The notes below the pieces were generated by a model. The model saw nothing but the letters and a program-made list of their open reading frames with translations, was not told the DNA's origin and did no database searches. From Escherichia phage T5: a stretch of 64,000 nt of DNA. The DNA lies in the sequence record NC_005859.1. The stretch is one strand, 5' to 3'. A program made the translations under genes and the position numbers. Shown in pieces: positions 1-64,000 of the stretch (the first letter of the stretch is position 1; the number at the start of each line of letters is the position of its first letter).

Positions 1-72
1 TGTCCACTGCCTCCGGCGAAAATACTTAGTCTGCTAACCGCCACCCCCGTTACTATTACCATGCTAACTGTT

Positions 73-103
73 TCACCCTGCAACCATTTTAATTGCAGGG
101 TGA
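73..103. other. perfect hairpin downstream of dmp
   Basis: inverted repeat TCACCCTGCAA...TTGCAGGGTGA; no clear U-tract on either strand. Confidence 0.5.
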
Positions 104-123
104 AACAATTTCAACTTTAATTA

Positions 124-858
124 TTACGCAACTTTTAATTTCTCAATATATTGTTGCGGGCTGCAACTATATTCTGCGCGTTCTTCTTCGGTCATACCTT
201 CCCAACATAATTGCAGGCGGTCGGCTAGGAACTGATAATCATTATCATCCTCAAGAGATTCATCAATAAAGGTTTCACCTATCAATGTCACGCCGATTGA
301 TAGAATATCATTAACGGCTTGTGCGTCCAGCGTTTTAAATCCGTATGACGCTGCCGCTGATAGCACGCCTTTATGATCATCAATCATTGTAAAATCAGCG
401 TTCGGATATAATTGTTTGAATAGCCCAAAATAGTAACTTTTATAAACTGCGTCTTTGCTGTGGTATATCTCGCTAACTTTATCAGCCTCAAAATATTTGT
501 GTAGTGTATCGCGGGAAAATACACGGATATTACTATCACCACGACCGCGCAACCCTTGTTTACGCAAATAATAATAGTCCGACTTGCTCATTAGTCGAGC
601 GGTGCAAATAATGTTTAAAGTATTTGCGTCATTCATGCACTGGCGCATATATGTAACAAGGGGCAATAGTGTATCTTGCATTATTAAATCATGTTTGCAG
701 GCTTCATTTTTATACTTATTTAAATCTAAATTGCCCTCGCTATCAAAGCAAGGCGCTACACGATGAAACGAATTAATGATAGTGCCGTCCAGATCCCAAA
801 TCATGACGCGGGAAATATGCGGGAAATTACGGGTAATATTCGTTTTAACTTGATTCAT
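124..858 (-). CDS. dmp: 5'-deoxyribonucleotidase, HAD-superfamily (Dmp-like)
   Basis: 244 aa; N-terminal DxDGT motif (VMIWDLDGTII) typical of HAD phosphatases; position as last gene of leftward pre-early operon. Confidence 0.75.
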   Translation of the reverse strand: MNQVKTNITRNFPHISRVMIWDLDGTIINSFHRVAPCFDSEGNLDLNKYKNEACKHDLIMQDTLLPLVTYMRQCMNDANTLNIICTARLMSKSDYYYLRKQGLRGRGDSNIRVFSRDTLHKYFEADKVSEIYHSKDAVYKSYYFGLFKQLYPNADFTMIDDHKGVLSAAASYGFKTLDAQAVNDILSIGVTLIGETFIDESLEDDNDYQFLADRLQLCWEGMTEEERAEYSCSPQQYIEKLKVA

Positions 859-938
859 TTTGTTACGTTCTCCATTTGAGGGATTAGATTAATTCAGCAT
901 TACCCGCTATTAAATAGCGGGTAATAATAAATTAACTA

Positions 939-1334
939 TTAAAGGCCATACGCTAGCGCATCAGCGATAAAACTAACATCCTCGCCCGATACGCTGGAAC
1001 GAATGCCAGCGCATGTATACACCTTTGCGCTCATTAGCTGATCATCAAGGCAAGCGGGGCAAGGTGCGACTACTGCGAAAGCTAAACCGGATTTTACCGC
1101 GTCAATAATGATTGTTTCCTGTTTCATAGTGTCAACATAAACACCTTTTGCTTTAATATGGCTTGTTAGTTTGCCCTGCATATATGCAAACGTTGTAACT
1201 TGCATCGCGTCATTGAAATCTAATAGCTCATCAATAACGTGACCGGCCTCGACGTGATAACGCTGACCATTAGAATAAACCAGAACAATAGAAGACTGAG
1301 CGCGATCGAATGGGATACGGTTAGATTTAGCCAT
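939..1334 (-). CDS. hypothetical pre-early protein
   Basis: 131-aa ORF co-oriented with pre-early block; no recognisable motif. Confidence 0.5.
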   Translation of the reverse strand: MAKSNRIPFDRAQSSIVLVYSNGQRYHVEAGHVIDELLDFNDAMQVTTFAYMQGKLTSHIKAKGVYVDTMKQETIIIDAVKSGLAFAVVAPCPACLDDQLMSAKVYTCAGIRSSVSGEDVSFIADALAYGL

Positions 1335-1370
1335 GTTTATAACTCCAATTAGTTTAATAAGGGATTTAAT

Positions 1371-1649
1371 TTATTTGCTAGCTTCAAGACTTACAACAAA
1401 AGCGAGATTTGTTTCTTTCCATACGTCAGGAATATCATTTTCCTGTAAATGGTCTTTCGCTTCATACTCATTTTCAAAAGAATAAAAATCGCCGGACTCA
1501 ATTATATAAATATGCCCGTTTAGTTCATTTTGATAAATATAACAATTATTATCTTTTAAATTGCGGTATACAGTACCATGCCGTAAAACATCAAGCGACC
1601 ATGTATCAGCGGTGTTTTTCATGCTGGGAAGATTAATTTTAATAGCCAT
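1371..1649 (-). CDS. hypothetical protein
   Basis: 92-aa ORF, tightly spaced in operon. Confidence 0.45.
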   Translation of the reverse strand: MAIKINLPSMKNTADTWSLDVLRHGTVYRNLKDNNCYIYQNELNGHIYIIESGDFYSFENEYEAKDHLQENDIPDVWKETNLAFVVSLEASK

Positions 1650-1705
1650 TTAATTTAGCTCCTGTAATAGCGGCTATATCTCAAGCCGCTAGGGGAATAA
1701 TTTAA

Positions 1706-3376
1706 TTACGCAAAGAATTTACCATTCTTAAAGTCAATCAAAGTGCGTTGACCGTTTGCATAGGTAATAATATGCGTTTGAGTCCAGCTAGACGCGCCAA
1801 CGTTGTAACCCATGTCCAGACTACCAGTCACGCCAGCGGTATAAACGCCGCCGTAAATGCTGGCGGTGTGGGTGTGTCCGGTGTTTAATTTGCCCAATTT
1901 CTTAAACTGTTTCGGGTTGCCACGGCTCCCGTTAATGCCGTTGTGACCGTGTACGCCGCATTCAATGCCTGCAATCTTGAAAGATTGGTCAGTGGTCAGG
2001 AAAATGGCGTTAAATTCACAGCCTGCAACCTTGCGCAGCGCATAATCAAGCACGTTAAAAGTATCGTCTTTTTCTGCAATAGCTCCATAAATCGCAGCAT
2101 TCAGGCGGTGATATAGTTCCGCGTTTGCTGGGTCGTCTTTAATGTTAGCATTACGATCATCTAACCAGCGGGATAGCGCCAGATCATGATTAGATTCAAC
2201 AATGATTGTTTGAGAAAAATCACGCTCCATTGATTCCAGTACGCGCCCCGTATCGATAAGATCATCTAATACCTTATCACGTCCGGCGGCATATTGTTTC
2301 GCTAGGAATACGCCAGATGCGCGGTTGTGATGGTTGCGTGATGTAAAATCATGCACGTCGTGTACAAACTGATATTTTGGTTTAAGAATATCAACAAGCC
2401 CGTAGGTGTCACCATGCCCCCAAGACGCAGCGGCGCACTCCTCATCTAATTTTTCAGCGTGAATGTCGCCATATTGTAAACCTAAAACGTGCCCCGTTGT
2501 TTCATAACATCCGGCAGGAGTGGCGCAAGTATTCAAATCATAAAACACGCCGCTCTCGTCCATCGTTTCAAGCTGGCGCACAAAAAACTCACCGTCCTCG
2601 TCAAACTCAACAATAAGCGCACCGAAGTTATGCAGCGCCTCGGCCTTTTGTCCTGCTTTCTGCTGGATGTAATTTTTTAGCGTTGCCGTTCCGGTTGAAT
2701 ACATACGGCGCACAATTTCACCTTTTAAAGCTGGCACGCTTTCGGCGGTGATTTTAGCCGCTCCAATTGCTAGACCTTCAAGATTCAGCGCGGTTGCAGT
2801 TTCAGCGAATCCAGAAAGCGGATAATCTGCGGTGGGTAAAACGTTAATTTCAGCCATGAAAGCAAATCGGCGATTATTTAAAAACACGTTTTTATTGCAG
2901 ATATATTTGTCAAATGCGGAATCGTATCTGATACCGTCGGCGCCCTCGCCATTTTGAAAACCGTTTTTGTTATAGATAAACTTGCTAACCAGCAAATCAG
3001 CGCCGATAAATTGGGCGTATTGTTCAAGTGAGGCTAAAAAGTTTTTATGCGGGAACGTATTATTCTGAATCGATGTAATAATAAAGCGTTTACCTTGTTT
3101 TACTTCCCATTGCTCAACCGTGCTAGAAACAATCCCCGCCGCTTCTGGGCGCTCATCGTTTTTAATGGCTTTTGCTACTTTCGCCGCTTTCGGTTTCGCT
3201 GGTTTATTTGCTTCCAGCCAGTCACAAATTGCGGTAGAGTGTTTTGTTGTATCGTAAACCATTTTTGAAATATCGTCGCAAACTTCCAATTTAGTAGCGC
3301 GCAGACGTTTACCGTAGAAATTAAAGTCAGCGGCCATTTTCAGGATAACGGTTTGTTTTTCTGCGGAAATAACCAT
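1706..3376 (-). CDS. A1: A1-like pre-early protein, calcineurin-like metallophosphoesterase/nuclease
   Basis: 556 aa; metallophosphoesterase motifs GDIHAE, ESNHD, GHTHT; size and position match T5 A1. Confidence 0.8.
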   Translation of the reverse strand: MVISAEKQTVILKMAADFNFYGKRLRATKLEVCDDISKMVYDTTKHSTAICDWLEANKPAKPKAAKVAKAIKNDERPEAAGIVSSTVEQWEVKQGKRFIITSIQNNTFPHKNFLASLEQYAQFIGADLLVSKFIYNKNGFQNGEGADGIRYDSAFDKYICNKNVFLNNRRFAFMAEINVLPTADYPLSGFAETATALNLEGLAIGAAKITAESVPALKGEIVRRMYSTGTATLKNYIQQKAGQKAEALHNFGALIVEFDEDGEFFVRQLETMDESGVFYDLNTCATPAGCYETTGHVLGLQYGDIHAEKLDEECAAASWGHGDTYGLVDILKPKYQFVHDVHDFTSRNHHNRASGVFLAKQYAAGRDKVLDDLIDTGRVLESMERDFSQTIIVESNHDLALSRWLDDRNANIKDDPANAELYHRLNAAIYGAIAEKDDTFNVLDYALRKVAGCEFNAIFLTTDQSFKIAGIECGVHGHNGINGSRGNPKQFKKLGKLNTGHTHTASIYGGVYTAGVTGSLDMGYNVGASSWTQTHIITYANGQRTLIDFKNGKFFA

Positions 3377-3472
3377 AATAATAAAACTCCATTAAAGGGA
3401 TTAAAAAACGTTTGTTATTGGCAATATTGCCAAATATAACGCCTTGAATAATAGGCGTTATAATTTGCAACA

Positions 3473-3670
3473 TTAATTTAAAGGCATAAGGCTAGAACTA
3501 ACACCACAAGCAACGGCGGCAATAAAACAAATCAGACCTAAACGCTTTGCTAACTTAGATTTACGTTTAAAATAATACGAATCTAAATCATTTTGAAAAT
3601 AAGCGAACAATAACGAGGCCGCCATAATAAACAAGCCTAGAATGAGGGATTCAGTAGGGTAAAAGATCAT
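3473..3670 (-). CDS. small membrane protein
   Basis: 65 aa, two hydrophobic segments. Confidence 0.4.
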   Translation of the reverse strand: MIFYPTESLILGLFIMAASLLFAYFQNDLDSYYFKRKSKLAKRLGLICFIAAVACGVSSSLMPLN

Positions 3671-3726
3671 TTTAAAACTCCAGTCAAAGGGAAATTATAG
3701 TGGGGAATATTCCCCACTAATTAAAT

Positions 3727-4134
3727 TTATTCGCCTGCGGCTTGTTTTACTTCATCGGCAACGCCTAACAGTTGCGCCACGGCGTCCAGCGTTTCCAATT
3801 TTGCACTTTCCAGTGATGCCAGATCGTCAGCGTCTTTGATAATACCGGAATCGATGGCATGTTTTGCAATCACACGCACGTAGTGCGCTTTGCGGATAGA
3901 ACTGCCGCCGCCAACCTTGCGAGGTTTATCGCTTTTCTGATACGCTTTCGCGCTGGTCAATTTTGAGCGAACAGACACGGGAGAAGCCGCGCCAACTGCT
4001 TTTGCAATCTCTTTTAAACCGTCGCTATTTGCGAAATCTAAACCGTTTTCATTAATTAACTGCTGGTACATGGAAACAGCTTTCTGAGTGTTTTCTTCAT
4101 TCCAAGCGAATTTTGCGGTTTTAGCGTTAGTCAT
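3727..4134 (-). CDS. basic DNA-binding-like protein (possible A2)
   Basis: 135 aa (~14 kDa), basic patch KPRKVGGGSSIRKAHYVR; located directly upstream of A1 in the leftward operon; A2 assignment is inference. Confidence 0.45.
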   Translation of the reverse strand: MTNAKTAKFAWNEENTQKAVSMYQQLINENGLDFANSDGLKEIAKAVGAASPVSVRSKLTSAKAYQKSDKPRKVGGGSSIRKAHYVRVIAKHAIDSGIIKDADDLASLESAKLETLDAVAQLLGVADEVKQAAGE

Positions 4135-4229
4135 GATGTAACTCCTGTTTATTTAATTTAAGGGATAAGATTAACATAATGTTAATCGTTATATCCCCCG
4201 AACTACTGGGGGATATAAAAGTAACACTA

Positions 4230-4481
4230 TTACGCTACGGCTTCCCATTTTTCGTTACGCTGGGCAACCTTTACAACGTCGCCGGATTTAACCCGAACGT
4301 TGTAAACAGTTTTTCCGTTGTTACTCCGTTCCGTTTCAGCGTATACCGCATCAATTACATCAAACGGCATAAGCGCCGCGCCTTTAATGCGTTCGGTTTT
4401 TCCGGTTACCTCATCCGTTTTAGTAACGAAAGGGATAAAAACGGATTGACCAATTTTTGGCGCAGTAGTAACGTTTTGCAT
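4230..4481 (-). CDS. hypothetical protein
   Basis: 83-aa ORF with GGAG ~9 nt upstream of ATG. Confidence 0.5.
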   Translation of the reverse strand: MQNVTTAPKIGQSVFIPFVTKTDEVTGKTERIKGAALMPFDVIDAVYAETERSNNGKTVYNVRVKSGDVVKVAQRNEKWEAVA

Positions 4482-4683
4482 AATATAAACTCCAGTTTAT
4501 TAAGGGGGATTGTTCCGCATTACCTGCTGTAAAAGTAGTGGCAGGTAATAAGCAACAATCCGCTCGCCAATATAATCAATTTAAAGAACTCCACTCAGGC
4601 CGCTATATCCCAGTTAGGGGGCGGGACACATTATGGTAAGTGCCGACCGTCATATTTTATCAAGTTATCGCTCTCATCGAACT

Positions 4684-4974
4684 GGGTACATCTTAAAGCC
4701 TATCGGCTAGGGTGTCAAACTATTTTTTGCAGTTTTTTATGATTTTCTTTCAAGTCAATCATAATGTTTCGCCAGATCATTTCCAGACCTTGCTGGCGGC
4801 CTTTCTTGTACTGCCTAAATCGATATTTTACCGATTGCTGGGCTATTGTCAACAATTTTTTAGTAGTACCATCTAATTTTTTAGCTGGTTTACCAGTGAT
4901 CAATAAAGTTTGTTTCATATCGTCGATTCCTTATAATATATAAGTTTACCGCCGATAGACTTTAAGATGTACCC
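4684..4974. repeat. 24-bp inverted repeat pair flanking a small basic ORF
   Basis: GGGTACATCTTAAAGCCTATCGGC (4684-4707) and its reverse complement (4951-4974), 23/24 identity. Confidence 0.7.
4715..4918 (-). CDS. small basic protein
   Basis: 67 aa Lys/Arg-rich ORF lying between a 24-bp inverted repeat pair. Confidence 0.35.
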   Translation of the reverse strand: MKQTLLITGKPAKKLDGTTKKLLTIAQQSVKYRFRQYKKGRQQGLEMIWRNIMIDLKENHKKLQKIV

Positions 4975-5410
4975 AATTTTTAAAGAGCGTGGCGGTAAAC
5001 TTCCCGCCGTGTAGTTCGTCATTGCCGCCCTACGAGATAAATAATAGGGGATACCCAAAAATGGCGCAACCTTATTTTTGTAAAGAAACGTAAAGAAGGC
5101 AACACGTCCGGCGCTCACCTAAGTTTAAAGGAAACGGGCGCGCGAATACCATAAAACCTAGCAGGTTGGCAAGTAATTTTTTCCTTTATATTTGCCTTGC
5201 CCTAGTTGACAAATCTTAGAAAGCTCGTGGTGACGATAAACGGGTTATCCCCTTATGATGGGATGCCTGAAAAATTTACCGCGTCAGAAAGCGTTTTAGG
5301 CGGCTTATTTTCGATTTAACAAATATTTAACAAAAGCAAAATTGAAAAATAGTTGGAAAAGATATTGACTTTTAAAAATCAAGACTAAACGAGTTATTTT
5401 ATAAAATTAA

Positions 5411-5929
5411 TTAATTGACAATTCCAAATTCAGCTTTTTTAGTTTCTACCCATAATAATAACTCTTGTAAATCATAACCTGATTTACTAACACTTTTGTT
5501 ACTAGTAGGATCTTTAACTATAGCGCGCAAATAGTTTCTTCCGTTATTATCAACTCTAGAACCATTATAATAGATATGCTTAGGCAACTTATTAGCACGC
5601 TTATAATCTTTCTTGTTATTCATATTCTGCTTATGGTCTACTAAGCGAAGATTATTAATGTTATTATTAGCACGGTTACGATCATTATGATCGATTGTTA
5701 GATTGCTATCAATCTCACCATTAAATAATACCCATATTATTCTATGCACTGCGTATTGTTCGCCTGCTAACTTTACTCGATAGTAACCTGTGTTACTATA
5801 ATGCCCTGCAATATCACCCACCTTACTATTACCTTTCTGTACTTTCCATCTTAGAAATGATGGGGATGTTTCATCATAATAAAAGTTATCATTAGCAAGC
5901 GAATAATCTATATCTTTAAATAGACCCAT
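5411..5929 (-). CDS. HNH homing endonuclease
   Basis: 172 aa; HNH core IDHNDRNRANNNINNLRLVDHKQN. Confidence 0.8.
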   Translation of the reverse strand: MGLFKDIDYSLANDNFYYDETSPSFLRWKVQKGNSKVGDIAGHYSNTGYYRVKLAGEQYAVHRIIWVLFNGEIDSNLTIDHNDRNRANNNINNLRLVDHKQNMNNKKDYKRANKLPKHIYYNGSRVDNNGRNYLRAIVKDPTSNKSVSKSGYDLQELLLWVETKKAEFGIVN

Positions 5930-6186
5930 TGTTATAGTTTCCTTATGTTATTAATTTAATCTCTATTATATTATATCAAAACCATTAGCAAACTACCTAA
6001 TGAGTTTTTCAGGTTTAATTAGCAGACTCATAATCACTTTAAAATCCTATTAGCCAACTAACTATATTTTGTTATATAATAACTGCATAAATTAGTTAGT
6101 GAGAAACACTATCATTTAAGTTATCCACAGCCTTATACATTTTGTAAATTAACTTGACACAATAGGAAGGCTTTATAGCACTTTTA

Positions 6187-6238
6187 CACAGACTTATCCA
6201 CAGGTTATTCCACTGTATAAATATACAGGGTAAATGGA
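6187..6238. repeat. left arm of ~40-bp inverted repeat with DnaA-box-like site
   Basis: contains TTATCCACA (6194-6202) and palindrome CTGTATAAATATACAG; reverse complement matches 9420-9460. Confidence 0.65.
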
Positions 6239-6433
6239 AAACATATTATAATGATGCCCAAAATAAGCGGCCTAAAACGCTTTCTAACGAGCAAAACGCT
6301 ATAGGGTAATATTAAAGTAAAGCCTCAACGCGTCGCCCTGGTGGCTTCGCCGTGTTTTGCTCTTTACTATACCGCTGCGCGGTTAGCATAAAACTAGGCG
6401 CTAGGCAAGGAAAATAAAAAGGTAAAATAATAT

Positions 6434-6462
6434 TTGCCTATGCTAGAAAATTACCTTTATCA
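6434..6462 (+). promoter_or_regulatory. sigma70-like promoter for 6495..7505
   Basis: -35 TTGCCT, 17-bp spacer, -10 TTATCA/TATCAT. Confidence 0.45.
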
Positions 6463-6494
6463 TTCACTCACCGATTAACGAGGGAGGCCAACAA

Positions 6495-7505
6495 ATGCGG
6501 CTATATAAACCAGATAACGCAACCGTCTTAAAGGGCGCCTTGCGCAACCTGCTGGATGGTAGCAGGACAACCAGCATTAAACATTTTATTAACAAGGCTG
6601 AAACTATTCACCAAAACTTTTTTAATGATTATGATGCCTATGATATGGATAGTTTTCTACCCCTATATAAGCAGGGGGCAACGATTATCTTATATAATCG
6701 TGATTGCCATATCTTTACGGGCAGGGGAGCGGGGCCGGATACTGATTTTATTGTTGCGCAGGGTAATAATATCGTTGCGTATCATAGCAATTCAGGCCGT
6801 CAATCATTTAATATAAATAATTTTGAGCTTGTTGGGCTTGAATTAATAAACGGACTTTCTAGCCTTGAGGGATTTTTAGATGTTATCTGGAAGTATTTAT
6901 CTGCTGGATGGCATAGACCTGATAGTGATGGATCTCAATATACGGCTGTAATGGCTTTTGATGGCGACGGTAATTTTTTATTACCATCGGAATTATATCC
7001 GTATGTATATAATGAGCTAGTACAAGAAGCGGGTTTTATTTTCTGGAAAGATGAGAATCAGATCATTGACAACACGGAAAAACATGCTGTAAATTCTAAC
7101 ACTCAAAGCGTTAACACTCAAATCACTGAAAACAAAGGAAAAAATGCCATGACCAAGATCGCTAATATCGTTGCCGCTAATAAATCCGCCGTTGTAAATG
7201 CTGCAAAACTGGAAGCGGGCAAAATTGCATTAACTCAAATCACGAAAGTAGCGGCTAAAAAAGCACCATTTATGATTAAAGGTTATATTGATACGCCTAT
7301 TGGTCGGGTAGTTATTGCTAACCTGCTGAGCGTAGCGGTTGACCAGTACGCCCCTAGCAACCAAAAGGCGAAAGCGGTAGCGGGTGCAGCTATGGAAGCG
7401 GCTATGCTAGAAATGGTGCAAAGTTTTAACATCGCTGAAATGATTGATGAAATGGTGAAAGGTATTGATATTTCTACTTTTACCGTTAACACCGAAAGCG
7501 AGTAA
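6495..7505 (+). CDS. hypothetical protein (IR-flanked cassette)
   Basis: 336-aa ORF; SD GGGAGG 7 nt upstream; candidate promoter and downstream terminator. Confidence 0.65.
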   Translation: MRLYKPDNATVLKGALRNLLDGSRTTSIKHFINKAETIHQNFFNDYDAYDMDSFLPLYKQGATIILYNRDCHIFTGRGAGPDTDFIVAQGNNIVAYHSNSGRQSFNINNFELVGLELINGLSSLEGFLDVIWKYLSAGWHRPDSDGSQYTAVMAFDGDGNFLLPSELYPYVYNELVQEAGFIFWKDENQIIDNTEKHAVNSNTQSVNTQITENKGKNAMTKIANIVAANKSAVVNAAKLEAGKIALTQITKVAAKKAPFMIKGYIDTPIGRVVIANLLSVAVDQYAPSNQKAKAVAGAAMEAAMLEMVQSFNIAEMIDEMVKGIDISTFTVNTESE

Positions 7506-7532
7506 TAATTAACCTAATGTAAAGTTTTGTAA

Positions 7533-7559
7533 AGGTCGCCATAATCGGCGGCCTTTTTT
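7533..7559 (+). terminator. intrinsic terminator
   Basis: stem AGGTCGCC/GGCGGCCT (one mismatch) followed by TTTTTT. Confidence 0.55.
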
Positions 7560-7623
7560 GTTATAATGCCTTTACACCGTTTGAGGACGGTTGAAAATTT
7601 TCCCAAAATTTTGGAGGCTTAAA

Positions 7624-7854
7624 ATGGTTGCTTATTCTTCTTCTGACGCTCTTTTCACTGGAAAAGGCTGGGTATCAAATCGCTGGATCATTCAAGAAAT
7701 GGTGCAGGAGTTCGGCATTGCTAAAACTTACACTACCATTCAGGCGCTTTATGATAATGATCAAATCGATCAGCAAACGGCGGGCTTTTTGCTGGATACC
7801 CTGAAAGCGGAACACTGTACTAAAAAACAAGCCGCCAAAATTGTTTTAATGTAA
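7624..7854 (+). CDS. hypothetical protein
   Basis: ATG with TGGAGG SD; 77 aa. Confidence 0.45.
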   Translation: MVAYSSSDALFTGKGWVSNRWIIQEMVQEFGIAKTYTTIQALYDNDQIDQQTAGFLLDTLKAEHCTKKQAAKIVLM

Positions 7855-7903
7855 TTAATAACGGGGCGTTACTTTCGCCCCACTAACTAGGGGAGTATTA
7901 CAA

Positions 7904-8083
7904 ATGGTTATTTTTCGAGCTATTCTGGCAGGTATCTTGGGCGCTATTCTGACCCTTTTTGCTACCGCTTACGGTATTCAAGATTCTTATTGTGGTTTAG
8001 TAAATACTAAACCTATGGTTATTATTGGCGCGGGTATCGCTGTATTTTCTTATCTGCTGGGCTGCATGAATAAAGGAGAATAA
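7904..8083 (+). CDS. small membrane protein
   Basis: 59 aa, two predicted TM helices; GGGGAG SD upstream; below the 60-aa ORF-track cutoff. Confidence 0.4.
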   Translation: MVIFRAILAGILGAILTLFATAYGIQDSYCGLVNTKPMVIIGAGIAVFSYLLGCMNKGE

Positions 8084-8085
8084 AA

Positions 8086-8298
8086 ATGATCCGCAACGTT
8101 TCTCTTGCTCGTTCAAAGGGTTTTAAGCTGGTGGATGTTAACACATTCGAGCGGGAAGATTGTAAAATCGAATATGTAGCACGTAATAAAAACGCCTTTC
8201 GTGTTACAGAAAAGAAATTTGATAAGCGCGGCAACGTGATAGCTGAAACGGTTAAACATTTTGCCACCTTTTACGCGGCTTTTCGTGGAGTGTTATAA
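8086..8298 (+). CDS. hypothetical protein
   Basis: 70-aa ORF with AAGGAG SD. Confidence 0.45.
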   Translation: MIRNVSLARSKGFKLVDVNTFEREDCKIEYVARNKNAFRVTEKKFDKRGNVIAETVKHFATFYAAFRGVL

Positions 8299-8299
8299 A

Positions 8300-8644
8300 A
8301 TGGTAATTTATGAAGGCAATCGCTTTGTTGCTATTTGCCGACCGGGATTATTAGCAAACTACTTAAATCAGGTGTCACCTGAATATAAAGGCGTCATTAA
8401 TATTTATGAGGGCAAGGCGCATTATAAGATTAATGCGGTCGTTGCCCGTGAATTAGCATTTCAATTTTTGACTTTCGCATCTTGTGATATTCAGGTCATG
8501 GGTGAAGCGTTAATTGCAGAAAATGAAGATGATTTTATTAATATCTTCCGCAAGGTATACACCGAGCGCCTGATAATGAAAGGCGCATATATTCAGTCAA
8601 CTGCGGAAAGTATTGAAACAGCTTTCAGAAAGGTGGCGCAATGA
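8300..8644 (+). CDS. hypothetical protein
   Basis: 114 aa from internal ATG (MVIYEGN) preceded by GTGGAG. Confidence 0.5.
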   Translation: MVIYEGNRFVAICRPGLLANYLNQVSPEYKGVINIYEGKAHYKINAVVARELAFQFLTFASCDIQVMGEALIAENEDDFINIFRKVYTERLIMKGAYIQSTAESIETAFRKVAQ

Positions 8645-8659
8645 AGCTATATATTTTCG

Positions 8660-8938
8660 TTGGTAATGTTGAGGCTGCGAATGATTCCGCTGGTGGCGAT
8701 AACGTTCGCCACTATTGGCAAAAATATATTTACTAGGGTTATTATGATTACACTGATTTGCGTTAAAGCCGAAGGCGACACGATAGCGCGAGAAGGGCAA
8801 AAATATAAAGCCCAAAAAGATCAATTACTCAAAACAATTGAGCGTTACAAAATACCCGATCTCAAGTATTCCGTAGTAGGACGCGATGGGATTCTAAGGG
8901 CGACACTTGAGAACGCTATCTTTGAGATAGTCAACTAA
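8660..8938 (+). CDS. hypothetical protein
   Basis: 92-aa ORF, start uncertain. Confidence 0.35.
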   Translation: MVMLRLRMIPLVAITFATIGKNIFTRVIMITLICVKAEGDTIAREGQKYKAQKDQLLKTIERYKIPDLKYSVVGRDGILRATLENAIFEIVN

Positions 8939-8953
8939 TAACGGGGCGTTATT

Positions 8954-9157
8954 ATGAGCAATAAAATTATTGTGACCAAAACTACCACAATGGTAGACGT
9001 TTTTTATGTGCCCGATACGCCGGAGAATCGGGGAGCGGTCGAGCGGGGCGAGTATGATAGCGTTATTTATGATGCCGATGGTTATTATCAGCATTTGGTC
9101 GATTCCTACGGGGAAGAGGAGAAGATCACGCATCGATTACCCGAGGGGGATTTATGA
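8954..9157 (+). CDS. hypothetical acidic protein
   Basis: 67-aa ORF. Confidence 0.4.
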   Translation: MSNKIIVTKTTTMVDVFYVPDTPENRGAVERGEYDSVIYDADGYYQHLVDSYGEEEKITHRLPEGDL

Positions 9158-9405
9158 AACGATGGTTTAATCACTGGTATAAACGGTTTTTAGTACGGCA
9201 TCGCAAGTCTAGACAGCAAGATGATTGGCGGGAAATGGCAAAGCGTAACAATTGCCCACTTCTCTGATAACCGACGGGGATCAGCTCCCCGTTTTTCACG
9301 CCTCCAGTTAAATCCCCCTTTGTTTTAGTATCCCCATCAAAATTAAACGCGTTAGAATGCGATCTAGGACGTTTTAGGCATATATTAGAATTATTCACTG
9401 CGTAG

Positions 9406-9460
9406 GAATACTGTATAAATATACAGTAGGATAACCTGGGGATAAGTCTGTTGATAACGC
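9406..9460. repeat. right arm of ~40-bp inverted repeat
   Basis: CTGTATAAATATACAG then GGATAACCTGGGGATAAGTCTG, inverted relative to 6187-6238. Confidence 0.65.
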
Positions 9461-9509
9461 TTCAAAATGGCTAGGATTTTGTCAAGGCGAATCGTGCTGT
9501 TGATAAGTC

Positions 9510-9518
9510 TGTGGATAA
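9510..9518. promoter_or_regulatory. DnaA-box-like site
   Basis: TGTGGATAA, reverse complement of consensus TTATCCACA; further copies at 6121-6129 and 6194-6202. Confidence 0.5.
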
Positions 9519-9545
9519 CTTAAATAACAGTGTTTCTCACTTCCG

Positions 9546-9720
9546 TTTTTAAATACGAATCATTATCATTCGTATTCCGCTTTTTAAATGAGAATCATTC
9601 CGCTTTTTAAATGAGAATCATTTCACTTCCTGAATAGTTCTCATTCCCTTTCTTAAATGAGAATCATTATCATTTGCATTTCACTTTTTAAATGAGATTG
9701 ATTCTCATTATCATTCGCAT
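9546..9720. repeat. direct repeats with palindromic core AATGAGAATCATT
   Basis: about 5 tandem imperfect copies of CGCTTTTTAAATGAGAATCATT-like units. Confidence 0.7.
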
Positions 9721-9728
9721 TCAGGCGA

Positions 9729-9755
9729 GCAGGGCAATTGCCCTGCGCTTTTGTG
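9729..9755 (+). terminator. hairpin with T-tract
   Basis: palindrome CAGGGCAATTGCCCTG followed by CGCTTTTG. Confidence 0.45.
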
Positions 9756-10490
9756 CAAATCCGACATTTGCCCCCATGGATTACGCGTGGGCGTGTATGT
9801 GCAAATCCGACAATTTTTGGTAGTGTGCGAATCCGACCCGAAAAATTTTTATAGTGTGCAAATCCGACAATGAATTTTCCCAAAAACTCCAGCAATCACG
9901 AACTGCGTTCGAATCCTGTGGAATTAGCTAGAGTATGTGCAAATCCGACATGTGTTGAGATGTGCGAATCCGACAAGATTTTTGTGACTTCGATGGGAGG
10001 GTGTGTGATTGTATGGGTTTGAGGGGAAGATGAGAGAGCGAGAGAAATTTGGGAGGCTAGAAGGATATGGGCGCAGGATTGGTGCGGAGCACCTGATTTG
10101 CGGGGATTTTGGGGAAGAGTTGAGATAATTTGGGAAGATTTGAGATAGGTGCAGAAAAAGTAAAATTTTATTAGCTAAAGGGGGCAAAATAGCTTGACAA
10201 GTGAAAATTTCTGTGGCTCTAAAAACTCAGGCAATCATGGGCCTTCGGCCCGAAATAATGCTGCTATTTTCAGGAGAGTAAGAGTTCCTAAAAACTTAGG
10301 CGTTTGTGCAAATCCGACCATAAATTTCTAGAAACACAATGTGCAAATCCGACAGTAATTTCTGGAAATGTGTTTTCAAAAAATGTCTTCTAGAAATAAC
10401 CGCCCTCCCTATAACCGCCCTGTATTAAACCGCCTATTGCTGGAGTTTCTAGGAACATGAAAACTGCCCTAGAGTATGTGCAAATCCGAT
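9753..10490. repeat. dispersed 14-bp repeat family GTGCRAATCCGAC(A)
   Basis: 9 copies at ~9753, 9799, 9825, 9856, 9937, 9963, 10306, 10341, 10478; one more inside a CDS at 12164. Confidence 0.8.
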
Positions 10491-10560
10491 GAATATTTTT
10501 GTGTGATCCCTAGAATTTATACTTATCAATTTCCTAGAAACTCAGGAGTCTAGAAGAAAG
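10325..10560. repeat. cluster of TTCTAGAA-type palindromes
   Basis: at least 6 TTCTAGAAA/TTCTGGAAA/TTCTAGGAA/TCTAGAAG sites within ~240 bp. Confidence 0.6.
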
Positions 10561-10935
10561 TGTTGTGCCATCCTAGCAGATGAGCGGCAACAGGTGTATC
10601 ATCTTGAATGTAAATTATATGGTCAAAAGTTTTACTTTTATTTTAAATATAAGATCCCCCAGGGTTCTCATATAGAGCTTTGCCCCCGCCAGAAGGTCTC
10701 GTGATGTTTCTAGTAATTTATATTAAATTACTTATTAACTTGTCCTATCGCTCCGTATCCTCCGCTACAAGTTAGTAATTTTAAATTACTGAACCACCAC
10801 ACCTTCTGTGTGGCAACTCTAAATGGTTAATTCTATTAACTCATAGAGTTATGATAACATACATTTAGCTATCTGTCAACGAAAGTTTGTATTTGAGTCT
10901 CGGTACAGGTATTGTGCACCGAGATATGCAGAGTA

Positions 10936-11820
10936 TTATAATAATTCTTGGTATGCTTTTTGATACGCCTCAGTATCTGTAGGTGTATCTTTTGCTAACG
11001 CAATTAGTTCATCTGTTATCTGAACATTCGTACTATAACGTTGGTGGAACTCTTCTGGGATTTCTAGGTATCTATTTATGAACGCTGCAGCAAGCGGTGT
11101 AACTAACCCAATTTCTAGGGATAACTTAACTTGTTTCTCATAAATTAAATACTGAGAATCAGATGGGATTGGTGGGGTTACATCAACTTTTTCTGGTTCT
11201 TTTTCTGGAAGCAATGGATTGTTATACAATGCTTCATCTGGAAGCACAGATTTACGCTCTTTAAATATATAAGTTTCTAGATCCGATGCTTTAGATCCTG
11301 AGTAAACAGCGAAGATGCTAGCTTTACCTTGTGATGCCCTAACTGGTAAATAGTTAGTTGGGTAACTCCTTAATGCATCATGGAATGGACTTCCTGAGTA
11401 TTTGTATGTATCCCCATAGAGATCATCAATATTCATTCGTTCATCTTCAAAGATATGGAAAGAGCTAAATGATGGGATGGTGAAGTATTCCATCTGTAAC
11501 CCATAAACTAAGAAACGATGTGCATATGCGCTAATCTTTAAGACTGTGAATGCTTTCTCACCTTCTTTATAAGAATTGCCCTTTGAAGTAACTTGATAAC
11601 GCTTACAAAACATCTCTACTAAACGTTTCTCATTAATATTGAGTGAGGAATATAAACGTCCATTTAGCCCTAGAAGGGCATCAAACATAAATGCTAACTT
11701 ATCTTTTTCTTCTTGAGACAGTTCTGGAAATGGTAATACTTTGGCATTAGGAACATTATTGTTCTCTTTAGGTTTTGTTTTACCAGCATTTTGTCTTAGT
11801 TTATCTTTAAAGTTATACAT
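10936..11820 (-). CDS. hypothetical protein
   Basis: 294-aa ORF, first gene of minus-strand early block. Confidence 0.6.
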   Translation of the reverse strand: MYNFKDKLRQNAGKTKPKENNNVPNAKVLPFPELSQEEKDKLAFMFDALLGLNGRLYSSLNINEKRLVEMFCKRYQVTSKGNSYKEGEKAFTVLKISAYAHRFLVYGLQMEYFTIPSFSSFHIFEDERMNIDDLYGDTYKYSGSPFHDALRSYPTNYLPVRASQGKASIFAVYSGSKASDLETYIFKERKSVLPDEALYNNPLLPEKEPEKVDVTPPIPSDSQYLIYEKQVKLSLEIGLVTPLAAAFINRYLEIPEEFHQRYSTNVQITDELIALAKDTPTDTEAYQKAYQELL

Positions 11821-11901
11821 TATTTATCTCTCATTTTTTAAGGTCTGGATGACCTTCTTTTTATTTTAGAGCCTCCGTAGAGGCTCATGTATTAGGAATT
11901 A

Positions 11902-12510
11902 TTAATCCTTTTTATTCTCATTAATAACAGCTCCTAGTGCTTCAAGGATAGTATCATTTATACTCCCAGGCCTAAGATTATTAAAGTGAGTAACATAGAT
12001 GGGACTTTTAAAACCTTCAGTATCCACAGGTGCTACGCTTTTCATGTCAGATTCAAAAGCTTCTTGAGTATGTTTCAATTGTGCAGAAGGTCCATAATCT
12101 TCACCAACTCGATATGAGGAATTATTTTCTATAACGCCACCGCATGGAACATTGTGCAAATCCGACGTTATTTTAGGACTGTTCCACATTGTAATTGGCC
12201 CCGATTGCCACGGATCTCGAATAGTCACAGGAGTACTAGGACGGTTAACCTCAGTCTTCACAAGCTTATAACCAGCATCGATTAGTGTATTAATTAGATT
12301 ATCAGCGGGAATACGAGCCTTGCCAAAAATCTTACGAGCGTTGTTGAGCCTACCTTCAAAATCTTTACATGCTTTAATATTAGTGTGTGCAAAGGTTAGC
12401 TTCATAGATTTGAACTGTACGGTAGCAGTTAAATCTTTAAAAGCATAATCCCACGTATTCAGTTCATGATCTGGTACTACTTGAATAGATTGCTGTGCAT
12501 ATAAAGTCAT
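11902..12510 (-). CDS. hypothetical protein
   Basis: 202-aa ORF; contains one copy of the GTGCAAATCCGAC repeat motif at 12164-12176. Confidence 0.6.
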   Translation of the reverse strand: MTLYAQQSIQVVPDHELNTWDYAFKDLTATVQFKSMKLTFAHTNIKACKDFEGRLNNARKIFGKARIPADNLINTLIDAGYKLVKTEVNRPSTPVTIRDPWQSGPITMWNSPKITSDLHNVPCGGVIENNSSYRVGEDYGPSAQLKHTQEAFESDMKSVAPVDTEGFKSPIYVTHFNNLRPGSINDTILEALGAVINENKKD

Positions 12511-12695
12511 TATTTATTCTCCAGTTTGTCTAACATCTTATGAGCTGCTAGGTTATATTGTTTAAGTTCACGATTAAGGATTTGGTTCTCACATTTTAGT
12601 TCTAGGTTCTCCTTGTTAAGGAGATGGCAGATTAGTAGAAGTGCTAGTATAACTAGCAGAGAACCTACGAGCATTAAAAGAAAAAGAGTTTCCAT
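12510..12695 (-). CDS. small membrane protein
   Basis: 61 aa, hydrophobic N-terminus. Confidence 0.45.
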   Translation of the reverse strand: METLFLLMLVGSLLVILALLLICHLLNKENLELKCENQILNRELKQYNLAAHKMLDKLENK

Positions 12696-12928
12696 TATTT
12701 AATTCCCATGTAACGTTTGAGATACGTGATGAAGTCTTCTGTTGTATGTTCTACGCTACCCTGAACCACAAACAACTTTAAAGCCTCACGCTGTAATTTA
12801 AGAGCAGCTAACTCACCACGTAATTTTATTATATCTTCCGCTAGTTCTCTAGCTCTGCGCATAATAGCAAATGATACAAATGTTACAATAAATAACATAA
12901 CTGCTAAAATAATTACTATGATCTCCAT
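12695..12928 (-). CDS. small membrane protein
   Basis: 77 aa, hydrophobic N-terminus plus coiled-coil. Confidence 0.45.
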   Translation of the reverse strand: MEIIVIILAVMLFIVTFVSFAIMRRARELAEDIIKLRGELAALKLQREALKLFVVQGSVEHTTEDFITYLKRYMGIK

Positions 12929-13206
12929 ATTAACATCCAGCTCTTATCGTATATTTGGGCATGTTCTACTAATTCATTTATCGATGTAGAATTATCGTAG
13001 ATACCCTCTAGTAAACGTTTTCTGTCAAATTTATCAACCAAATACTCCGCGCCATTTATCACTACCCTATACAGCTCTGGAACTAAAGGATGTTTGTTTG
13101 GTATTGGGCGACTACCTAAGTCTATTTCGTTTTTACCCCACTCTGTTTTAAACAGTCTGTTGCTAAGTGCTGCTAGTGGGTTTGACCATACAATATAGCT
13201 ACTCAC
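12916..13206 (-). CDS. hypothetical protein
   Basis: 96-aa ORF. Confidence 0.5.
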   Translation of the reverse strand: MSSYIVWSNPLAALSNRLFKTEWGKNEIDLGSRPIPNKHPLVPELYRVVINGAEYLVDKFDRKRLLEGIYDNSTSINELVEHAQIYDKSWMLIWRS

Positions 13207-13747
13207 TATTTATCTCCATTCTTAGCTTTGAAAACTTATTATACCAAACTATATGATTATCGTCAATTACAAATTTATGGTAACATGCTGGTACGGTATA
13301 AGTTCCATAATCCGTGACACGCTGCACAACCTTGTGTGCGCACAGTCGACATCCATGACCCTCTAAATGAGATCTAGCAGTTTGCCAGTAATAACCCTCA
13401 TGGTCTGGACAATAAATCTCTACTTGTTGCTGCATTGTTTTATAGTTTACACGCTCATACCCAAAGAAAGCCCCGTGAGCTGCAATAGCTTTCTTGATAA
13501 ATATAAGGTTTAGCGCTTCTTGTTGAAAGTCGGGGTGTAGTTGCTTAATCTTAGTTCTATTAATAGATCCATCCGATTTGATGAACCTATTTATTGGAAA
13601 GTTGTTAGCTTCCTCGATTAATAGTTCATTTACTTTCTCTCTCATATTAGATACTCTCACAGTTAAGGTAGAAACATTCGTAAACATCTCCAGTAAACTC
13701 TTTATCTTGTAGTAAACACTTAGCTTGGTCTTCCGGTACTCCAGCAT
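13199..13747 (-). CDS. hypothetical Cys/His-containing protein
   Basis: 182-aa ORF (true start may be internal, e.g. 13645); HGCRLCAH motif. Confidence 0.5.
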   Translation of the reverse strand: MLEYRKTKLSVYYKIKSLLEMFTNVSTLTVRVSNMREKVNELLIEEANNFPINRFIKSDGSINRTKIKQLHPDFQQEALNLIFIKKAIAAHGAFFGYERVNYKTMQQQVEIYCPDHEGYYWQTARSHLEGHGCRLCAHKVVQRVTDYGTYTVPACYHKFVIDDNHIVWYNKFSKLRMEINSE

Positions 13748-13850
13748 CTAATAATTGTTGTTTACTTGGCTTTTCAGCGAATACTTTTACAAAATACTCA
13801 CCATCCTGATTATACTCATTTATATCTCTGGTAAGGACATATACTTGCAT
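13647..13850 (-). CDS. hypothetical protein
   Basis: 67-aa ORF. Confidence 0.4.
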   Translation of the reverse strand: MQVYVLTRDINEYNQDGEYFVKVFAEKPSKQQLLDAGVPEDQAKCLLQDKEFTGDVYECFYLNCESI

Positions 13851-13870
13851 TTGAAGTTCCTTGAAAACAT

Positions 13871-13900
13871 AAAAGGCCAGAACAATTAAGTCCTGGCCTC
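13871..13900 (-). terminator. intrinsic terminator
   Basis: stem GGCCAG...CTGGCC with U-tract on minus strand (plus AAAA at 13871-13874). Confidence 0.55.
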
Positions 13901-13906
13901 CTAAAA

Positions 13907-14344
13907 TTAATGAAGTTGTTTACCACTTCGTAACATAGTGGCCGTTTCCATAAGACCTAGCGTAGTATCACGCTTATTGATCTGTTTACCAAGTTCATCG
14001 GTACGTTTACCAATGTAAGCGTTAATAGCCATATTCATAGCTGTAGCGAGATCTTCTTTGGTTATCTCTTCATCATCTAAAGCTAATTTAGCCAAAGAAT
14101 CAAATGTGCTAGAGAGTCCTATAAGATCTGAGGTTTCTCCAGCCAAAATAGGATTAATATTATCTACTGTTACTTCTAGCATGGAGTTGACAATATCTTC
14201 ACCATCTATTAGACCAGTTTCAATATTACTCTCCCACTCCTTCATCTGCTCCAATAATGGATTTTTCTTTTCTGTCATGGTAGAGGTTTCCTGTGTCAGT
14301 CGGTAAGAAGGATGATTGCGTTTTAGGTGGATGTTGCTTAGCAA
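13907..14344 (-). CDS. hypothetical acidic protein
   Basis: 145-aa ORF; start may be internal. Confidence 0.5.
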   Translation of the reverse strand: MLSNIHLKRNHPSYRLTQETSTMTEKKNPLLEQMKEWESNIETGLIDGEDIVNSMLEVTVDNINPILAGETSDLIGLSSTFDSLAKLALDDEEITKEDLATAMNMAINAYIGKRTDELGKQINKRDTTLGLMETATMLRSGKQLH

Positions 14345-14687
14345 TCCAGTTAAGAATCAGCACGCGACTAGGAACAATATCGGTGTTATACCAAAAATCG
14401 TGAACCCATTGACGAGCATCTTCAAACTTACCAAATTTATATGCTTTCTTAAACAATTCAAATCCAAAACAATCTGGTGTAAAGTCTACTTCGCGATATT
14501 GAATTACTTTAGAACCAGTTAGGTCTTGGATCGCTGCATTAATTTCTGTATGCGAGAATTTTGTTTCATGAAACTTATTAAAGAATCGGTAGTTGAAGCG
14601 TCCGTTCGTTTCGACAAATAACTGGATGAAGAGATCGTTAAATTGGTTATCAAACCAGTAATTTTGTAGTTGTTGTAGTGCTGTCAT
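14226..14687 (-). CDS. hypothetical protein
   Basis: 153-aa ORF. Confidence 0.5.
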   Translation of the reverse strand: MTALQQLQNYWFDNQFNDLFIQLFVETNGRFNYRFFNKFHETKFSHTEINAAIQDLTGSKVIQYREVDFTPDCFGFELFKKAYKFGKFEDARQWVHDFWYNTDIVPSRVLILNWIAKQHPPKTQSSFLPTDTGNLYHDRKEKSIIGADEGVGE

Positions 14688-14884
14688 TTACGAACCCCGT
14701 TAATTGCCATAATGATGCCTTCGTACATAAAAGGAAGTAACCCAGAAGTATAGAATATATTTTCCGTTATTCCTAGATGCCGAAAAAGTATATTAAACAA
14801 TGCTGTTAGAAATACAATCTGAGGCAGTAATACAAAATACTCAGTTACAATCTTTGGTGCCTGATAAACAAGACGTTTTACCAT
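14684..14884 (-). CDS. small membrane protein
   Basis: 66 aa hydrophobic. Confidence 0.4.
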   Translation of the reverse strand: MVKRLVYQAPKIVTEYFVLLPQIVFLTALFNILFRHLGITENIFYTSGLLPFMYEGIIMAINGVRK

Positions 14885-14983
14885 TGTTTTTAAGTCTCCT
14901 TATTACTTTGGCCTGCTCCACAATAATGAAAACTGCGAGTACTAATAGTGCTATTAGTCCCGCAGTAATTGGTACTAGATCAA

Positions 14984-15361
14984 TCATGGGAGACGCCATA
15001 CGTAATTAGCTGTCTGTAGGACTTCGGAAACATCATCATGTTGCATCACTACAGACGTTGGAGAGTAACTATTCGCCAGTTCTGTACGAACCATCTCACG
15101 TTCTTCTCCAGTTTCAATATTTTTAACAACCACCTTCATTTTGAGAGGTGTCAGTTCAGAGAGCGGTTTCCAAGAGTCCTCAATTGCAATTCCTACCTTT
15201 TTCTCGATTACCATGAGAACTTCTAGTGTGTCATCTGGAATACTAATATTATTATTTACAAACTGTAACAGCTCATGCAAAGTATTTAATTCGTTAAAAT
15301 TAAGTTTCATCTTTAAGAATATCCTCAACCATATCACAGGACTGTTGTAATTCGTCAGCAA
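14984..15361 (-). CDS. hypothetical protein
   Basis: 125-aa ORF. Confidence 0.5.
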   Translation of the reverse strand: MLTNYNSPVIWLRIFLKMKLNFNELNTLHELLQFVNNNISIPDDTLEVLMVIEKKVGIAIEDSWKPLSELTPLKMKVVVKNIETGEEREMVRTELANSYSPTSVVMQHDDVSEVLQTANYVWRLP

Positions 15362-15545
15362 TGCGCTTAATATCGGTCTTCGTCACTTTACCGATTAACA
15401 TCACCAGTAACATAGAAAGTATAATAAGTGGGACTGGAATAACAAATAATGCTACCTTAGCTATATTCTTTGGTGTCCATGTGTGATACTTAGTAACTAG
15501 AACTCCTACCACGATTAGGTAAAATGCTAGAATAAACATCATCAT
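15300..15545 (-). CDS. small membrane protein
   Basis: 81 aa, two TM segments. Confidence 0.4.
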   Translation of the reverse strand: MMMFILAFYLIVVGVLVTKYHTWTPKNIAKVALFVIPVPLIILSMLLVMLIGKVTKTDIKRIADELQQSCDMVEDILKDET

Positions 15546-15823
15546 TTTTTAATCTCCGTGATTATCTGTGTACGCATTACTTTAGCAGGTAATTTACTAT
15601 TCCCAACTATTGCTTCTATATTATTTAATTTTTCCTTAAGAATATCCGAGCGTCTTTGTGCTAATTCAATATCTTGCTCTTGCTCTAGTAACCGGTGATG
15701 TAGCCCATCATTAGTAATGAGCATACTTTCCATGTTTTTTCGTGCGTTTACAATCCCAATAACTCCACCAATCGCTACTAGCGTAGTAAGAATTAGTAAT
15801 CCAATAAGAATTTCAACCAACAT
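15542..15823 (-). CDS. small membrane protein
   Basis: 93 aa, N-terminal TM then coiled-coil. Confidence 0.4.
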   Translation of the reverse strand: MLVEILIGLLILTTLVAIGGVIGIVNARKNMESMLITNDGLHHRLLEQEQDIELAQRRSDILKEKLNNIEAIVGNSKLPAKVMRTQIITEIKK

Positions 15824-15986
15824 TAAATATCCTTACATTTTTCATTGTTTGGAACTAGTTTACACATCTCCACATTTAACTCGTGGATAGAATTGTCTAG
15901 TTCTGCTAAACGTGTGTGAAGAGAAACTATACTATATATTAATACCCCTAAAAGGAATGATAGCATAAAAATGGATATTCTTTCCA

Positions 15987-16256
15987 TTATTTCTTACCTT
16001 TCAGTTGCTTAACTTCACGCTCAAAAGATGCTGCACGACGTTCGGCAGTCGCTTGATGCTCTTTAGCAAAACGTGCTTCTTGTTTCGCTAAGTTAAAGGC
16101 CATAGCGTTCTTGTTTAGAGAATCATACATCTTTTTCATTGCCGGAATAGACATCTTCATGAGCTGGCCCTCAAAACCCTGCATGTCGAGGAGAATTGCC
16201 AGAACGTTAGCCATTTCATTTTTAGTCATGTTTTCCATTAGAATTTCCTCTCTCAT
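15987..16256 (-). CDS. hypothetical coiled-coil protein
   Basis: 89-aa ORF downstream of canonical early promoter. Confidence 0.45.
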   Translation of the reverse strand: MREEILMENMTKNEMANVLAILLDMQGFEGQLMKMSIPAMKKMYDSLNKNAMAFNLAKQEARFAKEHQATAERRAASFEREVKQLKGKK

Positions 16257-16270
16257 TAATTTATGAACTT

Positions 16271-16299
16271 ATTATACAGAATTTTAAGGCTTAAAGCAA
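16271..16299 (-). promoter_or_regulatory. T5-type early promoter
   Basis: minus-strand TTGCTT-N17-TATAAT with A/T-rich upstream tract. Confidence 0.7.
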
Positions 16300-16316
16300 C
16301 TGAATTTTTTAATTAC

Positions 16317-16748
16317 TTACCAATCGTTAACAACACCAGAGAACTCAGAAGCAAAAACTTTCTCAAATTTTTCTGCAATTTCAGGATGATCTTTACAGAT
16401 TAACTCAATACATGCTTCTGGAGTCATTCCTTCGTCTTCAGGATCACCGTAATATTTGTCCCAAAGATCATCAGGGATGATGTGCTCTGCCAAATCTTGG
16501 AAAGAAATTAACTGATAACGTTCTGCCTCCTCGGGGATAAGGATTTCACAAAGATCTTTATCTATATCACTACGGTAATCAGCAATTAGCAAGGCATTGC
16601 AAGCATGGCACTCCCAGACCATCAAGCGTTCAGAAATAGGATTAGACTTATCCTGAACGTAGGACTGAAACAGGGTTCGGAAAGTAGCTTTAACTTGTTC
16701 AAACTTATCTGCTGCTGCGAAAACTAGAGCTTTATCAACTTTGTTCAT
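16317..16748 (-). CDS. hypothetical protein
   Basis: 143-aa ORF downstream of canonical early promoter. Confidence 0.55.
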   Translation of the reverse strand: MNKVDKALVFAAADKFEQVKATFRTLFQSYVQDKSNPISERLMVWECHACNALLIADYRSDIDKDLCEILIPEEAERYQLISFQDLAEHIIPDDLWDKYYGDPEDEGMTPEACIELICKDHPEIAEKFEKVFASEFSGVVNDW

Positions 16749-16778
16749 TTTGTTTCCTTCTCATCAATTTATAAAGTA

Positions 16779-16807
16779 ATTATACAGAAACTTAAGCATT
16801 TTAGCAA
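16779..16807 (-). promoter_or_regulatory. T5-type early promoter
   Basis: minus-strand TTGCTA-N17-TATAAT. Confidence 0.7.
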
Positions 16808-16915
16808 ATAAAACTTTTAATTAAAATACCTAGTCCTGTACCAATAGCAATACAAATGATTATAAGTATTGCTACTGCTTGTATGACTCGTTTAATAATA
16901 GCCTCAGCTATATAC

Positions 16916-17437
16916 TTAGACATTTAACATCCAGCTAGTTTTATCATGAGAAGTATACTTACCACTCATAATGTCTTCCAGTCGTACTGGTGATTTTGCA
17001 TACTCTACACAAACGTTAATATAGCGAGAGTCTCCCATTAACTCAAAATGAGTATGCCCGTGTAAGTTCTTCTTGCCCCTTAACTCTTCTGGATGTACTG
17101 GAGCATGGGAAAGCCAAAAGTTTTTATACTTAACTAGGGATTGTACATTATCTACTACTCCTACTAAGTCTTTGAAAGATAACCTTTCTCGTTCTAAGTC
17201 GTGGTTCCCCAAAACTAACGTAGTTCTAACATTACTAAAGAGTTTTTCGAATTTCTCCAAACCATCCCTAGATACAAATGCATCCCCTAAAATATAGAAT
17301 ACTGTACGCTTATCTTTCATGGATATAATAGTATCCATAATAAATTCATCATGCTCTTCCATAGTAGAGAAGATTGGCCTGAATTTAGTAATATTTGCAT
17401 GCCCTAAGTGGAGATCGCTCCAAAAGCAGACTTTCAT
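16916..17437 (-). CDS. metallophosphoesterase
   Basis: 173 aa; motifs DLHLGH, GDAF..RDG, GNHD, HGHTH. Confidence 0.65.
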   Translation of the reverse strand: MKVCFWSDLHLGHANITKFRPIFSTMEEHDEFIMDTIISMKDKRTVFYILGDAFVSRDGLEKFEKLFSNVRTTLVLGNHDLERERLSFKDLVGVVDNVQSLVKYKNFWLSHAPVHPEELRGKKNLHGHTHFELMGDSRYINVCVEYAKSPVRLEDIMSGKYTSHDKTSWMLNV

Positions 17438-18312
17438 TAAAGAATCCTCTGTATGCCACAGCTATCTTCTCGAAGCGTGGTAAATGTTGTGATTTTCCCA
17501 GTTTCATCATTAACTTGCGCAACCGTCAACTGCCCGTTGAAAACACCGCCAGTATCTAGGTAAACACGATTCTGGTATAAAATAGGGTAAGGTACTCCGG
17601 TATGTCCATGAAATACAAAGTCTACTCCATTAACTGGAGGTACTTCTACCATGTATTTTTCTTTAAACTCAGAATAACGCTGGAAATACGGGTGTTCCTC
17701 ACCATTTTTAGACAAATGGAGGCCTATTTCTTGGATTACATCTCGATCCCATAAGTATGGTTCCACATGGTACCCAGGATGGTCATGTGGGTCTTCCTTA
17801 GCTGCTTCTACTTGTGCAATAAGGTTATCCCATACTGGGGTTTCTACTTCGTTACCACATTCTTTGTACGTAAAAGGTACACCACCATGAACAACACCAT
17901 ACTTCTTGCCACGATGTTTAACAGTTAGGAATACTGGAAGTTTTTCAGCCATGTCTTCGGCAATATTTTTAATGGTATCTGCATCTAGTTCATTCATAGC
18001 CCATATACCACCGTTATACATCCAGTTAGCCCAATCTCCTACAATCATAAACTGGTCATGATTTCCACGAACGCTACAGAAACGTGGATTATATAAGAAT
18101 TTAGCTAGAACTTGTAGATTCTGCGTGCCTCGGTCAATTAAATCCCCTACACATACAACGCAATCTTTCTTACCGTTATAGCCAGCTAATTGTAGAGCAT
18201 CTTCTAGCAAATCGTTGCACCCATGAATATCTCCAACAAAGAATAAGTTAACATCATCAGGTACTACTAGTGTTTTATGTACATTAAATTCTTTTTTCAT
18301 AATTATTCCCAA
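17437..18312 (-). CDS. serine/threonine protein phosphatase (PPP family, lambda-PPase-like)
   Basis: 291 aa; GDIHGC, GDLIDRG, GNHD, HGG motifs. Confidence 0.8.
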   Translation of the reverse strand: MGIIMKKEFNVHKTLVVPDDVNLFFVGDIHGCNDLLEDALQLAGYNGKKDCVVCVGDLIDRGTQNLQVLAKFLYNPRFCSVRGNHDQFMIVGDWANWMYNGGIWAMNELDADTIKNIAEDMAEKLPVFLTVKHRGKKYGVVHGGVPFTYKECGNEVETPVWDNLIAQVEAAKEDPHDHPGYHVEPYLWDRDVIQEIGLHLSKNGEEHPYFQRYSEFKEKYMVEVPPVNGVDFVFHGHTGVPYPILYQNRVYLDTGGVFNGQLTVAQVNDETGKITTFTTLREDSCGIQRIL

Positions 18313-18548
18313 ATAACATTTAAAATAGTTGTACCATAATTATTTGATAGTTTTAGAGTATAACCCTCTTTATTGAGGGCTTTTATAGCTTCATAACTAA
18401 TTTCGTCACGATTAAGCTGTACAAAAGAACCTCCAATCTCTACAGAAGATACTATCCTCCGCTTAACCCATCTATACGTTTTCTTTCTGCTCTTGAGAAG
18501 AGCAGCTCTATTAACTCTAGATAAACGTTTTGCTTGCTCTGCTAACAT
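18303..18548 (-). CDS. hypothetical protein
   Basis: 81-aa ORF. Confidence 0.4.
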   Translation of the reverse strand: MLAEQAKRLSRVNRAALLKSRKKTYRWVKRRIVSSVEIGGSFVQLNRDEISYEAIKALNKEGYTLKLSNNYGTTILNVIWE

Positions 18549-18575
18549 TTAATCCTCCTATCAATCTATACAAAT

Positions 18576-18604
18576 ATTATACCAAAATTTTTAGCTGAAA
18601 GCAA
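18576..18604 (-). promoter_or_regulatory. T5-type early promoter
   Basis: minus-strand TTGCTT-N17-TATAAT immediately after a terminator hairpin. Confidence 0.7.
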
Positions 18605-18610
18605 GTAAAA

Positions 18611-18640
18611 TAAAAGCCTGATCCGCTAAGATCAGGCTTG
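18611..18640 (-). terminator. intrinsic terminator
   Basis: stem AGCCTGATC/GATCAGGCT; minus-strand U-tract; followed by promoter. Confidence 0.6.
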
Positions 18641-18645
18641 GTTTA

Positions 18646-18936
18646 TTAATCCTCTGGATTATCATCCAGGAAATTTTTAATGGCTTCGTGCATAGTTTCT
18701 TTACGAAGCTGACGTCCAATCAAAATATGATTAGCTTCTACTCGACCATTAGGTAATCGATCTGCCAGAACTACTACAGGAACTTGGCGTACACCAAATT
18801 TCTGCATTAATTCTGTATTATCAGTCTCTTTATGGATTTCCAAATTATAGTCATTGACTACTTTATCAAATACTGGCTCAAACATTTTGCAAGGATTGCA
18901 AGTGGAACCTTTTAATAGGTATACTAATTTACTCAT
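18646..18936 (-). CDS. thioredoxin/glutaredoxin-like redoxin
   Basis: 96 aa with CxxC (CNPC) near N-terminus. Confidence 0.55.
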   Translation of the reverse strand: MSKLVYLLKGSTCNPCKMFEPVFDKVVNDYNLEIHKETDNTELMQKFGVRQVPVVVLADRLPNGRVEANHILIGRQLRKETMHEAIKNFLDDNPED

Positions 18937-19360
18937 AGTTATTAATGGCCTCTAAGAAGTTTTTCATAGTTTTTACGGTTGCGGTGCTCAGATCAAGATT
19001 TACACCCAAACACTCGGTTAATGCTTCCTGATAAGGAGCCTTTAATCTGCCTTCTGGGACTTCTACCTTCTTATATTCTTTATTTTTGACCTTTTTAATC
19101 ATAGTCTCTAGTACAAGAAGCGGTAATTTAGCACCTTCAATATCAGTACCCAAAAGTTCAGTTAAAATTTTATTAAGATCAAGACGAGTTAACTTTTTGC
19201 CCTTAGACATAGATGCACCTACCTTTGTATCAATAGATTTTTCCGCTTTCTTTTCGAGCTTTTTGTACTCAGGAGAGTCATGATCACGGAGTGCAATGTT
19301 TAGCTCGTAATGTGGTATACGAAAATGTTCCGCCATTTGAGTGTAGAAACGATCAGACAT
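18929..19360 (-). CDS. hypothetical protein
   Basis: 143-aa ORF. Confidence 0.5.
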   Translation of the reverse strand: MSDRFYTQMAEHFRIPHYELNIALRDHDSPEYKKLEKKAEKSIDTKVGASMSKGKKLTRLDLNKILTELLGTDIEGAKLPLLVLETMIKKVKNKEYKKVEVPEGRLKAPYQEALTECLGVNLDLSTATVKTMKNFLEAINNYE

Positions 19361-19393
19361 AATATATACCTCTCTTAACTAATTTATGTATAT

Positions 19394-19422
19394 ATTATAT
19401 AATAACTAGGGCTAAAAGTCAA
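19394..19422 (-). promoter_or_regulatory. sigma70 promoter
   Basis: minus-strand TTGACT-N17-TATAAT upstream of 18929..19360. Confidence 0.65.
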
Positions 19423-19435
19423 CTACTTTTTTATC

Positions 19436-19852
19436 TTAATCTACTACATGTATAAATCTTTTCCTAACTAGATACATAGTTATTGGATAAATTGAGTACA
19501 TAAGTATCGGGGAGAAAAGGGTGAAATACGCTGTAACTCCCCCAGCTAACATCAAAGGTATTAATGCTAGAGTAAGGGCCATAAGAACCATACCGAATGA
19601 AACAGCCAAAGCTATGGATATAGGATTCTCTAGTTCCATCCATAACCAACAATATTTCGTATCTCTATGGCAATTGCATTTACAAACACCGAATGAACCC
19701 ATAATTATATACTCTAGTACGTGAATAACCTTTATTAATAAGCTATTTCTAGTAGTTAATGCAAGGATAGTAAAGACTATCATTAAAACGAATACCACTA
19801 GACTTATTTTCCAGATACCTAGCAGCATCATAGTGAATAGTTCTGCAAACAT
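19436..19852 (-). CDS. multi-pass membrane protein
   Basis: 138 aa, 3-4 hydrophobic helices. Confidence 0.45.
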   Translation of the reverse strand: MFAELFTMMLLGIWKISLVVFVLMIVFTILALTTRNSLLIKVIHVLEYIIMGSFGVCKCNCHRDTKYCWLWMELENPISIALAVSFGMVLMALTLALIPLMLAGGVTAYFTLFSPILMYSIYPITMYLVRKRFIHVVD

Positions 19853-19895
19853 GGCTTTCTCCTATCTTCAAAAAATTATTAAAGCCCCCTTTGCC

Positions 19896-19918
19896 TAAAA
19901 AGGCGGGAGTACTCCCGC
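19896..19918 (-). terminator. intrinsic terminator after endolysin
   Basis: perfect palindrome GGCGGGAGTACTCCCGCC followed on minus strand by TTTTT. Confidence 0.7.
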
Positions 19919-19930
19919 CTAAGTTATTAA

Positions 19931-20344
19931 TTAAACTAGTTCGACATGACCGCCATCATAGGTACCACGTTTTATTTCATCGTGATAGTCTCCCGAAGCA
20001 TTCCAATCAGCACCAAAACGAAGTTTAATGCCTAGTTCTTTACCAGCTTGTTCAAAAGCCTTTTTAACTGCCCAAAATGCTTCCAAGTCATTCCAATCAA
20101 TTTTGCCATTAATATACGGAGCAAAATCAATAGCATCCCCAGTAATATGTTTGCTTTTACTAGGATCTTTTAGAAATGAAGTGCCATTAGCAATGTTCTG
20201 GGCACTTTGTGCTACTGTACGAATACCTTGCACGATTGTGAAATCATACGGAGATAATTCTAAAGCCCTACGAGCTACTTTTTGTAGTTCGGGCTTAACG
20301 GTGGCTAATTGTTTTTCGCTATTTTTACCAAATTTAAAACTCAT
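19931..20344 (-). CDS. lys: endolysin, M15-family L-alanyl-D-glutamate peptidase
   Basis: 137 aa; H..D..H metal-site pattern (HITGDAIDF ... GGHVE); size matches T5 endolysin. Confidence 0.8.
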   Translation of the reverse strand: MSFKFGKNSEKQLATVKPELQKVARRALELSPYDFTIVQGIRTVAQSAQNIANGTSFLKDPSKSKHITGDAIDFAPYINGKIDWNDLEAFWAVKKAFEQAGKELGIKLRFGADWNASGDYHDEIKRGTYDGGHVELV

Positions 20345-21051
20345 ATTGACCTACCTAAAGATCTCTGTTGTGGGGAACAGAGCTTTGTTAAGTATTCCTT
20401 AAATTGTTCTGAATCGGCAATATCTACTGGTTTATCTCTCCAAGCAATACCAATATACCCAGCATAGATATTGTTTAGATTGAAATACGGACACGTGTAA
20501 ATATAATTAAATATTACGTTTTTAAACGAAGGGATATTTTTCCCCATATATTTATTAACCTTTACAGTTAAATCCGAAGCATAGTTAAAGCCTTCTAGGT
20601 GACGTCTGTATAATTCAGACGTTTTATTTACTGCTTTATCGGCCAAGTCAGCCCTATCTAATTGCGCATTGCTTTCCCATGCAATAATGTTAGAGTAATC
20701 ATTAATGGCATCGGGTTTATACTTGACGACAAAAACAGCATCCGCACCCGTTTGAGAAAAGAGTACCATGCTCTTTTCTCTAGCTACATTAGGAAAGTTA
20801 TCTATCCTTTGAGTTTGAACATCCTGTAGAACCGCAGACGTGGAGAAAGTCTTTAAGAATGACATCACCTCACTAGTATTACTAACAAATAAGAAAATAA
20901 TGACAGCAACTAAGATAGTTAGCAGACGTTTAAGAAGCGATGCTGGGTCTTTCGCTTCTTGGAGCAGTACTGTTAATAATTGTAAGAACTTTTCCAATTT
21001 GTAACCTCCTCTAACCAGTACCATTATACTAATTTTGGAGGAAAATTTCAA
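20341..21051 (-). CDS. holin candidate (membrane protein upstream of endolysin)
   Basis: 236 aa with one strong TM segment (LLTILVAVIIFLFV); immediately upstream of and overlapping endolysin. Confidence 0.45.
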   Translation of the reverse strand: MKFSSKISIMVLVRGGYKLEKFLQLLTVLLQEAKDPASLLKRLLTILVAVIIFLFVSNTSEVMSFLKTFSTSAVLQDVQTQRIDNFPNVAREKSMVLFSQTGADAVFVVKYKPDAINDYSNIIAWESNAQLDRADLADKAVNKTSELYRRHLEGFNYASDLTVKVNKYMGKNIPSFKNVIFNYIYTCPYFNLNNIYAGYIGIAWRDKPVDIADSEQFKEYLTKLCSPQQRSLGRSI

Positions 21052-21153
21052 TGGGTTTTTAAATGTTACACTTGGAGCATAAAATTATGTCGTTGTCAAG
21101 AAGAATTTTAGATAAAAGAAAAGCCAGGGTACTTAACCCTGGCTTAAAATTAC

Positions 21154-21753
21154 TTACTCTTCATTGTGCTCCCCGGATTGAGGTAACTGCGCTTTATTGT
21201 ATTGCTCAGATCGATATTTTGCCAAGATTTCGATACGCTTATGAATTTCCTTGCTATCTAGATAGATATTTTTGTTGTCTTTTACCATCTCGTCGATTTC
21301 ATCTATTGAGAAGAACGGATAGTAGACATCTAGCATCATATCTTCTACGAACTTGTTGTAAGATTCATAGGCTTTCTTGATTTCTTGACCTTTCTCACAG
21401 AACCCGCCAGAGAACGTGTGTCCCATTAACGTAGCATGTGGATGTACTACCCATCCATGACAAGATAGGAAAATTGTGCAGTAAGCAGAAGCACTAGGAC
21501 CAATCAGGTGTCCTATAACTGTTCCACGGCAATTAGCAATTAAGTTAGATAACTGTGCAGCAGTATCAACATAACCACCGGGGCCATTAATCATCAGATT
21601 AATTTCGTCGTCCTCATTTGCCTGCATAAGTACCATTGATAAATCACGGTATTCATCCGGCGGACCAAGTTCTTCATCAAAGAAAAAGGTATACTCATTA
21701 GATTGGCGAATGGAGTGGAACAGGTTAGTCTTTTCTTCTTTTTTATTAGTCAT
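21154..21753 (-). CDS. ClpP-like serine protease
   Basis: 199 aa; INGPGGYVDTAAQL resembles the ClpP active-site region. Confidence 0.55.
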   Translation of the reverse strand: MTNKKEEKTNLFHSIRQSNEYTFFFDEELGPPDEYRDLSMVLMQANEDDEINLMINGPGGYVDTAAQLSNLIANCRGTVIGHLIGPSASAYCTIFLSCHGWVVHPHATLMGHTFSGGFCEKGQEIKKAYESYNKFVEDMMLDVYYPFFSIDEIDEMVKDNKNIYLDSKEIHKRIEILAKYRSEQYNKAQLPQSGEHNEE

Positions 21754-21765
21754 AGCGATCCTTGA

Positions 21766-22518
21766 TTATCCAACTAGTGGTTCTAGCTCTAAGTCACAGA
21801 AGTTATACACTTCTAGTTTAAGGTTATTGATACCATCGAATTTATTAACTAATTCGTGAGTGATATATTTTGCAGGAATACCACTTTCAGATGGATGATC
21901 TGATTTAATAGTGAACTTCTGCTCAGCGGGCACTACATTTACTAGTAAAGAATCCATATCTAAATGGTTCGTCTCTCTGAGTAACTCTCCTTCATTGGGG
22001 AATCTCACATCTGTTATTACGGCGACATCTGGGTCGTCTTTAGCGATGGATTGCTCCAGAATTATGAGCCAAATGCGTTCATGTACCAGCTGCCTTCCTA
22101 GCTCCGTTCCTACGAGCTGTAACATTTTTCTCGGAGAAATAAATAAACTATAAAGTCCGTCTTCTTTATTCTCTGAGATAAGTTGTTGAGGATTAAGATA
22201 TTTTTCCTCAAAAATCGGCCAAACGTACGAGAAGTCTTCAAACTTATCGATACCGTATTTAAACCATACGTCTCTAGCTCGCTCCAATTGAGATTGTGTG
22301 ACCGTAAACCATTGGTCAATCTCTTTCCCCCTGCGCTCTCCTAGAAACTCTGGAGTTACGCCGAGGATTACGGATGCAAGTTCATAAACGGGCTTAGCAA
22401 AACTGTAACGACGGGATAAACACGTTGGATACGTGTCATTACACCAATCGATAATTAATTTTGCAACGGTATCTTTTCCCGAACCAGCTTCACCATGTAA
22501 ACCGACTAATACTGACAT
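21766..22518 (-). CDS. deoxynucleoside monophosphate kinase (P-loop)
   Basis: 250 aa; Walker A GEAGSGKDT. Confidence 0.55.
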   Translation of the reverse strand: MSVLVGLHGEAGSGKDTVAKLIIDWCNDTYPTCLSRRYSFAKPVYELASVILGVTPEFLGERRGKEIDQWFTVTQSQLERARDVWFKYGIDKFEDFSYVWPIFEEKYLNPQQLISENKEDGLYSLFISPRKMLQLVGTELGRQLVHERIWLIILEQSIAKDDPDVAVITDVRFPNEGELLRETNHLDMDSLLVNVVPAEQKFTIKSDHPSESGIPAKYITHELVNKFDGINNLKLEVYNFCDLELEPLVG

Positions 22519-22871
22519 TAATCTTTCCTATTGTTAATTGGTGGATAATATACTAAACAACGTTTTTCTTGCAAATCTTGGCGGTAGAAGCAAACCATAC
22601 TTGTCAGTCGTGAGATATAAGAATATTCTGCCTCACGGCATTTTGCCAACATATTCCAATCTTTATATGGTACAACAACTACTACGCCATCTTCCCCATT
22701 TGTAGCTAATTTCTTTTCAAACTTAAAGTCAAAGCTACAAGGTTGAAGCCCTTTAGGCCAATCTACGTGAGCTGTTGGTAGCTCATGTGTAGGTTCTGGC
22801 TTTATTTCTTGTGCACAGCCTGTGATTGTGATTGCGGCTGCGAGCAGTATTCCAAGTTTCCAGTTAAACAT
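22518..22871 (-). CDS. lipoprotein (o-spanin-like candidate)
   Basis: 117 aa; signal peptide with lipobox ITGC; overlaps upstream TM/coiled-coil gene. Confidence 0.4.
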   Translation of the reverse strand: MFNWKLGILLAAAITITGCAQEIKPEPTHELPTAHVDWPKGLQPCSFDFKFEKKLATNGEDGVVVVVPYKDWNMLAKCREAEYSYISRLTSMVCFYRQDLQEKRCLVYYPPINNRKD

Positions 22872-23245
22872 GCTAATCTTTCCTCGAACTCCTTACTCTG
22901 CTTTTTAGCAATTAATGTAACCAATCCAGGCTTTGCAGCTATAATATCTTGACGACTAAGTGCCTTATCAAGCTGATTAATTTTCTTGTCTAGATCTGCT
23001 TGCGAAACATTATTCATTGTGAAATACTGATTCATTCGAGTCTCACGAAGTTCACTCTCAGCCCTCACATTATTAAGGGAGGTTTCTAGAGAAGAGATCT
23101 TTTTAGTAGCTACTGCAAGATCGCCTGCTAGAGTCTCAACCTTATTAACTAAGTGATAAGCACCGAATCCTATGCCTATCGCTAGACCTGCTCCCAGGAT
23201 ATACATCTTGTTATTCCAAACTAAGTCTACAAACCATTTCCGCAT
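22802..23245 (-). CDS. TM + coiled-coil protein (i-spanin-like candidate)
   Basis: 147 aa; N-terminal TM helix then coiled-coil; 70-nt overlap with lipoprotein gene. Confidence 0.4.
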   Translation of the reverse strand: MRKWFVDLVWNNKMYILGAGLAIGIGFGAYHLVNKVETLAGDLAVATKKISSLETSLNNVRAESELRETRMNQYFTMNNVSQADLDKKINQLDKALSRQDIIAAKPGLVTLIAKKQSKEFEERLACLTGNLEYCSQPQSQSQAVHKK

Positions 23246-23742
23246 TAGCCTGTACTCGCAAACTCACCGTGGAGTTCTTTGAGTTTGGTATCCCGCCATT
23301 TTATAGCCTCTTCCAAACTCTTAAGTGTTTTCGAAACTTGCTTACCATGTTTGGTAATTCTTACTTGGTAAGTCCCATTTGTTTTTCTATGGATATTTTT
23401 AACGCCTAAATGGTTATCGCTTCTTACTTTTTGGTTACAAGCGTTATCAGATCTTGTAGCAGGCCTTAGATTCTCAAATCTATCATTAGTTGAGTCTTTG
23501 TCCTTGTGATCAACTATTTCAGGCCATTCTCCAGTATGCCATGCATAGATTAATCTATGTGCCCCTATAGCTAGGGAACCATTATATAGTTCAACTACTC
23601 TATGCCCTGTACTTTGTCTAGATCCTGCTACTGTTCCGGCGAATATCTTATTAAAATGTTCGTCCCCTTCCCTGGGTTTCCAGATAAGATTACCATCTTC
23701 TTGGTAATCGAACATTCTTCTTAGCTCTTCCTTACTGATCAT
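23245..23742 (-). CDS. HNH homing endonuclease
   Basis: 165 aa; HNH core VDHKDKDSTNDRFENLR..N. Confidence 0.75.
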   Translation of the reverse strand: MISKEELRRMFDYQEDGNLIWKPREGDEHFNKIFAGTVAGSRQSTGHRVVELYNGSLAIGAHRLIYAWHTGEWPEIVDHKDKDSTNDRFENLRPATRSDNACNQKVRSDNHLGVKNIHRKTNGTYQVRITKHGKQVSKTLKSLEEAIKWRDTKLKELHGEFASTG

Positions 23743-24437
23743 CTTTTCATATTCCTAAAAGAAGTAACAGTATCAAATCCATGTGCAGCTAAGCGATCCT
23801 TATCGGAAATCGTAATAGTATTTGGTTCACCGGTTCCTAACACGCCCCAGATATATTGCTCGATCATCTGGTGCAAACGGTATAAGTTACTTTCAATTTC
23901 TTGCCACGGAATACCTGACTGATGGAAACGAATGTTAGTCTGAATCACGAAGTTACGAACATCATCGTTATCGTTCTTCTTGATACCTTTCACATACGCA
24001 ATCGGTACACGCAGTTCGGACAAGATACGTTCTGCTTTAGGTTTTGCTTCAACGAGCAAATCACGCATTGTTTCACGAACATCTCCACGACTCTTATCCA
24101 TTAAGTAGGAGCGAGCATGCAACCCCATCTCTTCCATTTTATCGAACATAGTGTCGAGGTCGAACGTTTTGAAGCTAAATGCTGGATGCCAGCAGTACAG
24201 CTCGTGCAGCCAGTAAACTTCACCTGCAACAAACAGTGGGTTTACAAAGTATTCGAAGTCGCCACGGAAAGATAGTGAACCCTCACGAAATACTTGGCGA
24301 GTATGCACAATGTTCTTTTCTGCATCATCAGTTACCTTAACCAGTAACTCTTCAGTTTTACGCTCCCAAACACGATCGGGGTCAAACAAACTGTTCTGCA
24401 AATCATACACATCTGCAAATTTAGAAATGATTCTCAT
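23739..24437 (-). CDS. hypothetical protein
   Basis: 232-aa ORF downstream of canonical promoter. Confidence 0.55.
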   Translation of the reverse strand: MRIISKFADVYDLQNSLFDPDRVWERKTEELLVKVTDDAEKNIVHTRQVFREGSLSFRGDFEYFVNPLFVAGEVYWLHELYCWHPAFSFKTFDLDTMFDKMEEMGLHARSYLMDKSRGDVRETMRDLLVEAKPKAERILSELRVPIAYVKGIKKNDNDDVRNFVIQTNIRFHQSGIPWQEIESNLYRLHQMIEQYIWGVLGTGEPNTITISDKDRLAAHGFDTVTSFRNMKR

Positions 24438-24468
24438 ATTTAATCCTCTTGCCTCAATCTATGAATAT

Positions 24469-24497
24469 ATTATACAAAAGTTTGGGCATCTATGCAA
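24469..24497 (-). promoter_or_regulatory. sigma70 promoter
   Basis: minus-strand TTGCAT-N17-TATAAT upstream of 23739..24437. Confidence 0.65.
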
Positions 24498-24512
24498 CTA
24501 AAATTTTATTAC

Positions 24513-24547
24513 AAAAATAGCCCAGTCGCAAAAGTGCAGGCTGGGCT
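24513..24547 (-). terminator. candidate terminator
   Basis: stem AGCCCAG...CTGGGCT with minus-strand T-tract; large loop. Confidence 0.4.
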
Positions 24548-24591
24548 TTGTCATTATTTGCTTTTGCTAGTAAGTTGACTTAGTGTCAATC

Positions 24592-24972
24592 TTATGTAAT
24601 ATTAGTTTCTCTAGCTTTGCGTAGTACCCCTGCATTTCTCCATAGCTTAATATCGTCCACTGTTTCTTTATAAGGAGCTATGGTAAAACCTAGCGGGCCA
24701 GCACTAAATAATCCTAAGAATCCTATTGCACGCATATAGAATAAACATTCTTCACCTGTCATTTCTTCAACTGCTTTTCTTTGTTTTTCGTTTTCAAACT
24801 CGTGCTCCTTGTTGTCTATACGAAGGTGTTTAATGAACCATTCAGCAGAATATTCATCTAAGTGTCTAAGTATAGCTACTGCATACCCGGCGCCAATTAA
24901 AAACCAAGTGGTAACAAGAATTAGTACTATGGTCATATCATCTCCAGTTAAGGTCAGCGACCAACTCACCAC
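24592..24972 (-). CDS. membrane protein
   Basis: 126 aa, hydrophobic segments. Confidence 0.45.
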   Translation of the reverse strand: MVSWSLTLTGDDMTIVLILVTTWFLIGAGYAVAILRHLDEYSAEWFIKHLRIDNKEHEFENEKQRKAVEEMTGEECLFYMRAIGFLGLFSAGPLGFTIAPYKETVDDIKLWRNAGVLRKARETNIT

Positions 24973-25046
24973 TTACCGCACTAAGGGGCACGACTCCCTT
25001 ATCCGTAACAGTTGCAGGTGACGCAACTCGGTCCTACGCGAGTTCT

Positions 25047-25331
25047 TTAGTTATTCTGCATTTCTGCTTTAAATTTTTTCATATTACGAGTTTTTCTGTA
25101 ATAGAAAAATACAGATGCTGGTCCTAGCAGAATATCCATAATAAATATTGCAGCTCTAGCACATCTTAGCAGCGTTTTATCGTCAAGAGGTGGCAGGTCT
25201 GATGGACGTGTTTTATGCGCAACATACAAGAGCACATCTTTATTCTTAGAGATGAATAAATCATCTATTAGGCTGTAGATAGCAACTACAGACCCGATAA
25301 CAAACCAAAGAGCAAATGGAGAGATAATCAT
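25047..25331 (-). CDS. membrane protein
   Basis: 94 aa, 2 TM. Confidence 0.4.
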   Translation of the reverse strand: MIISPFALWFVIGSVVAIYSLIDDLFISKNKDVLLYVAHKTRPSDLPPLDDKTLLRCARAAIFIMDILLGPASVFFYYRKTRNMKKFKAEMQNN

Positions 25332-25657
25332 TTCAGATCCTTTTCACTAATTAAAATATTTGTAAATAGTGGAGTATTTCCTAAACTCATGGCTGGTCCA
25401 AATGTATTCATGGCTACCCATAACTGCACGGTTATCATACCGTCTTTAATCGCCGGATCTTTATACTCCTCGATACGTTTCTTGGCAAAAGCAACTATGT
25501 CTGGATTATTTTTATTTTCCTGAATATAGTCATGCCAAAACTGGGTATTCTCACTACGTAGGAATGTTAAAATATCCTTAGTTGCTGGAATCTGCACTGT
25601 GCTGTTGATGTTTAGTCTTTTCACGTTCTTCTCTCTGTTATTCTTTAGGAAACCCAT
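25328..25657 (-). CDS. hypothetical protein
   Basis: 109-aa ORF. Confidence 0.45.
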   Translation of the reverse strand: MGFLKNNREKNVKRLNINSTVQIPATKDILTFLRSENTQFWHDYIQENKNNPDIVAFAKKRIEEYKDPAIKDGMITVQLWVAMNTFGPAMSLGNTPLFTNILISEKDLK

Positions 25658-26150
25658 TAAACTCTTCGATGACTGCTAGAGTTCCGTGCAATTCTAATCG
25701 TAATCCATTAGCTTTGTATACTGCAGATTCTAAGTCTTCATAGTTAAAATAACCACCAAATATATTATTTCCCGTGGAATTTCGCACCATTACTTGCCAT
25801 TTCTGTGCCTTTGTACTCCAAGACACACCTAAGTATCCAGAGTTACTAGTGGATTTACGATTTCTACTATTTTCTTGTCTGTTAGATTCTCTAAGATTAA
25901 CCCATCTGTTATCCGACCTAATCCTATTAATGTGATCAACTTCCTCTGGAAGTTTACCTGTCATATATAGGAAAGCTAGTTGTTGTGCATAATATGCTTT
26001 TTTATCAAGCCTTATTTGGATATACCCATCAGACCTTAACGTGCCTGCAAATGCACCTACCTTTAGTCTACCTCTTAGGATTTTATTAGTAAATTGTCCT
26101 GTCTCAGGATTATATTCTAGCAGTTCTTTTAACCTTTCTTGAGTAATCAT
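25638..26150 (-). CDS. HNH homing endonuclease
   Basis: 170 aa; VDHINRIRSDNRWVNLRESNRQEN. Confidence 0.75.
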   Translation of the reverse strand: MITQERLKELLEYNPETGQFTNKILRGRLKVGAFAGTLRSDGYIQIRLDKKAYYAQQLAFLYMTGKLPEEVDHINRIRSDNRWVNLRESNRQENSRNRKSTSNSGYLGVSWSTKAQKWQVMVRNSTGNNIFGGYFNYEDLESAVYKANGLRLELHGTLAVIEEFNGFPKE

Positions 26151-26554
26151 TCTTCTACTTCCACATCACAATCATAACGACAAGTAAACGAGTCAGAATT
26201 GTTGGAACGTTGGGTAGTAATATTACCGTTACGCTGAATGGTAATAGCTGGAGTAGAGAAGTTTTTATTGGTCATAATTTCTATATTACCATTACGCTCC
26301 CTTACTAATCTGACTTTACCATATTCAGTAATGATGCCATTTTGTTGGACTTTAACATTACCGTTTTTCATAAAAACTTTGGTAGATGCTAGAGAACCGA
26401 AACTAACTGCCGAAACCATCAGTGCAACAATAAACTTATTCATCATGGTCTTCCTCACTACAGTCACGGCATACATCATAATCGTTGAAGGAATGTTCGT
26501 GAGCTTCACACCACCAAGAACAAGAATCACAGAGGAATATTTCGGTTTTCTCAA
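26147..26554 (-). CDS. secreted protein (signal peptide)
   Basis: 135-aa ORF; internal Met followed by signal-peptide-like segment; start uncertain. Confidence 0.4.
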   Translation of the reverse strand: MRKPKYSSVILVLGGVKLTNIPSTIMMYAVTVVRKTMMNKFIVALMVSAVSFGSLASTKVFMKNGNVKVQQNGIITEYGKVRLVRERNGNIEIMTNKNFSTPAITIQRNGNITTQRSNNSDSFTCRYDCDVEVEE

Positions 26555-26717
26555 GTGCTTGGCCTAAAAGATCATCAGCTTCCCCAGCAGTAATCTTCAA
26601 TCCACATACATCTGCCACACGTTCTTTAATTAAGCGACCTGCCCCATGATAAGACATGCAGGTTCCAACAACACTATGCTCGACAACGTGAATGGCACAG
26701 TCTAGACGAGTTTTCAT
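26436..26717 (-). CDS. Cys-rich small protein
   Basis: 93 aa; strong SD GAGGGAGG; downstream of canonical promoter. Confidence 0.45.
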   Translation of the reverse strand: MKTRLDCAIHVVEHSVVGTCMSYHGAGRLIKERVADVCGLKITAGEADDLLGQALEKTEIFLCDSCSWWCEAHEHSFNDYDVCRDCSEEDHDE

Positions 26718-26747
26718 TTCAAACCTCCCTCATCAATTTATATAAAT

Positions 26748-26776
26748 ATTATAACAAGAAAAGAGAGGTTTAGCAA
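26748..26776 (-). promoter_or_regulatory. T5-type early promoter
   Basis: minus-strand TTGCTA-N17-TATAAT; stereotyped 5'UTR with strong SD. Confidence 0.7.
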
Positions 26777-26793
26777 ATGAATTATTTCAGAAA

Positions 26794-27141
26794 TTAGTCG
26801 TAGCACCACCATAACCCACGCTTACGCATGTCATGATCGCGATTATAGTCGTAATTTTCTGGATCTTTCATCACGCGGTGGAGTTCTTGACGATTACCTT
26901 GACGAACCATTTTATTAGAATGCCACTTAACACTCTTACTAACAGAACTCCAGCTATAACCATCCTTTTTCTCATTACGAATGGTTGCTTCTTCCATTTC
27001 TTGTTCTACCTTATCCCAGGATTTAGCATAAGTAACACGAATCCAGTAGCCACCCGCTTTGAGGAAAGTATATTCCTGGGTGTAATTAGCTTTAGACTTC
27101 CACCACTGATCACCAGATTGTTTACGATAAGTACGGCTCAT
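26794..27141 (-). CDS. hypothetical Trp-rich protein
   Basis: 115-aa ORF. Confidence 0.5.
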   Translation of the reverse strand: MSRTYRKQSGDQWWKSKANYTQEYTFLKAGGYWIRVTYAKSWDKVEQEMEEATIRNEKKDGYSWSSVSKSVKWHSNKMVRQGNRQELHRVMKDPENYDYNRDHDMRKRGLWWCYD

Positions 27142-27218
27142 ATTACCTCCATTAAGTCTTTTAAATTAACCTAATGTGGATGAATTTTATTATACATAAA
27201 TTATTTACCTATATACAG

Positions 27219-27251
27219 AAAAACCCCAGACTACTTATTCAATAGCTGGGG
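27219..27251 (-). terminator. candidate terminator
   Basis: stem CCCCAG...CTGGGG flanked by A-tract and T-tract. Confidence 0.45.
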
Positions 27252-27262
27252 TTTGTTATTAA

Positions 27263-27574
27263 TCACAGATCGGGGTGCTTATCTTCTAAACAGTCCGAGC
27301 TAATATATTCTCCGGATCCTACGAAGCCATCAAATTCATCATTTGAAATATCCGTAATCATTGCTTCCATTTTCCTAATCTCCGAGGTTTTCATCCCTGC
27401 TTTACTATTCTTAAAGTGTTTGCGAGGATTCCCGCACATCCAACAAGAACAGATACAAGGAGTAGTAGTGATAATACCTAACCGTTTAGGGCCTTCATGT
27501 GGGAAGACTGTCCAGTATTTCTTGCGGTTGTTCTTCACACGTTGCCGGTGATGACGTCTTAATGCTCGATCCAC
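27263..27574 (-). CDS. zinc-finger-like protein
   Basis: 103 aa; CICSCWMCGNPRKH cluster. Confidence 0.45.
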   Translation of the reverse strand: MDRALRRHHRQRVKNNRKKYWTVFPHEGPKRLGIITTTPCICSCWMCGNPRKHFKNSKAGMKTSEIRKMEAMITDISNDEFDGFVGSGEYISSDCLEDKHPDL

Positions 27575-27655
27575 ACATTTCTCCTAAAACTTGGGAGATA
27601 AATGGAGTTTGCTCGACTACCTTACGTAGTTCGTAGAAACTGTATCCAAGCCCCA

Positions 27656-28099
27656 TTACATCGCCTGAGTAAATGTACGACTAATAACGTCGTTCTGCTG
27701 TTCACGCGTCAGTGCGTTAAAACGCACAGCGTACCCTGAAACACGGATAGTTAATTGAGGGTATTTTTCAGGATGTTTCTGTGCATCCAAAAGCTGATCA
27801 CGACTTAACACATTGACATTTAGGTGTTGACCACCTTCAATTTGAGGGGCGACTTCCACTTTGACTTCACGAAAGGATTCGGGGTCAAAATGAGGTGTAA
27901 TACCTTCTAGATCTTCAACTAGAACTTTTTGTTTAAGTTCACCATCTTTAGAATATAATTGAATAATCTGATTATTATGAACAATATTAATTACGCCAGA
28001 TTTAAGATTTTGATACGCTTTCATTAGATCTCCTGGTTGGTAGTTAGTAGTGGATTTGAACCACTGTAGTCGCTCCGTATGAAGGAGGTGCATAACCAC
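27656..28099 (-). CDS. grcA: autonomous glycyl-radical cofactor (GrcA/YfiD-like)
   Basis: C-terminal ~70 aa near-identical in pattern to GrcA: GGQHLNVNV ... [19 protein letters not shown] ... RTFT. Confidence 0.85.
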
Positions 28100-28209
28100 T
28101 CTGCCAACTAACTATTATGTTTTACTAGGCTAAGTAAGTATTCTTTGTACTCCTTAGACCAACTAGCTTTTTTAAACTTTCCTGGACGCATAGTCTTAAT
28201 TCCTAGATT

Positions 28210-28286
28210 TGGTACTCCGGGAGGGATTTAAACCCCCGATCTCTCGGTTATCAGCCGAGTGCTTTAGATCGCTAAGCTACCGAAGT
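28210..28286 (-). tRNA. tRNA-Ile (anticodon GAU)
   Basis: hand-folded cloverleaf, CCA encoded; anticodon loop CTGATAA; T-arm GGGGG/TTTAAAT/CCCTC. Confidence 0.7.
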
Positions 28287-28301
28287 ATTAAAATATTTAC
28301 A

Positions 28302-28592
28302 TCACACACTGTCTAAGTAAGAAGTATAATGGAACTTAGTTTCTCCAGCCTTATCTACTTCTACCTCAGTTCGAGGTACTTGACGAACCACACCATAAAT
28401 CATCTTATATCGGATGCCTCTAGCTGGTTCATGATCTTTTGGAAATACTTGTTTGACCGTTACTACTTTATACCCTTCACGCGGTGTTAACACAACTACT
28501 TGATCACCCTCTTTGATTTTCCAAGAAGATGGAAATTCATAGGTGTATCTTTGGCCACCAGTTTGGAATACTACAGAAAGATAACGTTTCAT
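28302..28592 (-). CDS. hypothetical protein
   Basis: 96-aa ORF between tRNAs, downstream of canonical promoter. Confidence 0.5.
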   Translation of the reverse strand: MKRYLSVVFQTGGQRYTYEFPSSWKIKEGDQVVVLTPREGYKVVTVKQVFPKDHEPARGIRYKMIYGVVRQVPRTEVEVDKAGETKFHYTSYLDSV

Positions 28593-28622
28593 TTGGTTTC
28601 CCTCTCATTAACTTATATAAAT

Positions 28623-28651
28623 ATTATAGCAATAAATAAGAGAGAAAGCAA
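28623..28651 (-). promoter_or_regulatory. T5-type early promoter
   Basis: minus-strand TTGCTT-N17-TATAAT between tRNA-Thr and ORF 28302..28592. Confidence 0.7.
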
Positions 28652-28666
28652 ATGAATTTTTAAGTT

Positions 28667-28741
28667 TGGTGCTCCCACTAGGAATCGAACCCGGTTCAGA
28701 TGCTTACAAGGCAACTGCATCACCAACAATGCTTTAGGAGC
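28667..28741 (-). tRNA. tRNA-Thr (anticodon UGU)
   Basis: CCA encoded; anticodon loop CTTGTAA; one mismatch in each of anticodon and T stems. Confidence 0.6.
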
Positions 28742-28908
28742 GATGATCCCGTTATTTCAACGGGATTTCTTTTTCAAATACAGGGGATTTATCTGACATT
28801 ACTGTCATTGCCAACTGCTGAAGAAACTCGAAAGTTAGCTTTAAACGTTCTTCGCCTAATTCAATCTCAACGTATTTCTTTTGTTTGTCAACCTTTAATT
28901 TTAGGTTA

Positions 28909-29160
28909 TCAGCCATTAGAGAGTACAGTACTGGTAGTTGGCAATACTACAGATGAAGCAACAGTGTTTAAATGCTTTCTCCAGTCTAGGTTAAATTGTT
29001 TTCGAAACTCTTCATAAGGTTCTTCTGGATAAAAGCTAAAACCTCCTTTCTCATCATTCAGGATAACAGAGCCGTCAGTTTGTTCATATGCTCGATATGT
29101 TTCTCCAATAATGATAACTCGCTTATCAGTACTTTTATTACGAAACTCAAAAACGTGCAT
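28909..29160 (-). CDS. hypothetical protein
   Basis: 83-aa ORF. Confidence 0.45.
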   Translation of the reverse strand: MHVFEFRNKSTDKRVIIIGETYRAYEQTDGSVILNDEKGGFSFYPEEPYEEFRKQFNLDWRKHLNTVASSVVLPTTSTVLSNG

Positions 29161-29176
29161 AGTGTTTCCTTAAAGT

Positions 29177-29252
29177 TGGAGCGGCTAGAGGGAATCGAAC
29201 CCTACTCAGCGAGGCTTGGAAGGCCTGCGACACAACCCGTGTGCTTAACCGC
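29177..29252 (-). tRNA. tRNA-Gly (anticodon UCC)
   Basis: CCA encoded; anticodon loop CTTCCAA; acceptor stem 7 bp with one GU. Confidence 0.65.
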
Positions 29253-29259
29253 GATTATT

Positions 29260-29337
29260 TGGCAGGGGATATTGGATTTGAACCAATGATCTCGACTTCA
29301 AAGGCCGAAGCTTTAGGCCAAGCTAAGCTAATCCCCA
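29260..29337 (-). tRNA. tRNA-Gln (anticodon UUG)
   Basis: CCA encoded; anticodon loop CTTTGAA; perfect T-stem. Confidence 0.6.
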
Positions 29338-29343
29338 ATTGTT

Positions 29344-29419
29344 TGGCAGAAGGTAGTGGGTTCGAACCACGATCAGTGGTTTCAGAGATCCCAGCCTTAA
29401 CCGACTTGGCTAACCTTCT
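29344..29419 (-). tRNA. tRNA, anticodon arm atypical (possibly Gln-CUG)
   Basis: perfect acceptor stem AGAAGGT/ACCTTCT, D-stem AGCC/GGCT, T-loop TTCGAAC, CCA encoded; only 3/5 pairs in best anticodon stem. Confidence 0.4.
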
Positions 29420-29978
29420 TCTTAATACTTTTTGGATCTTTACCTGTTAAGGATTTATAACGTTTACGTAGTCCGTTATCAGATAATCCTAACTCTTTTG
29501 ATGCTTTAACCCATGAATAGTTTATTACCCAATATTCTATTTGCTCTGCTGTAATATCAGGGCTACTCTTAGGTTTACAATCAAAACAAGTTTTAGATGA
29601 AGAATTTATTTGTTTATTACAGTAAGGGCATTTATTACCACCTATTGTATGTCCTCTTTCAACTGTAGTTTTTATTCTATGATCTTGCTTGGTCATGACT
29701 ACTAGATTATCTAAGGAAAAATTCAATTTATTCCTATCTTTGTGATCCACTTCTAGCTCAGATTCTAGTGAAGGTAAATCTTTAAATACTCTAGCTAGTA
29801 ATCTATGTAATACGATAGAGACATTCTTGCCCTGTTCATAGAATGTTACAAACGGATATCCTGCACTACCTAAATGATGTGTGAGTAATTTATTACTCTT
29901 GGTAGAGTAAACTTCTCCATATGGAGAGATTAAGTATTCGGGATATTCCGGAATTACTTTGAAATTTTCTAATTTCAT
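29397..29978 (-). CDS. HNH homing endonuclease
   Basis: 193 aa; HNH core EVDHKDRNKLNFSLDNLVVMTKQDH plus C-terminal Zn-ribbon/HTH tail; 3' end overlaps adjacent tRNA. Confidence 0.8.
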   Translation of the reverse strand: MKLENFKVIPEYPEYLISPYGEVYSTKSNKLLTHHLGSAGYPFVTFYEQGKNVSIVLHRLLARVFKDLPSLESELEVDHKDRNKLNFSLDNLVVMTKQDHRIKTTVERGHTIGGNKCPYCNKQINSSSKTCFDCKPKSSPDITAEQIEYWVINYSWVKASKELGLSDNGLRKRYKSLTGKDPKSIKKKVSQVG

Positions 29979-29979
29979 C

Positions 29980-30180
29980 TTATTCTACAGGAACCGTGGC
30001 GATTGGCTCAGGTTCTTCAAGGCGCTTACCTTCATGATCTACTCGAATGACTCCGCATCCTTCGCAAACCACAACTGCACCATAACCTTCTTTGACTTCG
30101 GCTTCTGTAATCAGACCAGATAAGTCACCAGTATCTCTGCCCCACATATCAATGGAGCATTGTTTGCAGAAATCAGCCAT
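29980..30180 (-). CDS. zinc-ribbon small protein
   Basis: 66 aa; CxxC...CxxC. Confidence 0.45.
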   Translation of the reverse strand: MADFCKQCSIDMWGRDTGDLSGLITEAEVKEGYGAVVVCEGCGVIRVDHEGKRLEEPEPIATVPVE

Positions 30181-30205
30181 ATTTTATTTCCTATTTAAGT
30201 TAATT

Positions 30206-30282
30206 TGGGGTGGCTAGTGGAATTCGAATCCACATAGGCCTGATTCACAATCAGGATCATTAACCAATTATGATATAGCCAC
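30206..30282 (-). tRNA. tRNA-His (anticodon GUG)
   Basis: CCA encoded; discriminator C; anticodon loop TTGTGAA; perfect anticodon and T stems. Confidence 0.75.
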
Positions 30283-30511
30283 AATTGAAAACTCGCAGGG
30301 TTAGCGAAACCATCCTCAATTAGCATGTTCTAGAATACTAATCAAGTTATCTCCTATTGCACGCAGCTCAAGACGAGTACGAATTTTCAATTGTGGCGGC
30401 TCTCAGAAACTCTTCTATTCTAGCCCCAGAAGCTTACCCCCGAACGCATGTCGGGAAAGTCTTTCCAAGCGCATCAAATAGCACCGTTACACTTTGAGCC
30501 ATTGATATATC

Positions 30512-30596
30512 AAGGAACAGAAGGAGTTGAACCTTCACGAGATAGACCATTTATCTCAACCGCTTTTAAGGTATATTTCTAGGAGCGGATGTTCCT
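30512..30596 (-). ncRNA. tRNA-like structured RNA (non-canonical)
   Basis: perfect acceptor-like helix AGGAACA/TGTTCCT and T-arm GAAGG/TTCAACT/CCTTC, but internal region folds as two hairpins instead of D and anticodon arms; no CCA. Confidence 0.3.
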
Positions 30597-30844
30597 AGTA
30601 AACCTATTCGGCAGTCCCGTCTACCAATTCCGGCATATTCCAAGAATTTTTTATAAACCAGCAGAAGCCTCATTTAAAGCATCAACAATAGCTTCACGCT
30701 GGGTCATTCCATACCCAGTGGAGTCTAGGTGAGGCAAATAGGCTGCCCATCCATTATCTGTTTCATGAAGGCATGCTTTAAATTTTTTACCGTCCTTCAT
30801 TGTTACAGTAACTGTTTTGCTCATAAGGATTCCTTATAGTTAAT

Positions 30845-30934
30845 TGGAGGAAGGTAATGGAGTCGAACCATCACCGTATCACTACAGCGGGCTAGTTTTC
30901 AAGACTAGTTGCGTACCACTACGCCCTACCTTCC
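30845..30934 (-). tRNA. tRNA-Ser (anticodon UGA), class II
   Basis: 90 nt with long variable arm; anticodon stem-loop ACTAG/CTTGAAA/CTAGT; CCA encoded. Confidence 0.65.
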
Positions 30935-30941
30935 ATTTGTT

Positions 30942-31035
30942 TGGCGGAAAAGATGGGAGTTGAACCCATAAGGCAATATTGCTATTACTCAACCGATTTC
31001 CAATCGGGTTTAGTCGCCAGTCTATTTGCTTTTCC
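30942..31035 (-). tRNA. tRNA-Ser (anticodon GGA), class II
   Basis: ~94 nt; anticodon loop TTGGAAA; CCA encoded; 5' end overlaps stop of HNH gene 31022..31606. Confidence 0.55.
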
Positions 31036-31606
31036 GTTGTTCTGTTAATACTTTTGGGCTTAATCCAGTTAGTTTAGTATACCTCCTGCGCAAAGTGGAC
31101 TCTGATACTTCTAACTCTTTAGCTGCCTTAACCCACCCCATTAATAAAACCTTTTCAGTTATGTCGTCTAAAGACAATTCTGGTTTTATCAACCTTCCTG
31201 TAGGTTTTGGCTTACAATTTGTACATGTTACAGATCTCTGAAGCATTAGACTCCCACATAGGGGGCAAGGTACTCTACTGTCAGACCACCCATTATCTTT
31301 ATTAGTTTTCCTCTGATGTTCTATTTTTGATAGGACTTGAAGATTATCTTTAGATAGATTCAGTCTATCTCTATCCTTATGATCTACCTCTAATTCAGGG
31401 TCAAATAGATTATATAAGTCCCCAAATACATGAGAAATAATTCGGTGTATAAGTACAGAGGTTTGTTTACCATTTATCTGTAATTTTACAGCAGGGTATC
31501 CATCAACTATATATCTTGATAAAACTTTATTAGTAAATGTAGAGAACACATCCCCCGCCTCATTTACTAAATACCCTGGTGCATCTTTTATTGGTACAAA
31601 CTGCAT
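31022..31606 (-). CDS. HNH homing endonuclease
   Basis: 194 aa; paralog of 29397..29978 (same HNH core and C-terminal tail); 3' end overlaps tRNA-Ser. Confidence 0.8.
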   Translation of the reverse strand: MQFVPIKDAPGYLVNEAGDVFSTFTNKVLSRYIVDGYPAVKLQINGKQTSVLIHRIISHVFGDLYNLFDPELEVDHKDRDRLNLSKDNLQVLSKIEHQRKTNKDNGWSDSRVPCPLCGSLMLQRSVTCTNCKPKPTGRLIKPELSLDDITEKVLLMGWVKAAKELEVSESTLRRRYTKLTGLSPKVLTEQRKSK

Positions 31607-31623
31607 ACATAAATCCTATGAGT

Positions 31624-31708
31624 TGGTGGGGCTAGGGAGACTCGAACTCCCACGCATTTAAGCTACGGAATCTAAGGCCGTATTGTCTACCAGTTCCAGC
31701 ATAGCCCC
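31624..31708 (-). tRNA. tRNA-Leu (anticodon UAG), class II
   Basis: 85 nt; perfect T-stem; anticodon loop CTTAGAT; CCA encoded. Confidence 0.6.
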
Positions 31709-31713
31709 GAATT

Positions 31714-31789
31714 TGGTGGACAAAGAGGGACTCGAACCCTCCCTACCAGATTGCAAGTCTGGTGTGCTCCCGCTGACACTATTCGCCCA
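31714..31789 (-). tRNA. tRNA-Ala (anticodon UGC)
   Basis: anticodon loop CTTGCAA with perfect stem; acceptor stem carries the G3:U70 Ala identity pair; CCA encoded. Confidence 0.75.
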
Positions 31790-32026
31790 AATTATTTAGT
31801 TTACTAAGGCTATTAGCTCGGCGTAACTACAGCACCTTCGCTTCAAGCGGAAGGAACCGCGTCATCTCGCAAACCCAATACACTATTCAGTTGCCGCTGA
31901 ATCTAGTGGACTAATCTAGAACTTCTCCCAAATCGTAGGGATCGTGCTTTTTGGCAGCCAGTCCTAGGTCGAGCTAATACCTTAGTGAACTATGATGGGG
32001 ATTTCTCCTCATCAATTTATATAAAT

Positions 32027-32055
32027 ATTATAACAAGAAATTAAGCATTAAGCAA
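32027..32055 (-). promoter_or_regulatory. T5-type early promoter
   Basis: minus-strand TTGCTT-N17-TATAAT; no ORF for ~230 nt downstream (31800-32020). Confidence 0.65.
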
Positions 32056-32080
32056 CTGCGTTTTTGAAATTTCTTGGACT

Positions 32081-32154
32081 TGGTACTCGGTGATAGAATC
32101 GAACTATCACAACCGCCGTGTAAAGGCGGGGTTCTCCCATTATACTAACCGAGC
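32081..32154 (-). tRNA. tRNA-Val (anticodon UAC)
   Basis: anticodon stem-loop CCGCC/TTTACAC/GGCGG perfect; CCA encoded. Confidence 0.7.
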
Positions 32155-32161
32155 AAAAATT

Positions 32162-32239
32162 TGGTGGGTTGCACAGGACTCGAACCTGTAACCTATGGTT
32201 TAAAAGACCAGTGCTCTAAACCAGTTGAGCTAGCAACCC
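32162..32239 (-). tRNA. tRNA-Lys (anticodon UUU)
   Basis: anticodon loop CTTTTAA; perfect acceptor and T stems; CCA encoded. Confidence 0.65.
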
Positions 32240-32427
32240 TTAGTAACCATTATATACTTCTTTAATAGTATGGACTTTCAAATAAAGGTGATTAGTACTA
32301 AACTCCGCCATTACTTCTTTTTCATTTTTTCCATAATGTGCAAGTAAGGATTTTGATGTATTCTTACCTAAACGTTTGTCACTTACTACTAATCGAAATA
32401 CTTTCATTTCGAAATCCTCTATTAAAA

Positions 32428-32505
32428 TGGAAGCGGGTGCAGGAATCGAACCTACCTCTTTCTAGCTTATGAGACTAGCGATCTCTACCAGAGATCTAAC
32501 CCGCA
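32428..32505 (-). tRNA. tRNA-Met (anticodon CAU)
   Basis: anticodon loop CTCATAA; 1:72 position unpaired (U/U); CCA encoded. Confidence 0.6.
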
Positions 32506-32511
32506 ATTGTT

Positions 32512-32588
32512 TGGTCTCCAATGAAGGACTCGAACCTTCAACCCCACCGCCCCAAACGGTGTACTCTAGCCAATTGAGCTAATCGGAG
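32512..32588 (-). tRNA. tRNA-Pro (anticodon UGG)
   Basis: anticodon stem-loop CACCG/TTTGGGG/CGGTG perfect; G37; CCA encoded. Confidence 0.7.
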
Positions 32589-32783
32589 AAAATTATTTCT
32601 TCAGCCACAACATGCTTAATCCTAGCATTGTAAAGCCTGTACTTAATCCTATTACCTTTTCTATCATAGAAAAGTTATCTATGTTAAATCCTACTATTAC
32701 TATAGGGATAACCCAAGTACACATGAATACTGATGCAATTTTATACTTCACTTAGCTTTCCTTCTCTTCACTTTATAAGATAT

Positions 32784-32812
32784 ATTATACAGAGAATTAA
32801 GCATAATAGCAA
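32784..32812 (-). promoter_or_regulatory. T5-type early promoter
   Basis: minus-strand TTGCTA-N17-TATAAT. Confidence 0.65.
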
Positions 32813-33204
32813 CTACATTTTTCATAAATTTACTTATTGTGTAGGCCACCTGGAGGCTACCAACCCCACGGCTGACAAAGAAGTTTGCGAGACTTCTCTT
32901 AAAAGCCAGAATAGACCCGCCGATCTATCGGAACCTACATAATAAGTAAACTTTATAGTGTCATCCTAGACAGGATTCGAACCTGCTATCACTTGTGCGG
33001 ACTTACGAGAACCATTCTTTCACTCGAATCGAACGAGCTTCTGCCCTCGCCAAGTTGGTTTCCCCATCAACCACGCTAGAATGTTAGATTGTTTTCAGTG
33101 CAAGAGTCCGAGTCTTGGACACGACCGCTTCGCAAGTACATAGGCAGCTTATCATGAGTCAGCACTTCCGAATTGCTAGCTCCGTGTTCTGCACTGAAAT
33201 TTTA

Positions 33205-33552
33205 TTAGTTTAACCGTAAAGTATTATCTACTTCACCATTAATTGTTCGGCACTCCTCTGGGATTGCCGGAGTGGCCTTGTATTCCCACCACTCAGCACC
33301 ATCATATTCCCCACGTTCTAGCCAAGTTCCGTCGGCAAACCATACATTACCATAAAGTAATTGTCCACCGTATCCAGAATCATATTCAAAGTCTAGGTTA
33401 TCAAGAAAATCCTCAATATCTTCTTCTGTATAACCTAAAGGTAATACCCAAACTTTTTTATCCCCATAATACCCGAATTCTATTTTAATACACTTAACTT
33501 CAGAATTAGTATTTTTTAAGGCAAGTAACAGCTCTTCTTTGGCATTACGCAT
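33205..33552 (-). CDS. hypothetical acidic protein
   Basis: ORF-track start 33639 lies inside tRNA-Asp; internal ATG at 33552 (MRNAKE) used. Confidence 0.45.
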   Translation of the reverse strand: MRNAKEELLLALKNTNSEVKCIKIEFGYYGDKKVWVLPLGYTEEDIEDFLDNLDFEYDSGYGGQLLYGNVWFADGTWLERGEYDGAEWWEYKATPAIPEECRTINGEVDNTLRLN

Positions 33553-33577
33553 AGTATATTCCCATACTGAATTAATT

Positions 33578-33654
33578 TGGCGCGACCGATGGGATTTGAA
33601 CCCACATTCTCTCCCGTGACAGGGGAGTACCATTACCAAGCCAGCCCCGGTCGC
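33578..33654 (-). tRNA. tRNA-Asp (anticodon GUC)
   Basis: anticodon stem-loop CTCCC/CTGTCAC/GGGAG perfect; perfect acceptor stem; CCA encoded. Confidence 0.75.
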
Positions 33655-33663
33655 ATAATTTAT

Positions 33664-33849
33664 TTACTCAGCTTTGAGTTTTTCAATAGCTGCATTAAGT
33701 TCTTTAAGAAACTCTTTTCGTACATTAAGACGATTGAGACTTACTAGTATATCATGTTTAAGCTCTTCGATGTATTTCTTCTCAACTTCAATATTGTTGA
33801 TAGTGCTATCACGATGAACTTCTAGCTGCGCAATCACATTCTTGGACAT
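33664..33849 (-). CDS. small coiled-coil protein
   Basis: 61-aa ORF. Confidence 0.4.
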   Translation of the reverse strand: MSKNVIAQLEVHRDSTINNIEVEKKYIEELKHDILVSLNRLNVRKEFLKELNAAIEKLKAE

Positions 33850-33951
33850 GCTTGTTTCCTCAGTTATTAATGAAAATGGTATCTGTGGCTGAATTCGATG
33901 TCAGCAATGATAGCTGGTTGGCTACCGGTTTACTTAACTCTACACAGAATT

Positions 33952-34029
33952 TGGCGGTTCCTGCTGGATTCGAACCAGCAACCCTCAACTTAACAAGATG
34001 CCGCTCTAACCAATTAGAGCTAAGGAACC
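33952..34029 (-). tRNA. tRNA-Asn (anticodon GUU)
   Basis: canonical loop TTGTTAA but anticodon stem has two mismatches; perfect acceptor and T stems; CCA encoded. Confidence 0.5.
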
Positions 34030-34524
34030 ATATAAGTCAGAACTAGAGTTAATACGTTCTAGATATTTACTAAGATCTCTAGAATTTATACTAAACCACT
34101 CATGTTCTTTTAAATCTTTGAAATACTGGTGAATTAGTTTTTCACCTTTTCGTTTGTCAAACCAAAAAGACCAATGCTCTAACTTATAATCCCTATAAGG
34201 GGAATAAGTCTGATATTGAGCTAATCTCTCCTTTGGATTTTGACTCATACCTATTTTATACTGATTTTTCCATGCAGGATTACTAATACAGTATACAAAA
34301 CCTTCAGAAATAGGAAGTTTATTTTCCTGCTTAAACTTTATAAAGGAAAGTGCAGCAAGTTTTCTCGAATACATAGTATTTGTATTCTTTTTGGTATTAC
34401 CATTGGTTCCTGAAAGATTTATATATACTTCCATAAATCTTTGGATTAGTTCTGCGGTTATATAGAAGGGCTCATTAGTAACAACGCCTTTCTTTACCAA
34501 ACTATCAAAAACTTTTGTATGCAC
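34006..34524 (-). CDS. T5orf172-domain protein (GIY-YIG-related)
   Basis: 172 aa; YCISNPAW..YKIGMS..P..R pattern recognised from memory as the T5orf172 domain; 3' end overlaps tRNA-Asn. Confidence 0.7.
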   Translation of the reverse strand: MHTKVFDSLVKKGVVTNEPFYITAELIQRFMEVYINLSGTNGNTKKNTNTMYSRKLAALSFIKFKQENKLPISEGFVYCISNPAWKNQYKIGMSQNPKERLAQYQTYSPYRDYKLEHWSFWFDKRKGEKLIHQYFKDLKEHEWFSINSRDLSKYLERINSSSDLYGSLALIG

Positions 34525-34545
34525 TACTTCTTTCCTTTAGTAATT

Positions 34546-34621
34546 TGGACGACCGCATGAGATTTGAACTCACATAAAAAGGATTTGCAATCCTTCGCCT
34601 AAGCCATTCAGCCAACGGTCG
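34546..34621 (-). tRNA. tRNA-Cys (anticodon GCA)
   Basis: anticodon stem-loop AAGGA/TTGCAAA/TCCTT perfect; CCA encoded. Confidence 0.7.
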
Positions 34622-34784
34622 ATTTATTATCTTTCATAATATGTAGCTACATGGTCGGAACCACAATTACCACACACTTTCTTACCTGTTTTAGAGTAGT
34701 AATCTTGATCACCACATTCATAACAGATACATAATTCTTTTTCTTGTTCTGTCATATTGCTTCTCCAGTTCAATTTATGTAATT

Positions 34785-34813
34785 ATTATATAGAACTTTT
34801 GGAAACTAAGCAA
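34785..34813 (-). promoter_or_regulatory. T5-type early promoter
   Basis: minus-strand TTGCTT-N17-TATAAT. Confidence 0.65.
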
Positions 34814-35093
34814 CTACATTTTTTAAGAATTTGATGCCTTTCTTTTTCTTCTTATATTTCCACGTTAATGGATTCTGTCGATTATAAACGCTTGAGATCT
34901 TTGTCTCGTCAAAGTTCTTCAATATCATGTAATCACAGGATAATTGTTCTAGTGGAATGTGGTCACCGCCAAAAGCGTATATATAAGGCCGTTGACTAAC
35001 ACGATAATGATAGACTTTGTTAATTCTACGTTTCAGCGATTTATCCGCACAGTAAATAAAGAAGTTTTCAGGATGCATCAGCATCTCCTTCAA
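34806..35093 (-). CDS. hypothetical protein
   Basis: 95-aa ORF. Confidence 0.45.
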   Translation of the reverse strand: MKEMLMHPENFFIYCADKSLKRRINKVYHYRVSQRPYIYAFGGDHIPLEQLSCDYMILKNFDETKISSVYNRQNPLTWKYKKKKKGIKFLKNVVA

Positions 35094-35095
35094 TT

Positions 35096-35170
35096 TGGTG
35101 CACCCTGTTCGAATTGAACGAACCTCTCAAGCTCTTCAGGCAAGCGCTAATCCATCTCAGCTAAAGGTGC
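35096..35170 (-). tRNA. tRNA-Phe (anticodon GAA)
   Basis: perfect T-stem and D-stem; anticodon loop CTGAAGA; anticodon stem has two U:U mismatches; CCA encoded. Confidence 0.5.
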
Positions 35171-35256
35171 AAATTTTGGCAGAGGTAAAGGTATTCGAAA
35201 CCTTTTCATGGGTTTTGGAGGCCCATTTGCAACCTATGCGTACCCCAATTGTTAAT

Positions 35257-35333
35257 TGGCGTCCTGTGTGGGGATCGAACCCGCAAACCCTACCTTGAAA
35301 GGGTAGTGACTTTACCAGTTTGTCTAACAGGAC
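35257..35333 (-). tRNA. tRNA-Glu (anticodon UUC)
   Basis: anticodon stem-loop CTACC/CTTTCAA/GGTAG perfect; perfect acceptor stem; CCA encoded. Confidence 0.75.
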
Positions 35334-35339
35334 TTAAAT

Positions 35340-35427
35340 TGGTAGGGGAGGATGGAGTCGAACCACCCGAGTCGCAATGACAACTAATTTACAGTCAGCT
35401 CTGCTACCACTTACAGAATACTCCCCC
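35340..35427 (-). tRNA. tRNA-Tyr (anticodon GUA), class II
   Basis: 88 nt; anticodon arm GCTGA/CTGTAAA/TTAGT; long variable arm; CCA encoded. Confidence 0.55.
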
Positions 35428-35551
35428 ATATTTGAATGAAAAGTAAGTCGGTTAAACTCAAGGTGGAATATTTCAGGATTTCCTGACTTTACCCCTCAAA
35501 GTAACTCGCTTAGTTACTTCTCATTCAGATATGTTTCCAAATTAGATAACT

Positions 35552-35580
35552 ATTATACCAAGTTTTAAGGCACTGAGCAA
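35552..35580 (-). promoter_or_regulatory. sigma70 promoter
   Basis: minus-strand TTGCTC-N17-TATAAT upstream of tRNA-Tyr/Glu/Phe group. Confidence 0.55.
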
Positions 35581-35616
35581 GTCAAATTTTGAAGAACTTG
35601 CTCAGTGCTGTATTAG

Positions 35617-35892
35617 TTAGTCGAACTTAGGAGTGACAGATAAGGAGAACGGAAGTTCAAAAACTTCTTCACCCTCATTACTAACAGTAACTACACGACC
35701 TTTAAGTTCAGACATTGAAATATCAATATCAGCTTTTGCATCTGGAGCCATGCCAGCTTCAACACATTTAGCTTTAACTTCCGGCAAGAGTTCTACATCG
35801 TAGAAATAAAGCCATTCAATCTCACCTTCCCAGCCTTCCCAGGATTTACAGATTGCACTTTCAATACCAGTTGCTACAACACTATTTTGCAT
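35617..35892 (-). CDS. hypothetical protein
   Basis: 91-aa ORF downstream of canonical promoter. Confidence 0.45.
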   Translation of the reverse strand: MQNSVVATGIESAICKSWEGWEGEIEWLYFYDVELLPEVKAKCVEAGMAPDAKADIDISMSELKGRVVTVSNEGEEVFELPFSLSVTPKFD

Positions 35893-35982
35893 TCGTTAAC
35901 TCCTTCATCAATTTATACAACTATTATATCAGAAATTTAAAGCAAAAGGCAAGTACATTTTTAAAAATTCTATTCGGAGGAG

Positions 35983-36189
35983 CTAAACTCCAGATTCTTC
36001 TGCCAAGTCTAGGCTAATAAGAGTTATAGCCATAATTGCTGCACCGTGTTCTTTTTCTCCGGTGTTTTTAGCAGAGTCTATAATATCCTTAATCTGTTCG
36101 TAATAACTTTTTACTTCTTGTTCAATGCCTGCCTCGGCTATCATGCCTTTAGCCATGAATCGTTGCATGGTAATTTCAGGATTAGCCAT
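35983..36189 (-). CDS. hypothetical protein
   Basis: 68-aa ORF. Confidence 0.4.
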   Translation of the reverse strand: MANPEITMQRFMAKGMIAEAGIEQEVKSYYEQIKDIIDSAKNTGEKEHGAAIMAITLISLDLAEESGV

Positions 36190-36378
36190 GTTGTTTCTCC
36201 AGTTTCATTTTTAATAGTTTACAGATGAAATCAACGTCTTCATCCGTGCCTAAGTCTCTATCCTCAAGGGTCGCCTTGAAGTTTTTCGTCAATTCCATGA
36301 GGATGACTTCCCTAGAACGACGTGTTGGGGGCGGAGGAGGTCTATACATCTTAATTCCTTAATTTGGTAGGAACTATA

Positions 36379-37062
36379 TCATCTATTTTTCTTAATACTT
36401 TTAGGATCTTTCCCCGTCAGGGACTTATACCTTTTCCTTAATCCAGTATCAGACAATCCTAGTTCTTTAGAGGCACGAATCCAGGAATATTTAGATACCC
36501 AGTACTCTATTTGCTCCACAGTAATATCTGGATTTATAGTTATCCCTTTAGGAGTACATGATTTACAGTGTGTTGCTCTTGAGCTAATTTCGCAGTGACA
36601 AATAGCACACGTATTTACAGTCCTTTCTGTATACCTGCCAATATTTTTGCCTGCATGAGTAGGCGTTAGTGCATGGCAATTTGGACATAGGAGGGCTAAG
36701 TTATCCCATTCATTATTATAGTGGTTTCCATCCTTGTGTTCGAGTTCTAAAGGAATTGGTTTGTCTAACCAACTTTCTAAGCCGCAACTCTCACACTTAT
36801 GTGGTTTTAGCCCCTCGTTAAGAATTTTATTCTTTAGTTTATAGGAAGAAATAGGGCTGCCGTTATATAAATATTCTGTTGCAGACTTATATTTATTATC
36901 ATACTGCCTATTCGTAGGAATAACTACTATTCCTAGTTTTCCTAAATATGCTTCCAAAGTGTTCGAGGAGCAGGATAGCATTCTTGCTATCTCTGCCTTA
37001 GATTTTCCCTGAGCTATCCACTGAGCTATTTCTTCCTTTCTATCTAGTATATCAGTTCTCAT
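36379..37062 (-). CDS. HNH endonuclease with N-terminal HTH
   Basis: 227 aa; LELEHKDGNHYNNEWDNLALLCPNCH HNH core, extra Cys clusters, C-terminal tail shared with other HNH paralogs. Confidence 0.75.
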   Translation of the reverse strand: MRTDILDRKEEIAQWIAQGKSKAEIARMLSCSSNTLEAYLGKLGIVVIPTNRQYDNKYKSATEYLYNGSPISSYKLKNKILNEGLKPHKCESCGLESWLDKPIPLELEHKDGNHYNNEWDNLALLCPNCHALTPTHAGKNIGRYTERTVNTCAICHCEISSRATHCKSCTPKGITINPDITVEQIEYWVSKYSWIRASKELGLSDTGLRKRYKSLTGKDPKSIKKNR

Positions 37063-37085
37063 AATTTATGACTTTCTACTTAAGT

Positions 37086-37163
37086 TGGTGGCTCCCCGAG
37101 GATTCGAACCTACGTACCTTCCAGTTATGAGCTGGGTGCTCATACCATATGAGCTTGAGAACC
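37086..37163 (-). tRNA. tRNA-Met (anticodon CAU), second copy
   Basis: anticodon loop CTCATAA; D-stem GCTC/GAGC; acceptor stem with two GU pairs; weak T-stem; CCA encoded. Confidence 0.55.
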
Positions 37164-37169
37164 AGAATT

Positions 37170-37258
37170 TGGCGGAAGAAGTGGGAATCGAACCCACAAG
37201 GCTATATTTCAAACCGACAGATTAGCAATCTGCTGCAATACCGTTATGCTATTCTTCC
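37170..37258 (-). tRNA. tRNA-Ser (anticodon GCU), class II
   Basis: 89 nt; perfect acceptor and T stems; anticodon loop TTGCTAA; CCA encoded. Confidence 0.65.
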
Positions 37259-37272
37259 GAATTTATAAATAT

Positions 37273-37301
37273 ATTATATTAGAAATTTAGCTTCATAGCA
37301 A
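37273..37301 (-). promoter_or_regulatory. T5-type early promoter
   Basis: minus-strand TTGCTA-N17-TATAAT upstream of tRNA-Ser/Met pair. Confidence 0.65.
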
Positions 37302-45457: not shown

Positions 45458-45973
45458 TTACTTCGCTTTACGCTTGCGAGCTGGTTTAGCAGATTTACGA
45501 GCAGAATCGCCCGTGAATTTAATCCCTACACCGTAGCACAGAGCACGAACGTTATCTTTGCTATACTCTACACCGAAGATATTTGGCTTAACAGAACCAA
45601 ACTGTCCACGAGCATCACGCAGTACATCTGCCGTTGGTTTACGCTTCTGGTTAACTGCTTTCTCATAATCTTTCATGGCCATGCCATTACGAGAGAACAA
45701 TTCAGCTCCAGCATTGAAACTCAGTGTTACTGGAACAGATTTGTGACCATAACCCTGTACATAGGTCACAAGGCGGGCTACAGAACGAGTAGCATTCTTA
45801 GCCTTCGGCTTTTGACGAATCGGAGCCGGACGATTCAGTGCCTGTGCAGCTTGAGCATCAGTAGGATGCTTGCGCAGGTGGCGTTCCAGACGAGCTTTGC
45901 GGTTAGCCTCAGTCTGCGGGAAAGTTTTAACTGTAGTAGCTGCTTGAGTTTTTGCGTTTTTCTGCTTAGCCAT
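45458..45973 (-). CDS. basic (nucleic-acid-binding-like) protein
   Basis: 171 aa, Lys/Arg-rich termini. Confidence 0.5.
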   Translation of the reverse strand: MAKQKNAKTQAATTVKTFPQTEANRKARLERHLRKHPTDAQAAQALNRPAPIRQKPKAKNATRSVARLVTYVQGYGHKSVPVTLSFNAGAELFSRNGMAMKDYEKAVNQKRKPTADVLRDARGQFGSVKPNIFGVEYSKDNVRALCYGVGIKFTGDSARKSAKPARKRKAK

Positions 45974-46011
45974 TATTTGTTTTCCTTTTTGTTTATCAAT
46001 TTATGAAGTAT

Positions 46012-46040
46012 ATTATACGAGAATTTGAAGCGTTTAGCAA
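46012..46040 (-). promoter_or_regulatory. T5-type early promoter
   Basis: minus-strand TTGCTA-N17-TATAAT. Confidence 0.65.
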
Positions 46041-46056
46041 ATGAATTTTTTAAAAA

Positions 46057-46335
46057 TTATCGGCCGACCATCTTAGCTTGTTCTTCATCAGAAACGTATT
46101 GATATGCACCCTTGTTATACGCCGGAGCAGTGCACATCTTCTTACGCTCAATTTCTTCTTGAGCTTTACGTTCACGTTCTGCCAATTCCTCATCCAGATA
46201 AACTAAACGTTGTTCTGGAGGAGGTGGAAGACGTGTTTCTGGCTCACCAATATTAGCCTTTCTTATTTGACGAGGTGATTGTGCACGTTTTCTCAACGGT
46301 TTAAATCCTAATGAATTTGAGTTATAAATTCGCAT
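46057..46335 (-). CDS. hypothetical protein
   Basis: 92-aa ORF. Confidence 0.45.
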   Translation of the reverse strand: MRIYNSNSLGFKPLRKRAQSPRQIRKANIGEPETRLPPPPEQRLVYLDEELAERERKAQEEIERKKMCTAPAYNKGAYQYVSDEEQAKMVGR

Positions 46336-46362
46336 AAAGCCCTCCTCACTTTCAATACGAAT

Positions 46363-46391
46363 ATTATACTAAATTAGAGGGCTTTAAGCAA
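46363..46391 (-). promoter_or_regulatory. T5-type early promoter
   Basis: minus-strand TTGCTT-N17-TATAAT. Confidence 0.65.
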
Positions 46392-46411
46392 GAAGATTTT
46401 TAATTTATTTA

Positions 46412-46900
46412 TCACATCTCGGCCATTTCAGCTTCAGTAATAACTGTGTTACACAATGCATCTACAGCTTCATTACCACTAATACCAGAATGTCCTTTAA
46501 CCTTAATAAAGGTAGGATTAGTATTGTGGAAGTTAATGTATTGCTGGGTTAATTTAAATGCTTCTTGCCAAAGTTCTAGATTAAGAGGAACTTCACCATC
46601 TGCTTTCTTCCAGCCTTTCCTTTGCCAAGAGAACATCCAGCTTTCCATACCATTTTTGCAATAAGCAGAATCAGTATAGATAACAATTGGTCTATTATCT
46701 TTTTTAACTGACCAACGTAGAGCTTCTACAATAGCTGTGAGTTCCATCTCATTATTTGTAGTTTTAGGACTATAACCAGATTTAGAGCCTAAACGATCGT
46801 CGTTATCATCATAGACAATAAAACCCCAAGCACCCGGGCCAGGGTTGGACTTACAAGCGCCATCTGTATAAACATGGAAAACTGACATTATTTGCTCCAA
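46412..46900 (-). CDS. rnhA: ribonuclease H (RNase HI)
   Basis: 162 aa; VYTDGACKSNPGPGAWG and C-terminal KGHSG..GNE..D motifs. Confidence 0.85.
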   Translation of the reverse strand: MEQIMSVFHVYTDGACKSNPGPGAWGFIVYDDNDDRLGSKSGYSPKTTNNEMELTAIVEALRWSVKKDNRPIVIYTDSAYCKNGMESWMFSWQRKGWKKADGEVPLNLELWQEAFKLTQQYINFHNTNPTFIKVKGHSGISGNEAVDALCNTVITEAEMAEM

Positions 46901-47021
46901 TTAATAGTTACCCAATAGCCTTCACGCTAATTATGATCAAGTAAAATATATTATATTTGAAATTATACCTAATAAGCAAGTACAATTTCAAATATAATAG
47001 CCCCCGAAAGGGCTATTTGAG

Positions 47022-47861
47022 TTAAGAAGACATCTTAGCTTTAAGAGCTGGGTGAGGATCGTACCCCTCTAAATGGAATGACCAAGCTGCCGTATTATTT
47101 TCTAGTAAGTCGTAAAGATCTACAAATTCTGGCATTACTAGAGTCGGTAGAGGGCGTGGCTTGCGTTTTACCTGTTCTTCTACCTGTTCCATGTGGTCAT
47201 TATAGATATGAGTATCACCGCCACTAAAGATAAGATAACGAGGTTTTAATCCTGTCAGTTTTGCTAATATATGCGTTAGCAAAGCATAGCTAGCAATATT
47301 GAAAGGTAAACCGAGGAAACAATCCACAGAGCGTTGTGTCCATTTAAGATCTAGGTATCCATCGTTACTTACATAGCACTGGAAGCCGTAGTGGCAAGGG
47401 GGTAATGCCATTTTATCAAGTTCAGCTACGTTCCATGCAGAAACTAGATGTCTGCGGCCATGAGGATTATTCTTGAGTCCTTCAATAAGTTCTAGAATCT
47501 GATCTCGCCCACCAAAGTTACGCCACTGTTTACCATATACTGGTCCTAGATTACCCTTATCATACCCCATACTTATAGCTTGGTCTTCATAATTTGGAGT
47601 CCAGATGGTCCACTGTCCTTCGTCACGACCAAATGTGAATACACGTAGATCATGAAGATTTGTGGAACCAGACAAGAACCATAAAAGTTCTCCTACTACT
47701 GATTTCCAGGCTAGGCGTTTAGTAGTTACAGCCGGGAACCCTTCACGTAGGTCAAACTTAGCATAGGAATCAAAAATTGAAACTGTGCCCGTTCCTGTAC
47801 GGTCATTACGGGGTTCACCTAGTAAAATTACATCTGTCAAAATTTTTAAGTATTGTTGCAT
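47022..47861 (-). CDS. thyA: thymidylate synthase
   Basis: 279 aa; active-site LPPCHYGFQCYV and DxGxPFN motifs. Confidence 0.9.
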   Translation of the reverse strand: MQQYLKILTDVILLGEPRNDRTGTGTVSIFDSYAKFDLREGFPAVTTKRLAWKSVVGELLWFLSGSTNLHDLRVFTFGRDEGQWTIWTPNYEDQAISMGYDKGNLGPVYGKQWRNFGGRDQILELIEGLKNNPHGRRHLVSAWNVAELDKMALPPCHYGFQCYVSNDGYLDLKWTQRSVDCFLGLPFNIASYALLTHILAKLTGLKPRYLIFSGGDTHIYNDHMEQVEEQVKRKPRPLPTLVMPEFVDLYDLLENNTAAWSFHLEGYDPHPALKAKMSS

Positions 47862-48394
47862 TAATAAGTAACCAATTCCTGTACAAATCGCAGGCTGTTA
47901 TCACTGTTTGCGCCAACTGCATAGACTAATCGAGTGGATTCATAGTTATAATCCAGTATCATACTATCTAGGTGTGTATCTGCCTCTAGTTTCTGCTCGC
48001 TAAAGATTGTAGATACAAAAGCACTTTCAATATGCCCATGTTGGTACATTTCTAGAAGAAGATTAGCTCCACCTAGAACTACTGTTTGCTGATCTTTTAG
48101 AAAAGTAGGTAATGTATCACCTATCATTGATATGGGAGTGTAAATATCGTGTGTAATATCATCTGGCAGTGGACGATCAGCACGAATAAATAGGTCAGAA
48201 GCCCCAATCATACGTTCCCTAACGGCATATGGAAGAGCTAAATAAGTACCTGCCCCAATAATAATATTATCAGGATTTAGTACATCTAATTGTGAATAAA
48301 AAGCATCTAGTTCTTCTTTAAAAGAACCCCAGGGAAGCTTACCTCGGAGGCCGAACTCCCCATTCGGCCCAACTGCATACATTGCTGTAATCAT
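47861..48394 (-). CDS. frd: dihydrofolate reductase
   Basis: 177 aa; LPW and VLGGANLL motifs; adjacent to thyA. Confidence 0.65.
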   Translation of the reverse strand: MITAMYAVGPNGEFGLRGKLPWGSFKEELDAFYSQLDVLNPDNIIIGAGTYLALPYAVRERMIGASDLFIRADRPLPDDITHDIYTPISMIGDTLPTFLKDQQTVVLGGANLLLEMYQHGHIESAFVSTIFSEQKLEADTHLDSMILDYNYESTRLVYAVGANSDNSLRFVQELVTY

Positions 48395-49536
48395 AGGAAA
48401 TCTCCAAATTCATTGCCCAGATCTTTCAGAGTATCAGTAGAGGTCTCAGTTACCTGACCTACACGGTAGGCTGCACCAATCTGGATTTCTTGTGGAGCAG
48501 GCTGTAGAGAAGTAGTATCCAACCAGTTCATGATCCACGGAATAGGGTTTTTAGTGATTACTGGTAAGTGACTAGGCCATTCTACACCAATGTGCATAAA
48601 TGCATTACGCCCCACAAAGTACAAGTATTCTTCTAGAAGTTCTGCATTCAAACCAATCAGACTACGACCTTTGAAGATGAAATGACCCCATTCAATTTCA
48701 GTTTTCAGAGTTTTCAGGAGCTGTGCTGGTGCTTTAGCCACTGCTTCGTCTACCAGATCTTTGTCAAACTGCTGGAACATAATCTGGATGATTGCTTTAG
48801 ACATCTGGGTGTGCAGAGCCTCATCTTTAGCAATTAATTGCAGATTTTTAGCAATACCTTGCAGAATATCGTTCTCTGCTAGAGCAAAAGTACATGCAAA
48901 GGATGCGTAGAACTGCATTGCTTCCAGACCGTAGATTGCAAAATAAGCGTCTAATAACTTAGCCTGAGTTTCACGTTTAACTTCAGGGAACTCAGTTTCT
49001 GGATATGTATTGTCACCACGATGATCACGTACTGCGATGAAATACTGACCTAATTGGTACAGTTCATCGAACAGTTCAACAGAATCTGCGATACGTGCAA
49101 ATGCTTCTTGGTTTTTAGTTACAGAATCAATAAATTCTGCTGGATCAGTCAGCACATTACGAATAATATTACTATAAGCACGACTATGCAGGTCTTCAAA
49201 ATAGCTCCACTGCTTGAGCATACCTTCCAATTCTGGACGGCTTACAAGCGGCATAATAGCTGCTTCAGGCGCGCGACTAATGAAAGAATCTGTTTGAGTC
49301 TGCCATGCTAAGTTCAGGAGTGTGATTTCCTGGATTTCACGTGGGAGATTGGGCCATTGTTTCTTATCTGCTTCCAGACTGATTTCAGTTTCAGTCCAAA
49401 ATTGAGAGCGAGCTAATAACGCCAGCCTTTCTAGCTCTGGATGGGCTACTCGTACATAATCTGCAATACCAAGAGAATCACCGAGAAATAGATCTTTATT
49501 GGTATGATCCCAGTTTAAGTTAAGTAAAGTTGTCAT
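48391..49536 (-). CDS. nrdB: ribonucleotide reductase class Ia small subunit
   Basis: 381 aa; di-iron ligand motifs and C-terminal interaction tail. Confidence 0.9.
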   Translation of the reverse strand: MTTLLNLNWDHTNKDLFLGDSLGIADYVRVAHPELERLALLARSQFWTETEISLEADKKQWPNLPREIQEITLLNLAWQTQTDSFISRAPEAAIMPLVSRPELEGMLKQWSYFEDLHSRAYSNIIRNVLTDPAEFIDSVTKNQEAFARIADSVELFDELYQLGQYFIAVRDHRGDNTYPETEFPEVKRETQAKLLDAYFAIYGLEAMQFYASFACTFALAENDILQGIAKNLQLIAKDEALHTQMSKAIIQIMFQQFDKDLVDEAVAKAPAQLLKTLKTEIEWGHFIFKGRSLIGLNAELLEEYLYFVGRNAFMHIGVEWPSHLPVITKNPIPWIMNWLDTTSLQPAPQEIQIGAAYRVGQVTETSTDTLKDLGNEFGDFL

Positions 49537-50060
49537 TAGTTCTCCTGTTTATCTGTGTTTCTAAGTAGTGTTGGGTCTTTGGTTATAGAGAGAATTAAAG
49601 AATCTCGATACTCTATCGCCTCTTCTAGAGTTGGGAGAGTTTTCACATATTCTTTTCCGTTAATGGATTTTCTAACTTGAAATCCAGACCCTTTCTTCCG
49701 AATATTCTTAGTACCCAATATATTGTTTTTACTGGTTTTTCTATTTTGACTATTTAACTGCCAGTCCGCTTCTCTTAGATTAGTCCACTTATAGTTTAGT
49801 GAATCTCCATCTATATGGTCAACCATAACTTTAGGTAAGTTTCCTGTCATGTACAGGAAAGCAATATTTTGTGCGGGATACTTCTTACCCTTGATTTGTA
49901 TTACTAAGTCTTTTCGGTTAGGATCTACTGAGTGGGGTTTTAAACAGCCAGCAGGTAGTCCTCTTACTTTATTGTGTACTTCCTGGTTATTTAACCAAGT
50001 AAATGTTCCTTCATCTGGATTATACTCCAGAATCCTTTTTAATTCATCTTGTGTTATCAA
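49536..50060 (-). CDS. HNH homing endonuclease
   Basis: 174 aa; VDHIDGDSLNYKWTNLREADWQLNSQN; inserted between nrdA and nrdB. Confidence 0.75.
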   Translation of the reverse strand: MITQDELKRILEYNPDEGTFTWLNNQEVHNKVRGLPAGCLKPHSVDPNRKDLVIQIKGKKYPAQNIAFLYMTGNLPKVMVDHIDGDSLNYKWTNLREADWQLNSQNRKTSKNNILGTKNIRKKGSGFQVRKSINGKEYVKTLPTLEEAIEYRDSLILSITKDPTLLRNTDKQEN

Positions 50061-50086
50061 AACTAATCTCCTTAACTAATGGAGAT

Positions 50087-50115
50087 ATTATAGCAAATCA
50101 GGTAGCGATTAGCAA
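50087..50115 (-). promoter_or_regulatory. T5-type early promoter (HNH/nrdB)
   Basis: minus-strand TTGCTA-N17-TATAAT. Confidence 0.65.
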
Positions 50116-50162
50116 GTAAAATTTCAAAGAAAAAGGAGACCCGAAGATCTCCTTGTTTTTTA

Positions 50163-52493
50163 TTATAACTGGCAACCACCAGAAGCACAACCCGCTGCTT
50201 CTTCACCAGCTCCTCCACCATTCGCAGTGTTGAAGTTTGCGTAGTACCAAGTCTTCCAACCATATTTAACAGCAGTCATGAAATCACGAACTACTACCGG
50301 GCCAGGAATGATTTCATTCTCAAACTTGGTGTAGTCATAGTACATATTAGTACTGATAGACTGGCTGAAGAATTTCTGCATAGTTGCTACCCATTTGATC
50401 CATTCAATACGATCTACATCATAAGCCAGTTTATAGCTCATTAACGTTTCCCAGTCGGTTGCACCTGGAGCAATTGCAATTACTTTATTCACTGCACTAC
50501 CCTTGATAGATACAATCTTACGGGGTGGTTCAATAGAGTTAGTAACCCCTAACAGAACGGAAGAACTTTCTCCCGGCATCTGCGCAGTCAGAACAGAATT
50601 ACGCATACCGTACTTCAGAATGTCTGCACGCAGAGATTCCCAATCCATTTCTAGACCTACGGATACCAACTCATCAACAGTTTTCTTATACGTGTCGATT
50701 ACCAGGATTCCTTTGGATGGTTTAGTACGATTAAACCATTCACATGCACCTTGCTCTTTGGCTAGACGTACAGAGGCTTTATGCAGGAAGTAGGACAATT
50801 TTTCAGCTTCACGATGAATCCAGTTACGAGCCTCAATACCTTCATAAGCCAGACCTTCTGCTGCCATTGCACCTGCTGCGTTCATAAGGCCAATACCAAC
50901 GTTACGACGTTTCTTAGCTGTATATTCCATGGTCGGGAACGGATAGTCCTGAATTTCAATAATTGTATCAACGAATTTCAGGAGGATGTAGCAAGTTTTT
51001 TCCCACTCAGCCAGAGATTCCATGCGTCCAAGTACAACACCACCTAAGTTACACAGAGATACTTCACCAATATCCTCCGGCTTCATTTGATCAAGTTGTT
51101 CTTTTGTTTTATACAGTTCCGTGATATGATGGAACGGGCGTGTAGGTTGAGTAATTTCAACACAAAGGTTTGTCATACGGATCGGATCAAGGAAGTTACC
51201 GTGACGATTAGATTCCCCGATGTGGTGAGCATACATACGTCCTGTTTCCATTCGGATACGTAGCCAAGTATCTAGGATTTCTTTTGCAGAGACTTTAGGA
51301 GCTGCTGGAACTGTTTTTCCTTCGTGGTCGATCTTTGTAAGAGATGCCACACGTTTCTCCGCTGCCACATAGATTTCTTCAAATTTAGCCTCGTCATCAC
51401 TATAAAACGCTTCATGAACTTCTGGAGCATAGAAGTATGACATTAGCGTAATATCTTCATTTTTCAGATAACGTTTTAACAAAAGATTGTTGAAGCTCAG
51501 GGAATAATCCATCTTATCGATTTTATTCTCATCTGTAGCACGTTGTTGCTTAACCTGCATCAATTGAATGATTTCAGGGTCAAAGTATGGATAAGATACT
51601 GTAGCAGAACCACCACGAGTTTGCTGAGTATTAGCCTTTACTGATCGGTCAATGTGTCGATAATATGGCAGTTTTCCGGAATGCGGGAATGCCCCATTTC
51701 GCACCGGATCAGCAATTGATCGGCTTTCAAGATGATACCCGATTCCCGCTCTGGCTGCGACCATTTTGAAAACGATGTGCTCGGCTGTGTCGATTGAATC
51801 CAATGTGTCAGTGGAATCCACGAGGCAGCAACTAGCAAATCCACGGTCACTAGAGCGCAAGCCAACCAATGGCGGCGTAGGAACGTTGATTTTGTGGAGC
51901 GACATTGCATTGTAGAGATCGATTGCATCTAGAATTGTCCAGTTGGGTTGAGATAACATCGCCATTGCCATACCCATATAGGCAAATTGCGGAGTTTCGT
52001 AAATTTCGCCAGTTGCGATATTACGACGGGAATACTTATCAAAGAATTGTTTCAATCCTCCGCTAGTGAAAAGACGGTCACGATCATGGTCAATAACCTG
52101 ATTCAAAGCCTCAAACTGCTCATCGGTAATCCATGCACTCATGTCTTCCCATGCACCTACACTAACCATATGATCGTGGAAGAAGCGTAGAGAAGGTGGT
52201 TCGAAGGAATCATAAAGACGTTTACGCATCTGCGCAAGACGTAATTCCTTTGCTGGCACGTCGTATGCTGGATTATCTTTAATAAGACTTTCAGCAGCCT
52301 TAATTAAAGCATCCATCAGAGTATCGGAATCTACAACCCCTTTAGGCAGAGTTTTTTGAGCAGCCATAGTAATGGCAGACCAACTTACATCAACTGTTTT
52401 ACAACCATACTCTGCCCAACCATTGAGTTTTTCAGGAGCAAAGTCTTCTACAGTACCGTCACGTTTAATTACTTTTTCAATGCGATGGCTCAT
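50163..52493 (-). CDS. nrdA: ribonucleotide reductase class Ia large subunit
   Basis: 777 aa from ATG 52493 (SD AAGGAAAA); ATP-cone N-terminus, catalytic core, C-terminal CxxC redox tail. Confidence 0.9.
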   Translation of the reverse strand: MSHRIEKVIKRDGTVEDFAPEKLNGWAEYGCKTVDVSWSAITMAAQKTLPKGVVDSDTLMDALIKAAESLIKDNPAYDVPAKELRLAQMRKRLYDSFEPPSLRFFHDHMVSVGAWEDMSAWITDEQFEALNQVIDHDRDRLFTSGGLKQFFDKYSRRNIATGEIYETPQFAYMGMAMAMLSQPNWTILDAIDLYNAMSLHKINVPTPPLVGLRSSDRGFASCCLVDSTDTLDSIDTAEHIVFKMVAARAGIGYHLESRSIADPVRNGAFPHSGKLPYYRHIDRSVKANTQQTRGGSATVSYPYFDPEIIQLMQVKQQRATDENKIDKMDYSLSFNNLLLKRYLKNEDITLMSYFYAPEVHEAFYSDDEAKFEEIYVAAEKRVASLTKIDHEGKTVPAAPKVSAKEILDTWLRIRMETGRMYAHHIGESNRHGNFLDPIRMTNLCVEITQPTRPFHHITELYKTKEQLDQMKPEDIGEVSLCNLGGVVLGRMESLAEWEKTCYILLKFVDTIIEIQDYPFPTMEYTAKKRRNVGIGLMNAAGAMAAEGLAYEGIEARNWIHREAEKLSYFLHKASVRLAKEQGACEWFNRTKPSKGILVIDTYKKTVDELVSVGLEMDWESLRADILKYGMRNSVLTAQMPGESSSVLLGVTNSIEPPRKIVSIKGSAVNKVIAIAPGATDWETLMSYKLAYDVDRIEWIKWVATMQKFFSQSISTNMYYDYTKFENEIIPGPVVVRDFMTAVKYGWKTWYYANFNTANGGGAGEEAAGCASGGCQL

Positions 52494-52531
52494 TTGGTTT
52501 TCCTTTTTATAGTTATCAAGATTTAGGAAAT

Positions 52532-52560
52532 AGTTTACTTTATTCTCAGTCATTTGGCAA
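52532..52560 (-). promoter_or_regulatory. candidate promoter for nrdA
   Basis: minus-strand TTGCCA-N17-TAAACT; weaker -10. Confidence 0.4.
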
Positions 52561-52837
52561 ATAAAATTTTCTGATAGAAAAGGCCCGAGTATTTTCATAC
52601 CCAGGCCTTCTGTGTTGTCAGTCTAGTTTTTGGCCACTTAAGTTCTCAGCAGAATATCTATTGAGGTACTTAGTTCATTATAATTGAAGGGCCGATTTGG
52701 ATTTGAGGGTTACAATTTTCCACGCTAGGGTAGTCTTAGGACTTTCTTCCCCTTCCTTACGTGTAATCATATTAGCAGCACTCAATGAGGTACGGTGAAT
52801 TTTAGTTTTTCGGTGTAGATGTACAACGTTTCCCATA

Positions 52838-53599
52838 TTACACCTTCCCCATGTCTTTAAAAATATCGTAGAATGCTTTAGACTCAGCAGAACGAACGTT
52901 ATCAATTAATTCGATCATTGAGAATGGAGCATTTTCATATTTCTCATAAACTTCCATAAGAAGTGCTAGACCTGAGTCACCTTTAATGTCTTTCTGAGCT
53001 ATATCTCCGCAGATAATTAAACGGCAGTCTTGTCCTACACGAGTTAGTAGACAAACCATTGCCTCAACGGAAATATTCTGAGCTTCATCGACAATTACAT
53101 AGGAGTTGTTGAAAGTTCTGCCACGAGCATGTTCTATAGCCAAAAATTTAATTTTCTGACGTTCGACATATCCCTTATAGGCATGATCACCGATGGCCCA
53201 TTTCATACCATCAGCTATTGGCTCCAACCAAGGCTCTAGCTTTTCTGCTAGATCACCAGGAAGCATACCAAGAGACTTACCTAGAGGTTCATTAGGACGT
53301 ACGAGAATCACTTGCTCAATATCTGAGTGAATGTCTACGAGTTCCTGAGCTGCAAGAACAGACGGGATAAAGGTTTTACCAGTACCCGGCTCACCAATAC
53401 CCACAGTCACTGTATTGTTCTTGATCATATTGATATATGATTTTTGCTCTCGGTTTTTACCTACTAGGGATTTAGCAACTGGATTAGCGTAATCATTAGA
53501 AAAATCAGCCTGAATTACGTTATTCTCATATTTGTTGCCACGCTTTCTTGAACCATTACGGTTCTCTCTTTTTTGACGTGCTTTTCCCATAAATAACAC
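52838..53599 (-). CDS. phoH: PhoH-like ATPase
   Basis: 253 aa; Walker A GEPGTGKTF, Walker B VIVDEAQN. Confidence 0.85.
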   Translation of the reverse strand: MLFMGKARQKRENRNGSRKRGNKYENNVIQADFSNDYANPVAKSLVGKNREQKSYINMIKNNTVTVGIGEPGTGKTFIPSVLAAQELVDIHSDIEQVILVRPNEPLGKSLGMLPGDLAEKLEPWLEPIADGMKWAIGDHAYKGYVERQKIKFLAIEHARGRTFNNSYVIVDEAQNISVEAMVCLLTRVGQDCRLIICGDIAQKDIKGDSGLALLMEVYEKYENAPFSMIELIDNVRSAESKAFYDIFKDMGKV

Positions 53600-53663
53600 T
53601 CCTATAGTGTACTTCGCTAACAGAGGATCAACAAAAAGATCTTGTTTATCAACTTACAAATAT

Positions 53664-53692
53664 ATTATACCAATATATACAGTAAAAAGCAA
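53664..53692 (-). promoter_or_regulatory. T5-type early promoter (phoH)
   Basis: minus-strand TTGCTT-N17-TATAAT. Confidence 0.7.
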
Positions 53693-53902
53693 CTACAATT
53701 TTAAATAAGCCTATGATATTGCATTTAAATAAAAAATTTGCTTGCTTTTAATGGGAAATGTGTGGTATTAGATAATCATTTTATACCGCGTACATAGGCG
53801 CAGGATTATACTATTTTAAGTACAAAATAGCAAATAAATTTTTTAACAATTTGCTAACCTTTTAGCACAGATCAAAATACAACATCTAAGAGAAAAATTA
53901 TA

Positions 53903-53931
53903 TTGACATCTGCCCTTGAATAAGCTATAAT
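53903..53931 (+). promoter_or_regulatory. consensus sigma70 promoter (nrdD)
   Basis: TTGACA (53903-53908), 17 bp spacer, TATAAT (53926-53931); A/T-rich upstream. Confidence 0.8.
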
Positions 53932-53960
53932 AGTAGTCTTAGTTAGAGAAGGAGGGTATA

Positions 53961-55685
53961 ATGAATCGCAATGATGAACTAAAATACAAGGAAATGCAGT
54001 CCTTGATTAGAAACTGCAAAGAAATTATTGAGGGTTCTGCTGATGAAGAGCTTCTCTTTAATAATGCGAATAAACCCTCTGAGCGTTTCCCTACACAAAG
54101 GGATATGCTTGCAGGGGAATTGAGTAAATATCTGATTCTAGAAGAAATGCCAGTTCAGATTCGAAATGCTCATATGATTGGAGATATTCATTTCCATGAT
54201 GCTGACTACGCTGCATTAGGCATGACTAACTGTTGCCTAGTAGCTCTAGAAGATATGTTGAAAAATGGTATGAAAGTTGGTAATGCTGAAATTAGTACAC
54301 CAAATTCTATTACTACTGCGGCGGCTATTACAGCTCAAATTATCACACAGGTTAGCTCCCATCAGTATGGTGGTACTTCTGTAGACCGATTAGATGAAGT
54401 ATTGGCCCCTTATGTTCGTAAGTCTTATGATAAGAATCATGCGTTTGCAAAACGTTGGACTAAGGATGAAGCCAAAGCATCAGTAATGGCTACGGAGATG
54501 ACTGAAAAAGAAGTCTATGATGCTTGTCAGGGTCTAGAGTATGAGATCAATACGATGTTCAACTCTAATGGTCAGAGTCCATTTATTACTTTTGGTTTTG
54601 GTCTAGGAACTTCTTGGGAAGCACGTCTAATACAGAAAGCAATACTGAAAGTACGTATGGATGGCTTAGGCATCAATAAACGTACAGCTATCTTTCCGAA
54701 ACTGGTGTTTGTTCTGCGTGATGGCGTAAATATGAAGCCTGGAGATGTTAATTATGACATCAAGAAGTTAGCTATGAAATGTACTGCTGAACGTATGTAT
54801 CCAGACTATATCAGCTATGATAAGGTTGTGGAAGTTACTGGTGACTATAAAGTTTCTATGGGCTGCCGTTCATTCTTAGCTGCTACAGAAGATGGTGAAA
54901 CTGCCGGTCGTAATAACTTGGGTGTTGTTTCTGTAAACTTGCCTAGAATTGCTATCGAAGCTGAAGGGAATATTGATCTATTCTTTGATTTGCTTGAGCT
55001 ACGTGTGGATACAGCGTTAAAAGCATTGGAGTGGAGAGTTGATCGCTTAAAATACATTCAAGCTAAAGCCGCACCCATCCTCTATATGTCAGGGGCCTTT
55101 GGATTACGCTTAGGGCCTGATGAATATGTATTCGATCAGAAGAAGGAAGAGACTAAGTTAGGTTATAGCCTGTATGCTACACCATCAGAGTCCCTATGTG
55201 ATCGCTTCTGTCGTCTAGACCGTGAATATTTTCCGGAGCATGAAGATATTCTGTCCAAAGGATACTACACTAACTCTCACCACCTTGATGTGGAACGTAA
55301 AGTTGCTCCTAACGTGAAATTTGATTACGAATCTAACTTTACTCCGATTGCTTCTGGTGGGTGTATCTCTTATGTAGAACTACCAGATATGAAACGATTC
55401 CCAGATGCACTGGAATGGGTTATTAATTATGCTGCTAGTAAGGTTCATTACTTCGGTATTAATACTCCAGTGGATTCCTGTGGTAAATGTGGATTCTTAG
55501 GTGAAACAGTAGCATCCGAAGATGGATTTAAGTGCCCTATCTGTGGTAATCATGACCCTGAAACTCTTGAAGTAACTCGTCGAGTTTGTGGGTATCTTGG
55601 AAATCCAGGTGCTCGTCCGTTTAACCCAGGAAAACAACATGAGGTTATGGGCAGGGTGAAACATCAGGATATTCGAGCTAAATAA
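53961..55685 (+). CDS. nrdD: anaerobic ribonucleotide reductase (class III, glycyl-radical)
   Basis: 574 aa; C-terminal CxxC...CxxC Zn ribbon and glycyl-radical motif RRVCGY; consensus promoter and GAAGGAGG SD. Confidence 0.85.
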   Translation: MNRNDELKYKEMQSLIRNCKEIIEGSADEELLFNNANKPSERFPTQRDMLAGELSKYLILEEMPVQIRNAHMIGDIHFHDADYAALGMTNCCLVALEDMLKNGMKVGNAEISTPNSITTAAAITAQIITQVSSHQYGGTSVDRLDEVLAPYVRKSYDKNHAFAKRWTKDEAKASVMATEMTEKEVYDACQGLEYEINTMFNSNGQSPFITFGFGLGTSWEARLIQKAILKVRMDGLGINKRTAIFPKLVFVLRDGVNMKPGDVNYDIKKLAMKCTAERMYPDYISYDKVVEVTGDYKVSMGCRSFLAATEDGETAGRNNLGVVSVNLPRIAIEAEGNIDLFFDLLELRVDTALKALEWRVDRLKYIQAKAAPILYMSGAFGLRLGPDEYVFDQKKEETKLGYSLYATPSESLCDRFCRLDREYFPEHEDILSKGYYTNSHHLDVERKVAPNVKFDYESNFTPIASGGCISYVELPDMKRFPDALEWVINYAASKVHYFGINTPVDSCGKCGFLGETVASEDGFKCPICGNHDPETLEVTRRVCGYLGNPGARPFNPGKQHEVMGRVKHQDIRAK

Positions 55686-55692
55686 GCTAATC

Positions 55693-55725
55693 AGCCAGGT
55701 TGCTAGTCGACCTGGCTTTTATTTT
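55693..55725 (+). terminator. intrinsic terminator after nrdD
   Basis: stem AGCCAGGT / ACCTGGCT followed by TTTTATTTTATTT. Confidence 0.8.
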
Positions 55726-55727
55726 AT

Positions 55728-55756
55728 TTGCTTTCAGCTAAAAATATATGTATAAT
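55728..55756 (+). promoter_or_regulatory. T5-type early promoter
   Basis: TTGCTT-N17-TATAAT directly after nrdD terminator. Confidence 0.75.
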
Positions 55757-55785
55757 AGATTTATAAATTTGAGGAGGTAGGAATT

Positions 55786-56166
55786 ATGACTTTAAAACCG
55801 TATATAGTGGAGTCTACGTGTGGTGGTTTCCACCTGGGTGTGGATGATATTGCTGAGGCTGTCTTTGCTGCCACAGGTGATTACTCTCATATAGAGGGTG
55901 CTGGATACCCCACCGTTATTGGTGATTGGGTGGAAACAAATCTAGATGTATCGCCTTATAACCCGTATTGCTTGTTTGATGAAGATAGAGATGAGGTAAA
56001 GTGTAATCTTGAATTTGTGTATAATAGAGTATTAAAAGTATACCAACGTAGTCCCGATGGGTACGAAGATATTACTTGTAGTATTAAACAGTATCTTAAA
56101 GATGTATACTCTAGTTTTTCTGACGAAGACCTAGAAACAGTTGCAGTGGAGTTTAATAATGACTAA
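55786..56166 (+). CDS. hypothetical acidic protein
   Basis: 126-aa ORF with GAGGAGG SD behind promoter at 55728. Confidence 0.5.
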   Translation: MTLKPYIVESTCGGFHLGVDDIAEAVFAATGDYSHIEGAGYPTVIGDWVETNLDVSPYNPYCLFDEDRDEVKCNLEFVYNRVLKVYQRSPDGYEDITCSIKQYLKDVYSSFSDEDLETVAVEFNND

Positions 56167-56392
56167 GAATGTGAAACACCTTAAATATCGCTTAATCTAT
56201 AACGGACGTATGGAAACGGAAGAGCTAGCTCAATTAGCTATTAATTCTAATGAGGTTATGGTGCGTGCGCTAGCAATTGAAAAGTTGCGGGCTTCTTATG
56301 AAAGTCGTATTATGGAATTAGAGGAGAAACTTTATGGACTTCTTGAATCAGAAGCTAAAAGTAGTCCAGAGGGCGAGACTTCTAATCAGTAG
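56159..56392 (+). CDS. hypothetical protein
   Basis: 77 aa from internal ATG overlapping upstream stop. Confidence 0.4.
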   Translation: MTKNVKHLKYRLIYNGRMETEELAQLAINSNEVMVRALAIEKLRASYESRIMELEEKLYGLLESEAKSSPEGETSNQ

Positions 56393-56446
56393 TGGAGTAA
56401 TTTTACTCCAAAATATTATCTAGGGGTTCAAGAGAGGAATCATATA

Positions 56447-57265
56447 ATGCGTAGGCTAATTATTATTAGTGGTGCAGGTTTGAGTGTTGAAAGTGGTGTA
56501 CGAGCCTTCCGTACGGATACTGCTAGTGGTAAAGCATTGTGGGATGATTATGATCTAGAAGAGGTATGTAATATTCATGCCTTTCGTGGTAACTTTTATC
56601 ATAAAACCCATATGTTTTACAACAAGCGACGTGAAGAGCTAAAAACTGTTGAACCTAATCTTGCGCATCTTCGTATTGGTGAATGGTATAAGAAATATCC
56701 GGGTCAAGTAGTAAATTTGACTACTAACGTTGATGACCTTATTGAGCGTGCTGGTGTTCCGCATAGTGACATTCTGCATATTCATGGGTATTTAAAAGAG
56801 GTTGTTGTAGCTGACAGCTACAATAGTAGCAATAAACGAGTTATTGATGTAGGGTACAATTCTATTGACCCAGATGATTATAAATGGGTTAAACCTAATG
56901 TAATCTTCTTTGGTGAGCATGCTCCAGCGTACACAGAAATGTATAATATTTTTGATGGTATTACCAGTCAAGATATGATCGTTGTAGTTGGTTGCTCTAA
57001 CCAAGTAATTAACTTCTACTGGGAATTATTCCCTATTCTTAACCGTACTGCTGCGAAACTTATGGTAGTTAACTACTATGATAGTGCCCTAGCATCGAAA
57101 CCAGGCTATCAAGGTATGACTCGTAGTGATATGTACCAACTGGAAGATCGTGGTATTCCTTACTGGAGTAAAGGTGCGGTAGATGCTTTCAGTGATCCTG
57201 GTTTTATTGCTCGTGTAGAAGCTCATCTAGAGGGTAGACCTTATGTGTCAGGAAGTAAGAAATAA
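56447..57265 (+). CDS. Sir2-family (sirtuin-like) NAD-dependent protein
   Basis: 272 aa; N-terminal Rossmann motif ISGAGLSVESGVRAFR. Confidence 0.75.
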   Translation: MRRLIIISGAGLSVESGVRAFRTDTASGKALWDDYDLEEVCNIHAFRGNFYHKTHMFYNKRREELKTVEPNLAHLRIGEWYKKYPGQVVNLTTNVDDLIERAGVPHSDILHIHGYLKEVVVADSYNSSNKRVIDVGYNSIDPDDYKWVKPNVIFFGEHAPAYTEMYNIFDGITSQDMIVVVGCSNQVINFYWELFPILNRTAAKLMVVNYYDSALASKPGYQGMTRSDMYQLEDRGIPYWSKGAVDAFSDPGFIARVEAHLEGRPYVSGSKK

Positions 57266-57428
57266 TGAATGGGATATTTTCATAACTGAGTCTGGCACTT
57301 GGTGCTATAGATTTGCCTATAGGTTTCCTAGTGTAAGAAAACGGCTGGGATACACATATAAAATTATCTACACTACAGATAATATATGGTTATCCTCTGG
57401 AGATGAGGGGAAACAGATATGTCCATAG
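57243..57428 (+). CDS. small protein with W-x-(S/E)-G-(S/T)-WCYR motif
   Basis: 61-aa ORF; shares motif with next ORF; start uncertain. Confidence 0.3.
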   Translation: MCQEVRNNEWDIFITESGTWCYRFAYRFPSVRKRLGYTYKIIYTTDNIWLSSGDEGKQICP

Positions 57429-57601
57429 TTAAATCTGTGTATACACATCCCGATGATATATTTGTATGGGCGGATGGTAGTTGGTGCTATCGATGTGAGC
57501 TATGGGAAATGGACTATAAATCCGATGACTATGGTGTCATATATGTTGATACAGTTGAGTATGATACGTTCTTAGAAAGGGACAAAAATGGAAATAAGTA
57601 A
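57419..57601 (+). CDS. small protein with W-x-DGSWCYR motif (paralog)
   Basis: 60-aa ORF; ADGSWCYRCELW. Confidence 0.35.
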   Translation: MSIVKSVYTHPDDIFVWADGSWCYRCELWEMDYKSDDYGVIYVDTVEYDTFLERDKNGNK

Positions 57602-58094
57602 TACTCCAATTATTTTTCTAGACATTGATGGGGTGCTCAATTCGAGCATCTCCCACCATCATGCACCTGATGATGAAAAGATTTTCTTTGGAAGTGACTG
57701 GGTTTTTAAACCGCTTCTCAAGGCTTTTCAGGACTTTATTCGTCCTTCTCCAATAATGATTGTTGGGGTATCTTCATGGTTCTCTGTCAGGAATGAGATG
57801 GAGAACGTTCAGATTATGACCGGGTTAGGTCTTATAGACCGTTTTCTTGGTACAACGGATTTTACTGGTGGTGGGCTATCTAGGGGTAATTCTGTTCTTC
57901 GCTTCGTTGAAAAGCATAAGCTCAAACATTGGTGTGTGCTGGATGATGCTGGTGCTATGATGTATCAGTATCCAACGGTTATAGTCAATGGTAGAACTGG
58001 AATAAATCTTCAAGATTTAAGAGCTGTTAGCTATATGTTAGAATTTAGTCCAGATCTTGAAATGTGTAAAGCCCTACAACAATTTAAGGTGTAA
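57588..58094 (+). CDS. HAD-like hydrolase
   Basis: 168 aa; N-terminal FLDIDGVLN (DxDG) motif. Confidence 0.55.
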   Translation: MEISNTPIIFLDIDGVLNSSISHHHAPDDEKIFFGSDWVFKPLLKAFQDFIRPSPIMIVGVSSWFSVRNEMENVQIMTGLGLIDRFLGTTDFTGGGLSRGNSVLRFVEKHKLKHWCVLDDAGAMMYQYPTVIVNGRTGINLQDLRAVSYMLEFSPDLEMCKALQQFKV

Positions 58095-58096
58095 AT

Positions 58097-58525
58097 ATGT
58101 TTAATAATGTATTCTCTAAAGAAGCTAATCCAATATTGGTTAATTTTTGGCGTACTCTTCCAGCCAACCTGTACAATGAGGCTATTAATGCTCTAAAAAT
58201 ATGGTGTGAGAATAATGAAATCTCCTTTGCTTTTAAAGGCGAGATTGAAGAAGCTCCCTGTATTGGTTTAATTGTGCAGGTAGAGGATGGTCTTGAAGAG
58301 ATTGTCGGCTGGAAAGAGTTAGATGAAATGGGCTTGGTTTTTGCATTAAACTATAAGCTGTTTATGCCTAATAAACACCGTATTGTTGTTAACTATAAAA
58401 CCAGTGAATCTCCTGGCTTTCAAGTTAATGAACATTACGGTTGGTCTTACTCACCGGAAGAAGTAAATGATGGTATCCAAAAACTTCGTCGTTTTGGTTA
58501 TCAAATTCCGGGTTTAACTGCCTAA
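58097..58525 (+). CDS. hypothetical protein (tandem paralog A)
   Basis: 142 aa; shares PCIG...W.EL.EMGL..ALN..LF.P...GY..PGL pattern with next ORF. Confidence 0.5.
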   Translation: MFNNVFSKEANPILVNFWRTLPANLYNEAINALKIWCENNEISFAFKGEIEEAPCIGLIVQVEDGLEEIVGWKELDEMGLVFALNYKLFMPNKHRIVVNYKTSESPGFQVNEHYGWSYSPEEVNDGIQKLRRFGYQIPGLTA

Positions 58526-58534
58526 GGAGGCACA

Positions 58535-58927
58535 ATGGAACAAATATATTGGCGTCAGATTGATCCTAGTTTGGTGAAGTGTGCAGAGAAGCTGCTACAA
58601 CGTTGGTTGGGGGTAAGACAAGCCTCCTTCACTTTTCCGGAGCAGCAAATAGACGATCCCTGTATTGGTGTTTTCCTATCAGGCTACGCTGGGGAATGGG
58701 AATTGGATTGGAATGAATTGTCTGCTATGGGTTTAATTGTTGCACTAAATTTCTCTTTGTTCCATCCACGTGGTTTGGCTATATGTCGTGTGCCTGATGA
58801 TGGTTGTTCGCCCCATCTTTTACGGGTGGAAGATGATATTTGGGAGTACACTCCAGATACTCTCAAAGAAGCTAAAGAACAGTTAAACCGTGTTGGGATC
58901 TATGTTCCAGGCCTGAATGATGAATGA
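58535..58927 (+). CDS. hypothetical protein (tandem paralog B)
   Basis: 130 aa; paralog of 58097..58525; AAGGAGG SD. Confidence 0.5.
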   Translation: MEQIYWRQIDPSLVKCAEKLLQRWLGVRQASFTFPEQQIDDPCIGVFLSGYAGEWELDWNELSAMGLIVALNFSLFHPRGLAICRVPDDGCSPHLLRVEDDIWEYTPDTLKEAKEQLNRVGIYVPGLNDE

Positions 58928-59019
58928 TTTTTATTAGCTGAACTCTGATTACCGAGTCATTTTGGCTCGGTTTTCTCTGTACTCAAAGACACTGATAGCA
59001 CCATCCGGAAAATTTTACT

Positions 59020-59048
59020 TGCAGGATGCCCAAAATCTTGATATAATA
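59020..59048 (+). promoter_or_regulatory. sigma70 promoter heading a ~500-nt ORF-free region
   Basis: TTGCAG-N17-TATAAT; next ORF starts at 59545. Confidence 0.55.
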
Positions 59049-59544
59049 TTTATATTGAATTGAGAGACATTAGTAAAAATTGATTTTGCTAATTTTTCTT
59101 GTTTACAATCCGCGATACGGAACAGTTAGGCTGCCCCATTAAGGGTTGTTTTAACTGTTACTAGTGTTTATATTGCATTAGTTAATATTCAATTAAGTGA
59201 TCTGTGTACCCTGAATTCGGAAAGGTAAATCCAAACCGTGCATATTTAGCTCGTTATATAGGCAGAGTTTTATATGGGGGTGCGAACGAAAAGAGCAGCG
59301 AATGGCGGCACGTACAGTAGTCACCTACCAATAGGATAGTGAGGACAAATAGAATCGGCTTAGCGGCCAATGACCTAGGTTCTATTCTGTATATGAGCGA
59401 AGAGAGCACAGCACTGAGATATGATAACTTATTCATATTGTTTGATGATAATTGATGTTTACGTAAATAGTAGTAATAGTTGTTCTATTCTTTCTGAATA
59501 GTCCTAAAGAAAAGATTTCGATTAACCAACACAGGAGTATTGTT

Positions 59545-62331
59545 GTGTTTTCTATCCTCCAAGGTCACGCCGGATTTTCTCGTGATTTAGCAACAGGTAT
59601 TTGGCGAGAAATCAAAGCGGAAGATTATACCTTTGCCAAGCGATTCTCGAAAGAGCATCCAGAAGGTAAACCAGCTTCTATGCCCTTCAAATTTGATGTA
59701 ATAGAAGAGCACGACCCACAAAGCCTTGCCGAAATGTTACCCCTCATGAGACGTTTAACGTCTGACCCTCATATCGTTGCGGTGCGAGGTCGATGTCTCG
59801 CACCTAAAAATAATGTGCGACGTAAGAAAGGTAACTTTAATGTATCTAATCCTAGTAATATTATTGCTATGGACGTGGATGGTATCCTAGATACCGGTGG
59901 GTATGACAAATTTAATCTTGTTGGTATGGCCCGCCACATTATTAAGATGTTGAATAGTATTAGTGAGGATATGTTTCCTCTTGATGCAGGGTTTATTGCT
60001 CATGCATCGTCTTCGGCTGGGCTAAAACCAGGTATCCGAATGCACTTAATGCTAGAATCTAACGTCAAGGTAACTCAGGGTCAGCTAAAGTTCTTATTTA
60101 CATCTATCAACGATAGTAGTAAGCAAAAATTTGGTTTTGATATTGCCGACCTAGCTTATTATTCATCTGTCCAGCTCCACTATTTTGCCGACCCCTTATT
60201 TAGCGATGGTATTGTTGATCCGTTTAAAGCGGAGAGTAAGCCACGTCTGGTGTATGTTAAAGGTTCGAAAGTAAATTTGCCCAATAATCTGGTTGACTAT
60301 GAAACAACTAGAGGGGAGTTTAAGGAAGAGTTTTATTCTTTACTTGATCAAATTAAAGGCAAAAAGATTGCTTCTGATAAAGTAGAAGAAACCATCAGCG
60401 AGTTAGAAGAGGCTGATGATGGAGTGTATTTGCGTATTATCCCCAAACTATACCATAGAGCATTAGAGGATGGTGTTGATTTTGCATGGCTAGAACGTGA
60501 GATTAAACCAGCTTTATCTGAATATATTGCAACTAAAGATAACAGTCGTAATATTCAAGATTACTTTAATAACGGTCGTAAGCAGGCTCTCAAAGCGTTT
60601 GTTAATAATTCTAAACGTGAGATTCCATTAAATCTGAAAGGTGTTCCACTTAAGAAATTAGAAGTGGATTCTCCACCAGAAGTTCCATACCTGAAGATTA
60701 ACATTGTGCCCCCAAAAGGCCATATAACATTTGTTAAGGCAAGTCTTGGTACTGGTAAAACTACGGCAGTAACTAAATGGCTGGACGCAGGTGTTCTTCC
60801 AGGCAACTTTTTAGCAGTTACAAATACTAGAGCACTGGTATCTTCAAATGCCAAGAAATTTAGTGCAGGACAATACGATAAGTCTGTAGATATGCTCAAC
60901 TTTAAACGTGGAGCTATCGATCGTATGTCCACAACTATTCACTCTTTGCATAAGTTCAAAAGTTTTATTGGGCAAATAGACACCATTTTTATTGATGAAT
61001 GTGACGCTGTAATGAATGACCTATTATTCGCCCCTGTTGTTAAACAACGTCGCGAGTGTATTCAAGTTCTACGTGACATCCTTATGACAGCTAAGACTGT
61101 AATCTTATCCGATGGTGATATTAGTGCTGAGACGATTGAAGCATATGGTTCTCTAATTGATTTTGATAAACCAGTAGCATTTTATAATCATCACCGTAAA
61201 ATGCTGTCAAAAGCACACGCTTATGAGTTTCCTGATGAATCCAGTATTTGGGTTGCACTTCAGACTTCTCTAGAGATGGGTGAGAAATCTATTCTAGTAT
61301 CTGATTGTGGCCCGGATGAGCTGAATGAGAAGGGTATGGCACTGCGTCGTAATACGGGTGCGTTAGTTAAGGAAATCCATTCAAACTCCACCTCAGATGT
61401 GGATATTCGACGTATTCTGGATTATACAACTAATGAGCTAATTGATCAACAAATTGATTGCTTATTATGTAGTCCATCCGTAACGAGTGGCGTTGACTTT
61501 AACTATTTCGATAATGTGTTTGTTATTACTAGAACCAGTAATCAAGCGCCAAACATGCGTTTCCAAGCAATCAGGCGCGACCGTGGTGCCCAGAACATCT
61601 ATTATTTTATTGATAAATCTACGAGTGGATTCTCTGCAGGTTCTGAGCAATATAATATTGATGAAGGTTGGCTGGAGTTAGCACAGCAATTATACGCACG
61701 TCGTAGAGAGCTGGAATCTAGAAACTATACTAGTACCTTACGTTATTATTTGCTTGATCAGGGTGCAACTATTGATATTTTCAGCGAAAGCTGGGGAACT
61801 ATTGAAGGTGCTGGTAAAGAATATACAGAAGAGCGAATCAAAGCTATTCTGCATTCAACTCCAGATTATTGTGCCCCACGTCATGCAGATGCATATGAAG
61901 CTAAACTACTTCTTGTTCGCTATTATCATCTTGAGTCTATTAAAGATGTAACAGTTGAGCATGTCGAACAATATATCAAAGATAAACCGAATGATCGAGC
62001 TGCATTCTTCCATAAGATGCACGAGATGTTCTGGGAAGATATTAAGAAGTGTTCAAATGTGACCATTAAACCATTCATAGAGGCTCTGAAAGGTAAGAAG
62101 AAAGACTTCTTCCTTAAAACAGGTCAGAGTGCCAACCCAAAATATGCTAGAATGTATCTTGGTATGATGGGTATTGGTAAGGATATGAACACTGAAAATA
62201 TTGTAGACTGGTACAGAACCTATTGTAAAATCGAGTGTATGCCAATTCCTTTCAAATTCATGACAGAGGAAGAGAGGGCTATGGCAGAAGAAGTAATGTC
62301 CGAACTTGGAGCAACTAATGAAGATGCATAA
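59545..62331 (+). CDS. P-loop NTPase, helicase-like (putative replication origin-binding protein)
   Basis: 928 aa; GTG start with ACAGGAG SD; Walker A SLGTGKTT, Walker B IFIDECD. Confidence 0.65.
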   Translation: MFSILQGHAGFSRDLATGIWREIKAEDYTFAKRFSKEHPEGKPASMPFKFDVIEEHDPQSLAEMLPLMRRLTSDPHIVAVRGRCLAPKNNVRRKKGNFNVSNPSNIIAMDVDGILDTGGYDKFNLVGMARHIIKMLNSISEDMFPLDAGFIAHASSSAGLKPGIRMHLMLESNVKVTQGQLKFLFTSINDSSKQKFGFDIADLAYYSSVQLHYFADPLFSDGIVDPFKAESKPRLVYVKGSKVNLPNNLVDYETTRGEFKEEFYSLLDQIKGKKIASDKVEETISELEEADDGVYLRIIPKLYHRALEDGVDFAWLEREIKPALSEYIATKDNSRNIQDYFNNGRKQALKAFVNNSKREIPLNLKGVPLKKLEVDSPPEVPYLKINIVPPKGHITFVKASLGTGKTTAVTKWLDAGVLPGNFLAVTNTRALVSSNAKKFSAGQYDKSVDMLNFKRGAIDRMSTTIHSLHKFKSFIGQIDTIFIDECDAVMNDLLFAPVVKQRRECIQVLRDILMTAKTVILSDGDISAETIEAYGSLIDFDKPVAFYNHHRKMLSKAHAYEFPDESSIWVALQTSLEMGEKSILVSDCGPDELNEKGMALRRNTGALVKEIHSNSTSDVDIRRILDYTTNELIDQQIDCLLCSPSVTSGVDFNYFDNVFVITRTSNQAPNMRFQAIRRDRGAQNIYYFIDKSTSGFSAGSEQYNIDEGWLELAQQLYARRRELESRNYTSTLRYYLLDQGATIDIFSESWGTIEGAGKEYTEERIKAILHSTPDYCAPRHADAYEAKLLLVRYYHLESIKDVTVEHVEQYIKDKPNDRAAFFHKMHEMFWEDIKKCSNVTIKPFIEALKGKKKDFFLKTGQSANPKYARMYLGMMGIGKDMNTENIVDWYRTYCKIECMPIPFKFMTEEERAMAEEVMSELGATNEDA

Positions 62332-62836
62332 ACCAATGCCTCCTATGGCATTTATCCTAGAAAAGCTTAGGTATGACGAAAGTACCGGGGACTTAATTTG
62401 GTTATCTGGCCCAAGGAAGGGAAAGGTGGCGGGCTCCAAAATGAAAACTGGAAGACAGTTAGAGTTTACGATAAATGGGGAGCGGACAGCTTACTTAGCC
62501 CATAGAATAATCTGGTTTATAAAGACAGGCGAAGATCCTGGGGATAAAACTATCGACCACAAAGACGGTGATAGTTTAAACAACTTGTGGGATAATTTAC
62601 GTAAGGCTACCTATTCCGAAAATGGAAAGAATAAGAAGTGTTCTACTAATTCTACCGGATTCACTGGAGTTGTAAAACGAGGTAATAGATATATGGCCTA
62701 CGCTTACTGCGAGGGAAAGCAGCATATTTTTGGTAGACGAGATACCCCGGAAGAAGCCCATCAGCTATACCTTAGGGGAGTTAAAGAACTGTTTGGTGAA
62801 TTTAATCCCTCGGAGAGATATGACAGTGAAGAATAA
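62306..62836 (+). CDS. HNH homing endonuclease
   Basis: 176 aa; IDHKDGDSLNNLWDNLRKATYSENGKN; start overlaps 3' end of helicase-like gene. Confidence 0.75.
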   Translation: MEQLMKMHKPMPPMAFILEKLRYDESTGDLIWLSGPRKGKVAGSKMKTGRQLEFTINGERTAYLAHRIIWFIKTGEDPGDKTIDHKDGDSLNNLWDNLRKATYSENGKNKKCSTNSTGFTGVVKRGNRYMAYAYCEGKQHIFGRRDTPEEAHQLYLRGVKELFGEFNPSERYDSEE

Positions 62837-63062
62837 AAAATGGGAAACAAGGAAGTTTCCAGTAAAAGAACGTAAAGTTCCTGTTTATGATACTTCGGAG
62901 AAGCTATGTAGGGTGGTACCGCACAGATTAGCTGGCATCCCTAACATATCCGAATGGTTACTTAAACAACGGAGGACTAGCGTATCCCTTCGCATAGGGT
63001 TTGAGTTAGATAAAGTATATGCTGAACTTTCTTCTTTGCTCAAAGAATCATAAAAAATTTAT

Positions 63063-63091
63063 TTGCTTTCAGGAAAATTTTTCTGTATAAT
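63063..63091 (+). promoter_or_regulatory. T5-type early promoter
   Basis: TTGCTT (63063-63068), 17 bp, TATAAT (63086-63091), then SD and ATG 63122. Confidence 0.75.
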
Positions 63092-63121
63092 AGATTCATA
63101 AATTTGAGAGAGGAGTTAAAT

Positions 63122-63826
63122 ATGGCTGGTTCTCGCAGAAAGAAACATATCCATGAAATCCCGGATGAAGTCTTTAAAAAAGTTATAGAGCATCTGGAAA
63201 ACGGTGGTACTAAGAAAGCAGCATGTGAAATGCTCGGCGTATCATCCAATCCAACTATGGAAAGGATGATTGAAGAGTGGCAAGACCGCCAGATTCAAGT
63301 TGCCGAAATGAAGAAAAAGAAACGTGGTACACTCATTGAAGGTATTGAGTTGGCCAACGTTATTGAACAGTATCTATCTGGCGATTCTTTCGAAGAGATT
63401 GCCGATCGTAATTACCGCTCTGTAGCAATGGTTAAATCTGTTCTGGAACGCTATGGTGCTCTGCTTCGTTTGAACGATATTGTAGATCCATTGAATCCAC
63501 CAATTATTCCTGATGATGCTGTAGCAGAAGAATTTGAGGTAGGTGAGCTTGTTTGGGTTCCTGGATACCAGTGTATTGGTGAAATCAAAAAAGCAATGGA
63601 TAACCCTGTTGGTTGTTACCGTGTTTGGCTTCTATCAGAAGGCAAACAACAGAACGTTCATTATATGAATTATGAGCTGGCCTCTGTTAAACACCTGGAA
63701 AAGTTAGGGGTTGATGTAAAATCTCTGGGGTATAAATGGACTCGGGAAGAAGTCATTACGTTGATTAACGAAGCTGTTAAGGCCGCCTTGAAACTTGATA
63801 AAGAAAAAGGAAAACGCCGTGAGTAG
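63122..63826 (+). CDS. HTH DNA-binding protein (putative regulator)
   Basis: 234 aa from ATG 63122 behind consensus promoter and GAGAGGAG SD; N-terminal HTH-like GGTKKAACEMLGVS. Confidence 0.6.
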   Translation: MAGSRRKKHIHEIPDEVFKKVIEHLENGGTKKAACEMLGVSSNPTMERMIEEWQDRQIQVAEMKKKKRGTLIEGIELANVIEQYLSGDSFEEIADRNYRSVAMVKSVLERYGALLRLNDIVDPLNPPIIPDDAVAEEFEVGELVWVPGYQCIGEIKKAMDNPVGCYRVWLLSEGKQQNVHYMNYELASVKHLEKLGVDVKSLGYKWTREEVITLINEAVKAALKLDKEKGKRRE

Positions 63827-64000
63827 ACTAACTGATTTACTTAAAGATGGGGAAGTAAAAACACTATATCGTAGAAGCTGGGATAACGATAATAACGGCT
63901 TAGTGTTACTAACTTTAGATGCTGACTCGGATGTAGCTACTCAGCATACCTGGGTAGCCGGTAATTATCCATATAGCGAGGTTGTTTCATTAACAGTATG
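63819..64000 (+). CDS. hypothetical protein (3'-truncated at window edge)
   Basis: open frame from GTG 63819 to window end. Confidence 0.3.
   Translation, partial: MSRLTDLLKDGEVKTLYRRSWDNDNNGLVLLTLDADSDVATQHTWVAGNYPYSEVVSLTV

Follow-up and report, generated by a model that had tools for sequence, protein, structure and literature searches.

A zinc-less CobB/SIRT5-like sirtuin and a HAD phosphatase in an early operon of bacteriophage T5

Phage T5 carries, in an early operon (T5p098–T5p105) placed between nrdD and the D2 helicase gene, a predicted class III (CobB/SIRT5-branch) sirtuin, T5p100, which from its motifs looks enzymatically intact though it lacks the usual zinc site. NAD+ is now recognised as a main point of contention in the conflict of bacteria with their phages, with NAD-depleting defences set against the phage pathways NARP1, NARP2 and NARP1-AP, so that a phage-encoded consumer of NAD calls for an explanation. 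The locus is a rediscovery of annotated, published features: the annotation of the sirtuin gene dates from 2004–2005, and Iyer et al. 2022 (PMC9503650, section 3.7.3) linked the sirtuin with a "Swiss-army-knife" HAD in T5-like phages and put forward a KptA-like RNA-repair hypothesis. Beyond the passages of PMC9503650 that treat these sirtuins, we bring in the small WCYR protein and the DUF7415 pair, adding the WCYR–Sir2 pairing in an unrelated phage family, the fold and contexts of DUF7415, the lack of a ligase and kinase in T5, and the HAD in NARP1 operons, found in Serratia phages.

Results

Limits of the operon

The window, a stretch of 64,000 nucleotides (record NC_005859.1), is in this region 100% identical to phage T5 AY692264.1, in agreement with the phage origin proposed in the initial annotation, whose ORF positions coincide exactly with the annotated T5p100–T5p105. 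The Sir2 gene has the same coordinate in IMG/VR contig UViG_638276020 (121,750 bp) as in the window. Upstream, the operon is delimited by a Rho-independent terminator 3' of nrdD (55693..55717, + strand), returned by a terminator scan and marked as putative in AY587007, whose features were carried over to window coordinates with an offset of 69. The putative early promoter T5P31 (55714..55783, +) was not listed by a sigma-70 consensus scan, so its placement derives solely from the AY587007 annotation. The first gene of the transcription unit, T5p098 (55786..56166, +; 126 aa; PHROG 11748), has no assigned function, shows a dN/dS of 0.15 between T5 and slur09, and is recognisable in only some T5-like loci, so that it is probably no core partner. 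T5p099 (56159..56392, +; 77 aa; PHROG 5236), also of unassigned function, and an annotated putative promoter (56380-56446) precede T5p100. Downstream, the operon ends at a second Rho-independent terminator (58951..58971, +), again found by the terminator scan and annotated in AY587007; no RNA elements or repeats of note were seen within the operon or 3' of it.

T5p100 retains the NAD-binding and catalytic motifs of CobB

T5p100 (56447..57265, +; 272 aa) matches Pfam SIR2 (PF02146) at E=1.1e-24 (cutoff 24 bits), which upholds its earlier assignment to the Sir2 family, and its best sequence match in the PDB is CobB (1s5p, E=1.4e-17), identity to CobB/SIRT5 being only about 24%. Residues 9-22, GAGLSVESGVRAFR, hold the Rossmann NAD-binding motifs (GAGxS, SGIxxFR) and align to CobB as GAGxSxESGxRxFR; further along, FYNKRR pairs with FYNARR, TTNVD with TQNID, HIHG with HMHG, and KPNVIFFGE with RPHVVWFGE. 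What the protein shares with CobB and SIRT5 is the Rossmann fold together with GAGxSxxSGIxxFR, FYNxRR, the N and D of TQNID, the catalytic His-Gly and the VxFGE loop. Across a set of 31 clade members, spanning 36–84% identity, the NAD-binding and catalytic motifs are invariant or nearly so: residues 9-22 are nearly invariant, N94 and H113 (HIHG) are invariant and D96 is nearly so, all three aligning with the CobB motifs, while no variation is seen at Y58 and R62 of the class-III acidic-acyl motif FYNxRR (YxxR) or in the VxFFGE substrate loop. The AF2 model (pLDDT 90.6) has CobB as its top Foldseek match (TM 0.85), and the leading matches by sequence and by fold are CobB, Af1 Sir2 and SIRT5. 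The clade is large and confined to phages, with >1000 phage genomes ranging from T5-like siphophages to jumbo phages; we found in the literature no experimental test of what one of its sirtuins does.

The zinc site sets the clade apart from CobB and SIRT5. The cysteine positions of the CobB Cys4 zinc ribbon align with non-Cys residues in T5p100, no Cys pair is conserved among the 31 clade members, and the sole invariant cysteine is C41. The zinc-ribbon module is replaced by a clade-specific segment bearing a near-invariant DVGY motif, and the AF2 model keeps β-strands where the module would sit. The Q of TQNID is always T, and the small domain may carry an optional insertion of ~26 residues. 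An active-site and structural check, as suggested in the initial annotation, thus returned the catalytic His (H113) and a model closest to CobB, and no Zn ribbon.

The sirtuin deacylases that have been characterised depend on zinc-binding cysteines for their structure. Their loss throughout the clade, the DVGY segment in their place and the fixed T of TQNID all count against T5p100 being a plain CobB/SIRT5-like deacylase, which would strip acetyl groups, or acidic acyl groups such as succinyl and malonyl, off lysines of host or phage proteins early in infection, reactivating for example metabolic or replication enzymes, with neighbour genes unrelated to the sirtuin. Such a function would agree with the nearest relatives in sequence and fold, all of which are lysine deacylases, and with the invariant YxxR acidic-acyl pocket motif and VxFFGE loop; an in-silico study of a Vibrio phage homologue reached the same conclusion and proposed that salt bridges might stand in for the lost zinc site (PMC5107563). 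It would, however, leave unexplained why RNA-ligase, 2H, Nudix, HAD and NARP1 genes recur beside these sirtuins, as described below, and we regard it as rather unlikely.

The protein had also been likened to the SIR2 effectors of anti-phage defence, an analogy that the comparisons do not support. No PADLOC defence model matched any of the eight operon proteins (E≤0.01), the best matches of T5p100 are the deacylases named above, and no defence SIR2 NADase occurs among its best 50 structural matches. It resembles ThsA, DSR1/2, SIR2-HerA and SPARSA in its Sir2 superfamily fold and in NAD cleavage, but it is phage-encoded and stand-alone, without a partner domain, and no sensor domain was found fused or adjacent to it. 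It differs, too, from the Macro-linked ADP-ribosylating sirtuins (SirTM) in having no adjacent Macro-domain gene: Pfam detects no Macro domain in any operon protein, an absence that Iyer et al. (PMC9503650) also point out.

A HAD phosphatase accompanies the sirtuin and, elsewhere, NARP1

The hydrolase recognised in the initial annotation by its HAD motif I, FLDIDGVLN, is borne out: T5p103 (57588..58094, +; 168 aa) matches Pfam HAD_SAK_2 (PF18143) at E=4e-20. The HAD_SAK group was reportedly defined by Burroughs and Aravind in 2016. DIDG (motif I), SSW, GGGxxR and an acidic motif IV do not vary among five distant homologues; D12-I-D14-G-V, S62-S63, R99 and D120, which supply HAD motifs I to IV in that order, are unchanged across T5, 1-29, Kashira, PAc and MP1. 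T5p103 is, by these residues, a predicted HAD phosphatase with all catalytic motifs intact; by sequence it has no PDB match at E≤1.

Sir2 and HAD genes are direct neighbours in those Tequintavirus- and Epseptimavirus-type loci that we examined, and lie within 2.4 kb of each other on an unrelated 86-kb contig (L078) whose Sir2 is only 43% identical. The HAD is absent from Sugarlandvirus and from one more T5-like cluster, both of which keep the sirtuin. In Serratia phage Kashira, a HAD of the T5p103 family (38% identical) stands directly upstream of Adps/Namat (NARP1), and the same position directly 5' of Adps is seen in its two relatives ABPH49 and ChuuTotoro; the 16.4-kb Kashira locus has no sirtuin, including at the spot beside DNA ligase that the sirtuin occupies in KB57. 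In Aeromonas PAc the HAD neighbours are PTH2 and RF-1-domain genes, and the context in Morganella MP1 was uninformative. Adps (Prs-like) and Namat (Nampt-like) are absent from T5 and are found beside the HAD homologue only in Kashira-like phages. A Macro-domain ADPR-1''P phosphatase holds an analogous place in NARP1-AP operons (bioRxiv 10.64898/2026.01.28.702374), and the Kashira-like arrangement recalls Adpp, whose gene lies inside an Adps–Namat operon (Osterman et al. 2026 preprint); Adpp has a Macro fold, whereas the T5p103 family has a HAD fold, and T5 itself is without NARP1. Of the NAD/ADP-ribose-related partners first envisaged for the sirtuin, the HAD may therefore be one, given NARP1 in Kashira, and the DUF7415 proteins and small ORFs show no detectable NAD link.

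The gene of a small WCYR protein is coupled to the sirtuin gene

Sirtuin and HAD genes are separated by T5p101 (57243..57428, +; 61 aa) and the acidic T5p102 (57419..57601, +; 60 aa), both of PHROG 5116 (E=7e-24 and E=2e-29, respectively). Their paralogy is well beyond chance (z=6.5) and they have the motif DIF-x4-G(S/T)WCYR in common; the longer W-x-DG(S/T)WCYR motif once ascribed to both occurs in T5p102 only (WADGSWCYR), T5p101 reading TESGTWCYR. Since the orthologues of other phages have (V/L)WP(D/N)G(S/T)WC(Y/F)R, it is T5p102 that is conserved, and T5p101, present in T5 and slur09, is its divergent duplicate; 1-29 and Sugarland, phages of two other T5-like genera, have a single WCYR copy. 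An orthologue of T5p102 follows Sir2 directly in every T5-like genus examined, and a WCYR protein also lies directly 3' of Sir2 in 7-11-like podophage contigs, from an unrelated family (E=2.5e-9); in phiEa104 it has no adjoining Sir2. The start of T5p101 overlaps the Sir2 stop by 23 nt, and start/stop overlaps couple the Sir2, T5p101, T5p102 and HAD genes. For T5p102, as for DUF7415, word-indexed homologue searches gave close relatives only and a full HMMER representative search was needed. We also considered the CYRC of T5p102 as a zinc knuckle acting in trans for the sirtuin, and rejected this because conservation fails at the second Cys: Sugarland reads WCYRS and phiEa104 reads WCFRS.

The DUF7415 pair and selection across the operon

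The tandem paralogs proposed downstream of the HAD were confirmed: T5p104 (58097..58525, +; 142 aa) and T5p105 (58535..58927, +; 130 aa) both match Pfam DUF7415 (PF24187; E=3e-33 and E=3e-30) and align locally with z=28 (1000 shuffles). Each comprises two DUF7415 repeats, either half matching the 53-residue model by itself (N-terminal E=4e-15 to 6e-18; C-terminal about 4e-14). The fold is predicted with confidence and has no solved relative. Elsewhere DUF7415 is fused to, or found with, thymidylate kinase, dATP/dGTP pyrophosphohydrolase and nrdD–nrdG, lying between nrdD and nrdG in KpV477. T5p104 and T5p105 thus probably belong to the surrounding deoxynucleotide-metabolism block and not to the sirtuin pathway.

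Fusions that point to dNTP enzymes rather than NAD, and the separate occurrence of the HAD (Kashira), WCYR (phiEa104), DUF7415 (KpV477) and lone Sir2, would be expected if the operon were a collinear row of early accessory genes independent of one another, held together by vertical inheritance in Demerecviridae and serving separate functions. This we consider improbable, as the overlaps couple Sir2, T5p101, T5p102 and HAD, the Sir2–WCYR adjacency recurs in the podophage family, and Sir2–HAD proximity recurs in contig L078.

Tandem duplication had been taken as a hint of diversifying selection. Across the six genes T5p100–T5p105, the comparison of T5 with slur09 gives gene-wide dN/dS values of 0.01–0.14 (0.11 for T5p100, 0.14 for T5p101, 0.012 for T5p103), indicating purifying selection, so the suggestion is not supported; for the tandem paralogs, gene-level values of 0.06–0.14 speak against it. 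Between T5 and Epseptimavirus 1-29, the HAD is about 92% identical and Sir2 only about 61%. A Sir2 allele swapped by horizontal transfer was considered and rejected: with dS alike at 1.3 vs 1.0, the difference is better accounted for by faster evolution of the Sir2 protein, dN/dS being 0.22 vs 0.05.

T5 has the smallest sirtuin partner set

In Klebsiella phage KB57 the order is phosphoesterase, RNA ligase, x, P-loop kinase, x, Sir2 and ATP ligase, followed further on by MazG and NADAR, with NARP1 alongside this neighbourhood; jumbo phage fHe-Yen9-04 has an NMNAT-like protein, NAMPT, a 2H 'RNA ligase', Sir2 and Nudix. Among 24 dereplicated IMG/VR Sir2 clusters, 8 combine an RNA ligase with a kinase inside 7 kb (and 7 of these 8 add phosphoesterase, ATP ligase and MazG), 6 have Adps and Namat, and in about half Sir2 occurs without HAD, WCYR protein or DUF7415. 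The RNA-ligase contexts come mostly from related myovirus lineages and so represent few independent events.

Searching record positions 1–82,000 plus the window by tblastn (E≤0.01) with the KB57 and fHe-Yen9-04 proteins returned no T5 homologue of RNA ligase, kinase, phosphoesterase, MazG, NADAR, 2H, Nudix, Adps or Namat. The RNA ligase and kinase of a complete heal-and-seal set are not annotated either, and the sirtuin partner set of T5, one mini-protein and one HAD phosphatase, is the smallest. T5 on E. coli K-12 is the system in which the role of the sirtuin is easiest to settle. The type 3 'RNA-repair' neighbourhood shown for Escherichia phage SP15 in the cited section of PMC9503650 is the same locus, with no structural difference; this T5-like phage has 94.6% DNA identity to T5 over 87% of the query.

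Discussion

T5 presents the published linkage of a sirtuin with RNA-end processing, its operon placing the HAD_SAK_2 gene after the sirtuin gene with two small genes in between. The reading that we tentatively prefer, as possible though short of probable, is that the sirtuin ADP-ribosylates an RNA 2'-phosphate and the HAD processes the phosphate, with the WCYR protein as adaptor and DUF7415 standing apart. Following Iyer et al. 2022, the sirtuin would spend NAD+, move ADP-ribose onto an anionic acceptor and free nicotinamide. The acceptor we rank first would be a nucleic-acid phosphate, namely the RNA 2'-phosphate left after a cut by a host or defence ribonuclease, in a Tpt1/KptA-like reaction; the HAD would then strip a terminal RNA phosphate or dephosphorylate the by-product ADPR-1''-P. 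T5p102, with its duplicate T5p101, would probably be the regulator or substrate adaptor of the sirtuin, to which it is translationally coupled and with which it travels between phage families. As T5 is without an RNA ligase or kinase of its own, any sealing step would rely on host enzymes. The likeness to Tpt1/KptA lies in the proposed NAD+-dependent ADP-ribosyl transfer to phosphate, releasing nicotinamide and ADPR-1'',2''-cyclic phosphate, and not in structure, since Tpt1/KptA has an ART superfamily fold unrelated to the Rossmann sirtuin fold of T5p100.

We favour this RNA-directed mechanism because of the RNA-repair and ADPR contexts elsewhere, the Sir2–HAD link, the HAD–ADPR link and the published hypothesis. 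It is weakened by the missing partner genes in T5, the absence of the HAD from Sugarlandvirus, the Kashira HAD without sirtuin and the few independent events behind the RNA-ligase contexts, and also because T5p100 keeps the FGE loop and YxxR, the very features that lysine deacylation calls for. We know of no sirtuin shown to act on an RNA phosphate, which likewise counts against it.

The initial annotation had raised counter-defence or manipulation of host NAD. The sirtuin would then ADP-ribosylate a defence or housekeeping protein, or tune the NAD/ADPR pool, and the HAD would detoxify or recycle ADPR-1''-phosphate from RES-type NAD-phosphorolysing defences. NAD-reconstitution genes do adjoin Sir2 in several lineages, the HAD sits within the NARP1 operon of Kashira-like phages in parallel to the aRES-defeating Macro phosphatase Adpp, and the NAD pool matters to T5, which needs an NAD-dependent DNA ligase to replicate. 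T5 nevertheless has no Adps/Namat with which to use ADPR, its sirtuin is unlike the defence NADases, its operon has no Macro-domain gene as SirTM-type pairing requires, NAD consumption without a target would bring the phage no gain, and gene-wide dN/dS carries no arms-race signal. We therefore find this role doubtful.

A bolder form of the RNA-directed mechanism, to which we give little credence, would make the zinc-less sirtuin the first with a nucleic-acid phosphate acceptor, the HAD a new ADPR-1''-phosphate phosphatase and the WCYR protein an obligate adaptor or regulator. The HAD would then have two roles: beside the sirtuin it would clear the sirtuin by-product, and in NARP1 operons it would be a non-Macro 'associated phosphatase', letting NAD reconstitution beat RES-type NAD phosphorolysis. 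If this is true, the zinc-less phage sirtuin would be a Rossmann-fold analogue of Tpt1.

Layout and annotation of the operon

The window begins at the same position as the T5 record and is the left 64 kb of wild-type T5. The operon region (55700–59600) was compared by megablast with two further T5 records, and is 100% identical to T5 st0 (AY692264.1) and 99.8% identical to T5 ATCC 11303-B5 (AY587007.1). All ORFs lie where the initial annotation had placed them, and T5p100–T5p105 have been annotated genes since 2004–2005: T5p100 carries the labels 'NAD-dependent protein deacetylases SIR2 family' or 'cobB putative transferase', while T5p101–T5p105 are each a 'hypothetical protein'. A terminator scan combined with the annotation bounds the operon by terminators at 55693–55717 (upstream, after nrdD) and 58951–58971 (downstream), with annotated early promoters before T5p098, the first gene of the transcription unit, and before T5p100. 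Overlaps of 23, 10 and 14 nt join Sir2/T5p101, T5p101/T5p102 and T5p102/HAD, followed by gaps of 2 nt (HAD/T5p104) and 9 nt (T5p104/T5p105). The operon is set in a nucleotide-metabolism/replication block (thyA, dhfR, nrdB, nrdA, phoH, nrdD, operon, D2 helicase, ligA/ligB), in which ligA/ligB, beyond D2, encode the NAD-dependent DNA ligase of T5. Between the operon terminator and the gene of the origin-binding helicase D2 lie ~570 bp of non-coding AT-rich DNA (58972–59544), containing the annotated early promoter T5P32, only weak short repeats and no Rfam match.

T5p100 is a zinc-less sirtuin related to CobB

The assignment of T5p100 (56447–57265, + strand) to the Sir2 family is borne out by Pfam (SIR2, E=1.1e-24). 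Among proteins of solved structure, E. coli CobB is the nearest in sequence (1s5p, E=1.4e-17), with Archaeoglobus Sir2 and SIRT5 next, and the motifs GAGLSVESGVRAFR, FYNKRR, TTNVD, HIHG, KPNVIFFGE and GCS align to CobB, FYNKRR corresponding to the motif with the class III Y/R pair (FYNARR in CobB) and TTNVD to TQNID. Of the two active-site features named in the initial annotation, the catalytic His is present (HIHG) but the zinc ribbon is not, the zinc cysteines of CobB being replaced by non-cysteines. Across 31 members of the sirtuin clade (36–84% identity), the aligned motifs show no or almost no variation, cysteine pairs are not conserved, the former zinc segment bears a near-invariant DVGY, and about one third carry a small-domain insertion of ~26 residues. 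Missing zinc cysteines were noticed earlier in Vibrio phage homologues (PMC5107563).

CobB is the structure nearest to an AlphaFold2 model of T5p100 (pLDDT 90.6; TM 0.85 on the target), ahead of Af1 Sir2 and SIRT5, with no defence SIR2 among the top 50 structural matches, and PADLOC defence models matched none of the operon proteins. This analysis shows that T5p100 is a constrained, CobB-derived, zinc-less sirtuin with an intact active site, and not of the defence type. Counter-defence or host NAD manipulation, proposed at first from the role of Sir2 domains as effectors in anti-phage systems, is in our estimation improbable.

By tblastn, the clade is present in 1008 phage records, spanning T5-likes, Vequintavirinae/Mydovirus, Phapecoctavirus, Moazamivirus, KVP40-like Vibrio phages and jumbo phages; our literature search turned up no experimental work on phage sirtuins of this clade. 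Some deposited records label the Sir2 protein 'tail assembly protein', a clear misannotation.

Every gene of the operon is under purifying selection

Between T5 and slur09, dN/dS was 0.106 for Sir2, 0.138 for T5p101, 0.071 for T5p102, 0.012 for the HAD gene, 0.069 for T5p104 and 0.056 for T5p105. Purifying selection thus acts on every operon gene, most strongly on the HAD, and these values (0.012–0.138 across six genes) give no gene-wide sign of the diversifying selection that the tandem duplication had been taken to hint at. Against the Epseptimavirus 1-29, Sir2 and HAD gave 0.22 and 0.05 at similar dS, protein evolution being ~4-fold faster in the sirtuin than in the HAD.

A WCYR mini-protein accompanies the sirtuin across phage families

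Paralogy of the two small ORFs T5p101 and T5p102 holds (z=6.5 versus shuffles; both PHROG 5116), but the motif first ascribed to both, W-x-DG(S/T)WCYR, fits T5p102 only; common to both is DIF-x4-G(S/T)WCYR, and orthologues from other phages carry (V/L)WP(D/N)G(S/T)WC(Y/F)R. T5p102 is 60 aa long, and a count on its sequence puts the net charge at about −7. A WCYR gene directly follows the sirtuin in slur09 (Tequintavirus), Salmonella phage 1-29 (Epseptimavirus) and Sugarland. Salmonella podophage 7-11 and a contig related to it belong to a different family, Grimontviridae, and there the WCYR gene (E=1.4e-5 and 2.5e-9) overlaps the sirtuin gene at its end. Erwinia phage phiEa104 encodes a WCYR protein without an adjacent sirtuin. 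The T5p101 duplication is found in the Tequintavirus phages T5 and slur09, and not in 1-29 or Sugarland. A metagenomic 44-aa protein (P0026) is a hybrid of the T5p101 N-terminus and the T5p102 C-terminus, and looks like a deletion by recombination of the tandem paralogs at their common DIF…WCY motif, as expected of unequal recombination. In 1-29 the WCYR gene (MCDLLVWPDGSWCYRFEF…SDDFCVIYEDT…; ~4336–4500 of its locus) is unannotated; the neighbouring gp111, which is annotated, is another small ORF with a hydrophobic product.

Relatives of the HAD protein occur in NARP1-type operons

T5p103 (57588–58094, + strand), correctly recognised as a HAD protein from the outset, matches HAD_SAK_2, the 'HAD domain in Swiss Army Knife RNA repair proteins' (Pfam, E=4e-20). 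Motifs I–IV are invariant in homologues of 30–92% identity, and the catalytic motifs of T5p103 are intact. The Sugarland locus lacks the gene while retaining Sir2, the WCYR gene and two DUF7415 genes, and one more T5-like cluster is also without it.

Beyond T5-likes, its nearest relatives (38% identity) belong to Serratia phages Kashira and ChuuTotoro and to ABPH49, where the HAD gene lies directly upstream of Adps, with overlapping stop/start codons, in a Prs-like/Nampt-like (NARP1-type) operon. In Kashira (7606–11221 of its locus) it stands between a winged-helix-like gene and Adps, and no sirtuin was found in that 16.4-kb locus. According to a 2026 preprint (bioRxiv 10.64898/2026.01.28.702374), some NARP1 operons include Adpp, a Macro-domain ADPR-1''-phosphate phosphatase homologous to yeast Poa1p, which defeats RES-type NAD phosphorolysis; its main text does not mention a HAD. 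The Kashira-type HAD may correspond to Adpp, the Macro phosphatase of NARP1-AP, with a HAD in place of the Macro domain. Its position, in a single additional lineage, makes the T5p103 family a candidate for a non-orthologous ADPR-phosphate phosphatase. Aeromonas phage PAc has its HAD gene in a translation/tRNA context instead, next to the genes of PTH2 and RF-1-domain proteins.

PHROG 18062, named 'Sir2 (NAD-dependent deacetylase)', in fact aligns with the HAD's C-terminal half (residues 77–168, E=3.5e-58). Probably because of this misnaming, many RefSeq T5-like records list 'Sir2' twice with the HAD so labelled, as for HWC67_gp110 of phage 1-29 (4656–5171 of its locus), which looks like a propagated annotation error.

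DUF7415 proteins occur in deoxynucleotide contexts

The tandem paralogs T5p104 (58097–58525) and T5p105 (58535–58927), both on the + strand, indeed align over their full length (z=28 versus shuffles) and belong to DUF7415 (Pfam, E=3e-33 and 3e-30). Each is itself an internal duplication, since the 53-residue Pfam model fits either half on its own. HMMER, run in full against 1.84 billion representative proteins, returned 163 relatives, mostly small and sharing a core of only ~55 residues, the longer members being fused to thymidylate kinase or dATP/dGTP pyrophosphohydrolase (PF04447); the one context checked for the latter fusion was a prophage-like region. In the T4-like Klebsiella phage KpV477, a 72-aa single-domain member (3995–4213 of its locus) lies between nrdD and nrdG, overlapping both, and in RB16 a member is near nudE, dNMP kinase and frd. 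No solved structural relative was found. We infer a role tied to deoxynucleotide metabolism rather than NAD, for instance as a small adaptor or regulatory domain. Some deposited records clearly misannotate DUF7415 proteins as 'tail tube protein'.

Neighbourhoods of the sirtuin and its possible function

Section 3.7.3 of Iyer et al. 2022 (PMC9503650) presents SP15, a T5-like phage, as prototype of a sirtuin and SAK-HAD neighbourhood and proposes KptA-like removal of RNA 2'-phosphate. The neighbourhoods found here reproduce the three types of that paper. The Mydovirus KB57 has the order phosphoesterase – RNA ligase – x – P-loop ATPase – x – Sir2 – ATP-dependent DNA ligase … MazG … NADAR, together with a divergent Prs-like/Nampt-like pair, of the kind that constitutes NARP1 in its relative, BASEL phage Bas63 (bioRxiv 10.1101/2024.02.11.579819). 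Jumbo phage fHe-Yen9-04 combines NMNAT-like, NAMPT, a 149-aa 'RNA ligase' (presumably of the 2H type), Sir2, Nudix and PhoH. The sirtuin gene of Vequintavirinae runs up to or into the start of a gene for an ATP-dependent DNA ligase (3042–5109 and 6001–8090 of two loci). A mycobacterial Sir2 is reported to participate in NHEJ (PMC3102665), and a role at DNA ends instead of RNA ends is conceivable.

Among 24 Sir2 clusters (58 IMG/VR loci, clustered at 85% identity), eight encode RNA ligase and kinase, seven of these also phosphoesterase, ATP ligase and MazG, and six encode Adps and Namat. T5-like clusters always include nrdD, D2 and DUF7415, and HAD in three of five. About half of the 24 carry none of these genes. 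That the genes of the T5 operon are functionally separate neighbours is, in our estimation, improbable. An 86-kb contig (L078; Sir2 43% identical) has the order nrdD–nrdG–glutaredoxin … Sir2 … HAD_SAK_2, the last two within 2.4 kb of each other. Its nrdD (1–2897) is in three separate ORF pieces, which suggests introns, inteins or homing-endonuclease insertions. Sir2 lies within a few kb of nrdD in this contig, in T5-likes and in a further locus, L080 (5039–10122; NAMPT–Sir2–nrdD).

Partner proteins of KB57, Kashira and fHe-Yen9-04 (RNA ligase, kinase, phosphoesterase, MazG, NADAR, Adps, Namat, 2H, Nudix and ATP ligase) gave no tblastn match at E≤0.01 in T5 positions 1–82,000 or the window. The T5 annotation, listed for all of the genome but a part of the late, structural-gene region (which starts at ~73.8 kb), names none of the ten either. 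An RNA-repair role in T5 would therefore depend on host ligases.

We tentatively favour a Tpt1-like sirtuin acting on a phosphate acceptor, which we infer, while the HAD would dephosphorylate the end or the by-product; this is a possibility well short of probable. This model alone explains the recurrent RNA-ligase, 2H, Nudix, HAD and NARP1 contexts and the remodelled substrate module. ADPR-phosphate phosphatase activity of the HAD would also clear the by-product of such a sirtuin. Almost as likely as the Tpt1-like model is that T5p100 is a plain deacylase, the default of the fold and in keeping with its retained FGE and YxxR motifs.

Earlier publications or annotations already contain the genes, the Sir2 call, the missing zinc site and the sirtuin–HAD neighbourhood. 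Small additions made here are the lack of ligase and kinase partners in T5, the Sir2–WCYR cassette across phage families, the HAD in NARP1 operons, the double repeats, lack of a solved structural relative and dNTP-metabolism contexts of DUF7415, and the purifying selection.

Follow-up and report, generated by a model that had tools for sequence, protein, structure and literature searches.

Comparative sequence evidence for a large structured leader RNA ahead of D2, the putative replication initiator gene of phage T5

The autogenous operators of phages, including those of the T4 gene 43 DNA polymerase and gene 32, the RegA targets and the site of f1 gene V action on the gene II mRNA, are single hairpins, each a few tens of nucleotides long and overlapping the ribosome-binding site. 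Other transcripts work at origins: ColE1 RNA II and the T4 and T7 origin transcripts provide a primer or a persistent R-loop, and both T7 phi1.1A/B with its AT-rich region and the T4 oriF/oriG R-loops are promoter-dependent origins. Large RNAs of complex fold are rare, and are usually ribozymes, riboswitch-like sensors or RNP scaffolds. Phage T5 has been a model phage for decades, and T5-like phages are widely used in therapy cocktails. It is unexpected to find in it, directly before the gene of the putative initiator, the signature of an RNA of about 450 nt with some 13 conserved helices and no described family.

The window, that is, the whole stretch of DNA analysed, comprises 64,000 nucleotides of Escherichia phage T5 (NC_005859.1), and the region studied is the intergenic gap between T5p105 and D2 (obp), in which 617 nt separate the T5p105 stop (58927) from the D2 GTG (59545; Table 1). 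The original prediction had placed here a consensus promoter, some 500 nt free of ORFs and a GTG-initiated protein of 928 aa. The protein is indeed the D2/Obp helicase, and the stretch before it is a 491-nt leader with no conserved ORF. The promoter, TTGCAG-N17-TATAAT, was right in sequence and is of the T5 early class, but its coordinates (59020-59048) were one base too high, the correct ones being 59019-59047. D2 is a biochemically characterised helicase that binds and unwinds tailed DNA substrates (PMC3632103).

Table 1. Features of the T5p105-D2 region, in window coordinates
Feature	Position	Strand	Description and basis
Intrinsic terminator of the upstream operon	58951..58977	+	Stem-loop 58951-58971, then T-run; terminator scan
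T5 early-class sigma-70 promoter T5P32 (putative)	59009..59047	+	Sequence pattern
D2 mRNA leader	59054..59544	+	491 nt; start A59054 inferred from spacing, by analogy with PN25
SL1, 5' stem-loop right after the start site	59062..59100	+	Predicted in every clade; sequence differs, shape is the same
Conserved block ATACGGAACAGTTAGGCTGCCCCAT	59115..59139	+	Nearly invariant in T5, Klebsiella, My1 and DU_PP_V phages; unique in the window
P2, long A/U-rich helix closing the central domain	59152..59192 with 59442..59482	+	Inverted repeat; MFE and alifold
Exchangeable central cassette, T5 allele (type A)	59195..59471	+	Comparison with close relatives
P3 (GUG-AU-CUGUG / CACAG-CAC)	59196..59207 with 59406..59415	+	Long-range, strands about 210 nt apart
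P4 domain	59207..59282	+	P4 (59207-59211 with 59278-59282) around P4a (59217-59237) and P4b (59241-59275)
P5-like hairpin GCAGC-GAAUG-GCGGC	59295..59309	+	Type A alifold; equivalence to P5 of other clades uncertain
Three-way-junction core	59312..59392	+	P6b (59312-59317 with 59387-59392), P7 (59320-59346), P8 (59348-59386)
P8a mini-hairpin in P8	59357-59368	+	Holds invariant CUUAGCGG at 59359-59366
P9 hairpin AUAUGA-UAACUUAU-UCAUAU	59418..59439	+	Compensatory pair 59419/59438
3' stem-loop CUAUUC-UUUCU-GAAUAG, no U-run	59485..59501	+	Last piece of the structured domain
Shine-Dalgarno AGGAG and D2 GTG start	59533-59537 and 59545-59547	+	Sequence
D2/obp	59545..62331	+	928 aa, GTG-initiated; bipolar SF2 helicase, putative replication initiator

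The T5 early class is marked by a TTGC(T/A)N -35 element, a 17-nt spacer, TATAAT, an A/T-rich upstream tract and a TTGAGAG-like initial transcribed region. The site at 59009-59047 belongs to it, with an A/T-rich tract (59009-59018), TTGCAG (59019-59024), the 17-nt spacer, TATAAT (59042-59047) and a TG at 59039-59040 that makes an extended -10, and it parallels both PN25 and the TTGAGAGAGG downstream of PN25. Since TTGCAG agrees with TTGACA at only 3 of 6 positions, a generic sigma-70 scan missed the site. TTGC-N19-21-TATAAT has 26 matches in the window where 1.36 would be expected; none of 100 shuffles had as many, and the matches include the classical PN25 itself (63063-63091). Public T5 records enter the site only as 'putative early promoter T5P32', with a putative terminator ahead; our literature search found no T5 transcript map or TSS data and no description of this element. 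The predicted promoter is kept in Klebsiella, Providencia, My1 and DU_PP_V phages. The terminator is recorded as a putative rho-independent terminator in AY587007 and in BF23, has its equivalent in My1, DU_PP_V and the Klebsiella phage, where a hairpin with a U-run precedes the promoter, and insulates the promoter-RNA-D2 unit. Among the 26 promoters of this type in the window, the other 25 have leaders of 20-67 nt, except where tRNA genes or a tandem promoter intervene; the D2 leader is the sole long one with neither. The terminator scan found no plus-strand terminator between the promoter and D2, and so the element reads as a leader.

Comparison among relatives strongly supports that this leader contains a conserved multi-helix RNA, read from the plus strand, which would extend from about 59054 to 59501 (some 450 nt and about 13 helices). 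The long structured leader, one of three options in the original prediction, thus finds strong support, in that its helices are kept through compensatory changes within and between clades and no terminator precedes D2. In five enterobacterial T5-like clades the architecture is kept while the identity of the central sequence is near-random; the element always lies in the 5' UTR right before obp, with no intervening gene, and CUUAGCGG lies 298-328 nt from the start site. Where the conserved 5' block is present, in four of the clades, the leader measures 468-494 nt; in Providencia phage it measures 613 nt. The RNA flanks are 91-92% conserved, compared with 86% for the D2 coding sequence (69% at third codon positions). 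Type A sequences, the group of T5, show 6 compensatory pairs, 11 one-sided compatible changes and 2 broken pairs, and type B sequences (97% mean identity) show 6 compensatory pairs. The leader folds better than its shuffles on the plus strand (z -2.66) and not on the minus strand (z -1.17), and many helix G-U pairs occur, on the plus strand only. In an alignment that was fitted to the model and so leans toward structure, 88.7% of pair cells are paired versus 36-46% in slid controls; in the same model-fitted alignment, 30 of 40 pairs changed on both sides and the observed values were not equalled in any of 500 shuffles.

A covariance model built without T5-type sequences (R1) recovered T5 59309-59396 with an E of about 0.002 and the Providencia phage with an E of 0.045-0.2, and, run on 0.8 Mb of unrelated viral DNA, gave zero false matches at E<0.1. 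A model of the 5' half (R2) recovered its training clades alone and left T5, Klebsiella and Providencia phages undetected. Because R2 misses T5, the homology of the T5 P4 domain is one of position and manual pairing, and this domain is the weakest part of the fold. R1 matched nothing in the more distant Vibrio and Aeromonas relatives, even with filters off; these carry ORF-poor gaps of 600-1600 nt upstream of obp, which may hold unrelated or unrecognisably diverged elements. The scans made placed the element nowhere but directly upstream of obp and in no phages but T5-like ones: the conserved block gave 2 true loci among 120 metagenome stretches, and a two-motif pattern run on viral contigs returned only already known T5-like phages (100 of the 120 stretches screened). 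At least part of the region is present in 532 phage records.

Part by part, the predicted fold opens with SL1 and the conserved block, which lies about 60 nt from the inferred start in the four block-bearing clades and may itself form a small hairpin (CAGU-NNN-GCUG). P2 is predicted by MFE or alifold in types A and B and in My1; in type A all 6 of its changes keep a standard pair (G-U/A-U or C-G/U-G exchange), and the only broken cell, found in a single sequence, is at a pair with compatible variation as well. In 7 representatives P3 and P4 contain canonical pairs throughout, and double changes between clades are many. For P3 this means 8 of 8 pairs and multiple compensatory changes (153/358 and 155/356 in type B, 59205/59408 in type A); P4 has the compensatory pair 160/217 in type B and one-sided changes only in T5 itself. 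P5 covaries in the other clades (GGAG/CUCC, AGAG/CUCU, GGUC/GACC), the three-way-junction core has four compensatory pairs in type A (59314/59390, 59321/59345, 59349/59385 and 59350/59384), and the P9 stem also covaries elsewhere (GUGG/CCAC, GGGG/CCCC, GAGG/CCUC). A hairpin stands at the place of the 3' stem-loop in Klebsiella, DU_PP_V, My1 and Providencia phages, as judged partly by inspection. A pseudoknot between GGCUGC (59130-59135) and GCGGCC (59363-59368) could be drawn in most clades, with no positive covariation, and was rejected because a double change in My1 favours the local P8a hairpin. The direct repeat GUUCUAUUCU (59379 and 59482) of T5, a possible hint of a switch, was set aside because type B lacks it. 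No expression platform common to the clades was found: the predicted candidates at the D2 start (UCCU/AGGA, 5'-block/start-codon and pyrimidine-tract pairings, local start-codon hairpins) include anti-SD and start-codon pairings that vary by clade and by alifold run.

No described RNA family fits the element. At gathering score, the 4227 models of Rfam 15 find only tRNAs in the whole window; at E<=10 they give four chance-level matches to unrelated families in the 1.1-kb region and none inside the element in five relatives. GOLLD, ROOL, OLE, HEARO, raiA, RNase P and introns are among the families without similarity to it. Several motifs resembled, by eye, conserved regions of bacterial RNase P RNA, which is recognised by collinear CR-I to CR-V, the P4 pseudoknot and a covariance-model match. 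This candidate was ruled out, as E. coli rnpB shares with the element only scattered, non-collinear 7-11-mers at chance level and the covariance model does not match. ARAGORN found neither tRNA nor tmRNA in the region.

For the central domain (about 265 nt) there are two alleles, which behave like cassettes and co-segregate with residues 36-419 of D2. Close relatives of T5 carry type B, which is of the same length as type A and of near-random identity to it. All 32 D2 residues that discriminate the RNA type fall within 36-419, 18 of them at 362-419; no variable column discriminates it in residues 420-929, and no nucleotide does so upstream of 59100. This co-segregation could instead be plain linkage, with few independent lineages sampled.

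The N-terminal half of D2 (about 400 aa) shows, in structural modelling, a fold like that of AEP primase-polymerases, a group recognised by the AEP fold, a catalytic DxD motif and a conserved His. Its AF2 model has a pLDDT of 81, and the top PDB structure matches are all AEP enzymes, at marginal scores (best E 8.5e-4, TM 0.24-0.33); D110, D112 and H167 are invariant across 9 distant homologues. Pfam and PDB sequence searches with this half were silent. The domain appears to be a previously unrecognised AEP primase.

What the element does can be read in several ways. That the gap is a functionless long leader, or houses an unannotated small protein gene, is hardly tenable. Some depositors did enter small hypothetical ORFs here, and T5 has a 60-aa minus-strand ORF at 59254-59436; however, all ORFs of the 617-nt gap are of 60 aa or fewer, even a relative 92% identical to T5 shares none of them in position, strand or length, and it is length and helices that persist through compensatory change, between flanks more conserved than the neighbouring coding sequence. 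Covariation alone cannot separate RNA from single-stranded DNA, so hairpins might instead form in the displaced plus strand and there signal priming or the loading of a helicase, much as single-strand initiation sites do in filamentous phages and plasmids. Tailed DNA is a substrate that D2 binds and unwinds (PMC3632103), and an AEP-like domain could prime on such a structure. We hold this to be very improbable, since the fixed distance of the conserved strong promoter, with about 60 nt from the inferred start to the block in four clades, and the hairpin exactly at the start site point to a transcript; in addition, many of the helix pairs are G-U, which would be weak as G-T in DNA, and in size the element far exceeds the known ssi signals. 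The domain from 59054 to about 59501 might also be released from the leader to work in trans. It could then be a ribozyme, serve as the scaffold of an RNP or draw off a host factor or defence system as a decoy, and its place before D2 would only reflect the rigid gene order of T5-like phages. Such size and complexity are what one expects of ribozymes and RNP RNAs and not of operators, the 5' and 3' hairpins would stabilise a processed species, other long T5 early 'leaders' hold RNA genes (tRNAs), and the swapping of two deeply diverged alleles between close relatives is as seen at arms-race loci. Yet beyond the 3' hairpin there is neither a terminator nor a known processing signal, none of the 4227 Rfam families is similar, the cassette is linked to D2 and not to the upstream genes, and in the scans made the element turned up only upstream of obp. 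A free-standing RNA is in our judgement doubtful, and the small RNA of the original prediction is of the wrong scale for an element of some 450 nt.

The original prediction had also thought of an origin-like region, and in this it finds no backing at the level of DNA. The iteron search gave only short two-copy repeats at chance level in the region, tandem arrays came to nothing beyond two weak rows, and no DnaA box lies within 3 kb; the cumulative GC-skew minimum, a measure confounded by transcription, falls at about 52-54 kb, at the transcription strand switch, and not at 59 kb. The A/T-rich tracts at 59000-59199 and 59400-59599 (GC 0.31-0.34), where an unwinding element might be sought, correspond to the promoter, SL1 and both P2 strands, and AACAGTT/AACTGTT, considered as DNA binding sites, are better read as P2 strands and a local hairpin. 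An origin function mediated by RNA has still to be reckoned with, as the element and the N-terminal half of D2, the putative initiator, are inherited together. Promoter and structured transcript would then form or activate a T5 origin beside the initiator gene, through a primer or persistent R-loop or by giving the D2 primase-helicase a platform on which to load; the centre of the RNA would be exchanged together with the N-terminal half of D2. We consider this reading unlikely. It would agree with a promoter, an A/T-rich initial transcribed region (GC about 0.31 at 59000-59199) and a transcript of about 490 nt that resemble, by analogy, RNA-primed origins, with the AEP primase-like fold predicted for the D2 N-terminus, and with a cassette that co-segregates with D2 36-419 and with nothing upstream, in parallel with the lambdoid initiator-origin modules. 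The element lies at 59.3 of 121.75 kb, near the genome centre, where a 1976 electron-microscopy study reportedly saw an early T5 origin. Against it, besides the missing DNA hallmarks, stand the absence of any minus-strand promoter-like site in 59000-59600 that could drive an RNA I-like antisense regulator, and junctions and loops whose conservation an R-loop primer would not need. A related and equally tentative proposal is that the RNA works with the D2 primase-helicase in replication initiation as its RNA component: an 'origin RNA', or an RNP, would recruit or license D2 in cis, with the RNA central domain and the D2 N-terminal half as an exchangeable specificity module. If true, T5 initiation would be RNA-guided, and to our knowledge initiation of this sort has been described for no phage. 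The element adjoins the gene of the putative initiator D2, and one source cited in the D2 helicase paper reports multiple internal T5 origins (PMC3632103); T5 strand-bias data indicate dominant replication from one genome end (PMC10055335).

Our best explanation, to which we give about an even chance, is a new structured leader RNA that acts in cis on D2, within a single transcription unit made up of terminator, T5 early promoter, the structured RNA of about 450 nt, ribosome-binding site and D2. The element lies in the 5' UTR with neither terminator nor gene between it and D2, and its structure is backed by covariation; the RNA probably controls or assists the T5 replication initiator. From the T5 early promoter a transcript would be made with the fold of about 450 nt ahead of D2, comprising in order the 5' hairpin, the conserved single-stranded block, the closing P2, the long-range P3 with P4, two multi-helix junctions, the invariant CUUAGCGG mini-hairpin, P9 and the 3' hairpin. 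Most likely the RNA would set the amount or timing of D2 synthesis through a bound factor, for which the N-terminal half of D2 itself is the best candidate, because its variants co-segregate with the central cassette. Such a scheme would be a much enlarged form of the autogenous translational control of other phage replication proteins; what counts against an operator is that some 450 nt and 13 helices are far beyond the needs of known translational operators. If the element were only that, it would be the largest known for a phage replication gene. The element gives experiments a concrete way into how DNA replication is started or metered in T5-like phages, and its two swap-compatible alleles are a natural experiment on the specificity between RNA and D2 N-terminal domain.

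Placed beside the systems described so far, the T5 element shares something with each and differs from all of them: (i) Like the autogenous operators, it is an RNA structure in the leader of a phage replication gene whose plausible partner is the encoded protein, with RNA allele and D2 N-terminal half inherited together; however, it has about 450 nt and 13 helices, ends about 30 nt before the Shine-Dalgarno, and its binding by D2 is only putative. (ii) As with ColE1 RNA II and the T7 and T4 origins, replication functions lie alongside and a strong promoter leads into an A/T-rich tract and a structured transcript some 500 nt long, whereas an antisense regulator promoter and a skew switch are missing from the T5 site, and its junctions and loops exceed what an R-loop needs. 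(iii) Riboswitches and other cis-acting leaders also stand in the 5' UTR directly before the gene presumably regulated, and the pocket-like multi-helix junction, the invariant loop nucleotides and the covariation of the T5 element recall them; in contrast, it matches no riboswitch or leader family of Rfam 15, is 2-3 times the size of a typical aptamer, has no conserved terminator or anti-SD switch, and its gene context suggests no ligand. (iv) OLE, GOLLD, ROOL, raiA and HEARO are likewise large, complex-folded RNAs recognised only by comparative analysis, and many copies of GOLLD and ROOL are phage-borne, as is the T5 element; yet no sequence or structure is shared, and while those RNAs are free-standing near tRNA genes, the T5 element is fixed in the leader of one gene and was restricted to T5-like phages in our scans. 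(v) The lambdoid initiator-origin modules consist of DNA iterons inside the gene, unlike the structured RNA without repeats that lies upstream of D2, but in both cases a non-coding element and the N-terminal part of an initiator (in lambda, the O N-terminal domain and the ori iterons) form co-inherited alleles, and in both the alternative alleles occur among otherwise near-identical phages.

The leader of the D2 mRNA holds a large, conserved structured RNA that was previously undescribed. The 617-nt gap sequence matches phage T5 at 100% identity, and since D2 begins at one and the same coordinate in the window and in the T5 reference contig, the window corresponds to T5 positions 1-64000. The original prediction had pointed to an ORF-free stretch before a GTG-initiated helicase-like gene, and both parts of this description proved right: the gene is D2 (obp), which encodes a purified and characterised bipolar SF2 helicase, proposed to be the replication initiator (PMC3632103), and the leader contains no conserved ORF: its small ORFs are not the same in T5 as in a relative of 92% identity, nor do they agree across the clades compared. 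In public records the T5p105-D2 gap carries no annotation beyond a putative terminator and 'putative early promoter T5P32'; a search of the element against Rfam gave no match, and no tRNA was found in the region.

The promoter motif TTGCAG-N17-TATAAT had also been correctly recognised, although one base away from its true position, and the sequence reads with an extended -10 TG. A generic sigma-70 scan skipped this site because TTGCAG agrees with TTGACA at just 3 of 6 positions. Sites that fit the early-promoter pattern of the phage itself (TTGC-N19-21-TATAAT) number 26 in the window, where 1.36 would be expected, and PN25, the classical T5 early promoter, is one of them. The 26 sites span 16271-63091: every site up to 53833 is on the minus strand and every one from 55728 onward on the plus strand, a switch at the same place as the cumulative GC-skew minimum (~52-54 kb). 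With the spacing of PN25 as a guide, the start site should be at about A59054, which would give a leader of 491 nt. The other 25 promoters have leaders of 20-67 nt, save those with 1-3 tRNA genes or a second promoter, and the D2 leader is the sole long one with nothing recognisable inside.

Relatives were gathered via D2 protein and DNA searches, and five enterobacterial Demerecviridae clades were compared: T5-type phages (central RNA allele A), phages with the alternative allele (type B, present in many Salmonella and E. coli phages), Klebsiella Sugarland-like phages, Pectobacterium My1/DU_PP_V and Providencia. The order promoter, long ORF-free leader and obp is kept in all five, and a terminator lies 5' of the promoter in T5, BF23, My1, DU_PP_V and a Klebsiella phage. 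In the four clades with a conserved 5' block the leader measures 468-494 nt, and that of the Providencia phage reaches 613 nt; in every clade the invariant octamer CUUAGCGG follows the inferred start by 298-328 nt. Separate folds per clade and alifold runs per type yielded a common architecture (table). More distant Demerecviridae (L037-L041) have ORF-poor gaps of 600-1600 nt before obp: that of Vibrio phage PG07 folds well beyond its shuffles (z -4.5) and carries an internal direct duplication of ~90 nt (~86 identical bases), and that of Aeromonas phage TS3 has two hairpins of CUUAGCGG type. Since none of these gaps matches the RNA model, any elements in them may be unrelated or have diverged a great deal.

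Features of the D2 leader region and its relatives (window coordinates unless preceded by the L-number of a relative's sequence)
Feature	Coordinates	Remarks
T5p104 and T5p105	58097-58927	upstream genes; paralogues, DUF7415 in each; T5p105 stop at 58927
D2 promoter	59019-59047	TTGCAG-N17-TATAAT
Structured RNA	~59054-59501 (+)	
SL1		5'-end hairpin
Conserved block AUACGGAACAGUUAGGCUGCCCCAU		between SL1 and P2
P2		long A/U-rich helix, closes ~260-nt domain
P3		8-bp helix, strands ~210 nt apart
P4 junction		includes P4a and P4b
P5 and conserved joiner GAGAAGUGA		joiner as such missing in T5
Three-way junction		P6b, P7, P8; mini-hairpin P8a (NNCU-UAGC-GGNN)
P9		3' of three-way junction
3' hairpin		~30 nt before Shine-Dalgarno sequence
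D2/obp start (GTG)	59545	
PN25	63063-63091	
PG07 gap	L040:1724-2362	
TS3 gap	L041:719-2308	
97-nt insert	L013:2400-3016; L020; L034	flanked by direct repeat TTTTTCTT, between SL1 and conserved block (equivalent window ~59100)
ECOP18 insert	L170:680-1168	HNH homing-endonuclease gene
Kenya-K15 insert	L171:1140-1592	hypothetical ORF
DnaA boxes, perfect (TTATCCACA)	6121-6129 (+); 6194-6202 (+); 9510-9518 (-)	left-terminal, distant from element

A long structured leader was among the options originally offered, and it is the one that the common fold, the covariation and the covariance-model match bear out: (i) Among the 12 type B sequences (mean identity 97%), 6 pairs are double-changed yet paired, with many more one-sided compatible changes and very few broken pairs; the 13 type A sequences show 6 compensatory pairs, along with 11 changes on one side and 2 pairs that broke. 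(ii) P3 and P4 are wholly canonical in seven representatives whose sequences differ, the inner strands of P3 including CUGUG/CACAG, CUGCG/CGCAG, CUACA/UGUAG and CUAGA/UCUAG. (iii) A covariance model of the 3' half, trained on type B, DU_PP_V, My1 and Klebsiella sequences only, matches T5 at 59309-59396 (E about 0.002) and the Providencia phage (E 0.045-0.2); run on unrelated viral DNA preselected for two model motifs (0.8 Mb), it produced no false positive at E<0.1. A second, low-information model did not find the P4 domain of T5. (iv) In the model-fitted alignment, which favours structure (a weakness from which the within-type counts, made on trivial alignments, are free), 88.7% of cells are paired against 36-46% with partners slid by 1-3 columns, 30 of 40 pairs show double changes and none of 500 shuffles attains the observed values. 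(v) The plus strand folds better than its shuffles (z -2.66) whereas the minus strand does not (z -1.17), and the many G-U pairs indicate the sense strand.

In our opinion the RNA most likely influences the expression of D2 in cis, and the best candidate for its partner is D2's own N-terminal half. To this reading we give about an even chance; no expression platform is consistent across the compared clades. That the region resembles a replication origin had been proposed as well, and older electron microscopy, as cited in PMC3632103, reported multiple internal origins in T5. At the DNA level the hallmarks of an origin are missing: the suggested search for iterons was run and neither these nor tandem repeats or DnaA boxes are present at the element, there is no antisense promoter, and the GC skew turns at 52-54 kb, at the transcription strand switch. 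The origin reading therefore survives solely in an RNA-mediated form, and to an origin-associated RNA beside the gene of a putative initiator we give a rather low chance. The same chance goes to a processed, free-standing ncRNA; the scan found no plus-strand terminator between promoter and D2. The minus-strand terminator-like site flagged at 59354-59371 is simply the conserved P8a hairpin read on the other strand, and 59000-59600 contains no minus-strand site resembling a promoter. An element acting as ssDNA could draw on the same pairing, but is unlikely. A region without function is unlikely too, the RNA flanks being more conserved than the D2 coding sequence.

Between T5 and type B phages, identity is 90-99% in the upstream genes and 85-97% over most of D2, but at ~59195-59471 it drops to what shuffled sequences give (0.66 vs a baseline of 0.59), with length kept (433 vs 435 nt from conserved block to start codon). 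Because one relative (L015) keeps a T5-type centre at 91% identity between much more divergent flanking genes, the RNA centre is exchanged as a module. Among 26 genomes, 32 D2 residues separate the RNA types perfectly, and all of them fall at 36-419 (window 59650-60800), 18 at 362-419; of the variable columns at 420-929, none does so. Discriminating nucleotides are absent upstream of 59100 and number 168 inside the RNA; towards the 5' end of D2 they thin out to a few per 150 nt, peak again at 60600-60900 and are zero beyond 61200. Linkage alone may explain this association; even so, the asymmetry and the second peak fit co-adaptation of the RNA and the N-terminal half of D2. The 97-nt insert is present in one phage of type A and two of type B, and this points to a small insert within the RNA that is either mobile or independently acquired. 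In ECOP18 and Kenya-K15 the inserts lie between upstream gene and promoter and leave RNA and D2 intact, marking this intergenic boundary as an insertion hotspot.

Pfam recognises in D2 only a Herpes_ori_bp segment (residues 389-533), and the N-terminal half (residues 1-400; 59545-60744) has no sequence match in Pfam or PDB. D110xD112 and H167 are invariant among distant D2 homologues. Together with the fold predicted for residues 1-400 by AlphaFold (pLDDT 81), these residues suggest that D2 may be a primase-helicase fusion, beyond an 'origin-binding helicase': the top PDB matches of the model, with marginal scores, are all AEP primase-polymerases, namely LigD-Pol, RepB', ASFV PrimPol, S-2L PrimPol and VACV D5.
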